Below, one piece after another: positions 1 to 64,000 of a DNA stretch of 64,000 nucleotides. The translations under genes were made by a program, and so were the position numbers. The notes below the pieces were generated by a model. The model was not told the origin of the DNA. It did no database searches and saw nothing but the letters and a program-made list of their open reading frames with translations. Each line of letters begins with the position of its first letter. The first letter of the stretch is position 1. Source of the DNA: Nemertoderma westbladi (taxonomy: Eukaryota > Animalia > Xenacoelomorpha); the NCBI GenBank assembly GCA_032718475.1, contig JAUCBJ010001608.1, forward strand, positions 1 to 64,000, given 5' to 3'.

Positions 1-52
1 AAGACATTCTAATTTGGCGGGTTAAACTGCCAAAGGTCTGAAAGCGCGAACA
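1..52 (+). mobile_element. 3' tip of an LTR from a third copy of the giant BEL/Pao family
   Basis: AAGACATTCTAATTTGGCGGGTTAAACTGCCAAAGGTCTGAAAGCGCGAACA closely matches the end of copy B LTRs (AAGACATTCTAATTTTGGCAGGTTAAACTGTCAAAGGTCTTCAAAAGCGCAAACA) and ends in CA. Confidence 0.85.
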
Positions 53-312
53 ATATTGATATATATATTACTACTATACATACTATATAGATATTATACA
101 CACTACATATTAAATTTCCTGGTTATTTGCAATATTTTTAATAGGATTTTGTTGAATTATATAATATTGTAGTAATTTATATATTAGATTGGTTAACATT
201 CAATACAGCTCCTACTTTAGGCTTAGTCAATTTATTATCTGATGATACAAACATGAATTAATTATTTCAAAGTGGTCTTAAGTCTTTCACCACGGGCACT
301 CAGGGAAATGCC

Positions 313-441
313 GGGGTCTGGGGGCGATAACCCCCAAGAAAAGAAGCGGGGGTTTGGGGGCGGCAGCCCCCAAGAAAAGAAGCGGGGGTTTGGGGGCGGT
401 AGCCCCCAACAAAAGAAGCGGGGGTTTGGGGGCGGCAGCCC
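313..441. repeat. 36-bp GC-rich tandem repeat, about 3.6 copies
   Basis: Unit GGGGTTTGGGGGCGGCAGCCCCCAAGAAAAGAAGCG; it explains the repetitive ORFs 262..492 and 272..499. Confidence 0.9.
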
Positions 442-619
442 ACAATTAAAAGAAATTAAAAGAATTAAAGGAATTAAAAGAAAAACAAACAAAATTTGAC
501 TATAAAAATGTTTCTTTTATAATTTTGGAAAAACTTGTCTAGATACAACTTGCCCTGTAACCATTTTTAACTTTTGTTTATTGCTTTGATGCACCCAGAT
601 TAATTTTAACACTTTAACT

Positions 620-770
620 GGGGGGGAAGTGTCCGGGGGGCAAGTGTCCGGGGGGCAAGTGTCCGGGGGGGAAGTGTCCGGGGGGGAAGTGTCCTACTTG
701 GGCGGGGGGGAAGTGTCCGGGGGGGAAGTGTCCGGGGGGGAAGTGTCCGGGGGGGAAGTGTCCTAGATCC
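620..770. repeat. About 15-bp G-rich tandem array (GGGGGGGAAGTGTCC)n, probably the repeat-rich terminus of a DNA transposon
   Basis: About 9 units ending TCCTAGATCC at 770, directly abutting copy A's LTR and replacing its last ~6 nt. Confidence 0.7.
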
Positions 771-1950
771 GCTTTTAGACCTTTAGCAGTTTAACCTGCC
801 AATTTTAGGTGTCTTCTAGGTTATAAATCGACTTTAGCCTATAACAAGTATTTGATACACATAAAGTTACATTAGCCGAAGCCAGCCTATGCGCGACCAT
901 TCACCCACGGTTAAGGGAGACTGGATTCGGATGCTCTGACCTTATTGCGGTGTAGACTTACTGTACTATTCGATTGATCGTTAATATAATATCTCTGACA
1001 AATATTATTCACTTTCGGGAAATATTAACAGTTCCTTTAGGACGTGGCGCTCTAAGTATGTAAACAGAGTTATGACTTACACTAAACACAACGGGATGGC
1101 TATTGATTTTCGTATAAAGCGCATTCTTTAGGAAATGCTTTGTTATCTGTCACACTCATGCACACTACCTGCACACTGCTGCACACTGATCTGCCGACCT
1201 TCACTAAATTTGATCATATATAAGGAGAATAGCAACCGACACATGTAGGGTCTATGAAATAGCATTCAATTCACTCCAAAACCACTATAATGTAAGTCGC
1301 AATTGCTACAGGTAACCGGTCTCTCTAACCTTCAGTATATCAAGAAGATTGGGGTTTTATGATTATTTATCGATATTCTCCAAATATAACAACATATCCA
1401 TCAACTGCTAACAATTAATAACCGACAGTAAATAGCAGTAAAATAATGCGGTGAAAGGATGTATAGTATGAATGAGTCTGATTGTATGCGCATTTGTTGA
1501 TAACAGTTATACGTTTCTATAATCAAAGCCGTTCTAATGTTTGGCTAAAGTCTGAAACACAGAATAATTCCAAAGCCGATGTTCTGGGCTCAGGAAAAAA
1601 GGTAAACAAAGACCATAATGCATTGCGCGATCTTCCGTAGGCTTCTGTACAAGATAAAATGAAAATCGCTCTGATTGGTCGAGTGAGCCGAACAAAGAAA
1701 GCCAAAAAGCTCCACATCGACATATCAGCTGATAGATGTCGTCATCTGAACTACACTGTATTAAGAGTATTTTGGCGTATTGCGGCATAAAATGGCTTGT
1801 TATGTCCGCTAAAGTACACATACAGAAAAATGGCTTTTTATGTCCACTAAAACACCTACACAGTAAGAAAACGGCTTTTTATGTCCGCTAAAACACCTAC
1901 AGAGTACTTTGCGGGGAAAATGACTAGCTAGATCCGCAAAAGCCTTTACA
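771..1950 (-). repeat. 3' LTR of copy A
   Basis: Starts TGTAAAGGCTTTTGCG on the minus strand right after the PPT-like CTGGGAGCGG, as in copy B; homologous but clearly diverged from the B LTR; three ~40-bp internal repeats at ~1793-1900. Confidence 0.9.
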
Positions 1951-2028
1951 CCGCTCCCAGAAAATGGGATTTAATTCTATAAAATATAAAAAATCACAGT
2001 TTCTAAAATATAAAAATACTCTAAACAG

Positions 2029-3804
2029 TTAGTCTTTCTTGCGCGGACGGCGTTTACGCAGTTTTTTGAGGCTAGCAAGAGTCCTTTTCTCTTTGGGGCG
2101 AGCCACTTTACTAGGAGGGCTATAACTCCTGGGTGAAGGGTGCAATACAATTGCATCGGAAGGTTTAGGATTACGGTCGGTGTATCCGCCGGTCGAGGTA
2201 CCTGGTTGATCGATATCAACCTCAGTGGAGCGAGGTCTAACGGCCTTTAGAGCGTGTTTTAGGACAGCAGCTCCTACTGGTCCCTGACGAGTCGTCTGAA
2301 CGATAGCGGTAGGTGGACCGTGAGTAGTGAGAAACTTCCTCGGTTTAATGGTTCTTTCCAACTCGCGTTCTCGGGCTCGATATTCGTAGGGCCGTCGATG
2401 CACTTCCTGTAACTCTGGATGCGAGTTGATAAACAAATCGCCATACTCCGGATCTTGACGGATGAAGTTGATCAAGTTATAGGAATTAATATCGTTAGGA
2501 TTAATGTTCCTGAGATATTTACGAACAAATTTGGTTGAAATACACTCACCAACACGCTTCATTAGTTCGTAACTCGGTGTGCGTGATTTTTGTTCAACAG
2601 ACGCGAATAGATAAGGATGGAACGCATAAACTCCTTCGTAGGCGCGTCCAGGGTAATAACGATGGCGTGACTCACAATGTAAATCCGCATTCGCTTCCCA
2701 AGCTCGGATGTAGCGTAGTGTAATCATTTCATCTACGCTTTCCAGATCGCGGTTAAAAGGGCAATCAAAACTGGCATGTCCTTTAAGTTGACAATGATGG
2801 CATTGAGTCATAAATTGGGGGCAGACTGCGAAAATGTGCAAGTTATTGAGTCTGCAATACGCACAATAGATCTCCATCGCCGGTTGTTCGTGGAAATAGG
2901 AGCAGGGTACGTCTGAGTCCATGGGGGTGAGATGATCTCTCGATGCGCATAATCGGCAACGTTTTCGAGAAACATAGTTGGCGTGCCGATAATCGTATGC
3001 GGTGAGACATTGTGGACCTTGATACCATTCCAAGACGTAGTCGTTGTCGCTGCTCCGGGGCGCTGTAGGCTGAATCTCCTCGGATTCTAAGCATATTGGT
3101 TCGTCTTCCAATTGCATAGCTGAGGTAGGTGCGGCTGTCTCCTCAAGCGAACCCACTGTCTGAACTTCCACGATAGAATAACCCGTGGGTATTCGAGGTC
3201 TTTGTATAACAGAGGAATGTAAGTTCTGTATACAAACGTCCTTGAAAATGGCGAATCCAGCGCTGTCTAACTTCTCAGCAGCTGAGTCTCTTAGGCTGAG
3301 CTTAGTCAGAGCGCGGTCCTTGAACTGACTATCAACGTTACGGAACGGAGTCAGAAAGCGCCTGAAGCATTCGAAGCGGATGAATTTATTGTGTTCATCT
3401 AGCTTGGCGAGTTTGGTTCCAAGTATTAAGGGATGGGCGCGTATAGTACGACTGCACACATCGGCTAGCCAACCGGCAAGTGCGGCGTTTTCAAAGATCG
3501 TGTATATAGCTAAGGAGGGACGAAGTGGAACACTCATGAAGCTATACACGACACCAGGTGCTGTCAATGGTCCATCGAAGTATAATCGAGAATAATGATC
3601 TCCATATACTTGTTGATAGTTGATAGGATTTCCGACCTTGAAATTCCATCCGTATTCTTGAAAGGCAAGATGTCCGATGGAAGTTCGTTGTACTTTAGTA
3701 ATGCCGCTGGGTGTATTGGCATATATAGTGCGGAAGAAACCTCGGCCTTCTGCCCAGGGAGCAATCAGCTGAGTATCTACGAAAGGATATGGAATGTTCT
3801 CCAT
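2029..3804 (-). CDS. Accessory 591-aa protein with three CCHC-like zinc motifs and a basic C-terminus (copy A)
   Basis: Intact ORF, same length as 48194..49969; motifs CRLCASRDH, CAYCRLNNLHIFAVC, CHHCQLKGHASFDC; ends KKLRKRRPRKKD. Confidence 0.9.
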   Translation of the reverse strand: MENIPYPFVDTQLIAPWAEGRGFFRTIYANTPSGITKVQRTSIGHLAFQEYGWNFKVGNPINYQQVYGDHYSRLYFDGPLTAPGVVYSFMSVPLRPSLAIYTIFENAALAGWLADVCSRTIRAHPLILGTKLAKLDEHNKFIRFECFRRFLTPFRNVDSQFKDRALTKLSLRDSAAEKLDSAGFAIFKDVCIQNLHSSVIQRPRIPTGYSIVEVQTVGSLEETAAPTSAMQLEDEPICLESEEIQPTAPRSSDNDYVLEWYQGPQCLTAYDYRHANYVSRKRCRLCASRDHLTPMDSDVPCSYFHEQPAMEIYCAYCRLNNLHIFAVCPQFMTQCHHCQLKGHASFDCPFNRDLESVDEMITLRYIRAWEANADLHCESRHRYYPGRAYEGVYAFHPYLFASVEQKSRTPSYELMKRVGECISTKFVRKYLRNINPNDINSYNLINFIRQDPEYGDLFINSHPELQEVHRRPYEYRARERELERTIKPRKFLTTHGPPTAIVQTTRQGPVGAAVLKHALKAVRPRSTEVDIDQPGTSTGGYTDRNPKPSDAIVLHPSPRSYSPPSKVARPKEKRTLASLKKLRKRRPRKKD

Positions 3805-4610
3805 GTTCCTGTTGTATGCCTAATATGTCTTCCATTGATGGTAGAGAGCAGGGGAAGACCTATGTCGTATTCAGAAATATTCAGAAATACGATCTCAGTA
3901 GGAGGATTCAACATTCGAAGACCATCTCCAAATGAAATTATCCCTAATCATTAAGGGAGGTGAACAACCAGATTTATGACACATAATGGTACCAGTTGTT
4001 CACAGACTATCCACGTGTCCTTTCAGTCCTTGTATCACGGTGATGGACTAAAGGAAATTATTGGTGGTTGATTATCTAATCGACGACAAGAGGGATGGAA
4101 GTTGATATTGTAAATACCAACAGAATGGTACATGGACAGGAGGTGCGGACACCAATATAAGCATCCAGATTAATAGTGAGGGATGGGAGGTTTAGTAAGA
4201 GGCGGTATGATCAATACCACGATACGGCAATGATTGGTCGATCGTTTCCCAAAGCTCCGAGCACGTTGGGAAGGGAAGGTGGGACGAAGTGTGTTGTATC
4301 TTTAATAGCGATGTATAGAGGGATAATAGTAGTAAGGAGGAGGAAGGATATATGGTAGTATCTATAAGATACCACGATGGGCATGTTTTCCGTTACGTCA
4401 TCATTCATTCTTGCTCTTTGATTGCGACACTGATCACAATAATTACAGGAAGACGATGAAGTAAGAGAAAATTACAGCCTCCCGAAGGAGACCGCCCGCG
4501 AGCACCCGTGCCCCGGGGAAAACTATTCACATTATGGACCCTGGACATTAACGTATGTCTTTTCTACAGTGGTTCTCCTCTACTTGTCTTTACAAGCCTT
4601 CTTCCACATT

Positions 4611-4988
4611 CTATCTTTCGAGTCGGTTTCGAATAGGATTCTCTTGTTCTATTCTCGGTTTATCGTTCCGACTCTGCTGGGTATGATATTTAAATAAAAC
4701 CATTTCCCTTTCGGTGTCTACATCGTCCGTGTCATGTAAATCGATAGGATGGCCAGTAGTTAAGAAGTCCATGTACGTACCATTATGATGCGTATAGCGA
4801 GCGGTGAATTTTCTATAGTCCAATTCACACGTAAGTTGCTCCTGGGACATTGGTGGTTCGATATAACGACCATCGTCCTCCGTAGTAGTTGGACTAGCGT
4901 CGCCGCGTATCAAGCTATCAACAAACGCTTGTAAAGGTAGAGTATATCGCTCCCTGATACCAAGATCATCTTCTATCAACTCAGTCAT
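4611..4988 (-). CDS. Small acidic accessory ORF (125 aa), probably the 3' exon of a spliced gene (copy A)
   Basis: Highly similar to 46994..47392; preceded by a GTAGGC...TAGCAG intron-like segment. Confidence 0.65.
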   Translation of the reverse strand: MTELIEDDLGIRERYTLPLQAFVDSLIRGDASPTTTEDDGRYIEPPMSQEQLTCELDYRKFTARYTHHNGTYMDFLTTGHPIDLHDTDDVDTEREMVLFKYHTQQSRNDKPRIEQENPIRNRLER

Positions 4989-5533
4989 AGCTGCTATATG
5001 AGTTTATCAATATTATAATGAGTTTATATTTAGGCTAGCGGGCGTTGCTGCCTACCCCTCACGGCCCCTGGACAGCGCAAGATCCTCAGCGCCGATGTGC
5101 CGTGTTTTTCGCCAACGTAGTAGCTACACAACGACAACGATAACCAGCGCGAGTCACTCCACCGTCCGTGAATTTTCTATAGTCCAATTCACGCGTAAGT
5201 TGCTCCTGGGACATTGGCGGTTCGATATAACGACCATCGTCCTCCGTAGTAGTTGGACTAGCGTCGCCGCGTATCAAGCTATCAACAAACGCTTGTAAAG
5301 GTAGAGTATATCGCTCCCTGATACCAAGATCATCTTCTATCAACTCAGTCATAGCTGCTATATGAGTTTATCAATATTATACTGAGTTTATATTTAGGCT
5401 AGCGGGTGTCGCTGCCTACCCCTCACGGCCCCCGGACAGCGCAAGATCCTCAGCGCCGATGCGCCGTGTTTTTCGCCAACGTAATAGCTACACAACGACA
5501 ACGATAACCAGCGCGAGTCACTCCACCGTCCGT
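4804..5533. repeat. 364-bp tandem duplication inside copy A
   Basis: 4804-5169 repeats at 5168-5533; the two MTELIEDD starts (4988, 5352) are 364 bp apart. Confidence 0.92.
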
Positions 5534-7043
5534 CCCAAAGGCTTAGATTTACTTCAGGTTCTTACTGCAGAGGTAGGGCTACTTTCACAATTGCGACTCG
5601 CTACTGTAAACACACTTTAGTAGTAACATTCACCTATAAACGCACAAATTCCACATAACTGTCACAAATTGTACACATTCGGGCCATTTGTCCGTTAGTC
5701 AAGTGCCTTCCAGAATGCCACGTTATTATTATGTATCCTTGGATACTAGCAGTGTGCTATTTATTCCTTATGCTATTCAATGGGACAAGCTTTCTATTGT
5801 TCTTTTAACTCGCTTCTAATTCTAGCGTGGTTGTTGCTATGGTGACATTATGGAAAGCTAGCAGTAGAATTAGGGTAATTCCCATGCATACAGATCTGGG
5901 ATACTATTTAATAGTAATTCTTTAATTGTCAATATCCCCTTTATACATGATTTTATGAATTTTATCGGCTATTGACTATACATTGGAGATTCTCGCACAC
6001 TAATACTTAATAGGGTGAATCTCCGCTCCCATGATTTATTAATTAATGGAATTTTGGGAATATTATAAATTGTATAAAATAAAAATTTATCAAATTCATT
6101 AAAAGAGATGAATTTAAATTTATTCCCGTCAATTTTATTATTTATCCTTAAAACAGACATAATTTTATTCCAGAGCATGTCTGGGGACTAGGGTCCTTAA
6201 TTCTAGGAAATTTATCCTTTTAAGAGTATCGGTAAGTGCTACGATATCTTAGTAGACTAGAATTTTAAAGGATCTAAAATTTTACAGATTTTAATTTATA
6301 GATTTTCTAGAGTTAACTTGTAAGTAGTTACTCTATTGTATCTATTTGACAGATTTTACAAATATTAATAGTTAATATCTAAGATGGGCACCAGTTTATT
6401 TCAGAACATGTCTGGGGACGTTAACCATTGATTCTAGAATTTTGTCTTTCAAGTATATCGGTGGGTGCCGCGATATCTTAATCGACTAGAATTACAGATG
6501 GTCAAAGGGTTTAACAGATTGATTTTGCGTTTTACACTACTGTTAAAGGGACATCACGCTACTATATGTATTATTTAATATACAGTATGAGAGCAATATT
6601 GCAAGAAACAATGTCAGTGAGAAGAGGCAAGTCGTTTCCAAGGTCTACCCAGAGCTTGGTTTAGCCGAGACACGAGGATCTGAATTTTGCATTCCTAATA
6701 CTCTACTTACCAATAATACTTGAATATAGTAGGAGCTTTATTGTACTTTAATAAGTACGGACATTTCATCTTACTGTAGTCACGTATTTATAATATGATA
6801 CGGACAGTAAGGAAAGAGAAAAAGAGTTATTTCTTGCCATCGCACTAAATATATATTATATAAGTAATTAAGTAATAAGACTAATATATATTGCACTAAT
6901 CTACTAGATAATCGCTAAAATAACATTCTACTAAATAAAATTAAAGAAAACGATTATAATAAAAGTACATAATAGTACATACAGAAATATAAAATAATAA
7001 AAATATATAAAATAATATAGTCACACACCCACTCCAGACGCTG

Positions 7044-9110
7044 TCACGTTGGGGAGTCCCTGGATGTTGGTTGGATTAGGGAGGTGGTCGTGGGAAGAGT
7101 GTCTTGCCTTCCATAGTTTCCGGAGAGTTCTCTGTCTCTTTCCAGTAAACATAAACGACCAACTGGGCGATTGAGCTGCTGCGTCTCGAAGACAATTCCC
7201 GGTTTCTTAAAGTTACGTCGCATGACGACGAGTTCTACCGATCGCACCAAACCATCATCTGAGATATGAGTCTCGATGATACGACCTGTCTGCCACCGCT
7301 TACGTGGAAGATCTGACTCCACAATAAGGACCATGTCTCCTGCGCTGACGTTTTCTTGCTGCGCAAACCACTTAGTTCGAAGTTGTAGTGTAGGCAGATA
7401 ATGTTTTTCGAAATGGTCAGCGAAACGACGGGATAACAACTGCATAAGTTGCCAAGTTTGCCGGCAGTATTCGAACTTGGGTTGTCCAGCAAAGATGTCT
7501 TCGGCTAGTTCTTTTTCGATGAATGTTCCTGTGATGCCGTAGTCAAGGAGGGCGTTCACTATATAGCTCTTTTCTGACCCGTGGACTCTCAACTGCACTA
7601 TGGGAAATTCTCGGATTCCTACGTTGGAAGTTGGTGCTTTCCAAGATGGTTGTCAGTCAGGAGTAGTTAGGGGGAGCTCACTATCAGTTTCCTTCTCATA
7701 CGTAAGTGCTCGATACACTGCGGTATTTATTAGGTAACAGGATTCGTTTTTGTCTTCCATCTCAGAACGTTGGTCAGTGTCGTTCACATCACTGAATTGG
7801 ACATGTAGTTCGAACTCACTTACCTGACTCGGGCGGTTTCTTTCGAATTCAGTGTGCAACAAGATATGATGTTTCGCGCCGCACTTAGCACACCTTGCGT
7901 CGGAATAACAGGTTCACCATTGGTGTCCTTGTCTGAGGCAATTATAACACAACCGCTTATTCCACATGACTTCCCGTCTATCTATGAGGGATTTCTTTAG
8001 GAATTCATCACACACACTTAAACGGTGGGGCCCATCGCACAGCACACATTTTGGTTTGATGTTACTTACTTTATCTTGGGTAACGTTGTGCACACTTGTT
8101 CTTTCCTCGGACTTTCTTCCATGAATTCTCTTAGGAGATGTAGGAGGAGTTTTTCTTACCTGTTCTCTCCTGTCATTGGTTCGAGACTTAAATTTACTTA
8201 CGTCTTTAGGCACTTTGTTGACATAGTAAGCTCTTTCAGTGTCTTTCCCGCTGTCCTCCTCTTGAGAAGCCTGGCTTTCGCCGTCGTCTGTATAACACAC
8301 TGGTGTTACCTTTCTCCTAGAAATGGGTTTCTCACTTACCTTATTTTCCGGTGTCTTCTCTCTGGACTGCTTTAGGAGCTGTAATTTTACCTCTCCATCT
8401 AAGAATGACATGAGATCAGCCATGGTAGGGTCTCTTCGTTGTTGTTCCATCATATATAACACTTTCTTGTCCCAGCGTGTACCTACTCCACCCTTTGGTA
8501 AAGTAGATGCTACGGCTCCAATAACCATAGAACTCTGATATTCATGAGACTTACCTAGCCAATCTAATTGTCTACAGATCTCCTGAATCTCATCGGAAAA
8601 CTCTATAATCCCGCTGCTAATGAACTTTCGGGGCGCTACCAATTTTGCATACAAATACCTAGCTATGTTATTCCTATTACCATACCTGATGTTTAAGGTA
8701 TTCCAAACTTGTCTTAATCCATTTGGATGTCCAATAAACTTTAACGCCATTAACTTGGGAGATCCTTCGAAGCACTCAATGAGGAATCTAAGTTTCTCTC
8801 CATTAGATAGCACAGAGTTCTGTATGTTATCTTTGTAATATTCATTAAAAGGTAACCATTTCATCTCATCTCCATTGAACTTGACGATCTCTCCCACCTT
8901 TACCGCTTGACGGGCTTCGGTTCTAGCCATTTGACGTGTAAAACTTTCTTGGGCCATCGTATTATTTAATATCGAGTTATCGGTATATAAATTTCTCGGA
9001 TTATTATCAGGTCTATATGGAATATCATTGTCAACAGGTTTATAATTACCTTTAATAGGGTTTACTATAGGAGTTTCTACTTCACTAGCAGTATAGATGT
9101 GTGTAGGCTC
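7044..9110 (-). pseudogene. gag-pol remnant of copy A, 3' part (Gag core, zinc knuckles, protease start fused to integrase C-terminus)
   Basis: ORFs 7914..8957, 7653..7862 and 7044..7598 match B ORFs; junction QPKF/EYCRQ at ~7470 skips RT, RNase H and the integrase core; protease motif changed to LDYG. Confidence 0.9.
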
Positions 9111-9483
9111 TGTTGGAGATTTATATTAGCTTTTATTAACATTCTTCCCATAGTTTTTCTAAACATTATATTATCATGATTATTAGTTGGCAATTTACCA
9201 TTATACATAGGCTTACTTTGAAGTATTATATTTGTCACATTGTTACATTAATTAACAGCTGATTTATCTATTGAGGTTTACTCTTTACCATTTACTCTTT
9301 TGATATTCATAGTTATTGTTGTTGTTTTTTGTTGTCGTAAAACTTTCAATAATATTGCCAATATGTATACTTATACTGTAGGAATAGCTCTGTTTATATA
9401 TTAAATATACTATAAGATTATTGTTTATTATATTCGACATCTTATACTAAAAACTCTTTATCAATCCTTCGGGAACCCCGACA
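9111..9483 (+). repeat. 5' LTR of element C
   Basis: TGTTGGAG...CCCCGACA, direct repeat of 15683-16055. Confidence 0.95.
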
Positions 9484-9893
9484 AGTGGAGCCTTCAGAGA
9501 GAAACAGACTATCCTACGGTATTTCATTCAACGAGACAACAATGTTTCGATGTTGATTTCTTCAAGTTGTGAACATTTACACAATAACTCGCTTTGATCA
9601 ATTCACTCAAGAAGCAGCATCTGTATTGTTATCGCCTTCAGTTGAACTCAAATTACCTCGGACATTGCGGTAAGATCGAACCAAAGTAACTATTATTGTA
9701 ACAAGATTTAACTGATCATTTTCTTGTATCTTATATAAATACTGTATTTATTTGATATCGTGTTTAATATTTTGACAGTATTGATTAATTGCACAATTTA
9801 TAGTTACAATATTTGTATAGGGATTTAAATTCGTAGCCTAAAGTCAAATTTTCTCAAAATCAAATTATTGGATCAACAAAATATAAATACTGT

Positions 9894-12800
9894 ATGGAGC
9901 AATTAAAGTCACAACGTGCAGGGAAACGGGGATATTTAACTAGATTAATTTCACAAACTAATACACTATTGTTAGTGACTGAGAAGGATCCTATAGAACT
10001 AGAGGTGTTGCGTGATAACATTTTTGATGTTTTAAATTGGTTAAAGGAAAAGGATGAGGATTATCAAAGTTATATTTCACCAGATACTATTGAAAAGGAT
10101 GTTATAGAATGTGAAAGCCGTCAATATGAGGGAAGTCACGCAATAAAAAAGATAGAAAAATTTCTTGAGTCCATTAAATCTACAACGGCAGAAAATATAT
10201 CATCACAATCTCTTGATAGTAGTCATTATAACCCATTAGATTCATCACAATTCCGGGCACACACAACACTATCAACCGGCACATTACCAAAATTCTCAGG
10301 TGATCTATTGCAATGGATAGAATTTCGTGATACATTTCAGAGTTCCGTTCACAATAATCCCAAAATTTCCAGCATTGATAAATTTGTAATTTTGTTAGGA
10401 CAACTTCATGGCGCAGCCAAAGAGTCTATTGCTGGGATTCCTTTGAACGCAGCAAATTATTCGCACGTATGGGACATTTTAGAATCACGTTTTGGTAATG
10501 CAGAAGCAATTTCTTACAAACTCATGGAAATATTTTTAACTTATCAGCCAGTCTCCAAAATGAACATGAAAGAAGTACAATTACTGCATGACAAATATAA
10601 GTCCACCATTAGACAATTGGAATCACTTAATGTGAACCCAACTAGCTATGAAGTCTTGCTCAAACCTGTTGTAATGAGTAAACTTCCAATAGAATTCAGG
10701 TTGATAATGCGAAAGAAACCAAACTTCAATACAATCGGCATTGAGCGGCTTCTAGAGTACATGCAGACAGAATTACAAACTAGGACACTGTGTGAGTTAG
10801 AATTGAAGACTCATGCTCAACACAAACTGGCACCCAATACTACTTACGATAATTTGAAGCAACGGAAATCCACATCTGTTTCTTCTATGGTTCCAACAAC
10901 TGCTGCACTTGTTGCTATAAAGCCCAAAATAAGTTGCATATTTTGCAATGGCAATCATTATTCTTCATCATGCAATTCAATAAGAGATGTCAAATCTAGG
11001 CGAGAAAAACTCACTAGTGAAAAATGTTGTTTCATTTGTTTATCCAAAAACCATTTCAAACCAAATTGTCCCAAGGCAGATAAACAGTGTTTCAGTTGCA
11101 AACGCAAAGGGCATCATTCAAGCATTTGTTACACGGCAAACAATGGCAAGTCAGTCAGTAATGCTGCCATTGTCCATAGCAATTCGAGTTCGACAACTGG
11201 AATGTCGGACACAGCAATGCAGTTGAATCACAATTCGGCATCATTAAGTGCTCAACCACAATCACAAGTCTCACAAATAAATTCAAGGGCAATTGCCTAC
11301 CCTAGTCAAGGTGTTGTCAATATGGTAGTTTGTGAGACAACACAAACGTCGATAACTCGACAATCACATATGTTCAATGAACAAGAGCACGCCACTCAAA
11401 CAACTGTTTCAATTTTATTGGAAACAGCAACACTTAAATGTTACAATCCCAAGAATATAAGGGAGCTTCATGTTCGTGTTCTATTTGATAAAGGGTCACA
11501 TCGAAGTTATATTACAGATAAAGTCTGCAACGAACTTGATCTTGAAGTAGTTGGAAAGGGTTTCATTCACGTTAGTTCATTTTTGTCAAGGATGCCGAAA
11601 AGAATTGAATGCAATTTAGTTAAGTTCAATTTAATAAAAGGGACAGCAAATATTGTGGTAGAGGCCACAGCTGTTCCATTTATTTGCCTTCCATTTGGTC
11701 CGCAGGAGTGCCAAACACAACAATACAGTCATCTTCGCAACCTAAACCTTGCAGATGACTTTCGCAGTTCGCATAAAGAGATTGGTGTTCTTATTGGGGC
11801 AGATTTGTACAACAATCTTGTTGATGCTGGAAATGTCCGCAAGGGGCATCTAAGTGATCAGCCTGTTGCTACAAAATCTGTCTTTGGTTGGTTGTTAACA
11901 GGACCAATAGAAGAATCCGAAAATATGTCGACAGAAAATACAGCCTTAGTTGCTAGCAATGATACCTGTGATTGTACAAGAGAATTAACAAAGATTCTCA
12001 AGACATTTTGGGAATTGGAATCAGCTGGAGTTTCAACTCCTGATCATGTTCATAACAATTTTTGTAAGGAAATCATGTTTGAAAATAGGCGATACTCAGT
12101 AAACTTGCCATGGAAAGACAATGTAGCGCCACTTCAAAATCATTACTCACTTTCACTTGGACGCCTCCAATCATTGGTTAAACGTTTCTTACGCAACCCC
12201 ACACTTTATCATCGTTACAGTGAAGTTCTGAGTGACTACTGTAAACGCGGTTTTATTGAAGAAGTTAATGACCCAAGTGAATCATGTGGCATCACTCATT
12301 ATATCCCTCATCACTGCGTTATAAGGGAAGATCACAACACAACAAAGCTGCGAATAGTATTTGATGGTAGTGCCAGAGACTCAAAACAAGATTTATCACT
12401 CAATGACACATTGTATACTGGCCCTTCTCTGGTATCAAATATTGTTTCGATTATGATTCGCTTTCGCTTGTATCAGTATGTGCTGTTGGCAGATATTGAA
12501 AAAGCTTTTCTTATGGTTTCAGTAAACTCTGAACATCGTGATGCTTTAAGGTTTTTATGGATGCAGAATCCTTTAGATCAAGCCAATGATACTGTCAAGG
12601 TTTATCGGTGGTGCAGAGTTCCATTTGGATTAAACCCATCCCCTTTCTTATTACATGGTACTGTTAGTCATCATTTATCTGAGGAAAACAAATCACCACA
12701 TGTCAATGATGCTACTAGTACTGCAATCAATGTACTAGGCAATGATTTGTATGTCGACAACTTGCAAACAGGGGCAGACACAGTCAACGAAATATTATCA

Positions 12801-15482
12801 TTGCATTATTATACAAAGACTATGCTCTTGAGAGGTGGATTTAATCTTAGGTCCTGGGAATCAAATTCTCTCCCAGCAAAACACATTATACATGAGTGTG
12901 AACAATCGATTGATAGCGTCCACAAGCCACCTCAAGTCACAACAAATTCACTTTCCTCCCATTCGTTTACACTCAATCAAATGAACACTGACACTCGCTA
13001 CATAAAGGTATTAGGCATTGAGTGGTCACCAATGCAAGATGATTTCAAATACTTATTTAGAAATATCCTTCAGTTAATTGACACACTCCCACCTACTAAA
13101 CGTAGTATACTCAAGATAACTGGCCGCATCTTTGATCCAATGGGTTTTTTTAGTCCCATTGTCACCCAGTTAAAGGTATTATTTCAAGAACTTATTGGAT
13201 TCAACTGGGACAGTGTATTGTCACCAGATTTAAACAAAAGGTGGAAATCTTTCATTTATAACCTTGCATCATTAAATGATATTACCATTCCAAGGATTTA
13301 CTTTCCAGATTCAAATGCATTTGTTTCTCATTTAGTAGAGTATGGAGAGTTACATGCATTCGGGGATGCATCTAAAAAGGCATATGCAGCATGTATTTAC
13401 TTGTGTCTGCGGAAACCAAATCAAACCCCCCAATCTACACTAGTGGTTGCAAAGTCTCGTGTCGCACCTTTGAAGGAACAATCTTCATCGAAGTCTTCAT
13501 CTAAGCCCCCATCAATGCCCCGTCTAGAACTATTGGCTGCAGTTTTGGCAGCTCGCTTGCTAAACACAGTTCTTGATTCTTTGCTACCACTCAAACTCAC
13601 GCCTAAGTTTTTTTGTTGGTCTGACTCTCAAAATGTAATTTGTTGGATTCGCAATACAACCAAGGAGTTCAAACCATTTATCGAAAATAAGGTCCACGAA
13701 ATCCGATCCTTAACTCAACCAAATATTTGGAATCATGTTCCTGGAACTAGTAATCCAGCAGATGTGGCAACTCGTCCAATTTCACACGAAAAATTTCGTG
13801 ATTGTAGTATGTGGTGGTATGGCCCATCATGGATACTAAACCCAGCTTCTGAATGGCCTTCCACTAATAAGATAGAAATACAAGAACAACATCTACTTCA
13901 AACAACACTAGTAATTGCAACAAACGACATTATAGAACCAACAAAACCATCAATTAATTCAGTGATAAATTCAGAGAAGTTCAACTCTTACATGAAACTA
14001 CTTCGCTGTACATGCTATGTAATTCGATTCATTAATAATTTGAAGTCAAAGATTAAAGGTAATACTAAAGAAACATATGGCCCAATAACCACATCTGAAA
14101 TTCGATCTTCCGAGAAACTTTGGATTCGAGAAACGCAATCTATCGAATTTAAGACTGAACTAATCTACATGAAATCAAAAGAAGGGAAATGTCCATCTCT
14201 TCTAAATAGTCTAAAGTTATTCTTGGATAAAGATGATATTCTGCGGTATGAAACTCGTCTTCAAAATGCTCAATTGAAATATGATCAGATATTTCCTATT
14301 ATTTTGCCCAAAAATTCACACCTTAGCTCATTAATCATCAGTGATGCCCACAATCAAGTTATTCATAGTGGTGTTCAAGATACTCTAATACAACTACGGA
14401 CACGTTTCTGGATACCACAGGGTAGACAACGTGTTAAGTCAATTTTGCATCGCTGCGTACCTTGTAGAAGGATACAAGGATACCCTTACAGACTACCTCA
14501 AGCTCCACCCCTTCCTCCATTTCGTGTTGATCAGTCCTATCCATTCGCCAATGTTGGAATTGACATGGCTGGTCCACTTTATGTAAAGTCAGAAGTGTCT
14601 ACTGACAGTACGTTGAAGGTTTACATTTGCCTTTATACATGCCCCAGCACAAGAGCAATTCATCTGGATTTACTTAACGATCTCACAAGTGAAACATTCA
14701 TAAATTCGTTGAGGCAATTCATAGCTCGAAGAGGAGTCCCAATTCGCATCTTGTCTGACAATGGTGCCACGTTTAAAAGAGCATCGCGAGAATTAAAGAA
14801 ACTCTATAAACAAATCGTGAAATCACCTGAAGTCATAACATATTGTTGCCAAAATAGAATAACTTGGCAATTTAATGTGGCTTTAGCCCCATGGTGGGGA
14901 GGCCTGTGGGAAAGGCTTGTTCAGTCAACCAAGAAATGTCTCCGCAAAGTCATTGGACGTGCCATATTGTCATCTGATGCTCTGAGAACAATCCTCGTAG
15001 AAGTCGAAGGAGTTCTCAATTCAAGACCACTTACCTATGTCGACACTGAAGATAACGTTGACATATTAACTCCAAATCATCTTCTTTGTGGCCGTCGCCT
15101 AGGTTCATTACCTGATGAGACTGAAGTATCTGAACAATTGAGAGCAACTCAAAACAGTCTTAGACAATCTTACAAACTACGGAAGAGTTTGATAGCTCAA
15201 TTTTGGAAATCTTGGTTAGATGACTATCTTTGTTTCATGAAAAGTCAACATTGGACTAACACTAAAGACAACAAATCCAATATCAAGATTGGAGATATTG
15301 TGATTATACATCAAGCTCATAAACCTCGTGCTTTCTGGAAGTTTGGTCGGATAGCAAAACTTATCCATGGCCGAGATGAGCGTGTCCGTGCAGCTGATGT
15401 CACAGTAGGACTAAAAAAGGTCGGAAACCATATTATACAGCGACCAATAAGTTTACTATATCCACTTGAAGTTCAATCATAA
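9894..15482 (+). CDS. BEL/Pao Gag-Pol polyprotein (Gag, three zinc knuckles, protease, RT, RNase H, integrase), 1862 aa
   Basis: LPKFSGD Gag motif; CIFCNGNHYSSSC/CFICLSKNHFKPNC/CFSCKRKGHHSSIC; LFDKGS protease; ADIEKAF and YVDN RT; FGDAS RNase H; GIDMAGP/SDNGATF/PWWGG integrase; RPISLLYPLE end. Confidence 0.97.
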   Translation: MEQLKSQRAGKRGYLTRLISQTNTLLLVTEKDPIELEVLRDNIFDVLNWLKEKDEDYQSYISPDTIEKDVIECESRQYEGSHAIKKIEKFLESIKSTTAENISSQSLDSSHYNPLDSSQFRAHTTLSTGTLPKFSGDLLQWIEFRDTFQSSVHNNPKISSIDKFVILLGQLHGAAKESIAGIPLNAANYSHVWDILESRFGNAEAISYKLMEIFLTYQPVSKMNMKEVQLLHDKYKSTIRQLESLNVNPTSYEVLLKPVVMSKLPIEFRLIMRKKPNFNTIGIERLLEYMQTELQTRTLCELELKTHAQHKLAPNTTYDNLKQRKSTSVSSMVPTTAALVAIKPKISCIFCNGNHYSSSCNSIRDVKSRREKLTSEKCCFICLSKNHFKPNCPKADKQCFSCKRKGHHSSICYTANNGKSVSNAAIVHSNSSSTTGMSDTAMQLNHNSASLSAQPQSQVSQINSRAIAYPSQGVVNMVVCETTQTSITRQSHMFNEQEHATQTTVSILLETATLKCYNPKNIRELHVRVLFDKGSHRSYITDKVCNELDLEVVGKGFIHVSSFLSRMPKRIECNLVKFNLIKGTANIVVEATAVPFICLPFGPQECQTQQYSHLRNLNLADDFRSSHKEIGVLIGADLYNNLVDAGNVRKGHLSDQPVATKSVFGWLLTGPIEESENMSTENTALVASNDTCDCTRELTKILKTFWELESAGVSTPDHVHNNFCKEIMFENRRYSVNLPWKDNVAPLQNHYSLSLGRLQSLVKRFLRNPTLYHRYSEVLSDYCKRGFIEEVNDPSESCGITHYIPHHCVIREDHNTTKLRIVFDGSARDSKQDLSLNDTLYTGPSLVSNIVSIMIRFRLYQYVLLADIEKAFLMVSVNSEHRDALRFLWMQNPLDQANDTVKVYRWCRVPFGLNPSPFLLHGTVSHHLSEENKSPHVNDATSTAINVLGNDLYVDNLQTGADTVNEILSLHYYTKTMLLRGGFNLRSWESNSLPAKHIIHECEQSIDSVHKPPQVTTNSLSSHSFTLNQMNTDTRYIKVLGIEWSPMQDDFKYLFRNILQLIDTLPPTKRSILKITGRIFDPMGFFSPIVTQLKVLFQELIGFNWDSVLSPDLNKRWKSFIYNLASLNDITIPRIYFPDSNAFVSHLVEYGELHAFGDASKKAYAACIYLCLRKPNQTPQSTLVVAKSRVAPLKEQSSSKSSSKPPSMPRLELLAAVLAARLLNTVLDSLLPLKLTPKFFCWSDSQNVICWIRNTTKEFKPFIENKVHEIRSLTQPNIWNHVPGTSNPADVATRPISHEKFRDCSMWWYGPSWILNPASEWPSTNKIEIQEQHLLQTTLVIATNDIIEPTKPSINSVINSEKFNSYMKLLRCTCYVIRFINNLKSKIKGNTKETYGPITTSEIRSSEKLWIRETQSIEFKTELIYMKSKEGKCPSLLNSLKLFLDKDDILRYETRLQNAQLKYDQIFPIILPKNSHLSSLIISDAHNQVIHSGVQDTLIQLRTRFWIPQGRQRVKSILHRCVPCRRIQGYPYRLPQAPPLPPFRVDQSYPFANVGIDMAGPLYVKSEVSTDSTLKVYICLYTCPSTRAIHLDLLNDLTSETFINSLRQFIARRGVPIRILSDNGATFKRASRELKKLYKQIVKSPEVITYCCQNRITWQFNVALAPWWGGLWERLVQSTKKCLRKVIGRAILSSDALRTILVEVEGVLNSRPLTYVDTEDNVDILTPNHLLCGRRLGSLPDETEVSEQLRATQNSLRQSYKLRKSLIAQFWKSWLDDYLCFMKSQHWTNTKDNKSNIKIGDIVIIHQAHKPRAFWKFGRIAKLIHGRDERVRAADVTVGLKKVGNHIIQRPISLLYPLEVQS

Positions 15483-15682
15483 AAAACAGGTGGATTAGTA
15501 CTAAAAATGTTGAACTCAGAACCAAATGCACTACCTACTTAGACATGTTTGTTATTAATATTGATTGATATATTTAATAGTTTATACAGCATAATTATAA
15601 AATACCATTACATAGTGGAATATAATTATTTTAGCTTATTATCAAACTCATGTATGAATATTACATATTCATGGTGGGGAGA

Positions 15683-16055
15683 TGTTGGAGATTTATATTA
15701 GCTTTTATTAACATTCTTCCCATAGTTTTTCTAAACATTATATTATCATGATTATTAGTTGGCAATTTACCATTATACATAGGCTTACTTTGAAGTATTA
15801 TATTTGTCACATTGTTACATTAATTAACAGCTGATTTATCTATTGAGGTTTACTCTTTACCATTTACTCTTTTGATATTCATAGTTATTGTTGTTGTTTT
15901 TTGTTGTCGTAAAACTTTCAATAATATTGCCAATATGTATACTTATACTGTAGGAATAGCTCTGTTTATATATTAAATATACTATAAGATTATTGTTTAT
16001 TATATTCGACATCTTATACTAAAAACTCTTTATCAATCCTTCGGGAACCCCAACA
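15683..16055 (+). repeat. 3' LTR of element C
   Basis: TGTTGGAG...CCCCAACA followed by the TSD GGCTC. Confidence 0.95.
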
Positions 16056-18175
16056 GGCTCCACACCTTGCGCATGAAATACTTCAGACCTAACAGGTTGA
16101 CACATTGTTACAGGGGGTGTTGGTATACCCTTTTGTAGATTTACAAACTTATCGCGTTCTAACGCGATACTCTGCTGCACTTCCTGTAATTCTAACTTAC
16201 TTTCTCTTACTGTTCCCTTTAACTGTTGAACAGTCCCCTCCAACTCTCGGACCTGTTGGGAGGAGCGAGCCTGATTCTCCTCCATCTGCCCGAGGAGAAT
16301 ATCCATCCCCTGCCGTCGCTCATCCACCCACTCTACCGCCGAAGCGGGAGCAGCCAACATAGTAGTGGGTAGACGAGGGACTACGGGTGACAAATTGTTA
16401 ATGTCTCGCTCGGCGTCCAGGACCGGAGTTGACTGAGGAACTGTCCCACTGGATACAGGTAGTTTAGTACTGTGCAAAGGGAATTTAGAGTTAGGTTCTG
16501 GAAGTACAGGGGTCTCTATCACAGAGGGAGTGGCTTCGAGAACAGGCCTAATTATTTCAGACTCATCCACTATAGTAGGGAGTCTTTCTACTCTAATACT
16601 TTGGTCAGTGGGTTCTGTACTCCCTAAGTCTGCTCTAGCTAGTTGCCTTCTCACAGCTGGGGGCAAATTATGCAATTTCTGATGGTGAGGCATTCTTCTA
16701 CGTCTGTTGGAACGAGATCTATTTCCTCCGCCTTCAGGATCGGTGGTATCGCCTTCATCAGATGATGTAAATGCCTGTCTCTTGGGAGTAGATCAACTTA
16801 TCATCTGCATCTGACTAGCTGTTATTTGTTTATTTAGGTAATCTTGCTTCTCTTGAAGATTTTCCAACTCTAGTTGGGCTGTCTCTTCAGATGCTTTCCG
16901 TTTGGTTTCCGCCACTGCCAATGCGGCCTTTCTTTCAACCTCCACCGCTGCCGCTGCCGCTTTCCTTTCAGCTTCTACTGCTGCTGCTGCCGCTTCCTGT
17001 CTGTCTTCTATCTGTTTCTTCTTTACTTGTTCTTCTTGGACCCTAGCGATGCGGATGCGTTCATCAAATTTAGCTTGGTTTGCAGCTATCATTTCCGCGT
17101 CTATTGCGTCCAACACAAACTTGGCTCCTTCACTATTAGGGCGAAGTCCAGCCAGCCGTCTCCTCAACTCTTCGTCACCTAAAAATCGTTGATAGTCCGA
17201 CAGATAGATGTCAATAGCGTCCTTCTTCTGAGGTCTCCCTAATGTAACCTCGCTTTCCACTTGAGAAAAGGCAGCATCTGTTGATTCTCCGTGGGTCGAG
17301 CGCTCATTTAGCTGAATTTTCCATTGGGTCGTTCCTTGAACCTTGAGACTCACCTGTTGGAATCAAGTCTTGATGGCAACTTGCAACGACGTGTCTTGGG
17401 TTCTCTTCGAAGCTTCCTCAAAGGCTGATAGGAGTAGTCTGATTCTTAGGATTCTTACTCGAACTTGATAAAGCAGCTCTCCCTGCTCTTGAGGTCCTTG
17501 ATGTTGTTGAAACAGTTGTTCCTCTAATCGCTCCAAAGAGCTGAAGAATCCCTGCACATATCCCGCTGCCGACCTCTTCCACACAGCTGGATCACTAGTG
17601 TCTTTTGTCACTCCCATCCTGTATAAGTCCTCCCAGGCAGCTTCCGATAAGTTAAACGGGAGTCCGGGTCCGGGGAAGTTCCATTGCGTCTCGACAATAG
17701 ACTTCAGTTCCTCCCTTGTGTATCCCGCATAACTGTCCTTGGTCGATCGCTTACTTCTCGCCCAATCGATTTGGTGTTCCTCCACTGCAATCAATACCCA
17801 AGTGAGTACGGCTGCAGGAAGAATGAGAAGGGGATCCGAATAAACCGCATCTGCCATCTTGGCTCCGCGCTCGGGTGTCAACTCTACAGTATCTGAACTT
17901 CTGGAGCTATTGGGCCGCTGAGAAATAAGTTCTCGGCTCGGGTGTTGCTGCTGTTTAACAGCTGCTTCTTGGTCCCGCTTGACTTGAGCCCGAGTGCCTA
18001 TGATAGACCTACGGTGTTTGACTAGCCTAGGGTCTGATACTACTACTGGAGGGATGATCTTTCTTACAGTAGGAGGTGAGTTGAACTTCGGTCTCAAATG
18101 TTCCGCACTCCTATCTGGGTCACAGATGGTTGTATCTAGGAGACTGTCTGACAGGTTTTGCTTTGTGTCAGACAT
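16056..18175 (-). pseudogene. gag-pol remnant of copy A, 5' part (long N-terminal extension of Gag)
   Basis: ORFs 17363..18175, 16793..17353 and 16019..16693 are consecutive pieces matching B 37448-39660, broken by stops. Confidence 0.9.
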
Positions 18176-19309
18176 GTTTGTTTGTACAGTTGAATGCCTA
18201 CTGCTATAATTACAGTTAAAGCAAGTCTAGTAATTCAGTATCACTGTTAGCCTAGTAATTAATTACCGATATCGTTACCCTATGTAACGTGATATATATA
18301 CAATATATTAGAATACCGGTATACACTTATAGTATATAAGTATTATTACGGTTCAAATATTAGGGTTCGTCACAGAATACCGGTATATAATTTCAGCGCA
18401 AATATATAGATATATAATAAGCCTAACGTGAATACCGGTATACAGCTTACACTTATATTATATATAAGTATAATTATAGACTAGAATTAATTACAGAATA
18501 CCGGTATATATTTTCAGCCTAAATTTATAGAAATAAATATAATAAGCCTATCGTAAAAACCAGTACGTCAATTATTTTAGAATAATTGAATTTCTGAATT
18601 TTTAGAGTTACTTAGTTACTTTACTTTACTTTATTACCGTTATTTAAGCAGTAGTCCAACTGATATTAAGACCTAATTGTTGTATAACAGGCCTACTATT
18701 TTATAAATCGGTCTGAGTTGATTTATAATATATATATACCCGCTTAATGGGTTTTGTTACAATATTTGAAATAAATGTTATTATTTCTGGGAAGGAGTCA
18801 CTACACAGAAGCTGTACGCTCTCAGTGAAGTGCTACTTGTTGGACACTAAATTCTACTTGCCTAAGTTACTTATTACTACAAATTACGTACAATTACGGG
18901 GTGAGATTACAATCTCTAAATAAACACAAAAAATTATACGTACGAATTTTTAGGGTTAATTTTACAAGAAATCTACAAACCAGCCTAACAAGGAGTTAGA
19001 ATATCTGGTTATTACAACGGACAGGATACTACGGTATTTGAAAATAATAAAGCAGTAGTAAATATATTGCGTTGTCTAGATAGGAAAAATACCACCGTCT
19101 GACGACTTATAGTCTCTAGCTTTACAGCTCTATAAGTACTACGTTATGTACCCGGAGTGTTCCTACCTAGAAGTTAATTACCGCAGCTTACCATAGCTAA
19201 CATGCCTATTAACCACTTTACAACACAAATATACTGCCTACACACTAATTACCTTCGGAAAGCACTGTACACTAAACCCTAAATTAGGTACAAGTACTTA
19301 TACATTATT

Positions 19310-19672
19310 GATAGTAACAATGTGTTGGCAAGCTGTATTTTTCGAGGTGTTTGTTATTATACATTTATTATAGGAAGGGATCTAGGGGTCTTAAGTAAGG
19401 TCGACCCAGTAAGGTCGAAACGCGTACGTGGTTTGGAGAGATATGAGATATTAATTTCAAGAAAAATTACGCGATTCCTAAATTTGTACACTACCCGGTT
19501 AATAAGTACGCATGTGATGGGATAAGTCCTACAATTGCGCCAATAAAAGATAAGTTATTTTCGGTAAAATAAACTTATCATTCGAGGTTAAGACCCCTAG
19601 ATCCCTTCCTATAATAAATGTATAATAACAAATACCTCGAAAAATACAGCTTACCAACACATTGTTACTATC
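19310..19672. repeat. 85-bp inverted repeat with a 193-bp spacer at the 5' breakpoint of copy A
   Basis: 19310-19394 is the reverse complement of 19588-19672 with two mismatches. Confidence 0.9.
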
Positions 19673-19830
19673 TTTGGTTCCGAGTGTTAGTTACTTTTAA
19701 TGGGATCTAAGTTCTGTGTGTTCTCTGTTTGTGCTGTATTTGTATGTACCGTTGCTGTTTCAGAGTTTACTGTTTATTACACTTCAGCACTTGACAGTCA
19801 GATAGTTACCGGTGTTTTCATACTTAACAA

Positions 19831-19842
19831 TGGTAGCAGAGC
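19831..19842 (+). promoter_or_regulatory. Primer-binding site complementary to initiator tRNA-Met
   Basis: TGGTAGCAGAGC, 1 nt after the 5' LTR; characteristic of GalEa Copia elements. Confidence 0.9.
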
Positions 19843-20463
19843 CTCAAAGAGTAATTCAACTGTAGGACTAATAAATTTATGTCTGGATGTTATAAACTGC
19901 TGAACTGCACTGCGTGATGGCGCACCTTCTGTCAGTCTGTTACTGGATTCAGTAGCCTATGCGTGATGGCGCGTTTATTGTAATTATTCGCGTGATGGCG
20001 CAATCTCTGATTTTATCGGAAGTCTGTATGTCGTTCCGATACCGATTTCAATTCAGCGTGATGGCGCTGGCGTATACAGCCAACAGCAGTGTATAGTGAC
20101 AGTCTTGTTATTTGTTTTGGTTTGCCTTATTTTTATGTAATTATGTACACAGTAAGGGCAGTTAGCCCAGTTTGGCTGCATCGTGCAGCCTAGTTTGGCT
20201 GAAACTACCTAACTGAAGAGAGTGTGACGGTTAACTTTTCTAGCTACAACTGCAATCTGGATTGTTAATATTGGCCTACTTAAACCTTAATATTCAATAG
20301 TACCGGGTGCAGGCACCGCACGTAGGTACGGTACCACAAGTAGCCTACCAACCTACAGGCCTGAAACACTCTGTAAACTGTAACAAGTGATAGTGTGGGT
20401 GGAGGCACATTTCTGTATTTTTATACAAAATAAATTAAATTTTAAAGGTATTAAATTTACAAA

Positions 20464-23400
20464 ATGCCTAATAACGGACAGGGTGCTGATAGCACAAGTA
20501 TGAGTAGACAAGCTCAAGCTGGACTAATCAGTGTCAGAGTACCAGCTCCAATATTTGATCCCAAAATTGGAAATTATCGCAGATGGAAAAAAGAAATAGC
20601 TGTTTGGAAATCTATTACAGAAATACCTAAATCTAAGTATGCCGCAACTGTTATATTAAATTTGAAGGATGTTGCTAAGGAGAGAGCACTAGATCTTGAC
20701 ATAGAAAGCCTCGCTGTTGATGATGGGCTTGATAGTTTATTACATGCTCTGGATAAAACTTTTTTGCGTGAGAAAGAAGAAGATGCCTATGATAACTTCG
20801 TTGTTTTCAGAAATTTATCCAGAAATTGTAACATTTCTATACGAGATTTTATCATTAAATTCGAAAGTCAGGTTAGCTTACTGAAGGAGTTTGATCTTGT
20901 ATTTGCAGACGCAATTTTAGCTGCAGAATTAATCCATAAAGCGAATTTAGATTCGAGTGAGAGAAAAATGATTCTGGCTACCACAAAATTAGAATTTGAT
21001 GATGTGAAGCGGCACCTCCTGAGAATGATGTCTGATATTGGATCAGGGAATAGCCAGGGGCAAACAGAAAATGATGATGGTATTGTTGAGGTGAAAACTG
21101 AGTCTGCTTTGTGGGGAAATAATCAATTTCAGCGACGACAAAATCCAATTTATGGATACAATAATGCTAGAGGTCGGTCCAAGTTTCTCCCAAATCGAAA
21201 TAGTAGACCTGGTGTTAATCTGGGGCAGACCACAAATCCAAATATTAAGCCAAAAAAAATAGAAAAGCTTCATAAGCAATTTGCACATCCGCACAAAGAA
21301 ACACTTATAAAGATACTTGAACAGTCTGTTGGACAAGTTGATAAACAATTAGTCACAAAAGTCTCTGAAGAATGCCCTGTTTGTAAACGAAGTGGGAGGC
21401 AACCTTGTCACCCATGTGTTTCCTTGCCATTGTCTACAGATACAAATGATGTTTTGGGATTAGACATATTTTTTTTACCTAATTCAAAGCCAGTACTTCA
21501 TATCATTGATCTGTTCTCAAGATATAGTCTCGCAGTTCTACTTCATGATAAGTTATCAACATCGGTTCAAGTTGCATTACTAGACAAATGGTGTTCGATA
21601 TTTGGCCCACCGAACCAGGCTGTATTAACAGACAATGGGGGGGAATTTAGTGCAATTGCATTTACAGAATTATGTAACAAGTTAAATGCAAAACACGACG
21701 TTACTGCTCCATATGCTCCTTATAGTAACGGAATAACTGAACGCCATAATGGGCTTGTAAAGGAAATATATTCCAAGATAAAGACAGATAATCCGAATTT
21801 CAGTGACTATAAGATTCTACAGATGACATCATTCGTAAAAAACTCTTGGCCAACATACAGCGGATTTTCTCCTCATCAAATTATGTTTGGTCATGGCCCT
21901 AACTTGGGAAGTATTTTGACAGATAACATATCGGCACTAGACAATACGAACTCACTCAGCAAAACGGTTGGAGATCATATATCTTTTCTCAACCAAATTC
22001 GCAATGAGTATGTCAAGGTTGACACATCAGGTAGAATTCGGAAAGCTTTAGCAAGAAATGTAAAACCTTCAAATTGTCAACTTAAGATTGGTGATACAGT
22101 CAATTATTTCCATCATTCCAATAGATGGTGTGGCCCTGCAAAAGTTGTTGGATTAAATGGTTCTGAAATACTTGTTTCTCATGGCTCCCGCTACATTAGA
22201 TGCCATAGGTCTAAGCTTCGACTAGATGATCACAAGAAACTAATAGATGAAACAATTCAGGATAGTCAGGAAATTGACAAGCTGGACTCAACAATGATTC
22301 CAGAAGGTGATGATGAATGCGAATTGCGTTTGAACAGTCATGATAATCAAATTTGTCGTAATGATGAACCGCTATGTGCTAATGAGAAGATAAAATTACC
22401 TGTTATCGACTCCTTGCGCAATAGTGAAAATAATGATAATATTGAGGACGAAAATTTACAACGATTGGGTAGAAGATATCCAATTAGAGAGAGAAAACCT
22501 CCAGAATACTATGGATTCAAAGCTGATATATATGTATCTTCTGACAACGAAATAGAAGACGCTAAGCAAAAGGAGCTGCAGAGTTGGATTGAAAATGATG
22601 TATATGTGGAAGTTAGTTTGGATGAATTACCTGAGGGGGCTAATATAGTCGATACACGATGGGTGATTAACTCAAAGTTAGTTGATGATATAAACGTCAC
22701 AAAGGCCAGATTGGTTGCCAAGGGCTTCCAGGATTGTGATTCAACGGTATCGTTTTCTCCCACATGTGATAAGCTATCACTGCGAGTGCTAATATCTCTT
22801 TCAGCCGTGAATGACTGGGATATATGGGCTGTTGATATTCGTAGAGCATTCTTACAAAATGGAGATCTTACACAAGACAGAGTTGTTTATGTTATACCTC
22901 CCAAAGAAAGCATGATCAACGGGAATAGCAATATATATTGGAAACTCAATAAGTCGGTATACGGACTTCAAGATGCTTGTCGACATTGGTTTATCAGATT
23001 AAATTTAGAACTTCAGAAGCTTGGATGTAACCAAAGTCCGCTTGATCCAGCAATGTACAACTTAACTGATTTATCCGGAATGACAATGGGTGTTATTGTA
23101 ACTCATGTTGACGACATTTTAGTAGCTGGAAGTAGTGAGGCTTATAAACTAATCAATAATATTCAAAAACAATTAAACGTTGGTAGAGTGATAAAGATTG
23201 GAAACGATTGGGTGAAGTTTCTAGGCGTGAATATTCGAAGGAAGGTACATGGTGGATATGAAATTGAAATGGATTCTTTTATACAATCTATTGTTTGTAA
23301 TGATTTCAATTACAAAAAGACTTCTGAGGAAGAGAAGAAACGTTACTTCAAATCTGTATTGGGTCAACTGTTATGGGTGTCAACAAATACAAGGCCTGAT

Positions 23401-24042
23401 CTAGCATTTGATGTTGGAAGTCTTTCACAAATAACACATCCTGGAATTACTGAGTTTAACCAACTCTTTAAAGTGGTTCGAAGATTACAATCAGAAAATA
23501 TGTCTTTGAATTTCCCAACTTCTGGAGAATCTTCTTTGTTGTACATATTCGTCGATTCGTCTTTTGGAAACCCATCACGACTTTCTCTTTTTGTGTTTTG
23601 GGGCTGTCATCTATTATATTGGTATAGTCGTCGATCCCGCCGTGTAACAAAAAGCACACTCTCTGCTGAAACATTCGCATTGGTCGAAGGGGTCGATATA
23701 GGTTGTTATCTACAGGTGTTCATTGGGATGATTGTTGGACATAAACCTAAATGTATTTATCTATCTGATCACATTGGTCTCGTGCAAGATTTGAAAACTG
23801 GTAAAATTCCACAGGAAAAACGTTTATCTATTGATATGGCGTATATAAGAGAGAACATTGATTTGTCTAACTTGCTATGGGTTCCGACAAAGATGCAGTT
23901 AGCCGATACGTTAACTAAACACAAGAGTGGAGTAATGACTCTTTTAAAGCGAGTTATTTCGGACCCTCTAACTTTGTTCGAGATAATTGCATCTGTGAAA
24001 GAAACTCATGAGAACAAGAAGATATATAACCATCTCAATTAA
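20464..24042 (+). CDS. Copia polyprotein (Gag, integrase, RT, RNase H), lacking a recognisable zinc knuckle and protease, 1192 aa
   Basis: LHKQFAHP...CPVC integrase zinc finger; TDNGGEF and SNGITER core; KARLVAKGF, VDIRRAF, YGLQDA, HVDD RT; VDSS...QLADTLTK RNase H. Confidence 0.93.
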   Translation: MPNNGQGADSTSMSRQAQAGLISVRVPAPIFDPKIGNYRRWKKEIAVWKSITEIPKSKYAATVILNLKDVAKERALDLDIESLAVDDGLDSLLHALDKTFLREKEEDAYDNFVVFRNLSRNCNISIRDFIIKFESQVSLLKEFDLVFADAILAAELIHKANLDSSERKMILATTKLEFDDVKRHLLRMMSDIGSGNSQGQTENDDGIVEVKTESALWGNNQFQRRQNPIYGYNNARGRSKFLPNRNSRPGVNLGQTTNPNIKPKKIEKLHKQFAHPHKETLIKILEQSVGQVDKQLVTKVSEECPVCKRSGRQPCHPCVSLPLSTDTNDVLGLDIFFLPNSKPVLHIIDLFSRYSLAVLLHDKLSTSVQVALLDKWCSIFGPPNQAVLTDNGGEFSAIAFTELCNKLNAKHDVTAPYAPYSNGITERHNGLVKEIYSKIKTDNPNFSDYKILQMTSFVKNSWPTYSGFSPHQIMFGHGPNLGSILTDNISALDNTNSLSKTVGDHISFLNQIRNEYVKVDTSGRIRKALARNVKPSNCQLKIGDTVNYFHHSNRWCGPAKVVGLNGSEILVSHGSRYIRCHRSKLRLDDHKKLIDETIQDSQEIDKLDSTMIPEGDDECELRLNSHDNQICRNDEPLCANEKIKLPVIDSLRNSENNDNIEDENLQRLGRRYPIRERKPPEYYGFKADIYVSSDNEIEDAKQKELQSWIENDVYVEVSLDELPEGANIVDTRWVINSKLVDDINVTKARLVAKGFQDCDSTVSFSPTCDKLSLRVLISLSAVNDWDIWAVDIRRAFLQNGDLTQDRVVYVIPPKESMINGNSNIYWKLNKSVYGLQDACRHWFIRLNLELQKLGCNQSPLDPAMYNLTDLSGMTMGVIVTHVDDILVAGSSEAYKLINNIQKQLNVGRVIKIGNDWVKFLGVNIRRKVHGGYEIEMDSFIQSIVCNDFNYKKTSEEEKKRYFKSVLGQLLWVSTNTRPDLAFDVGSLSQITHPGITEFNQLFKVVRRLQSENMSLNFPTSGESSLLYIFVDSSFGNPSRLSLFVFWGCHLLYWYSRRSRRVTKSTLSAETFALVEGVDIGCYLQVFIGMIVGHKPKCIYLSDHIGLVQDLKTGKIPQEKRLSIDMAYIRENIDLSNLLWVPTKMQLADTLTKHKSGVMTLLKRVISDPLTLFEIIASVKETHENKKIYNHLN

Positions 24043-24311
24043 ACTGAGCAGATAATGAATTGTCATATAATACTAGCTAGTGTATTGGTGTATTGTTTTT
24101 ACATATCTACTAGGTATGGTATATATATATATATACATTTTAAAGGAAAAAAGGGGAAGATTGTTAGTTACTTTTAATGGGATCTAAGTTCTGTGTGTTC
24201 TCTGTTTGTGCTGTATTTGTATGTACCGTTGCTGTTTCAGAGTTTACTGTTTATTACACTTCAGCACTTGACAGTCAGATAGTTACCGGTGTTTTCATAC
24301 TTAACACCGAG

Positions 24312-24500
24312 TACCTTACATTGCAAATGTATTACCTAATCGAATCAATTTCACAAACCATGTAGGGCTTAAATCTCGTCTGATCGATTTATTTTGGAGG
24401 TACTTCATTAAACACTACTCAATTGATATTCCCTGTAGCTGGTCGGTGTGTTGCAGCTGCGTCTTGATGAACTGTAGAAATAATAACTCTCGTCTCAATG
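24312..24500 (+). pseudogene. Decayed C-terminus of an older LINE ORF2, split by the Copia insertion
   Basis: Read across the Copia TSD the frame gives YYLWFRVPYIANVLP...LKSRLIDLFWRYFIKHYSIDIPCSWSVCCSC, resembling the end of invertebrate CR1/L2-group ORF2. Confidence 0.45.
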
Positions 24501-26370
24501 ATTTATTTGAGCCTATCAGCCTCAAAAAGTACCGGTCTAGATCTAATACCTGCCCGTTTTCTTAAGGATGGTGCTGAAGTACTTAAAGTGCCTATTACTT
24601 TTATTATTAATTACTCTATCGTAGATAATGTAGTACCAGACGAACTGAAATTAGCTAAGGTTGTTCCTCTGTATAAAAAGAATAGTAAAGTAGAACCATG
24701 TAATTACAGACCTGTTAGTATCTTAAGTATTGTATCTAAAATTCTAGAACGTTCTGTTTTTCTACAGCTGGAGGCACATCTTAGTAGGCTAAATCTGATC
24801 TATGAACTTCAGTCCGGTTTTCGTAAATCATATTCTACAGACACCTGCCTTATTAACTTAACTGATACAATTAGATGTAATAACGCAAAGGGTTTATATA
24901 CTGGTATGGTAATGTTGGACCTACAAAAGGCTTTCGATACTGTAGATCACGAAATTCTGCTTGGTAAGTTAGGCCTGATGGGTGTAGGTTCTATAGACTG
25001 GTTCAAGTCCTACCTGTCAGACAGAGGTCAAACTGTAGTCATTAGCAAATCGCTGTCTACTGTACAAGAGATTACCTGTGGTGTACCGCAAGGTAGTATA
25101 TTAGGTCCTCTGCTTTTTGTATGCTATGTAAATGATATGATAAGTAGTATAGATCCCGATTTTAAACTCATTTTATATGCCGACAACAGTGCTCTTATTT
25201 TCTCTCATAAAGATCCTATCCATATTTCCCAAAAGTTAAGTGCAGTTCTAGAATCCTGTAATGAGTGGTTGGTTGATAATAAGCTATCCATTCACTACGG
25301 TAAAACTGAAAGTATTTTGTTTGGTTCCAAAAGAAAGTTAAAGAAGGTAACTAAGTTTGAAGTCACTAGTAATGGACATAAGATTGAAAATAAAAAGGAA
25401 ATTAAATATTTAGGCGCCACATTGGATAACTGCTTATCAGGAGAAAGTACAGTGAAAAATATTTTCTCGAAAGTTAACAGTAGGCTTAGGTTTCTATACA
25501 GAAATAAAAATAGTTTGAACACCGACTCCCGCAAGTTACTTTGCTCTTCTTTAATACAGTGTCACATGGACTATGCGTGCTCTTCTTGGTATGAAGGCTT
25601 AACCAAACAGCTTAAATGTAAATTACAAGTAGCTCAGAATAAAGTAGTACGATTTATTAAAGACTACAAACCTAGGCACCACCTAACTCCAGATGACTTT
25701 TCTGAATCTGGACTACTTAACTTAGATAGTAGAGTTAAGCAGCTACGCCTTAACCATGTGCATAAAGTGTATAATGGTAAATGTCCAAATTACCTAAAAC
25801 AAAAATTCAACAGAGTACGCGATACACACTCTTACAGTACCAGAGCTAGTGCTTCAAACTTCTACCTCCCGAATTGTAAATCCTTTGAATCTGATACTTT
25901 CTTTTTTAACGGCATAAAAAATTGGAACGCTCTGCCTAATGAAATTAAAAACCTAAATAATCAACATTCTTTTAAATCTGCAGTTAAATCTCATCTCCGT
26001 GTGCAATGTAAAAATAGGTACAATAGTCCTACAGTAAGTTATTAGTTTATTAATTATTTACTATTTATACTGTAATTACGTTTTATAATAAATTGTTCTG
26101 TACATTACATCTTTATCGTTGAGTCGGGCATTGTCACGCTCTCGGTAAAGTTGTACATGTACATAGTGTAATTACGTTTTATATTGGTTTTAGGTTAGCG
26201 TAGTGTAATATTGTATTTGTAACCAAGTAACATAAAGGACCCCCTTGGAAATAAGCTGCAAAGCTTTAGGGGTAATCCTATATGTTATGTTGGACAATAC
26301 CTTTATACCGGTACATTGTTTGGTGTATTTGTTATTGTTTTTACATAATGTATAAATAAATCTATCTATT
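24498..26370 (+). mobile_element. 5'-truncated non-LTR retrotransposon (CR1/L2/Crack group) with RT domain and 3' UTR
   Basis: ORF 24498..26045 has [44 protein letters not shown] (catalytic DD altered), KYLG, WNALP; no endonuclease domain; ends AATAAATCTATCTA. Confidence 0.92.
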
Positions 26371-26449
26371 ATACCCATAGATAACGACTTATAATTCTAT
26401 AATGCTTTATTTAATTAATACAAATTTTATTACACTTCACATCCACTCT

Positions 26450-26630
26450 GACCCTTTTAACACGTATTTACTGCATCTCATTTTAAATTTAATACGAATA
26501 TATTTTATCTCATTTTTACGACATCAGAGACCGACCCTTTTATTACGTATTTACTGCATCTCATTTTAAATTTAATACGCATATATTTTATCTCATTTTT
26601 ACGACATCAGAGACCGACCCTTTTATTAAT
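26450..26630. repeat. 83-bp tandem duplication
   Basis: GACCCTTTTA unit starts at 26450, 26533 and 26616. Confidence 0.85.
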
Positions 26631-27134
26631 ACGTATATATATATATTTCATCTTATTTTAATACAAATATTTCTGTCTAATTTCATATAACATCCAGTCT
26701 TCTGACCCTTTTAACTTCTTCGTTTAATCTCATAATTAGCACGGCCTTTTTAAGACCAATTACATACAGTAATAATTTTAACTCGATGTATTTTAATGTA
26801 CCTTAAATAATTATTCACTCATATTTTAAACTAAGTAATGTATGAAATGTATGTAATGTATCTTTTATGGGGGAAACCCCATCACCATATAATACTATAG
26901 TTAAATTGTCAATGCAGTCTTTGTTCAGTCTAAGTTATGGTGTAAATTTATATTAATAATAAAATAATAATATCAATAAATTACAGTATGTTATAAATAA
27001 GTTAGCTTATATTTATGGTGGCGTTTGGAGCCATGTTATAATAATATAGCTAGGCCCTACTGGTTATTAATAGCTATACCCGGCCTACCGGTAGGTAATG
27101 CAGTAGGCCTATCTGGCTGTCAGAGAAGTTTCTC

Positions 27135-27225
27135 TATTGTTTACGTGGTATCCAATGATGGCGTTAAGTACTGTCCCCTTAGCGGACATTACTTAACGCC
27201 ACCATGGGTTACCACGTAAACAATA
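27135..27225. repeat. 91-bp near-perfect palindrome
   Basis: TATTGTTTACGTGGTA...GGCGTTAAGTA pairs with TACTTAACGCC...TACCACGTAAACAATA. Confidence 0.85.
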
Positions 27226-27891
27226 ACACCAAATACAATACTAAATGTACAGGCCAATACAATGCTGTAATGTCCTCTAAAGTTGTAAAGTGCTAAATAA
27301 TAACTAAGACTAACGGCGTTGAGTATGCCTAATATTACAATTTTGGAATAAAACTACATACATACTTGTTGCAAAGCACTTTACAGTATTCTGATCGTCG
27401 TAGCTTTATTTCCACTCACTCACTACGTTCGTTCGTGTAACAAAGCACTCAGATCATCACACTATAAAGTGCTAATTTACACAGAAGCATGAAAATAGTT
27501 AATAGTAATCAAAAATCAGAGTAGCGTGTTAAACAGCAGTACTTGTGGTACTGCAGAATATCAGGCAGTAACAGACAAAAACTCGTACCGATACAGTGGT
27601 ACGGTAGGACAGTACAGACAAATTAATTTAGTATATTGGACAAATATAATGAAGTTATTATTATGGGTATTTAGTTTTAATCTAATTATATATAAAATAA
27701 ATAAGGATGTAGTAGTACGTATGAGTTATTGGTAGATAGGTAGTGGTATTTTACAGTGCATATTACAGTCAATCATTTATATTTTGGTGTCTTCATCTAT
27801 AATGGTGTATTCTTGTGTACTTATTGGTGTATTATTCTTGTCAGTATTATTGTGAGTTTGTTGTCAGTATTGTTGTTATTTTTATTGAGTA

Positions 27892-27963
27892 TTGACGTCT
27901 AATATGTCGCTTGGAGCTGGGGGCAGTCAGCCCTAGACGTAATAAAGATTAACTTAACTTATA
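27892..27963 (+). mobile_element. 72-bp retroposon 3' stub with an 11-bp target-site duplication
   Basis: Flanked by TTTATTGAGTA (27881-27891 and 27964-27974); ends AATAAAGATTAACTTAACTTA. Confidence 0.7.
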
Positions 27964-28073
27964 TTTATTGAGTACAGTATATATATATACTGTAATTTCA
28001 CGGCGGTAAATTAAGTCTATTTCATCTACTGTTGCGCTGTTATGACTAATTATAATATTACAGAAATACATAC

Positions 28074-28583
28074 ATAAAACTCTCCCACGGAAAAGTAGTT
28101 ATAAAATTCCGAATCAACGAAATCATTATCGATAACCAGCTCCGCATATTCGCTGTTCATCTGACAGAAAGGACGTCGTGCTCTTATTAGCTTGACATCA
28201 TTGAGAACATTGACAGATCTGCAATGTCTAGTCCTAAAATATAGAAATATAATATTATACAGTCGTTTACTGATTGTTAAGCAAGTCAAATATTCACAAA
28301 TAATGTAATTCAAATTAGGCCTGTCTAAATAAACAACAAACCTTGAGCATCTTGCCATACATTTTATTTGACTTGTGGTCACAACATCATCCAACACATG
28401 ATTTATAAGCTGTTTATGTTCTAAATATCCCGTATTCCCTGATCCATATGTTATTGACCTTTGACATGAGATGAACTCATTCTCTGCTTCTGCACTTCCT
28501 ACTATTCCCCATAACAACAATACGGCAATAATTAACATTAGATAAACTTGATGTGTATTAAATAACGAAGCAAAATGAGTCAT
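28074..28583 (-). CDS. Host gene, first two exons (28583-28342, 28233-28074): signal peptide plus PAN/apple-like domain
   Basis: Hydrophobic leader LMLIIAVLLLWGIVGSAEA; LINHV...CMARCSR/TRHCRSVN...CQMN cysteine pattern; 108-nt in-frame GT..AG intron 28341-28234; GTATGT donor after 28074. Confidence 0.8.
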
Positions 28584-29066
28584 AATGAACGATCGATAGC
28601 AGCATTATTACCGTTCTGCTGTTACTTTACTTACAAGTAAAGCATTAATACTCTTATGTATTTAACTCGCAGATACTGTATTTTAGATAAAATAATGTGA
28701 GGAACTTCTGTATCTATTGATTAGAATGATCGTATTAAATGAAAAATATATGTCAATAATGCACATGATTGATACGAAACTGATGGGAGTTTAATAAGAA
28801 AATAAATTATGTATTACTCTGCAAAGCTTAAAGCGCAACAGCGGAAACTGAGGAAAACCCAACCATGAAATATCTTAAATCCACCTGCCATCAGGGATTG
28901 GATAATTAGTTTAATCTTTGTTAGCACATTTAATCATTGATAACCTTTAATATGATTGTTAAATGTGTGATGGTGATCGATCACTAGTGAGGAAAACGAT
29001 TTGTTTGTTTGTGTTGAAACCTGACCGTTCCAAACAGTGTGGCGCGTAAGATTGTATTGGAATCTT

Positions 29067-32000
29067 TGGGACTCAAAGTTAGCCGTTTAACACTCCTGGT
29101 TTCTGTGGGACTCAAAGTTAGCCATTCAACACTCTTGGTTGCTGTGGGACTGAAAGTTAGCCTTTCAACGCTCCTGGTTTCTGTGGGACTCAAAGTTAGC
29201 CAGCCGTTCAACACTCCTGGTTTCTGTGCGACATATGTTTATTAAGTTAGCCGTTCCACACTCCTGGTTTCTGTGGGACTCAAAGTTAGCCGTTCAATAC
29301 TCCTGGGTTCTGTGGGACTCAAAGTTAGCCATTCAACACTCTTGGTTGCTGTGGGACTGAAAGTTAGCCTTTCAACACTCCTGGTTTCTGTGGGACTCAA
29401 AGTTAGCCAGCCGTTCAACACTCCTGGTTTCTGTGCGACATATGTTTATTAAGTTAGCCGTTCCACACTCCTGGTTTCTGTGGGACTGAAAGTTAGCCTT
29501 TCAACACTCCTGGTTTCTGTGGGACTCAAAGTTAGCCAGCCGTTCAACACTCCTGGTTTCTGTGCGACATATGTTTATTAAGTTAGCCGTTCAACACTCC
29601 TGGTTTCTGTAGCACTCAAAGTTAGCCGCTCAACACTCCTGGTTTCTGTGGGACTCAAAGTTAGCCGTTCCACACTCCTGGTTTCTGTGGGACTCAAAGT
29701 TAGCCGTTCAATACTCCTGGGTTCTGTGGGACTCAAAGTTAGCCATTCAACACTCTTGGTTGCTGTGGGACTGAAAGTTAGCCTTTCAACACTCCTGGTT
29801 TCTGTGGGACTCAAAGTTAGCCAGCCGTTCAACACTCCTGGTTTCTGTGCGACATATGTTTATTAAGTTAGCCGTTCCACACTCCTGGTTTCTGTGGGAC
29901 TGAAAGTTAGCCTTTCAACACTCCTGGTTTCTGTGGGACTCAAAGTTAGCCAGCCGTTCAACACTCCTGGTTTCTGTGCGACATATGTTTATTAAGTTAG
30001 CCGTTCCACACTCCTGGTTTCTGTGGGACTCAAAGTTAGCCGTTCAACACTCTTGGTTGCTGTGGGACTGAAAGTTAGCCTTTCAACACTCCTGGTTTCT
30101 GTGGGACTCAAAGTTAGCCAGCCGTTCAACACTCCTGGTTTCTGTGCGACATATGTTTATTAAGTTAGCCGTTCCACACTCCTGGTTTCTGTGGGACTGA
30201 AAGTTAGCCTTTCAACACTCCTGGTTTCTGTGGGACTCAAAGTTAGCCAGCCGTTCAACACTCCTGGTTTATGTGCGACATATGTTTATTAAGTTAGCCG
30301 TTCCACACTCCTGGGTTCTGTGGGACTCAAAGTTAGCCATTCAACACTCTTGGTTGCTGTGGGACTGAAAGTTAGCCTTTCAATACTCCTGGGTTCTGTG
30401 GGACTCAAAGTTAGCCATTCAACACTCTTGGTTGCTGTGGGACTGAAAGTTAGCCTTTCAATACTCCTGGGTTCTGTGGGACTCAAAGTTAGCCATTCAA
30501 CACTCTTGGTTGCTGTGGGACTGAAAGTTAGCCTTTCAACACTCCTGGTTTCTGTGGGACTCAAAGTTAGCCAGCCGTTCAACACTCCTGGTTTCTGTGC
30601 GACATATGTTTATTAAGTTAGCCGTTCCACACTCCTGGTTTCTGTGGGACTCAAAGTTAGCCGTTCAACACTCCTGGTTTCTGTGGGACTCAAAGTTAGC
30701 CAGCCGTTCAACACTCCTGGTTTCTGTGCGACATATGTTTATTAAGTTAGCCGTTCCACACTCCTGGTTTCTGTGGGACTCAAAGTTAGCCGTTCAACTG
30801 TCCTGGTTTCTGTGGGACATATGTTTATTAAGTTAGCCGTTCAACAGTCCTGGTTTCTGTGGGACTCAATGTTAACCGTTCAACACTCCTGGTTTCTGTG
30901 CAAAATATGTTTATTAAGTTAGCCGTTCCACACTCCTGGTTTCTGTGGGACTCAAAGTCAGCCGTTCAACACTCCTGGTTTCTGTGGGACTCAAAGTTAG
31001 CCGTTCAACACTCCTGGTTTCTGTGGGACTCAAAGTTAGCCGTTCAATACTCCTGGTTTCTGTGGGACTCAAAGTTAGCCGTTCAAAACTCCTGGTTTCT
31101 GTGGGACTCAAAGTTAGCCGTTCAACACTCCTGGTTTCTGTGGGACTCAAAGTTAGCCGTTCAACACTCCTGGTTTCTGTGGGACTCAAAGTTAGCCGTT
31201 CAACACTCCTGGTTTCTGTGCGACATATGTTTAATAAGTTAGCCGTTTAACACTCCTGGTTTCAACACTCCTAGTTTCTGTGGGACTCAAAGTTAGCCGT
31301 TCCACACTCCTGGTTTCTGTGGGACTCAAAGTTAGCCGTTCAACTCTCCTGGTTTCTGTGGGACTCAAAGTTAGCCTTTCAACACTCCTGGTTTCTGTGC
31401 GACATATGATTTTATTCAATTAGCCGTTCAACTCTCCTGGTTTCTGTGGGACTCAAAGTTAGCCGTGCAACAATACTGGTTTCTGTGTCACATAAGTATA
31501 TTAAGTTAGCCGTTCCACACTCCTGGTTTCTGTGGGATTCAAAGTTAGCCGTTCAACACTCCTGGTTTCTGTGGGACTCAAAGTTAGCCGTTCAGCACTC
31601 ATGGTTTCTGTGCGACATATGTTTATTAAGTTAGCCGTTTAACACTCCTGGTTTCTGTGAGACTCAAATTCAGCCGTTCAACACTCCTGGTTGTTTCTGT
31701 GGGACTCAAAGTTAGCCGTTCAACACTCCTGGTTTCTGTGAGACTCAAAGTGAGCCGTTCAACACTCATGGTTTCTGTGCGACATATGTTTATTAAGTTA
31801 GCCGTTTAACACTCCTGGTTTCTGTGAGACTCAAAGTTAGCCGTTCAACACTCCTGGTTTCTGTGGGATTCAAAGTTAGCCGTTCAACACTCCTGGTTTC
31901 TGTGGGACTCAAAGTTAGCCGTTCAACACTCCTGGTTTATGTGCGACATATGTGTATTAAGTTAGCCGTTCAACACTCTTGGTTTCTGTGCGACTCAAAG

Positions 32001-32390
32001 TTAGCCGTTCAACACTCTTGGTTGCTGTGGGACTGAAAGTTAGCCGTTCAACACTCCTGGTTTCTGTGGGACTCAAAGTTAGCCGTTCAACACTACTGGT
32101 TTCTGTGAGACTCAAAGTTAGCCGTTCAACACTCCTGGTTTCTGTGAGACTCAAAGTTAGCCGTTCAACACTACTGGTTTCTGTGAGACTCAAAGTTAGC
32201 CGTTCAACACTACTGGTTTCTGTGAGACTCAACGTTAGCCGTTCAACACTCCTGGTTTCTGTGCGACTCAAAGTTATCCGTTCAACACTCCTGGTTTCTG
32301 TGCGACATATGTTTATTAAGTTAGCAGTTCAACTGTCCTGGTTTCTGTGGGACTCAAACCGTTCAACACTCCTGGTTTCTGTGGGACTAA
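29067..32390. repeat. 39-bp satellite array, left part
   Basis: Unit CTCAAAGTTAGCCGTTCAACACTCCTGGTTTCTGTGGGA with periodic longer variants containing GCGACATATGTTTATTAAG. Confidence 0.97.
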
Positions 32391-33591
32391 TGTAAAAGCT
32401 TTTGCGTCATTAACCGGTTATTTTCCCTTAAAGTACTCTGTAGTTGGTTTGCCAGGCATAAAAGGGCCGTGTCCTTGCTGTACTGGTGTTTTAGAGGACA
32501 TAAAAGTCATTTCTTATGTATTTGTACTGTATTTGTACTTTAGAGGACGTAATCCGCAATCTCGTGACGCGATAAGCTAGATACTCTTGAAAACAGTGTC
32601 GCTACCATGACGACGGCTAACAGCTGATATTGCCACGTCGACGTTTCTTTGTTTCTTTGTTCTCTCGTTGTTCGGTTGACCAATCAGAGCGTTTTTTGTC
32701 TCTGTGTTGGAGGTGTATACAGAAACTCAGTAGTTCAGTGTTATGTTTTTTGCTAGAGCCTAAGAACATCGGCCTTTGGCACCTACGTATATCAGCATTC
32801 TTTAGCTTTACATTAGTAGGCTTAATTATAGAACGTATATCTGTTATCGAACGAACTTAACAATCCAAATCGACCTACCTACATACAATCTTATCATACA
32901 TATCTATGCAATTCATATCTTACATTACTGCTTTTGCTGTTGGTTATTCGTTATATTTGTTGATGAAATATTATATCGGAATACTGATCAATAGTCAGAC
33001 ACCCCACCTTCTTGATATACTAAAGGTTAGAGAGACCGGTTACAGATAAACGATTGCGACCTATGTATGTTAAGTGGTTTGAAGTGAATCTAATGCTATT
33101 TCATATGCCCAACATAAATTGTCTGTTGCTCTCTTTATACGTGACCAAATTTAGTGAAGGTCGGCAGATTAGTGTGCAGTATTGTGCAGCATTGTGTATG
33201 ATTGTAACTGATAACAAAGCATCTCCTAAAGAATGTGCCATATACGTTAATCTATAGCCTTTTCGTTGTGTCTAGTTTAAGTCATAACTCTGTTTACATA
33301 TTTAGAGCGCCATGTCCTAAAGGAACTGTTAATATTTCCCGAAAGTGAATAATATTGGTCAGAGATTATATATTACGATCAGTCGAATAATACGGTAGGC
33401 TTACACTATCAATCATTAAGCTCCGAACTCAGTCTCCCGGGTATATCCAACGGGTGAATGATTGCGCATAGACTGGCTTCGGCTAATGTAGTGTATCAAA
33501 TACTCGTCATAAAGCTAAAGAATATATATCATCTAAAAGACATTCTAATTTTGGCAGGTTAAACTGTCAAAGGTCTTCAAAAGCGCAAACA
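32391..33591 (+). repeat. 5' LTR of copy B
   Basis: TGTAAAAGC...CGCAAACA, direct repeat of 50048-51248. Confidence 0.97.
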
Positions 33592-33602
33592 ATAACAGAT
33601 AT
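33592..33602 (+). promoter_or_regulatory. Candidate self-priming site in place of a tRNA PBS
   Basis: ATAACAGATAT is the exact reverse complement of LTR 32837-32847 ATATCTGTTAT; no TGG next to the LTR. Confidence 0.6.
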
Positions 33603-33872
33603 TGCTTCTGGATTGCGGTGTAAGCAATCTAGTATAAAGTACCGGTCGACCGGTAACCAGTAGGCCTGACTGCCTGATCATCCGGACCGGTATCTACTTA
33701 CGGTACAGGTACAGCAGTATTATTCGATTGTGGTATTGTATACCGGTAGGCTGTTTAAGAGATTAGGGACTGTACACCCCTTGTTTCTTTTGGAGCTTAC
33801 TTATTTCTGTCAGTTTTATTTATTTGTAGGCCAGTATTGAGCAGAAGGCGTGTAAGCCTGTTCGGATTGTAC

Positions 33873-34440
33873 AGATAATTTGTAGGCTTGACTGTTGGCT
33901 AACTGTTGATTAGGTTTGAACGGATTGCAGTGCATGTAGAGTGTATGTCCGATAAAGAACGGTTAGGAAGTAGGGGCAGCCATTGCTGTAAGGTAAACCC
34001 CCATCTAAAGAATAAGTCGTACTACTGGGTTAGAACGCATACTACTTAACCATTTCGGAGTCCGCATGTCCTGTGGTTTATTTAGGCCTGATAGGAGTCC
34101 GCCGGCGTTTGGTCTGTACTTTGTTTGTGTAGTCTGTATGGGTAGCGTATAATTTTATTTAGATAATTTGTAGGCTGGATAGTTGTCTGGCTGCTGTTGG
34201 GTTTGAGGAAATTTCGGTGTGTGTAAAGCATCTGTCCAATAAAGAACGGTTAGGAAGTAGGGGCAGCCATTGCTGTAAGGTAAACCCCCATCTAAAGAAT
34301 AAGTCGTACTACTGGGTTAGAACGCATACTACTTAACCATTTCGGAGTCTACATATACCGTAGTTTGTTTAGGCTTGATAGTAGTCTGTCAGTATTTGGT
34401 CTGCACTTTGTTTGAATGGTTTGTACGCGTAGCGTAATAT
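33873..34440 (+). repeat. 287-bp-period tandem duplication in the leader with an identical 111-bp core
   Basis: 33952-34062 equals 34239-34349; the flanks of the units are visibly diverged. Confidence 0.9.
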
Positions 34441-35449
34441 TTATTATTCAGAGTTTATGCGATTATTCGCAACATTCATATTCCCCAAGTTTATTCCTAC
34501 AGTAATTGTGTTTGTTATACATACCGTTATAGTTAAACTAACCCCGGTACTATACGGGCTGCTCGGCGTAGGTAAAGACTGGTGATTTTGTGCACCGGTC
34601 ACTCCAGCAGATGCCGTGGTTCTTTTAGCTGTTCAAGTATTTTTAACTACTAATTATTGTTGTACAAGTACTTGTACCTAATTTAGGGTTTAGTGTACAG
34701 TGCTTTCCGAAAGCAATTAGTGTGTAGGCAGTATATTTGTGTTGTAAAGTGGTTAATAGGCACGTTGGTTCTGGTAGACCTCGGTAATTAACTTCTAGAT
34801 AGGGACACTCCGTGATACATAACGTAGTACCTATAGCGATACGGTTATAGGTCGTCAGGCGGTGGTATTTTCCTATCTGGACAACGCAGTATATTTACTA
34901 CTACTTATTATTTTCAAATACCGTAGTAACCTGTCCGTTGTAATAACCAGATATTCTAACCCTTTGTTAGGCTGGTTAGTAGACTTCTTGTAAAATTACC
35001 CTAAAAATTCGTATTTGTGTATTTGTAATTAAAATTTTTGTGTTTATTTAGAGATTGTAATCTCAACCCGAATTGTACGTAATTTGTAGTATTAAGTAAC
35101 TTAGGTAAATTAGAATTATTTGTTTTAGTGTCTAACAAGTAGCACTCCACTGAGAGCGCACAACTTATGTGTAGTGACTCCCCCAGAAATAATAACATTT
35201 ATTTCAAACATTGACAAAACCCATTAAACGGGTATATATATATTATAAATCAACTCAAACGATTTATAAATAGTAGGCCTGCCATACCACAATTAGGTCT
35301 CAATATCAGTTGGACTACTGCTTAAATAACGGTAATAAAGTAAGTTAAAGTAACCAAGAACCCTTAAAATTCAGAAATTCAATTATTCTAAAATAATTGA
35401 CATACCGGTATTTCCAATAGGCTTATTATATTTATTTAAATAAACTTAA

Positions 35450-36986
35450 CCCTATTAAACCCGGGGGGGGGGGGGTCAATATGACCCCCCGTGGTTTTTT
35501 TATTATAATTCTGAAACAAACGCAGTTGGGAATCTGAAATTTTATGACTTTTCCTAAAAATCATTGTCTTCCTATTAGTGTAAACCGTTTTCAAAAATTT
35601 TGGGTAGTTTTCGAGTTATAGGACCATTTTTTAACCCTACTTTTGGCACTTTTTTTGAGACGTTTTTTGAAAATTACATTTCATTAAATATTAATTGTAA
35701 CATCTCTATTTTTGATTACACCGGTTTTTTGGTGTTAGCAATTGGATGGAATTCATATAAATTGATTTATAAATTTCAAACTTGTTTTTTTCGGCGGGTG
35801 CCAAATTTTGGTGCCAGCACCAAATTTTGAAATATTATGTCAATTTTGTAAATTGATTGTTTGTAACTTGTTTTTTACGCAATTGGGGTTTTTTGGGGTT
35901 CTGGTTTCTAAGAAATATATACGAGTTGCACCAAGCGTATCAAACTTGTATTTTTCGGTGCTGTGTGCAAATTTTGGTGCTAGCACGAAATTTTGAAAAT
36001 AAATTCAATAGATAAAATTGCTTGTGACAATTTATTTCTTGCATTTTAGAGGTTTATGGCTTTTCTGAATTCAATAGAATATATAATTATCGAACTAGAC
36101 ATCTCAAACCTGTATTTTTCGGAAGTGGGTGCAAAATGTGGTGCTAGCACCAAATTTTGAAAACCATCACATATATCAATTGATTGTGTCATCTTGTCTC
36201 TTGCGTTATACGAGTTTGTTAGGGTTCTGAATTCAATGGAATCAGTAAAAATTGCATAATAGTTTTCAAACTTACATTTTTCGCCGGTGGGTGAAAATTG
36301 TTGTGCCAGCACCAAATTTTGGAAAATGAGTAAATTGATCAGTAGATAGTATCATCTTGTTTCTTGCGTTATACGGGTTTATGAGGGTCCTGAATTCAAT
36401 GGAATCAATAAAAACAGCACTGGACATCGCAAACTTGTACTTTTTGGTGATGGGTACGAAATTTGGTGCTAGCACCAAAATTTGCCAAATTACGCCGAAA
36501 AATACAAGTAGCAATGATCTAGCATATTTGAAATGTATTCCATTAGAATCAGCGCCCTAGAAAATCTGAAAATGTGAATCTATAGCATCGTATAAGTGAA
36601 TTAAAAACTGGTTACTTGTTTTTTTCATTTTTTTCCTACGCATAGAGGACTAAACAGCCATTTATGGTAATCATATCATTTTTAAATATTTTTCAATGTA
36701 TTTTGCGCCCCAGAAAACCTGTATTGAAAAACAATTAGCCGAAAAATGTAACTTTAAAATTTTGTGAAAATTGTGCACTACTTGTAGTTTTGGTGCTGCA
36801 ATATTACCACCCCAGTACATTTTTTCGAAAATTTTTTTTTCGGTCGGATCCAGACTAGTGATACCTATGTACAAACAAAAAATCAGACGTTTTCGTTAAT
36901 ATTTGTAGATTTTAGAGGGAGGGGTCAATATGACCCCCCCCCCCCCCGGTATTTGTACAACATTTTATAGCCCGGTACTAATAGGG
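35450..36986. mobile_element. Non-autonomous piggyBac-like DNA transposon inserted in the leader of copy B
   Basis: TTAA TSD (35446-35449, 36987-36990); termini CCCTATTA...TAATAGGG; subterminal GGGGTCAATATGACCCC at both ends; absent at the matching site of copy A (~18520). Confidence 0.88.
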
Positions 36987-37447
36987 TTAAGCTGAAATCA
37001 TACCGGTATTCTGTAATTAATTCTAGTTAATAATTATACTTGTATTATATATACTATAAGTGTAAACTGCATACCGGTATCCACGATAGGCCTATTATAT
37101 ATTTATATACTTGTGCTGAAATCATACCGGTATTCTGTAATTAATTCTAGTTAATAATTATACTTGTATTATATATACTATAAGTGTAAACTGCATACCG
37201 GTATCCACGATAGGCCTATTATATATTTATATATATTTGTGCTAAAATTACCTACCGGTATTCTGTGATAAACTAGTCTGTAATAATACTTATATATACT
37301 ATAAGCATACCGGTATACTATTATATTATATATCACGCTACACTGAGTAGCAGTATCGGTAATTAATTACTAGGCTAGCAGTTAATACTGAATTACTAGA
37401 CTTACTTAGACTGTAATAGCAGTAGACATTCAACTGTGTAAACAAAC

Positions 37448-40400
37448 ATGTCTGATACTAAGCAGAACCTGTCAGACAGTTTATTAGATGTAACTATCTG
37501 CGACTCAGATAGAGGTGTAGAACCGTCTAGTCCTAAGTTCAGTTCACCTCCCACTGTGAGGAAGGTCATCCCTCCAGTAGTAATAACAGAACCTAGGCTG
37601 GTCCAACATCGTAGGTCTATCATAGGCACTCGAGCTCAGGTCAAGCGGGACCAAGAAGCAGCGGAACAGCAACAACCCGCGAGCCAAGAACTTATTTCTC
37701 AGCGGCCCGACAGCTCCAGTAGTGAAGATACTGTAGAACTGACACCCGAGCGCGGAGCAAAGATGCGGTTTATTCGGATCCCCTTCTCATCCTTCCTGCA
37801 GCCGTACTCACTAGGTTATTGATCGCGGTGGAAGAACACCAGATCGATTGGGCGAGAAGTAAGCGATCAACTAAAGATAGTTATGAGGGATACACAAGGG
37901 AAGAACTGAAGTCTATGGTCGAGTCGCAATGGAACTTCCCCGGACCCGGACTCCCGTTTGATTTATCAGAAGCTGCCTGGGAAGACATACACCGGATGGG
38001 AGTAGCCAAGGAAACCATCGATCCAGCTGTATGGAAGAGGTCCGCAGCCGGATAAGCACAAGGATTCTTCAGCTCTATGGAGCGAGTAGAAAAACAACTG
38101 TTTCAACAACCTCAAGGACCTCAAGAGCAGGGACAACTGCTTTATCAAGTTAGAGAAAGAATTCTGCGAATTAGGCTAATCTTATCGGCCTTTGAGGAGG
38201 CTTCTAAAAGAAGACAAGACACGTCGTTGCAAGTTGCCGTAAAGACTTGGTTTCAACGGGTGAGTCGCCAGGTTCAAGGAACAGCTCAGTGGAAAGCTCA
38301 GCTGGAGGAGCGCTCAACCCATGGAGAATCAACAGACGCTACTTTTTCCCAAGTGGAAAGTGAAGCGACGTTAGAGAAACCGCATAAGAGGGATGCCATT
38401 GACATCTATCTGTCAGACTATCAGCGTTTCGTAGGTGATGAAGAGTTGAGGAGAAGGTTGGACGGACTTAGCCCTAATAGTGAAGGAGCCCAGCGTGTGT
38501 TGGACGCCATCGATGTGGATATGAGAGCTGCGAACCAAGCTAAATTTGATGAAAGCATCCGCATCACTAAGGTTCAAGAAGAACAAGTAAAGAAAAAACG
38601 TATAGAAGACAGAAAGATAGCAGCAGCGGCAGCAGCAGTGGCAGAAGCAGAAAGAAAAGCGGCAGTGGCAGAGGCAGAAAGAAAAGCGGCCTTGGCAGCT
38701 GCAGTGGCAGAAGCAGAAAGAAAAGCAGCGACAGCAGCAGTGGCAGAAGCAGAAAGAAAGGCGGCAGTGGCAGAGGTAGAAAGAAAAGCGGCCTTGGCAG
38801 CTGCAGTGGCAGAAGCAGAAAGAAAGGCGGCTTTGGCAGCTGCAGTGGCAGAAGCAGAACGAAAGGCGTCTGAAGAGACTGCCCAACTAGAGTTGGAAAA
38901 TCTTCAAGAGAGACAATACAACTTTAATAAACAGTTAACAGCTAGTAATATGCAGATGATGAATCGATCTACTCCCAAAAGACAGGGTTATACATCATCT
39001 GAGGAAGGCGATACCACCGACACTGAAGGCGGAGGAAATCGATCTCGCCTAAGCAGACGTAAAAGAACATCCCACCGTCAAAAATTGCCTGATTTGCCTC
39101 CAGCTGTTAGAAGGCAACTAAATAACACCAACTTAGGTAGTACAGAACCCACAGACCAAATAATTACAATAGAGAGACTCCCTACTATAGTAGATGAGCC
39201 CGAAATAGTTAGGTCTGTTCCCGAAGCCACCCTTTCGGTCGTAGAGACACCTGTACTCCCTGAACCTACCTCTCAATTCCCTTTGCACAGCACTAAGCTA
39301 CCTGTGCCCAGCAGAACAGTCCGTGAGACAGTTCATGCCCTGGACTCCGAGCGAAATATCCATGATTTGTCGCCCGTTGTCCCTCGTCCGCCCGCTACAA
39401 CGTTGGCGAATCCCGCTTCGGCGGTTGAATGGGTGGATGAGAGACGACGGGGGATGGATCTCCTGCTCGGACAGATGCAGGAGACCGTTCAGCAATTCAA
39501 GGGCACAGTAAGGGAAAGTAGGCTAGAGTTGCAAGAAGTGCAGCATAGTATCGCGCTAGAACGCGATAAATTAGTAAATGCACAAAAGGGTATACCACCA
39601 CCCCCTGTAACCATGTGTCAACCTGTTAGGTCTGAAGTATCTCATGCGCAAGGTGTGGAGCCTACACGCATCTATACTGCTAGCGAAGTAGAAACTCCTA
39701 TAGTGAACCCTATTAAGGGTAATTATAGACCTGTTGATAATGATATTCCCTATAGACCGGATCATAATCCAAGAAATTTATATACCGATAACTCGATATT
39801 AAATAACACGATGGCCCAAGAAAGTTTTACGCGTCAAATGGCTAGAACCGAAGCCCGGCAAGCGGTAAAGGTGGGAGAGATCGTCAAGTTCAATGGAGAT
39901 GAGATGAAATGGTTACCTTTTAATGAATATTACAAAGATAACATACAGAACTCTGTGCTATCTAATGGAGAGAAACTTAGATTCCTCATAGAGTGCTTGG
40001 AAGGATCTCCCAAGTTAATGGCGTTAAAGTTTATTGGACATCCAGACGGATTAAGACAAGTTTGGGATACACTAAACATCAGGTATGGTAATAGGAATAA
40101 CATAGCTGGGTATTTGTATGCAAAGTTGGTAGCGCCCCGAAAGTTTATTAGCAGCGGAATTATAGAGTTTTCCGATGAGATTCAGGAGATCTGCAGGCAA
40201 TTAGATTGGCTAGGTAAGTCTCATGAGTATCAGAATGCTATGGTTATTAGAGCAGTGGCTTCTACTTTACCGAAGGGTGGAGTAGGTACACGCTGGGATA
40301 AGAAAGTGCTATATATGATGGAACAACAACGACGAGACCCTACCATGGCTGATCTCATGTCATTCCTAGATGGAGAAGTGAAATTACAGCTCCTGAAACT

Positions 40401-43400
40401 GTCCAGAGAGAAGACACCGGAAAACAAGGTAAGTGAAAAACCCGTCGCTCGGAGAAAGGTAACACCAGTGTGTTATACAGATGATGGCGAAAGCCAGACT
40501 TCTCAAGGAGAAGATAGCGGGAAAGACACTGTTAGATCTTATTACGTAAATAAAATGCCTAAAGATCAGGTAAGTAAATTCAAGTCTCGAACAAATGACA
40601 GGAGAGAACAGGTAAGAAAAACTCCTCCTACGTCTCCCAAGAGAATTCAGGTGAGAAAGCCCGAAGAAAAAGCAAGTGTACACAATGTCACTCAGAGTAA
40701 GGTAAGTAACATCAAACCGAAATGTGCGCTATGTGATGGGACCCATCGCTTAAATATGTGTGATGAATTTCTAAAGAAATCATTAACTGAGAGACGTGAA
40801 GTCATGTGGGACAAGCGGTTGTGCTATAATTGCCTCAGACAAGGACACCAACGGCGAACCTGTTACTCTGACACAAGATGTGCCAAGTGCGGTGCGAAAC
40901 ATCATATCTTGTTGCACACTGAATTCGAGCGAAATAGTCCGAGTCAGGTAAGTGATTCCGAACTACATGTCCAATTCAGTGATGTGAACGACACTGATCA
41001 ATCTGAGATGGAAGGATTCTATACGGACGAGTTCTCCGACGAAGACGAATCCTGTTACATGATAAATACCACAGTGTATCGAGCACTCATCTATGAAAAA
41101 GATACAGACATTGACCTCGCTCTAACCACTTCTGATCGACAACCATTTTGGAAAGCGCCAACTTCCAATGTAGGGATTAGAGAATTTCCTGTGGTACAGG
41201 TAAGGGTCCACGGACCAAAAAGGAGTTATGTAGTGAATGCCCTCCTTGATTCCGGTAGTACAGGAACATTCATCGACAAAGAGCTAGCCGAAGACATATT
41301 CGATGGACAACCCAAGTTCCGAACTAAGCTAAACATGTCAGGAATTATGCAAGTTTGGAAATCCACAGTAACAGCAGATTATTATGTAGGTGCGTTGTCC
41401 ACCCCCCAGGACGAACTAGGAGAACATAGCATAAGGTCAGTGAAAATGGTGGCTATAAAGAACTTCGCTACTACTCAAGCAGACCTTTATAATTGGGACG
41501 AGGATGAGAGCATCCAACATCTCAAGATACCTCGATTCCAGACAGATTATCCTGGAGTGCAAATACTCATCGGTCAAAATGCGCATGAAGCGCTCGAGAC
41601 ATTAGAGAAACGACCTGCTCAACCGCAACCTCTACAAGTTTATGCGGGAAGAACTAGAGTAGGTTGGTACTTTACTGGCCCTTCCCGTAGAACTCTAATG
41701 GAAAGATTACCTAAAGAGCAGGTATACCAAGCACGAGAATGGGAAGTTGAGAACAGAGAGTTCGACGATCCAACTGAGGGAACTCCATACTCCTCAGACA
41801 ACGACGATATACATCAACTTTTTGATGAGGAAAATGCCATCGATCTCCTTAAGGAAAGCGAGACTTGGCAAAATCAAGTGAACTTATGTCAACTCCTTCA
41901 CCCATCTGAGCGAGACGACTATAACGACGAGCTTAATGACGTCATTGAACGTTATAACGCCAAGACTCGGGATGAACATGCCGTGAGATTCTTTACTCAA
42001 GAGGTCGTAGAGCCCAACTCCTACGATAAGGCCCTATCGGTGGAGGAAGAAAGAGCCAAGCAGATCCAAGCGACAACTACTCGTTGTCTTAAAGATCAAG
42101 GTAGGTATGAGATCGGACTTCCTTTCCGAAAGCGAGAACCAAAGTTCATTAACAACAGACCTTTGGCAGAGAAAAGAATTGCTCAACTACATCGACGCCT
42201 TACGGCAAATTCTTCAGCTAAAGAAATGTATAAAACACAGTTGAAGAAGTTTATTAGCAAGGGATATGCGGAGCTAGTACCGGAAGAAACTCCTATAACT
42301 GAGAGAACGTATTATTTAACTCACCATTACGTTCCCAAACCCGGTAAACCCCATGAAGTACGAGTGGTGTTCGACGGCTCCGCCCTCTATATGGGCCAAT
42401 CCCTTAATTCTGAATTGTTACCCGGACCCAACTTACTCCAATCCTTGTTGGGAATATTATTAAGGTAAGACAATACTCCATTGCTTTCGCCTCAGATATA
42501 GAAGGCATGTTCTTACAAGTCAAAGCGCTGGATAGGGATCGAGATAGTCTACGATTTTTGTGGTGGCCTGAAAGAGACCTCAATAAGAAACCGGTGGAGT
42601 ACTGGATGACCATCCAAGCCTTTGGGATAATCTCGAGCCCTTCAAACGCCTGTTCCGTGGTACGCACCACTGCGGATGACAACCGAGACACCTTCTCTAA
42701 AGAAGTGATCGACAATATTAAACGAGACATCTACATGGACGATAATCTGAAGTCCCTTCCATCAGTCGAAGAAGCCATTGAGGTCGCAAAGGGAACGGTA
42801 GAATGCTTAAAGAAAGGTGGATTTCGATTAACTAAATTCACCAGCAACTCTCGTGAGTTTCTGGAGTCGATCCCGGTAGAAGATCGAGGAACAAAAGACA
42901 TAGATCTAATAAAGGATGATCTCCCAGAAACTAAGACCCTTGGTTTGAAATGGGACACAGAAAGAGATATCCTGTTTTTCCAACTAAAACAGCGAGATAA
43001 TCCAGTTCGGACTAAACGGATATGTTTAAGTATCCTGAGCACTTATTTCGACCCATTGGGATTTATTAGCCCAGTTATATTAATTGCTCGGAGTTTAGTA
43101 CAACAAATGTGGCTTGAAAACCACTCATGGGACGATCCACTTAAGGGAGAATTATTAAAGAAGTGGATGAAATGGGAAGATTCTCTACCAGCCATCGAAA
43201 ACTTCATAATTTCCCGTTCATATTTTGGTCATGTTCTCCCTACGTATTCATATCAACTCCATGTGTTTGGAGACGCCAGCGATATGGGAATCGGTATAGT
43301 AGCCTACCTAAGGGTGGAAACTTCGGATGGAATTAAAGTCGCCTTGGTTACCTCTAAGGCATTAATAAACAACAAGTTGAAAGTTCCTCGAGCGGAGTTA

Positions 43401-45617
43401 AAAGCGGCTCTATACGCTACAGCCATCGGCCGGAATGTAACAGAACAGATCGACTATCCTCTGGAGAAAACTGTCTATTGGACCGACGCTTTACTCGTGT
43501 TGGAGTATATAACCAATGAAGTCTGTCAGTTCAGCGTCTTCGTTACCAACAGAGTAGCTATTATACTCAGTCGCACGACGATGGATCAATGGAGACATTG
43601 CCCCGGAACGATTAATCCAGCAGACATCGCTTCCAGGGGAGCAACTCCACAAGAACTGGTAGATACTCCAGACTGGTTAGGTGGACCCGACTTCCTCTAC
43701 AAAGAAGAAGAAGAATGGCCTCCTCATCTTACTACAGCAGAAATTAGACAGAACAAGGGAGCGGAGAAAGTCAAACCTAAAACTCAGGCGAGTAAATCGA
43801 AGTTATTCAAACCCACAGTGGATCTGTCTGTACTACATACTTCCGGAGACGACGCTTTGGATCAGAAACCCACAGCCACAAATAAACTCGTTGTGGAAAT
43901 CCGTGATAAGGATTGGAAATCTGGCATACCTGACATCTCGCAAGGACTCTCACCTCTCCTGCAGAGAGCGATACATCACTACAGTTCTTGGAATCAGCTC
44001 TGTAAGGCCGTTACATATTTAAAGAGATGTTTTCACCATCACTACTCTGGGATGAAAACAAAGGGTGATACCGCTCCAATCATATCAGTGCAGGTCCATG
44101 TTATTAAAGATCTCCCTAAATATAAGGTACCCGACAAGTTTCTGAAGGAGAAGATCAGTTATCAGGAGCATGAAGAAACCAACAAACAGTTGCTGAGACT
44201 CTTACAATGCTATGAAGATTCCGATAAGTATTTCCTGTTGTTGAGAAATCCACAGATGCGCCTAAGGGATCGTTTCTCTAGCACAATGATAGATGGGTTG
44301 ATACGTGTTGGAGGAAGGTTAACGAATGCACCATTATCCTTTGATACTAAGTTCCCCATACTCATTAGAAATCTTGAAATACAAGTCAAGATGATTGTAG
44401 ATGTTCACAGCAAACTTTATCATGCTGGTAGAGAACGAGTTCTTAGCGAAATTCGAACTCGCTATTATTTTTACAAACCCCGTAGAGCTCTGAACCAAGT
44501 TCTTAGGAACTGTATACCCTGTAGGAAAGCATTCAGTAGGCCTTTAACACAGAGAGAGGCAGAATTACCTAGGGAACGAGTAAGCTTTTATGAACCACCC
44601 TTTACTAATACCGGTGTGGATTTATTTGGCCCTATTGAAGTATATCGTGCTAGGACTATAGTCAAGAGATGGTGTGTAATCTTTGTTTGTATGACTTGTA
44701 GAGCCATCCATCTCGATATGGTGAACGATTTATCTACCAACAGCTTTCTATTAAGCTTACGACGACAGATCGCTCGCTTTGGCACTAGTAACACGATGAG
44801 ATCTGATAAGGGAACAAACTTCATTGGTGCCAACAATGAAATCAAAGCTTACGTCAAAGATTGGAACCAAAGACAGGTGGACGACCAACTACGAGTAACA
44901 GCGTCTAGTTGGACCTTCAACGCCGCCGACGCCCCTTGGTGGGGAGGAAGTTGGGAGAGATTAATAAGAAGCGTGAAGACAGCATTTCATTTTATAGTGC
45001 CTTGCCGCGCTTATCTCACCGATGAACTTTTGCGGACGTTAATGGAAGAAATCGCCGCCTATCTCAACGAGAGACCGCTTATGCCAGTCTCATCGAGTCC
45101 CGATTCCCTGGAAGCGCTAACACCCGCGCACTTCCTACTGAAGAAACCTGTAGCCATGCTCCCACAATCGGAAATCACAGACGGAGACGAATACTGCCGA
45201 CAAACTTGGCAACTCATGCAGTTGTTATCCCGTCGTTTCGCTGACCATTTCGAAAAACATTATCTGCCCACGCTACAACTTCGAACTAAGTGGTTTGCGC
45301 AGCAAGAAAACGTCAGCGCCGGAGACATGGTGCTTATTGTGGATGTGGATCTTCCACGTAAGCGGTGGCAGACAGGTCGTATCATCGAGACTCACATCTC
45401 GGATGACGGTTTGGTGCGATCGGTAGAACTCGTCGTCATGCGACGTAACTTCAAGAAACCGGGAATTGTCTTCAAGACGCAGCAGCTCAATCGCCCGGTG
45501 GGACGTTTATGTTTACTGGAAAGAGACAGAGAACTCTCCGGAAACTATGGGAGACAAGATACCCTTCCCACGACCACCTCCCTAATCCAACAAACATCTA
45601 GGGACTCCCCAACTTAA
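37448..45617 (+). pseudogene. BEL/Pao gag-pol of copy B, ancestrally one ORF of about 2700 aa with three lesions
   Basis: KFNGD Gag; CALCDGTH/CYNCLRQGH/CAKCGAKHH knuckles; LLDSGS protease; YMDD RT; FGDAS RNase H; GVDLFGP/SDKGTNF/PWWGGSWE integrase. Lesions: 7-bp deletion ~37765, TAA 38053-38055, 1-nt frameshift ~42465. Confidence 0.93.
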
Positions 45618-46993
45618 AAACGGCTGGAGTGGGTGTGTGACCATATTATTTATATTTGTATTTGTTTTATTTTTATATTTATGTATGTATTATTATGTAA
45701 TTTTATTTTAATCGTTTTATTTAATTTTATTTAGTAGTATGGTATTTTAGAGATTATTTAGTAGATTAGTGCAATATATATTCGCGTTTATTATTTAATT
45801 ACGTATATTATATATTTAGTGCGACGGCGAGAAATAATTTTTTCTCTTTCCTTACTGCCCGTATTACGTTATCAATACGTGACTACAGTAAGATTTAATC
45901 TTCGTACTTATTAAAGTACAATAAAGCCACTACTATATTCAAGTATTATTGGTAGGCAGAGTATTAGGAATGCAAAGTTCAGATCCTCGTGTCTCGGCTA
46001 AACCAAGCTCTGGGTAGACCTTGGAAACGACTTGCCTCTTCACACTGACATTGCTTCGTGCGATATTGCTCTCATACCGTATATTAAATAATACATATAG
46101 TAGCGTGATGTCCCTTTAACAGTAGCGTATAACGCAAAATAAATCTGTTAAACCCTTTGACCATCTGTAATTCTAGTCGATTAAGATATCGCGGCACCCA
46201 CCGATATACTTGAAAGACAAATTTCTAGAATCAGTGGTTAACGTCCCCAGACAAGTTCTGGAATAAACTGGTGCCCATCCTAAATATTAATTATTAATAT
46301 TTACAAAAATCTGTCAAATATCAGATCCTTTAAAATTCTAGATATTAAATAAGAATTATAATAAATTAAGATATCGTAGCATTTACCGATATTCTTAAAA
46401 GGACAAAATTCCTAGAATCAAGGATCCCAGTCCCCAGACACGTTCTGGAATAAAATTGTGTCTATTTAACATTAAATAATAAAATTTACGGGAATAAATT
46501 TAAATTCATATATTTCAATGAATTTAATAAATTGTAATTTTATACAATTTATAACATTCCCAAAATTCCATTAATTAATAGATCATGGGAGCGGAGATTC
46601 ACTTTATTAAGTGTATTTGTGTGCGAGAATCTCCCATGCATAGTCAATAGCCGATAAAATTCATAGAATCATGTATAAAGGGGATATTGACCATTAAAGA
46701 ATTACTATTAAATAGCATCCCAGATCTGTATGCATGAGAATTACCCTGATTCTACCGCTAGCTTTCCATAATGTCACCATGGCAACAACCACGCTAGAAT
46801 TAGAAGTGAGTTAAAAGAACAATGGAAAGCATGCCCCATTGGATAGCATAGGGAATAAATAGCGCACTGCTAGTATCCAAGGATACATAATAAATACAGT
46901 GACATTTTGGAAGGCACTGACTTTGGTAGGCAGCGACGCCCGCTAGCCTAATATATATAAACTCATTATAATATTGATAAACTCATAGCAGAT

Positions 46994-47392
46994 ATGACTG
47001 AGGTGATAGAAGATGATCTTGGCATCAGGGAGAGATATACTCTACCTTTACAAGCGTTTGTCGATAGCTTGATACGCGGCGACGCTGGTCCAACTACTAC
47101 GGAGGATGATGGTCGTTATATCGAACCGTCGATGTCCCCGGAGCAACTTACGCGTGAATTGGACTATAGAAAGTTCACCGCTCGCTACACGCATCGTAAT
47201 GGTACGTATATGGACTTCTTAACTACCGGCCACCCTATCGATTTACACGATACGGACGATGTGGATACCGAAAGGGAAATGGTTTTATTTAAATATCATA
47301 CCCAACGGAATCGGAACAATAAACCGAGAATAGAACATGAGAACTCTATTCGAAATCAGCTCGAAAGAAAGAACGTGGATGAAAGCTTGTAA
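46994..47392 (+). CDS. Small acidic accessory ORF (132 aa), probably a spliced exon (copy B)
   Basis: Conserved with A 4611..4988; GT..AG segment 46926-46991 just upstream. Confidence 0.65.
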   Translation: MTEVIEDDLGIRERYTLPLQAFVDSLIRGDAGPTTTEDDGRYIEPSMSPEQLTRELDYRKFTARYTHRNGTYMDFLTTGHPIDLHDTDDVDTEREMVLFKYHTQRNRNNKPRIEHENSIRNQLERKNVDESL

Positions 47393-48193
47393 AGACAAAT
47401 ATAGGAGAACCACTGGAGAAGAGACGTGTGTTAATGTCCAGGGTCCATAATGTGAATAGTTTTCCCCGGGGCATGGGTGCTCGCGGGCGGTCTCCTTCGG
47501 GAGGCTGTAAATTTCTCTTCCCTCATCGTTTTCTTGTAATTCTTGTGATCAGTGTCACAATTAAAAGACAAGAATGAATGATGACGTCCAAAAAACGTCG
47601 GAAAACTGGTCCATTGTGGTATCTTATGGATACTACCCTATATCCTCCCTCCTCTTTACTCCCTTTATCCCTCTATACATCGCTATTGAAAATACAACCC
47701 ACTTCGTCACACCTTCTCTTCCCAATGCGCTCGGAACTTTGGGAGACGATCGACCAATCCTAGTTGTATCGTGGTATGGATCATACCACCTCTTAATAAA
47801 CCTCCCATCCCTTACTGTTAATCTGGATGCTCATATTGGTGTCCGCATCTCCTATTCATGTCACACCCTGTTGATATTTATGATATCAACTTCCACCCTC
47901 TCGTTGTTGATTAGAAAATCAACCACCAATGATTTCCTTAAGTCCACAACCGTGATACAAGGACTGAAAGGACACGCGGATAGTTTGTGAACAACTGGTA
48001 CCATTATGTGTCATAAATCTGGTTGTTCACCCCCTAATCACTGGGGATAAATTCATTTGGAGATAGTCATCGAATGATGCAATCCTCCTACTGAGATCGT
48101 ATTTCGGAATATTTCTGAATACGACATAGGTCTTCCCCTGCTCTCTACCACTACCATCAATGGAAGACATATTAGGCATACGACTTTCGGAAT

Positions 48194-49969
48194 ATGGAGA
48201 ACATTCCATACCCCTTCGTTGATACTCAGCTGATTGCTCCTTGGGCAGAAGGCCGAGGTTTCTTCCGCACTACGTATGCCAATACACCCAGCGGAATTAC
48301 TAAAGTACAACGAACCTCCATCGGACATCTTGCCTTTCAAGAATACGGATGGAATTTCAAGGTTGGAAATCCTATAAATTACCAACAAGTATACGGAGAT
48401 CATTATTCTCGTTTATACTTTGATGGACCGTTGACCGCACCTGGCGCCGTGTATAGCTTTATGAGTGTTCCACTTCGCCCCTCCTTAGCTATATACACGA
48501 TCTTTGAAAACGCAGCACTTGCCGGTTGTCTAGCCGATGTGTGCAGTCGTACCATACGCGCCCATCCCTTAGTACTTGGAACCAAACTCGCCAAGTTAGA
48601 TGAACACAATAAATTCATCCGCTTTGAATGTTTCAGGTGCTTTCTGACTCCGTTCCGTAACGTTGATAGTCAGTTCAAGGACCGCGCTCTGACCAAACTC
48701 AGCCTGAGAGACTCAGCGGCGGAGAAGCTAAATAGCGCGGGATTTGCCCTTTTTCAGGACGTTTGTATACAGAACTTGCACTCATCTGTTATACAAAGAC
48801 CCCGAATACCCACGGGTTATTCTGTCGTCGAAGTTCAGACAGTGGGTCCGCTTGCGGAGACAGCCGCACCTACCTCAGCTATGCAATTGGAAGACGAACC
48901 AATATGCTTAGAAGCTGAAGCGATTCAACCTACAGCGCCCCGGAGCAGCGATAACGACTACGTCTTAGAGTGGTATCAAGGTCCACAATGTCTCACCGCA
49001 TACGATTATCGACACGCTAACTATGTTTCTCGAAAACGTTGTCGATTATGCGCATCGAGAGACCATTTCACTCCTATGGACTCAGACGTACCCTGTTCTT
49101 ACTTCCACGAACAGCCAATGATGGAGATATATTGTGCGTATTGCAGAATTAATAACTCTCACATTTTTGCAGTCTGCCCCCAATTTATGACTCAATGCCA
49201 CCACTGTCAACTTAAAGGACATGCCAGTTATAATTGCCCCTTTAATCACGATTTAGAGAGCGTAGATGAAATGATTACCCTGCGCTACATTCGAGCTTGG
49301 GAAGCGAACGCGGATTTACATTGTGAGTCCCGTCATCGATACTACCCTGGACGCTCTTACGAGGGAGTTTACGCTTTCCATCCTTATTTATTAGCGTCTG
49401 TGGAACAAAAAACACGCGTACCGAGTTACGAGCTAATGAAGCGTGTTGGTGAGTGTATTTCCACCAAATTTGTTAGAAGATACCTTAGGAACGTCAATCC
49501 TAACGATATTACTTCATACCATTTGATCAATTATATCCGTCAAGACCCGGAGTATGGCGATTTATTTATCAACTCGCACCCTGAGTTACAGGAAGTATCT
49601 CGACGGCCCTACGAATATCGAGCCCGAGAACGCGAGCTGGAAAGAACTATCAAACCAAGGAAGTTTCTTACCACCCACGGTCCGCCTACCGCCATTGCCC
49701 AGACAACCCGTCAAGGACCCGTAGGAGCTGCTGTCCTGAGGCGTGCCCTAAAGGCTGTTAGACCTCGCTCCACGGAAGTTGATATCGATCAACCAGGTAC
49801 CTCGACCGGCGGATATACCGATCGCAATCCGAAACCTTCTGATGCAATTGTATTGCACCCTTCACCCAGGAGTTACAGCCCTCCTAGTAAAGTGGCTCGC
49901 CCCAAAGAGAAAAGGACTCTTACTAGCCTCAAAAAACTGCGTAAACGCCGTCCGCGCAAGAAAGACTAA
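48194..49969 (+). CDS. Accessory 591-aa zinc-knuckle/NLS protein (copy B)
   Basis: Intact ORF immediately before the PPT and 3' LTR; roughly 94% identical to the copy A protein by manual count, no indels. Confidence 0.9.
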   Translation: MENIPYPFVDTQLIAPWAEGRGFFRTTYANTPSGITKVQRTSIGHLAFQEYGWNFKVGNPINYQQVYGDHYSRLYFDGPLTAPGAVYSFMSVPLRPSLAIYTIFENAALAGCLADVCSRTIRAHPLVLGTKLAKLDEHNKFIRFECFRCFLTPFRNVDSQFKDRALTKLSLRDSAAEKLNSAGFALFQDVCIQNLHSSVIQRPRIPTGYSVVEVQTVGPLAETAAPTSAMQLEDEPICLEAEAIQPTAPRSSDNDYVLEWYQGPQCLTAYDYRHANYVSRKRCRLCASRDHFTPMDSDVPCSYFHEQPMMEIYCAYCRINNSHIFAVCPQFMTQCHHCQLKGHASYNCPFNHDLESVDEMITLRYIRAWEANADLHCESRHRYYPGRSYEGVYAFHPYLLASVEQKTRVPSYELMKRVGECISTKFVRRYLRNVNPNDITSYHLINYIRQDPEYGDLFINSHPELQEVSRRPYEYRARERELERTIKPRKFLTTHGPPTAIAQTTRQGPVGAAVLRRALKAVRPRSTEVDIDQPGTSTGGYTDRNPKPSDAIVLHPSPRSYSPPSKVARPKEKRTLTSLKKLRKRRPRKKD

Positions 49970-50047
49970 CTGTTTAGAGTATTTTTATATTTTAGAAACT
50001 GTGATTTGTTATATTTTATAGACTTAAATCCCATTTTCTGGGAGCGG

Positions 50048-51248
50048 TGTAAAAGCTTTTGCGTCATTAACCGGTTATTTTCCCTTAAAGTACTCTGTAG
50101 TTGGTTTGCCAGGCATAAAAGGGCCGTGTCCTTGCTGTACTGGTGTTTTAGAGGACATAAAAGTCATTTCTTATGTATTTGTACTGTATTTGTACTTTAG
50201 AGGACATAATCCGCAATCTCGTGACGCGATAAGCTAGATACTCTTGAAAACAGTGTCGCTACCATGACGACGGCTAACAGCTGATATTGCCACGTCGACG
50301 TTTCTTTGTTTCTTTGTTCTCTCGTTGTTCGGTTGACCAATCAGAGCGTTTTTTGTCTCTGTGTTGGAGGTGTATACAGAAACTCAGTAGTTCAGTGTTA
50401 TGTTTTTTGCTAGAGCCTAAGAACATCGGCCTTTGGCACCTACGTATATCAGCATTCTTTAGCTTTACATTAGTAGGCTTAATTATAGAACGTATATCTG
50501 TTATCGAACGAACTTAACAATCCAAATCGACCTACCTACATACAATCTTATCATACATATCTATGCAATTCATATCTTACATTACTGCTTTTGCTGTTGG
50601 TTATTCGTTATATTTGTTGATGAAATATTATATCGGAATACTGATCAATAGTCAGACACCCCACCTTCTTGATATACTAAAGGTTAGAGAGACCGGTTAC
50701 AGATAAACGATTGCGACCTATGTATGTTAAGTGGTTTGAAGTGAATCTAATGCTATTTCATATACCCAACATAAATTGTCTGTTGCTCTCTTTATACGTG
50801 ACCAAATTTAGTGAAGGTCGGCAGATTAGTGTGCAGTATTGTGCAGCATTGTGTATGATTGTAACTGATAACAAAGCATCTCCTAAAGAATGTGCCATAT
50901 ACGTTAATCTATAGCCTTTTCGTTGTGTCTAGTTTAAGTCATAACTCTGTTTACATATTTAGAGCGCCACGTCCTAAAGGAACTGTTAATATTTCCCGAA
51001 AGTGAATAATATTGGTCAGAGCTTATATATTACGATCAGTCGAATAATACGGTAGGCTTACACTATCAATCATTAAGCTCCGAACTCAGTCTCCCGGGTA
51101 TATCCAACGGGTGAATGATTGCGCATAGACTGGCTTCGGCTAATGTAGTGTATCAAATACTCGTCATAAAGCTAAAGAATATATATCATCTAAAAGACAT
51201 TCTAATTTTGGCAGGTTAAACTGTCAAAGGTCTTCAAAAGCGCAAACA
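50048..51248 (+). repeat. 3' LTR of copy B
   Basis: Preceded by PPT-like CTGGGAGCGG and followed by the TSD ACTAA. Confidence 0.97.
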
Positions 51249-52331
51249 ACTAAAGTTATCCGTTCAACACTCCTGGTTTCTGTGAGACTCAAAGTTAGCC
51301 GTTCAACACTCCTGGATTCTGTGGGACTCACAGTTAGCCGCCGTTCAAAACTCTTGGTTTCTGTGAGACTCAAAGTTAGCCGTTCAACACTCCTGGTTTC
51401 TGTTCGACTCAAAGTTAGCCGTTCAACACTCCTGGTTTCTGTGCGACATATGTTTATTAAGTTAGCAGTTCAACTGTCCTGGTTTCTGTGGGACTCAAAC
51501 CGTTCAACACTCCTGGTTTCTGTGGGACTAAAGTTATCCGTTCAACACTCCTGGTTTCTGTGAGACTCAAAGTTAGCCGTTCAACACTCCTGGATTCTGT
51601 GGGACTCACAGTTAGCCGCCGTTCAAAACTCTTGGTTTCTGTGAGACTCAAAGTTAGCCATTCAACACTCCTGGATTCTGTGGGACTCACAGTTAGCCGC
51701 CGTTCAAAACTCTTGGTTTCTGTGAGACTCAAAGTTAGCCGTTCAACACTCCTGGTTTCTGTGGGACTCAAAGTTAGCCGTTCAACACTCCTGGTTTCTG
51801 TGGGACTCAAAGTTAGCCGTTCAACACTCCTGGTTTCTGTAGCACTCAAAGTTAGCCGCTCAACACTCCTGGTTTCTGTGGGACTCAAAGTTAGCCGTTC
51901 AACACTCCTGGGTTCTGTGGGACTGAAAGTTAGCCGTTCAACACTCCTGGGTTCTGTGGGACTCAAAGTTAGCCGTTCAACACTCCTGGGTTCTGTGGGA
52001 CTCAAAGTTAGCCGTTCAACACTCCTGGGTTCTGTGGGACTCAAAGTTAGCCTTTCAACACTCCTGGTTTCTGTGGGACTCAAAGTTAGCCGTTCAATAC
52101 TCCTGGTTTCTGTGGGACTCAAAGTTAGCCGTTCAAAACTCCTGGTTTCTGTGGGACTCAAAGTTAGCTGTTCAAAACTCCTGGTTTCTGTGGGACTCAA
52201 AGTTAGCCGTTCAACACTCCTGGTTTCTGTGGGACTCAAAGTTAGCCGTTCAACACTCCTGGTTTCTGTGGGACTCAAAGTTAGCCGTTCAACACTCCTG
52301 GTTTATGTGCGAGATATATTTTTATTAAGTT
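51249..52331. repeat. 39-bp satellite array, right part
   Basis: Same unit as 29067-32390 and continuous with it once copy B is removed; an uninterrupted GGGACTAAAGTTATCCG unit lies at ~51524. Confidence 0.97.
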
Positions 52332-52626
52332 TTGAGAGTCAGGTTAGATTCTAGAATTGCAATAAAGGGCTTCATTTCGTGTGTTAGAGCTAATTATTCA
52401 TACTGTATTGGTTTAGATGGGTTGTTTGTTGCCAGACATGCATATTTATGCATATGCAAGCAAGATTAACCAACTCAGCCCTAGCCACCTATTGCATTGC
52501 AGTAGGCCTATTGGAGTAGGCCTATTGCTGTATTATTGTTGCTTAAGTTCATTAAGTTGAGTCTTGAGTGAACCTACTGCTGTACCACTCTTACGTTACT
52601 GCTGACCGGTACACATTTCAACTTAA

Positions 52627-53370
52627 GGGGGGGGGGGGGGGGGGTACACCATTTTGGTCAAAAATATGTCGAATTTTTTTTATGGTCTATTATAATGCAC
52701 CATTGAACCATGTGTTTCCAAATCTGAAAACCGCTATTTAATAGCTCTTTTAGTTTTCAAGTTATAACAATTTCCATTTAGGGATTCCTATTGAAATTAC
52801 TATTACTATGTATAATGAAAGGTCGATTATCTCAAAATATTTTTTTATGAAATTGTCAACTTCAAAAACCTACTACTTCTACAATTTTTGAGCAATTAGT
52901 CTGAAACTTTCTGTGGGTGTCTAGATAGCCACCCTGCATAAAATTATCAGACAACTTTTCGAAATTATTTGTTAATAAAATTTAATACTATTTATAACAA
53001 ACCTAAAAATTTAGCCTAAATTTGCAGCGCCACCTAGCGGTGCAGAATTATTTTCACAAAATTTTGCCTGATAGTTATGTTGCCCCATCTTTGATCTATC
53101 ATATATAAAAACTTTCATGTGATTAGATTCAAAACTGTAAAAGCCTTAGGGTTTTAATCGCAACCAAGTTTTTTTTATTGTTAACTAGTATTAACTAATA
53201 TTAAATAGCGAAAAAAAAAATTTCTTACCTATCATGTAAGAATAGTATCTTAGGCACCGCACCTACCTATATTCCAAATTATAGCCAAAAACAAAAAATT
53301 TTGAAACGCTAAGAGTGATAAATCGAAGAGTTGTCCGAAAATGGTGTACCCCCCCCCCCCCCCCCCCCCC
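52627..53370. mobile_element. Non-autonomous Kolobok-like DNA transposon
   Basis: TTAA TSD (52623-52626, 53371-53374); TIR G(n)TACACCATTTT ... AAAATGGTGTAC(n); purine-starting termini; no ORF. Confidence 0.8.
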
Positions 53371-54609
53371 TTAATGAACTTTATGCTGCAATACAGCAAT
53401 ACTCCGATACTGCAAAGCAATAGGTGTAGGCCCCTATAGGGCTGAGTGGTTCAGTACTACTTGCATACTGGTCAGGCAATCTGCGAGTTTATAATTTTGA
53501 ATTGTTTCATTTTATCAATGTTAATCACCATGAATCTAATTGATTGTAGTGTCAAAAGACGCGCAAGACTCTCCGCTTTCAATTGATATAAGCCACGTGT
53601 GAAATGATTGAGATTAAATGTGCATTTGAATTGAACTAAAATCACACTCCATAGAAACCAATATGATAAATTATCCGAGCACTCACTGCGTAGTGACGTT
53701 AAATATGTAGCAGCCAATCACAGCTGATTTTCAAAATTGGCTTCCCGGGCTTACTTAAACCTGTGCGCGCTAAAACACGCCGACAACCCGCGACATCTCG
53801 GGGTGTGAACTAAGAGGATTCTTTGTGGGGGTTGGGGGGGGGGGGGGGAAGGGTAAGGTTTATAGAGCCACACTTTGGTTAGGATGGGGACGTGGGGGAC
53901 TACAGAGGCGCCAGCGAGAGCGAGATCGGCCGACAACAAAGGTAGGGCCGTTAGCTGACAGTGTCTGACAGAGTGGTAGGGATGTAGATAAAATAAATAA
54001 GGTGTGGCAATAAAATAAAGTTATAAAAACATAAGGTTATAAAAACAATCATATAAAGTTCTGTATATTTACGTACTTAAGGTTATCATGGTTTACAATA
54101 CGATGTTACAATCAGTAAAAATATTATGACAATATAGTGAATATAATATAAATAATTAAGGCATAATAATAATCACATAATCAACCGCAAGATAAATTGC
54201 CCAAACTATGTCGCTAAAATAATAATAATAAAACACATCCTTCTGCTTGGCTGGGGTTCCGTAGACTACTGAAGAAATGAAACCCATATATCGGTTTATA
54301 TACAACAAATCCAACCCAATATTATCTACTGAAAATGTGTTAATTAATAACCGAGCAATAAACTGCACTGTTACTCCTACAAACATTCGGGCTGGCTATA
54401 ACCAGTTTGACCTTTACGACAATAGAGTAATACAACTGAGTGCATCTCCACATGAAGAAATATAGATACTGTACAATAACAAGCGAAGCAAACACACCAC
54501 AAAGGCACTCCAATATACCCGCTCACTCTCTATCCCACTCCCAGAAGGAAAATATTGGCCCCCAGATTACTCCTACAACCAACAGAGGCTAATAATGATT
54601 AAATTCAAT

Positions 54610-55773
54610 GTGGGGCGAGCCACGAAGTGAGTGAGCCTTAGCGTAGTGGTACCATTAATCAACCTGTCGTTCTGTCGTTCTGTCGTTCTGTCGTGTTCAA
54701 TTTTAAACGTTAATAACTCGGCCAATCTTTGATGAAATCTATCCAAACTTGGTACACATGTTGTTTGGCAAAAGTTTAGAAATTTTCCAAGTAGAATTTC
54801 CGTGTGGCCTTCGAGAAGCTAAGATAATAGCAGTTAATTAGTTAATTAAGTTGATTGCGGTGAAAACGCCATTTTCAACCTGCCTTTTAAAGGAAATTAA
54901 TTGTTTTACAGTATAAGATTTAAATAATTATACTTAAAAATTATACAGATATAATCCCCATACGCCATTCTATTATAGTTTTTAATTAGTTTAAGTGATT
55001 TGCTTTAATAAATGTGTCTTTAATTGATCTAAACGTAATTAAACCGCACAATTATTGAGTACAAATTTAATCCTTCCCATTATTGGTCAAGTCTCTGCTG
55101 GTGTGGAGCTAGCTGCTGGGAGTTGTGGCTGTAGACTAACCTGAGAGGAATTGTAATAGAGGCAACCAGTATTGCTATTCCAGCCCAATCACTGAATTGT
55201 GTTTATTATAGGCTGGACGGGCCGCATAACCGTTCGACTATTACTACTATTGCTATCTCAGTTAAATGACAGATATAATAACATAAATACAATCCATGGC
55301 ATGGCTGTTGTAGGCTTCTGAAATAGTTTATTCCACAATGTATATGTCTGGTTATTTTTTAATTGAATTTTTGCAAAGTAGTAAAATTAATGTTCTTAAA
55401 AATAATATTATTATTTTATATGTAACCTAGGAAATTAGCTACATTTTTTCGCTGCAGCTTTAAGAGTGTACATTGATTTAATATTATTTCAATACCCATA
55501 TTACTACATCGGCATAAGATGCGTTGGCGTTGTATCACACATCTCCACATATCACACATCTCCACATAGATGTATCAACAGTTACTCGCACAGTTTCGAA
55601 ACTTCGCATAGTTATAACTGTATAAAGATCGTCAGTCTGCGTTTAGGAAAAATATTTTATGACAAAACAGGACAAGCGACGAGCGCAACGAGGCATATAA
55701 TGAAGACGAGTACTGCGTTGACTAAATTATTATATAAACCACCTGGCTTCACATATTGATCGCATCCCTAGTT
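54610..55773 (+). mobile_element. Helentron-associated (DINE/HINE-like) non-autonomous element
   Basis: 5' GTGGGGCGAGCCACGAAGTGAGTGAGCC, (CTGTCGTT)n microsatellite at ~54665, TAACTC...AAACTTGGTACACATG block, CTAGTT end; the 3' boundary is uncertain. Confidence 0.55.
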
Positions 55774-58700
55774 ATTATTATTATAAAGATCGTCCTAGCT
55801 TGCGTTTAAGAAATATATTTAAATACAAAACAGGACGAACGCAAAGAGGCTTATAATGAAAACGAGTACTGCGTTTATTATATTCCTATAAACCACCTGG
55901 CTTTGCATATTTAACGTGCGATTGGAAATAAGTTCGTGCTACCCTTCCGTGGGTGGTAGATGTCGCGGTTATGTATTGGTGGTTGGGAAGGGTGGGGGGG
56001 GGGGGGGGAGATTAAAAGGGGTGAACACGTACTGTCCACCTTTCTTTGATTGATTGGTGGTGTGGGTAAATTTCTCAAAACCTGATTTTGTGATACAGTC
56101 GCTGCATTTTAATTTGTATATAATAACTAGGCCTCGTGCTGCGCGAAGTCCCCACGAACGTGTAACTACAACACAAAACAATCCACACTCAACTATCGCA
56201 ATAATTACGAAACCTACACCAAGCAATAATATTACTTCGAAATACCACTAGAAACTCACCAAACAATAAATCAAATATTCCCTAATAAATACATATTCTA
56301 TAAAATACATTTAACTTTAGCATAAATAAATACAATAAATCAATGTAAGATACTTTATGGAAATAATTCAACTAAATAATCAACAATATTAACATAAAAA
56401 TATGACGCCTAAATCACTATAATATTATCAAATAAATTAATGCAAGATAATATGACTTACGCAATTCACAAACGTTCTATATAGTTCCAGTCGCGACAAA
56501 ACCCGCCATTTCGACCGTTTCCACGTTTCCACACACCCCACCACTCGATTCAGGGCACCTTGTTACCCCTTATTTGATAGTTTCTAACCCAACAATTTTT
56601 TCGTGCACCAACCCTACTGTATTGTGGAGGTTACTTTGGTTCATCGTAATAAAATCTTTATTATATAAGTGAATGTGCATAACAAGAAAGAAAATTCGAG
56701 CGAAGCGAGCTGAAATTTCTTTAACAATAATGTTGAGAGTTTGCACATTGAATCGACCTTTTTAAACAACTAGCAACCAAAGCAAAGCAAACAAAGTTTA
56801 AACAACAACAAAAATGTTAATTACTCATATGGTCTTCTTGACCTTTAATAATAGTGCACACCGACGTCTAATAATTGGCTGAAGTGTGTTCGAGTGCAAT
56901 GGATATTGAGCTCAACATGTTAAGATCTTACATATTCTTAATTATCTCGAGAATTAACTAATTAATTAACGCGTAACTTTCCTATTCCATGGCCAGTACA
57001 CATATAAACCAACATACAAAGTCTTGCAGCAAACCACCGGAGCGTTTAAGCGAGATAGTACTACGAGAAACATACATACATACATACATGCATACAACAT
57101 TGACAATTGTATAATAGATAGAAAATAGAAGAAGAAGAGGAAGATAGGCGTATATACAGTATGTTGAGTAAAGAAGCTAAAATGATGGTTGAAACTTGAA
57201 GGTAAGGTTGGAACTTGTATCAACTATAAACTCAATTCACCTACACATTCCCGCTCCTCTCCCTCCATCGAAACCGGAATGCTAATAATTCTGCTCGCAC
57301 CAATCCTTAATTCATACACCATTCAACAGATCGGTCCATTTCACAAACTGAAACAAATTAATAACCTCAATAAAATATAGAACGCACACATTTAAAACTT
57401 ATGATACTGTAGTTAGTTTTACTTTACAGCTTCTCACATCTAATCTATACTACGCCATTTATAAACAATATTCTCGCGAAATTACCTTTAGCTGACAAGA
57501 GATAGGGCCTAACTCCCTTGACCCCGCGTTCTCCAACCGAAAACATCCACGGCAACGAAATAGGCAAACGGCAAATATTAACCATTAAGTGCACCACAAC
57601 CACCACCAACCATTCCACGAACCCGTGGAAGTTGTGAGAGAAACTGTAATCACCCTCCACCCCCAACCCGTATAAATAGTATTTTTATTACATCACATTT
57701 CTTTAATTTAATTCCGATTTTACTGTTTGCCTTGATTGGGGGCGAATCTAATAAATACAATAATACCATACAGTAGAGGCCTAGCCCAAAAATATGGGTA
57801 CCAGTCCAGTACTAAAAATTGTTACACTATTGCACTATAGGCCCACTCCTGGCCTGTGGGGCGAGACACGTAGTCGGCGAGCCTTGGCATACGGTTCATA
57901 TAGGGCAGTAGTAGGAGAAACATAGTCCGGATCGTACTCCTCCCTAAGCCTGGGAAGGTGCTAAATCGCGATGTTTAATGACAATCTGTCACCATCAATA
58001 TTGATTCGCGTCGTTGCCTTCAACCAATCGTTGCTTATCACCTACGCGTAGCCTATCCTCACGATGCCTGCCTTACTCGATAGCTGTTACCACCCGTGAG
58101 TATTGATTCGCGTTGTTGCATCAACCAACCATCGCATATTCATCTTCGCGTAACCTAACTTCACGATGCATGGCTAGCCCCCACTACGCTATTATATTAT
58201 ATATCGATTGCCAACTCACCACCACCACCGCTAGCCACGGCTACTCCTCGACGGCTGTCGCCAAACCAATCAATCCAACCAACCAAACAGCCTACCAGTA
58301 GTCCAACGCTATTATGATACGTGTTGAAATTCCGCCACGTTCCAGCTACACGTATACGAACATTTCCATAGTTACTCAACCCAACCTAACCAATCCCACA
58401 GCATCTGTGCCATATTGAAAGGCTTCCACCGCTAACATTATACTGCGCGTTTTTATTATAATAATTATTGATTATTATTACACACAACCCTATGATTCAT
58501 ATTCTTTCACGTATTTCCTATCCACGCAATCAACCAGCCAGCTATTCATCCACGTTGCTCCCCATCTCTTTTCTTATTCGTTGATGATTATGACACGTAC
58601 CATCTCTTCTTCGTTGACTATGCCACATCGCAAATTTATATATATATAAGTGAATGTTTTTAATAAAATTCATCACTTGTAATCTTCATGGTAATATATT

Positions 58701-59045
58701 GATACCATATCTAATTTTTTGTTCTCACTCTGACATTGTGTTTTTTCCTTAATAATTTATACATTATCTTACTCGTTGTATATTCATTGGTCGGAAAACG
58801 ACACCTCATAAAATGATACTGATTCCAGCATTGGGTATCGACCTAAAAACGAAAGTCTGAGCTACGTGTCTCACTCAATTTTTGTTTTTGAGTCGATACC
58901 TAATGTCAAACTCAGCATCATTTTTCTTAGGCGTTGTCTTCCGACCAAACACAATTTTAGAGTGAGAACTATGGTGTCAATTTATTACAGCGATACAGTT
59001 TAAAATTTATCACTTGTAATATTTTTCATATTTATTATTATTATC

Positions 59046-60110
59046 ATGGCCTTAACGCAAAAAACCGGAGCAACAAATAGCTGGAAATTTACTTACAATA
59101 AATATACTTGTACCGTCGTTCACAGCAAGTATTTTATTGTGGAATCTCAGGAGGACAACGAATCAATTTGTTTTTCCCATCAAGATACCCGCTATTTGTT
59201 AGACATTCTAGAAACAACCAACAACAACCAACATCAATCCAGACCAGCAATTATACCAGGTAGGATATATCCCACTCTTCGTTTTGCGCGGGGAAATTTG
59301 AATATTTCCATCAACCCCACATCGGGTGATGTTTACGTTCAGAAACAAGGCAAATGTAAAGTTCTCAACAAAGCTTTTACTGAAGTTCTAATTCAATACA
59401 GAGGGAAATTATTGCAATTTCTCTCTCCACCGCTAGAGATTATTAGCGATCAATTCTACATTGAATGATCAAATCCAGAGTTTATTGGATTTGTAACAGC
59501 TTTTAAAGGAACCAACTATGTTGGCTTATGGAAAATCAGCCTCAGATACACCGATAGTGTTGGTTTTAACTATTATACAGGTTTCAATTTGTCAAAACAG
59601 GAACTATCTGTTTTGTTGCGAGAGTGGGACAACCAAGTCGATGAAACAGACAAACATCTTTTTGATAAAAATATCATTCAATTATCAGACCGTCTCAAAA
59701 TGATTAAAACCAATAATAAAAAAATTATTATCACCAACACCGATAATTCTACTGAAGTAGGTGCCGGCGGAAATTCTATCGAGTTGCATTACTTGAATGA
59801 TAAAGCCCATATTAGTTTTCTCAAAGAATCGATGGAGGGCGTTTCTCTTACTGAAGCCCATGTTGACGGTTTTGTCCTTTTGGATAAACCTAAAGCGTTC
59901 GTAGAGATCCCATCACCTAATCCAGATGTTGAAGAGAGTTGCTCTCAACCGCAACAGGTCTTTCCTGAAATATTACCTCGGAAGCCAAGATCATTGAGTA
60001 AATTTACCAACACATCACCTGCAAAGAAACAGAAAGTTGTCAGTAACCCAGTTCTAGTAGAACCTGTTACTAATTCTCCATGGAAACCAGATTATTATCC
60101 TAACATGTAA
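59046..60110 (+). pseudogene. PC4-like ssDNA-binding protein gene (354 codons) with one in-frame TGA
   Basis: 59046..59468 and 59589..60110 share a frame and are separated only by TGA 59466-59468; FVTAFKGTNYVGLWK...GFNLSKQELSVL and GVSLT resemble PC4 motifs. Confidence 0.6.
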
Positions 60111-60307
60111 GCCTAATCATAAGTTAAACTCTTTGCGGTTTCCAATAGTCATAAGCGATTGGTGATTGGTTTAAAATTATTTCCCTCACTAGCATATAAA
60201 TGTTTAGATGTAGTCAATAACATTTCATTTCATTTCATTTTATTTTAATCTTTGGAGATATTTTATTATTATTATTATTATTATTATTTATCTAAACAAA
60301 CTTCAAC

Positions 60308-63300
60308 ATGGATAAAATAACAATATGTTGTTCATTCTGTCATATGAATGTAACTAGACATAATTATTTACGCCACCTACGGTCACATTTTGAAAGTTAT
60401 TCTTGTTTAAGTGTCATGTCGTGACTTCATGCAGCGAAATTTGTAAACGACATGAAACGACTACTGGTTGTAAAGAAATGGAGTTCCGCACCTATCAATT
60501 GACTTGTTCTACCTGTAATAAAGAGTATACATATGACAATTATTTACGACACGATTGTCACTTGAAATGTTACTACACAAGAAAGCGTAAATATCCGCAA
60601 CGTAAAAATATATTATCTAGAAAAAACTTAAGGGTGGCTCTTGGTACATGCGCAACAATTTTTACGCGGGAACAAGAAGCTCACGATAATCGTCTTGAAA
60701 TTTATGTCCACGACCTCCCAACTTCTAGAGATTATCCCGATGTAGAAACAGCAGTAACGCAAATTCGAGGTAATATTCTTCAGTTAATATTAGATAGATT
60801 GAAAGAAATGAATGTTCTTAGACTGTGGTTAGGTCTAAATGTATTAATGTACAGGTCACATTTTTCAGAAGGTGAGCAATTGGAAACCTTTTATTTTAAT
60901 TCTTCCGGTGGTGCTATTAATACTGTAGATTCGCCGCAAAGTTTTGACACATGGTTTGAGTATGTGCTGGGGAATATATTACAAAAAATAGCCATCTTTA
61001 ACACACGTGGTTCGGGGTGGCGTATTAAATCTTTATTAAGGGTTGAAATTAAATTAGCGGAATCTAAGTGTAGGTCGTTACTATATAAGGGGCATGGGTA
61101 TATGGAATTACCTAAGGCTCTATCAGGTAAACAGTGTGTTATAAATGTACAATCGGCTGATAATGACTGTTTTAAATGGGCAATTATATCCGCAAAATTT
61201 AGTAGCAAAGTGAAAAACAACAAACAGCGTACTTCATCGTACAAAAATTATATGACTCATTTCATTTTTGACAACGGGAACAAAGATTATCCAACAGAGT
61301 GGCAGTTAGCAATTAAACTTTTTGAAAAACAAAATTCAAAATATATAATTAATTTACTATGTTGGAATAACGACAATAAACGCACCCCGGTATCTATATT
61401 AAGACAACCTCCGTTTAGTAAAATTACACCTGATAAACAGTTATTAAATATATTACTTGTAGTAAAAAATAACAATGTACCTAAACTGAATCATTATGTT
61501 TGCATAACTAACTTGAATCGATTGCTGAATACGAGAGCTCTTCATACCCAAGGTAGGCAATATTGTGAAAGGTGTTTGACACATTTTTTTCAAGCGGAAG
61601 TTCTTCATCGACACCGTCTTGCCTGCTACCAAGGAAGAAGTCAGCGCGAGAAACTACCTAATAAAAAAAGAACACACATTAGTTTTACAAATTTAGATAG
61701 AACCTTAGCCCCATTGTTTGTCACCTACTTTGATATAGAATGTATCTTACAACCGTCAGTTAATAATCAAATTATACAGGAGCATATACCGTATGCTGTG
61801 AGTTATTTAATTGTTCCCAATACTGAATTAATTGATGCTCCAAAATGTCATTTGAAAACATTCGTAAAGTCAAATAATAATAATTGTATTCAAGATTTCT
61901 TAGATTCATTATATACTGATTTAACTGAATTATGTTGTTGGTCAGAAATATACACTCATAAAACTATGTCATTTACTAATATTGATTTTGTAAATTTTGA
62001 ACAAGCAAAATTTTGTTTTTATTGTAATGTTACTTTAAATAATAATGTAGGGAAAAACAGACACCATTCACATATTACAGGTAAATATATTGCGGCAGCC
62101 TGTAATAGTTGTAACCGAAGTTTATCATTGAAACGATACCTGTATGTACTTCGCGGACACAATTCCAACAACTACGATATACATTGTATATTACAAAGCG
62201 GATTTAGAGATAAGAAATACACAGATTGGGATATAAAGGTTATACCGAGAAATACAGAGCGATATATTTCACTGAGTGCCTTTATCCCAATTAAAAACAC
62301 TTCTAAGAAAATTGAGTTACGTTTTTTAGACACATATCAATTTTTAAGCTTTTCTTTAAGTAATTTAGTTGAGTGTTCAACAAAGGATGTAGCCGGTCAT
62401 GATATAAGCTCAATTTTACCTATTACTCTACAAGAAATGAAATATTTTTATCCAAACTTGAATAACTCAACGATTAAACGGAAAGGAGTATTTCCATACG
62501 AGTACTTGACAGATATTAATAAATTTAATGATACTGGTTTACCGTCTATAAATAATTTTTTTAGTAACTTAAGTCAAAAAACATGCACAATTGAAGATTA
62601 TAGGTTTGCGGGAATATCATGGGTTGAATTCGACTGTGTGAATCTTAAAGATTATCTTTTAGCCTATTTAAAACTCGATATTTGTTTGCTTGCCGATATA
62701 TTTGAGAATTTTAGGAATGTTTGTAAACAAAATTACGATTTAGAAGCAGTTTTTTACTGTAGTATTGCGTCATTTACCTATGATTGCGCACTAAAACATA
62801 ATAAATGTAAAATAGAATTAATAAAGGATTATCAGACATATAGAGATTTTGAAAAATCAATTAGGGGTGGTGTTTCATTTTGTCGAAAACATTATATAGA
62901 ATCAAATATACCAGGTACAAGTACATATGATTCTACTAAGGAAGAATGCCATATTTTTAATATTGATTTCAACTCTTTATATTCTGGGAATTTAAGTAAA
63001 AAACTACCCACCTCACAATTCAAAGAAGTAAGTATTAAACATTTAGAGAATGCAATTCCAGAAAAACTAATCGAGTACTTGGTAGATTTAGACATTGATG
63101 GATCTACTGGATATTTTTTAATATGTGATTTAAATTATCCCAAGGCTATTCACGATCAAACATTACAATTACCGTTAGCCCCCGAGCATTTAAGTATAAA
63201 TGAATCAATGCTTTCACCTTATATGCGGGAACAATTTAATAACTTGTCAATACAAAGAGGTACCACCCGTAAATATAGAATGTCTATACCAAAACTCATG

Positions 63301-64000
63301 CTGACACAATTTGATAAAGAGTTTTATCATTTACATTTGAAACTGTTAAAATTTTATATAAAACATGGATTAATTGTTACTAAACTACATAAATTATATT
63401 CTTTTCAACAAGAATTTGTATTTAAAAATTACATCGATTTTAATATTAATCAAAGGCGACTGGCAAAAAGTTACATTGAAACTGCTGTCGCGAAATTGCT
63501 CAATAATTCACTGTTTGGCAAATCAATAGAAAAAATAAGAGATCGATGTAACTTTCGTATCGCAAATAGTAATGATAAATGCGATCAATTGGTAAATCGT
63601 ATTAATCATGAACAATTTATAATATACAATAATACATTATCGGGACATTTATTAGTGAAAGACTCTGTAACTCTCGATAAGCCTATATTTATTGGTAGCA
63701 CTGTGTTGGACTTGGCTAAATTGGATATGTATGATCTGTATTACAATAAATTGCTACCTATTGAGAAAGAATTAAACTGCCGTATTGAAATTGCTGCATC
63801 AGACACTGACTCATTGATAGGTTGTTACTATAATACATCTCAGAATAATTTTTTAAAAGCATTAATTAAAATTAATATTTTAGATACATCCAATTACCCT
63901 AAGGATCACCCGCTCTACAGTGATAAAAATAAATCTAGACTCTATTATTGTAAAGACTAACTAGCCTCACGTGAAATTAAACAAGCAGTATTTTTAAGAC
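60308..64000 (+). pseudogene. polB: Protein-primed family B DNA polymerase with N-terminal C2H2 fingers and an endonuclease VII-like insert
   Basis: GSGW, YFDIEC, GHNSNNYD, RKGVFPYEY, YLKLD, DFNSLY, KLLNNSLFGK, SDTDS; ATG 60308 (CSFC...HLRSH) is frameshifted near 60400; TAA at 63958 replaces the E of KDE and the frame continues LASREIKQAVFLR. Confidence 0.92.

Follow-up and report, generated by a model that had tools for sequence, protein, structure and literature searches.

In retrotransposons, priming of minus-strand DNA by the element's own RNA has been shown for Tf1 only and has been inferred for Ty3/gypsy relatives and for the Copia TAR lineage. [quoted passage not shown] Tj1 was inferred to self-prime like Tf1 (PMC4600332), and self-priming was predicted for Tcn1 and Copia TAR under a rule for putative self-primers of at least 10 bp, placed 0–5 bp after the LTR (PMC6317226), both according to the accessible text. 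In the Ty1/copia superfamily, the available part of one source describes a tRNA-less site in the TAR lineage (Houba, Osr-1), with self-priming predicted by this same complementarity rule (PMC6317226), and that of another describes fungal GalEa elements without a PBS, which carry conserved inverted repeats at the PBS position and, according to their authors, no LTR complement (PMC5445492).

For the Belpaoviridae, the ICTV profile states that the PBS has 18 nt and is complementary to the 3′ end of a host tRNA, tRNA-Arg or tRNA-Gly, and that the genome measures 4.2–10 kb, in agreement with an earlier note on this DNA according to which BEL/Pao elements are described as tRNA-primed; it also calls their replication poorly understood (PMC8742986). 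We found no published BEL/Pao self-priming in the literature searched, which lay mostly outside subscription papers and supplements, possible places of PBS tables. The accessible text of the Sinbad paper (PMC554778) and of a BEL/Pao survey (PMC3118150) makes no mention of PBS, tRNA or priming, and that of four further papers (PMC13524379, PMC3601003, PMC8220671, PMC5443660) contains no BEL/Pao self-priming.

The window, by which we mean the whole 64-kb stretch of DNA analysed, holds a young LTR element on the + strand (32391–51248; 18,858 bp), here denoted copy B. Its two LTRs differ at 4 of 1201 letters (99.7% identity) and a 5-bp target duplication, ACTAA, flanks it (32386–32390 and 51249–51253); copy B is a recent insertion. 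It lies within a 39-nt satellite (29055–32390 and 51249–52331) that is organized in higher-order repeats of 129 and 414 nt. Its proteins match PF03564, PF05380, PF17921 and PF18701 above the curated Pfam cut-offs, in the order PR-RT-RH-IN, and gave no match to a chromodomain at E ≤ 0.001. Pol has 785 homologues at E ≤ 1e-20, with PF05380 in all 120 listed; the best relatives share 32–43% identity with it, and marine invertebrates account for most of the named ones. When 30 of the 122 RT-RNase H stretches were placed in a tree, computed without named references, copy B sat on a long branch (1.76) at an open fork. A metagenome scan with Pol yielded 1 short locus out of 19 pattern matches, which was left out of the analysis, and a 22-nt LTR pattern had no match among viral contigs and none among genome contigs. 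The transition from ORF1 to ORF2 involves a frame change inside RT, which may be a mutation, an assembly error or recoding. The acidic motifs of RNase H appear intact. The leader of 4.5 kb (33603–38055) contains internal tandem repeats of 287, 163 and 124 nt, which are 83–87% kept in copy A (see below) where present, and a non-coding gap of 2.5 kb separates pol from ORF3.

Judged by its proteins, copy B is of the BEL/Pao lineage and departs from the ICTV profile in its primer site. Like the Belpaoviridae it has TG...CA LTRs (0.2–1.2 kb in that family), a 5-bp target duplication, a DUF1759 gag, the PR-RT-RH-IN order, Peptidase_A17 and DUF5641; it differs from the profile in having no tRNA PBS, a length of 18.9 kb, the 4.5-kb leader and an extra zinc-knuckle ORF. 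With Tf1/Tf2 of S. pombe and the Tf1/sushi group (Tj1, Tosmo, Tcn1) it shares an 11-nt LTR-complementary PBS and the lack of a tRNA site. However, these are Ty3/gypsy chromoviruses, whereas copy B has BEL/Pao Gag and Pol and no detected chromodomain, and by this protein content it is not a member of the group; TAR and fungal GalEa likewise belong to another superfamily than copy B, and GalEa, unlike copy B, is reported to lack the LTR complement (available part of PMC5445492).

A second, diverged member of the family, copy A, lies on the opposite strand. Its 5′ LTR, its PBS and the first 1.07 kb of its leader are absent from the window (19250–29100 checked). A third LTR end of the family is found at 1–55 (+), with AT-rich DNA and no PBS behind it, and is likely a 3′ or solo LTR. 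In contigs of public sequencing runs the family is abundant and diverse; given this and the young age of copy B, it replicates without a tRNA site.

Table 1. Coordinates of the features of copy A and copy B in the 64-kb window.
Feature	Position	Strand	Remarks
5′ LTR, copy B	32391..33591	+	1201 bp, TG...CA ends
CCAAT-box block	32678..32691	+	14/14 identical in copy A; ~157 nt upstream of motif; likely promoter element
Conserved LTR block with candidate self-primer	32826..32848	+	22/23 identical between copies A and B
Candidate self-primer ATATCTGTTAT	32837..32847	+	exact complement of PBS
GATAACA, predicted alternative partner of primer 3′ half	33210..33216	+	7/7 kept in copy A
U5 hairpin just upstream of LTR end	33549..33572	+	predicted; three LTR ends, different letters
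Non-tRNA PBS ATAACAGATAT	33592..33602	+	adjoins terminal CA of 5′ LTR
Hairpin directly 3′ of PBS	33608..33632	+	z -3.8; 0/200 shuffles as stable
ORF1	38056..42468	+	gag (DUF1759, zinc fingers), protease, RT start
ORF2	42414..45617	+	RT, RNase H (Peptidase_A17), integrase (H2C2, DUF5641)
ORF3	48176..49969	+	597-aa orphan, three CCHC-type knuckles, before 3′ LTR
3′ LTR, copy B	50048..51248	+	second motif copy at 50494-50504
Copy A	770-19304	-	broken by nested BEL/Pao element; ends before own 5′ LTR
Copy A 3′ LTR	770..1950	-	73% to copy B LTR; motif variant at 1500-1510

No TGG stands at the LTR end of copy B, and the sole TGG within 33592–33640, at 33609, is not conserved, which bears out the claim of the earlier note that no TGG tRNA site follows the 5′ LTR. 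The TGG at 33609 was considered as a displaced tRNA site and rejected, because it belongs to a hairpin and because some family members carry other letters there, with compensation in the hairpin (33610 G>T together with 33630 T>A, and 33611 G>T together with 33629 C>A). The 11 nt abutting the terminal CA, also as the note had claimed, are exactly complementary to the motif at 32837–32847. Within the 64 kb, the reverse complement of ATAACAGATAT occurs only at 32837 and 50494. Primer and PBS are 744 nt apart in copy B, and the match covers exactly 11 nt without extending further, with a sharp end at 33602; at 11 nt and offset 0 it falls within the rule for putative self-primers. The predicted duplex of motif and PBS has -10.5 kcal/mol, compared with -6.2 for the crossed pairs of copies A and B. 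Two other elements of the same window served as controls: the nested BEL/Pao element has its TGG site 2 nt and the Copia element 1 nt after the LTR, and their LTR self-matches reach 4 nt at most. No tRNA gene was found in the 64-kb window, and an Rfam search of 32300–38100 returned one noise-level match and none above noise.

Could the complementarity be due to chance, in a copy that has lost its true PBS by decay? When the LTR was shuffled 20,000 times with dinucleotides preserved, 44 shuffles contained the complement at offset 0 (p 0.0022) and 100 contained it at offsets 0–3 (p 0.005), and of 16,435 internal 11-mers 5 had a complement in the LTR. For a genome scan these values are modest taken alone, as a large scan will include some elements that reach a single-element p of 0.002–0.005, and the frame change inside RT could be seen as a further sign of decay. 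Against this stand LTRs that are 99.7% identical and, above all, the data from the family, which carry the weight of the argument.

The motif of copy A, ATAACTGTTAT (1500–1510, - strand), has one change relative to that of copy B, and it lies, as the earlier note had proposed, in a conserved context: the only mismatch between the copies in the block 32826–32848 is at 32840, the partner of PBS position 33599. Identity between the copies around this block is 54–55% (68/126 upstream, 78/142 downstream), and no other such conserved block exists in the first 600 nt of the LTR. In the public runs, contigs have a high summed depth over 32808–32843, followed by a sharp fall; family contigs diverge from about 32848–32851, where other copies carry other letters. 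The 40 of 138 contig variants listed for this region do not include 32840, and the variant there comes from the comparison of copies A and B.

To follow the PBS through the family, contigs of four runs from four studies (X2–X5; 214, 109, 8 and 11 contigs, respectively) were aligned to 33548–33660 at 80% likeness, and variants were listed from a threshold of 2%. X2 and X3 are DNA studies and X4 is guessed to be RNA, available as contigs only. At 33592–33598, i.e., PBS positions 1–7, no variant was listed at ≥2% in any of the four runs, although this apparent invariance is biased upward as divergent contigs were trimmed into loose ends. The only PBS variant listed at ≥2% in X2 and X3 was 33599 A>T, with 57,204 of 115,652 in X2 (8 contigs) and 19,746 of 38,468 in X3 (4 contigs), these being summed depths of contigs, which do not equal copy number. 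X4 had the same variant at 10.7 of 19.6 summed depth (2 of 3 covering contigs), and X5 had no aligned cover at this site. T at 33599 is the letter that the LTR motif of copy A requires; a single change would hit it in 1 of 33 cases, or in 1 of 12 if only positions 8–11 are free. Thus, the PBS letter that the earlier note had predicted for A-type LTRs is present at about half of the summed depth in X2 and X3, with alleles seen site by site, as the contigs are too short to span both 32840 and 33599. The only other PBS variant listed, 33600 T>C, occurred in one X4 contig (depth 3.55) and could be an error. The alignment of several contigs breaks off at 33602, and the loose ends contain further PBS forms whose positions 9–11 are unlike both LTR motifs of the window; among the rows listed, these forms came from at least two contigs of X4, at least one of X5 and at least one each of X2 and X3. 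The PBS core is common to the family across several studies, a run labelled with a second organism among them. The PBS feature is real and family-wide, and these contig variants, with a shared core and the predicted variant, largely refute a chance match, to which we assign an almost negligible probability.

The same data bear on the idea that the LTR block is a U3 DNA promoter element and the PBS is primed by a host RNA, such as a tRNA fragment or small RNA, the complementarity being incidental. The block does look TATA-like (TTATAGAA, GTATAWCTG). Half-tRNA primers without TGG occur in Copia lineages (available part of PMC6317226). PBS position 8, however, carries two letters at roughly equal depth, and these are the partners of the two LTR variants. 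In tRNA-primed elements, the host primer resets the PBS to one sequence in each cycle; a host-RNA primer would do the same, yet position 8 is split, which disfavours this reading. The anticodon loop of tRNA-Asn fits only 6 nt of the PBS, which also counts against a host primer. Altogether, we regard a host-RNA primer as improbable.

In folding models, the PBS is predicted to be single-stranded between two hairpins. For the U5 hairpin the z values are -4.5 in copy B, -3.0 in copy A and -3.4 in the LTR end at 9–39. When the whole leader was folded with two different end points, the pairing probability of motif and PBS was 0.92–1.0 for RNAs starting at 32830–32837 and at most 0.19 for RNAs starting at or before 32826; with a third end point, an RNA starting at 32830 gave 0.63. 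As these foldings span 800–1000 nt, where the long-range model is unreliable, the values are only a hint. When the RNA starts further upstream, GATAACA at 33210–33216 forms a competing helix in the model, and forcing the helix of motif and PBS against it costs 2.9–8.5 kcal/mol. GATAACA is possibly a switch according to the folding, and its conservation may also be fortuitous, as the surrounding block is conserved too. The folding did not yield the three-duplex 'pretzel' of Tf1: the model consists of a central duplex and two local hairpins, one on each side of the PBS, and lacks the two duplexes that would join the PBS flanks to the LTR, in contrast to the structure described for Tf1 (available part of PMC10085805). 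As a separate observation, 33270–33390 is the most conserved part of the LTR (90–96% between copies A and B) and has the top depth in all runs; a packaging, dimerisation or 3′ end signal is possible there.

These structures raise the question whether the pairing is real and yet purely structural, joining the RNA ends or acting as a packaging or translation switch, with priming elsewhere. The predicted alternative helix with 33210–33216, kept in copy A, and the highly structured, conserved 3′ half of the LTR and leader would suit such a role. However, the TG...CA end requires that minus-strand synthesis starts at the LTR boundary, where the paired site lies exactly against the CA, and there is no other conserved primer site nearby, which makes a purely structural role very improbable.

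We consider it probable that the family primes its minus-strand DNA with its own RNA in some form. In a strictly Tf1-like geometry, which we favour with some reserve, transcription would start at 32837 or within about 7 nt upstream, the RNA would bend back so that its 5′ end pairs with the PBS, and cleavage behind 32847, likely by the element's RNase H, would free a 3′ OH from which minus-strand DNA would extend from the LTR boundary. During plus-strand synthesis the primer would be copied in turn and become part of the new PBS, and a change of the LTR motif would thereby pass to the PBS; such copying would account for the matched A/T polymorphism at 32840/33599 and for the abrupt stop of the match at 33602. 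By every sequence test run except the pretzel fold, the copy B family would appear to work like Tf1. Against the strict geometry, a TATA-like block would place the start downstream of the motif, and R plus U5 would be 755 nt. The main doubt concerns the block itself, which is TATA-like and whose 11 conserved nt upstream of the primer have no pairing explanation. Neither LTR contains AATAAA, ATTAAA or TATAAA, and the sequence therefore does not fix the borders of U3, R and U5.

Self-priming could also follow another geometry, in which transcription begins further upstream and the primer would be an extended 5′ fragment, a 5′ end made by splicing or trans-splicing, or the motif copy that the 3′ LTR contributes to the 3′ end of the RNA. 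This would fit the conserved block, which runs 11 nt upstream of the match and closes with a T-rich AG at 32831 in both copies (TTATAG at 32826–32831 being acceptor-like), as well as a duplex which, with G-U pairs and bulges, reaches 32830 (-14.2 kcal/mol); for upstream starts, moreover, 33210–33216 is predicted to occupy the 5′ motif. The exact match nevertheless breaks off after 11 nt, its extension as far as 32830 competes with a conserved hairpin and is not kept in the other PBS forms, and the two polyadenylation-type hexamers AATAAA and ATTAAA are missing from both LTRs. An intron splitting the primer was considered and none was seen: the motif is contiguous in copy B and none of the 8 joints listed splits it. 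Such another geometry seems rather unlikely to us, and the strictly Tf1-like one remains the reading that we follow.

Independent evolution of self-priming in a BEL/Pao lineage is plausible. In C. elegans, Cer7 reportedly uses an element-encoded primer, and BEL/Pao may thus already offer a precedent, though of another kind, for priming that does not depend on tRNA. The PBS begins ATAAC in both Tf1 and copy B, a likeness noticed after the fact (available part of PMC11042837). Tentatively, and as something possible rather than likely, we suggest that the BEL/Pao lineage reached tRNA-free self-priming alone and converged on the 3′ end of the Tf1 primer (PBS ATAAC), pointing to a shared rule by which RNase H would cut RNA:RNA; that the decoy at 33210–33216 would let only transcripts starting at the motif be copied; and that the orphan zinc-knuckle protein may chaperone this switch. 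If self-priming holds true here, it would extend to a third superfamily and to a transposon family that is at present spreading in an animal; neither tRNA supply nor tRNA fragments would then hold the element in check, and annotation tools would overlook it if they depend on a tRNA PBS.

The orphan protein of ORF3 is also open in copy A (2029–3819, - strand), with 94% amino-acid identity and a dN/dS of 0.07. It matched no Pfam family at 0.001 (weakly zf-CCHC_3, at 0.038) and had no match in the Atlas and none among 6097 candidates; among 1.84 billion representatives there was 1 weak relative, with two such knuckle units. By its sequence it is possibly an accessory RNA-binding protein.

Several further elements were identified in the window. 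The nested BEL/Pao element (9111–16055, +) is young and of another family, with 373-bp LTRs that are 99.7% alike, one ORF of 1881 aa, a TGG site 2 nt after the LTR and 28% identity to copy B in RT-RNase H. The Copia element (19685–24306, +) has 145-bp LTRs, and its PBS, TGGTAGCAGAGC, is that of metazoan GalEa (available part of PMC5445492). A frame of 1188 aa at 60394–63960 (+), open to near the end of the window, had no Pfam match; its motifs resemble those of family-B DNA polymerases of the Polinton/Maverick type. Two shorter ORFs lie upstream of it, at 59004–60110. An ORF of 524 aa with an RVT_1 domain was found at 24471–26045, and an element of 363 bp (19310–19672), whose terminal inverted repeats are 85 nt long, is located at the break of copy A.
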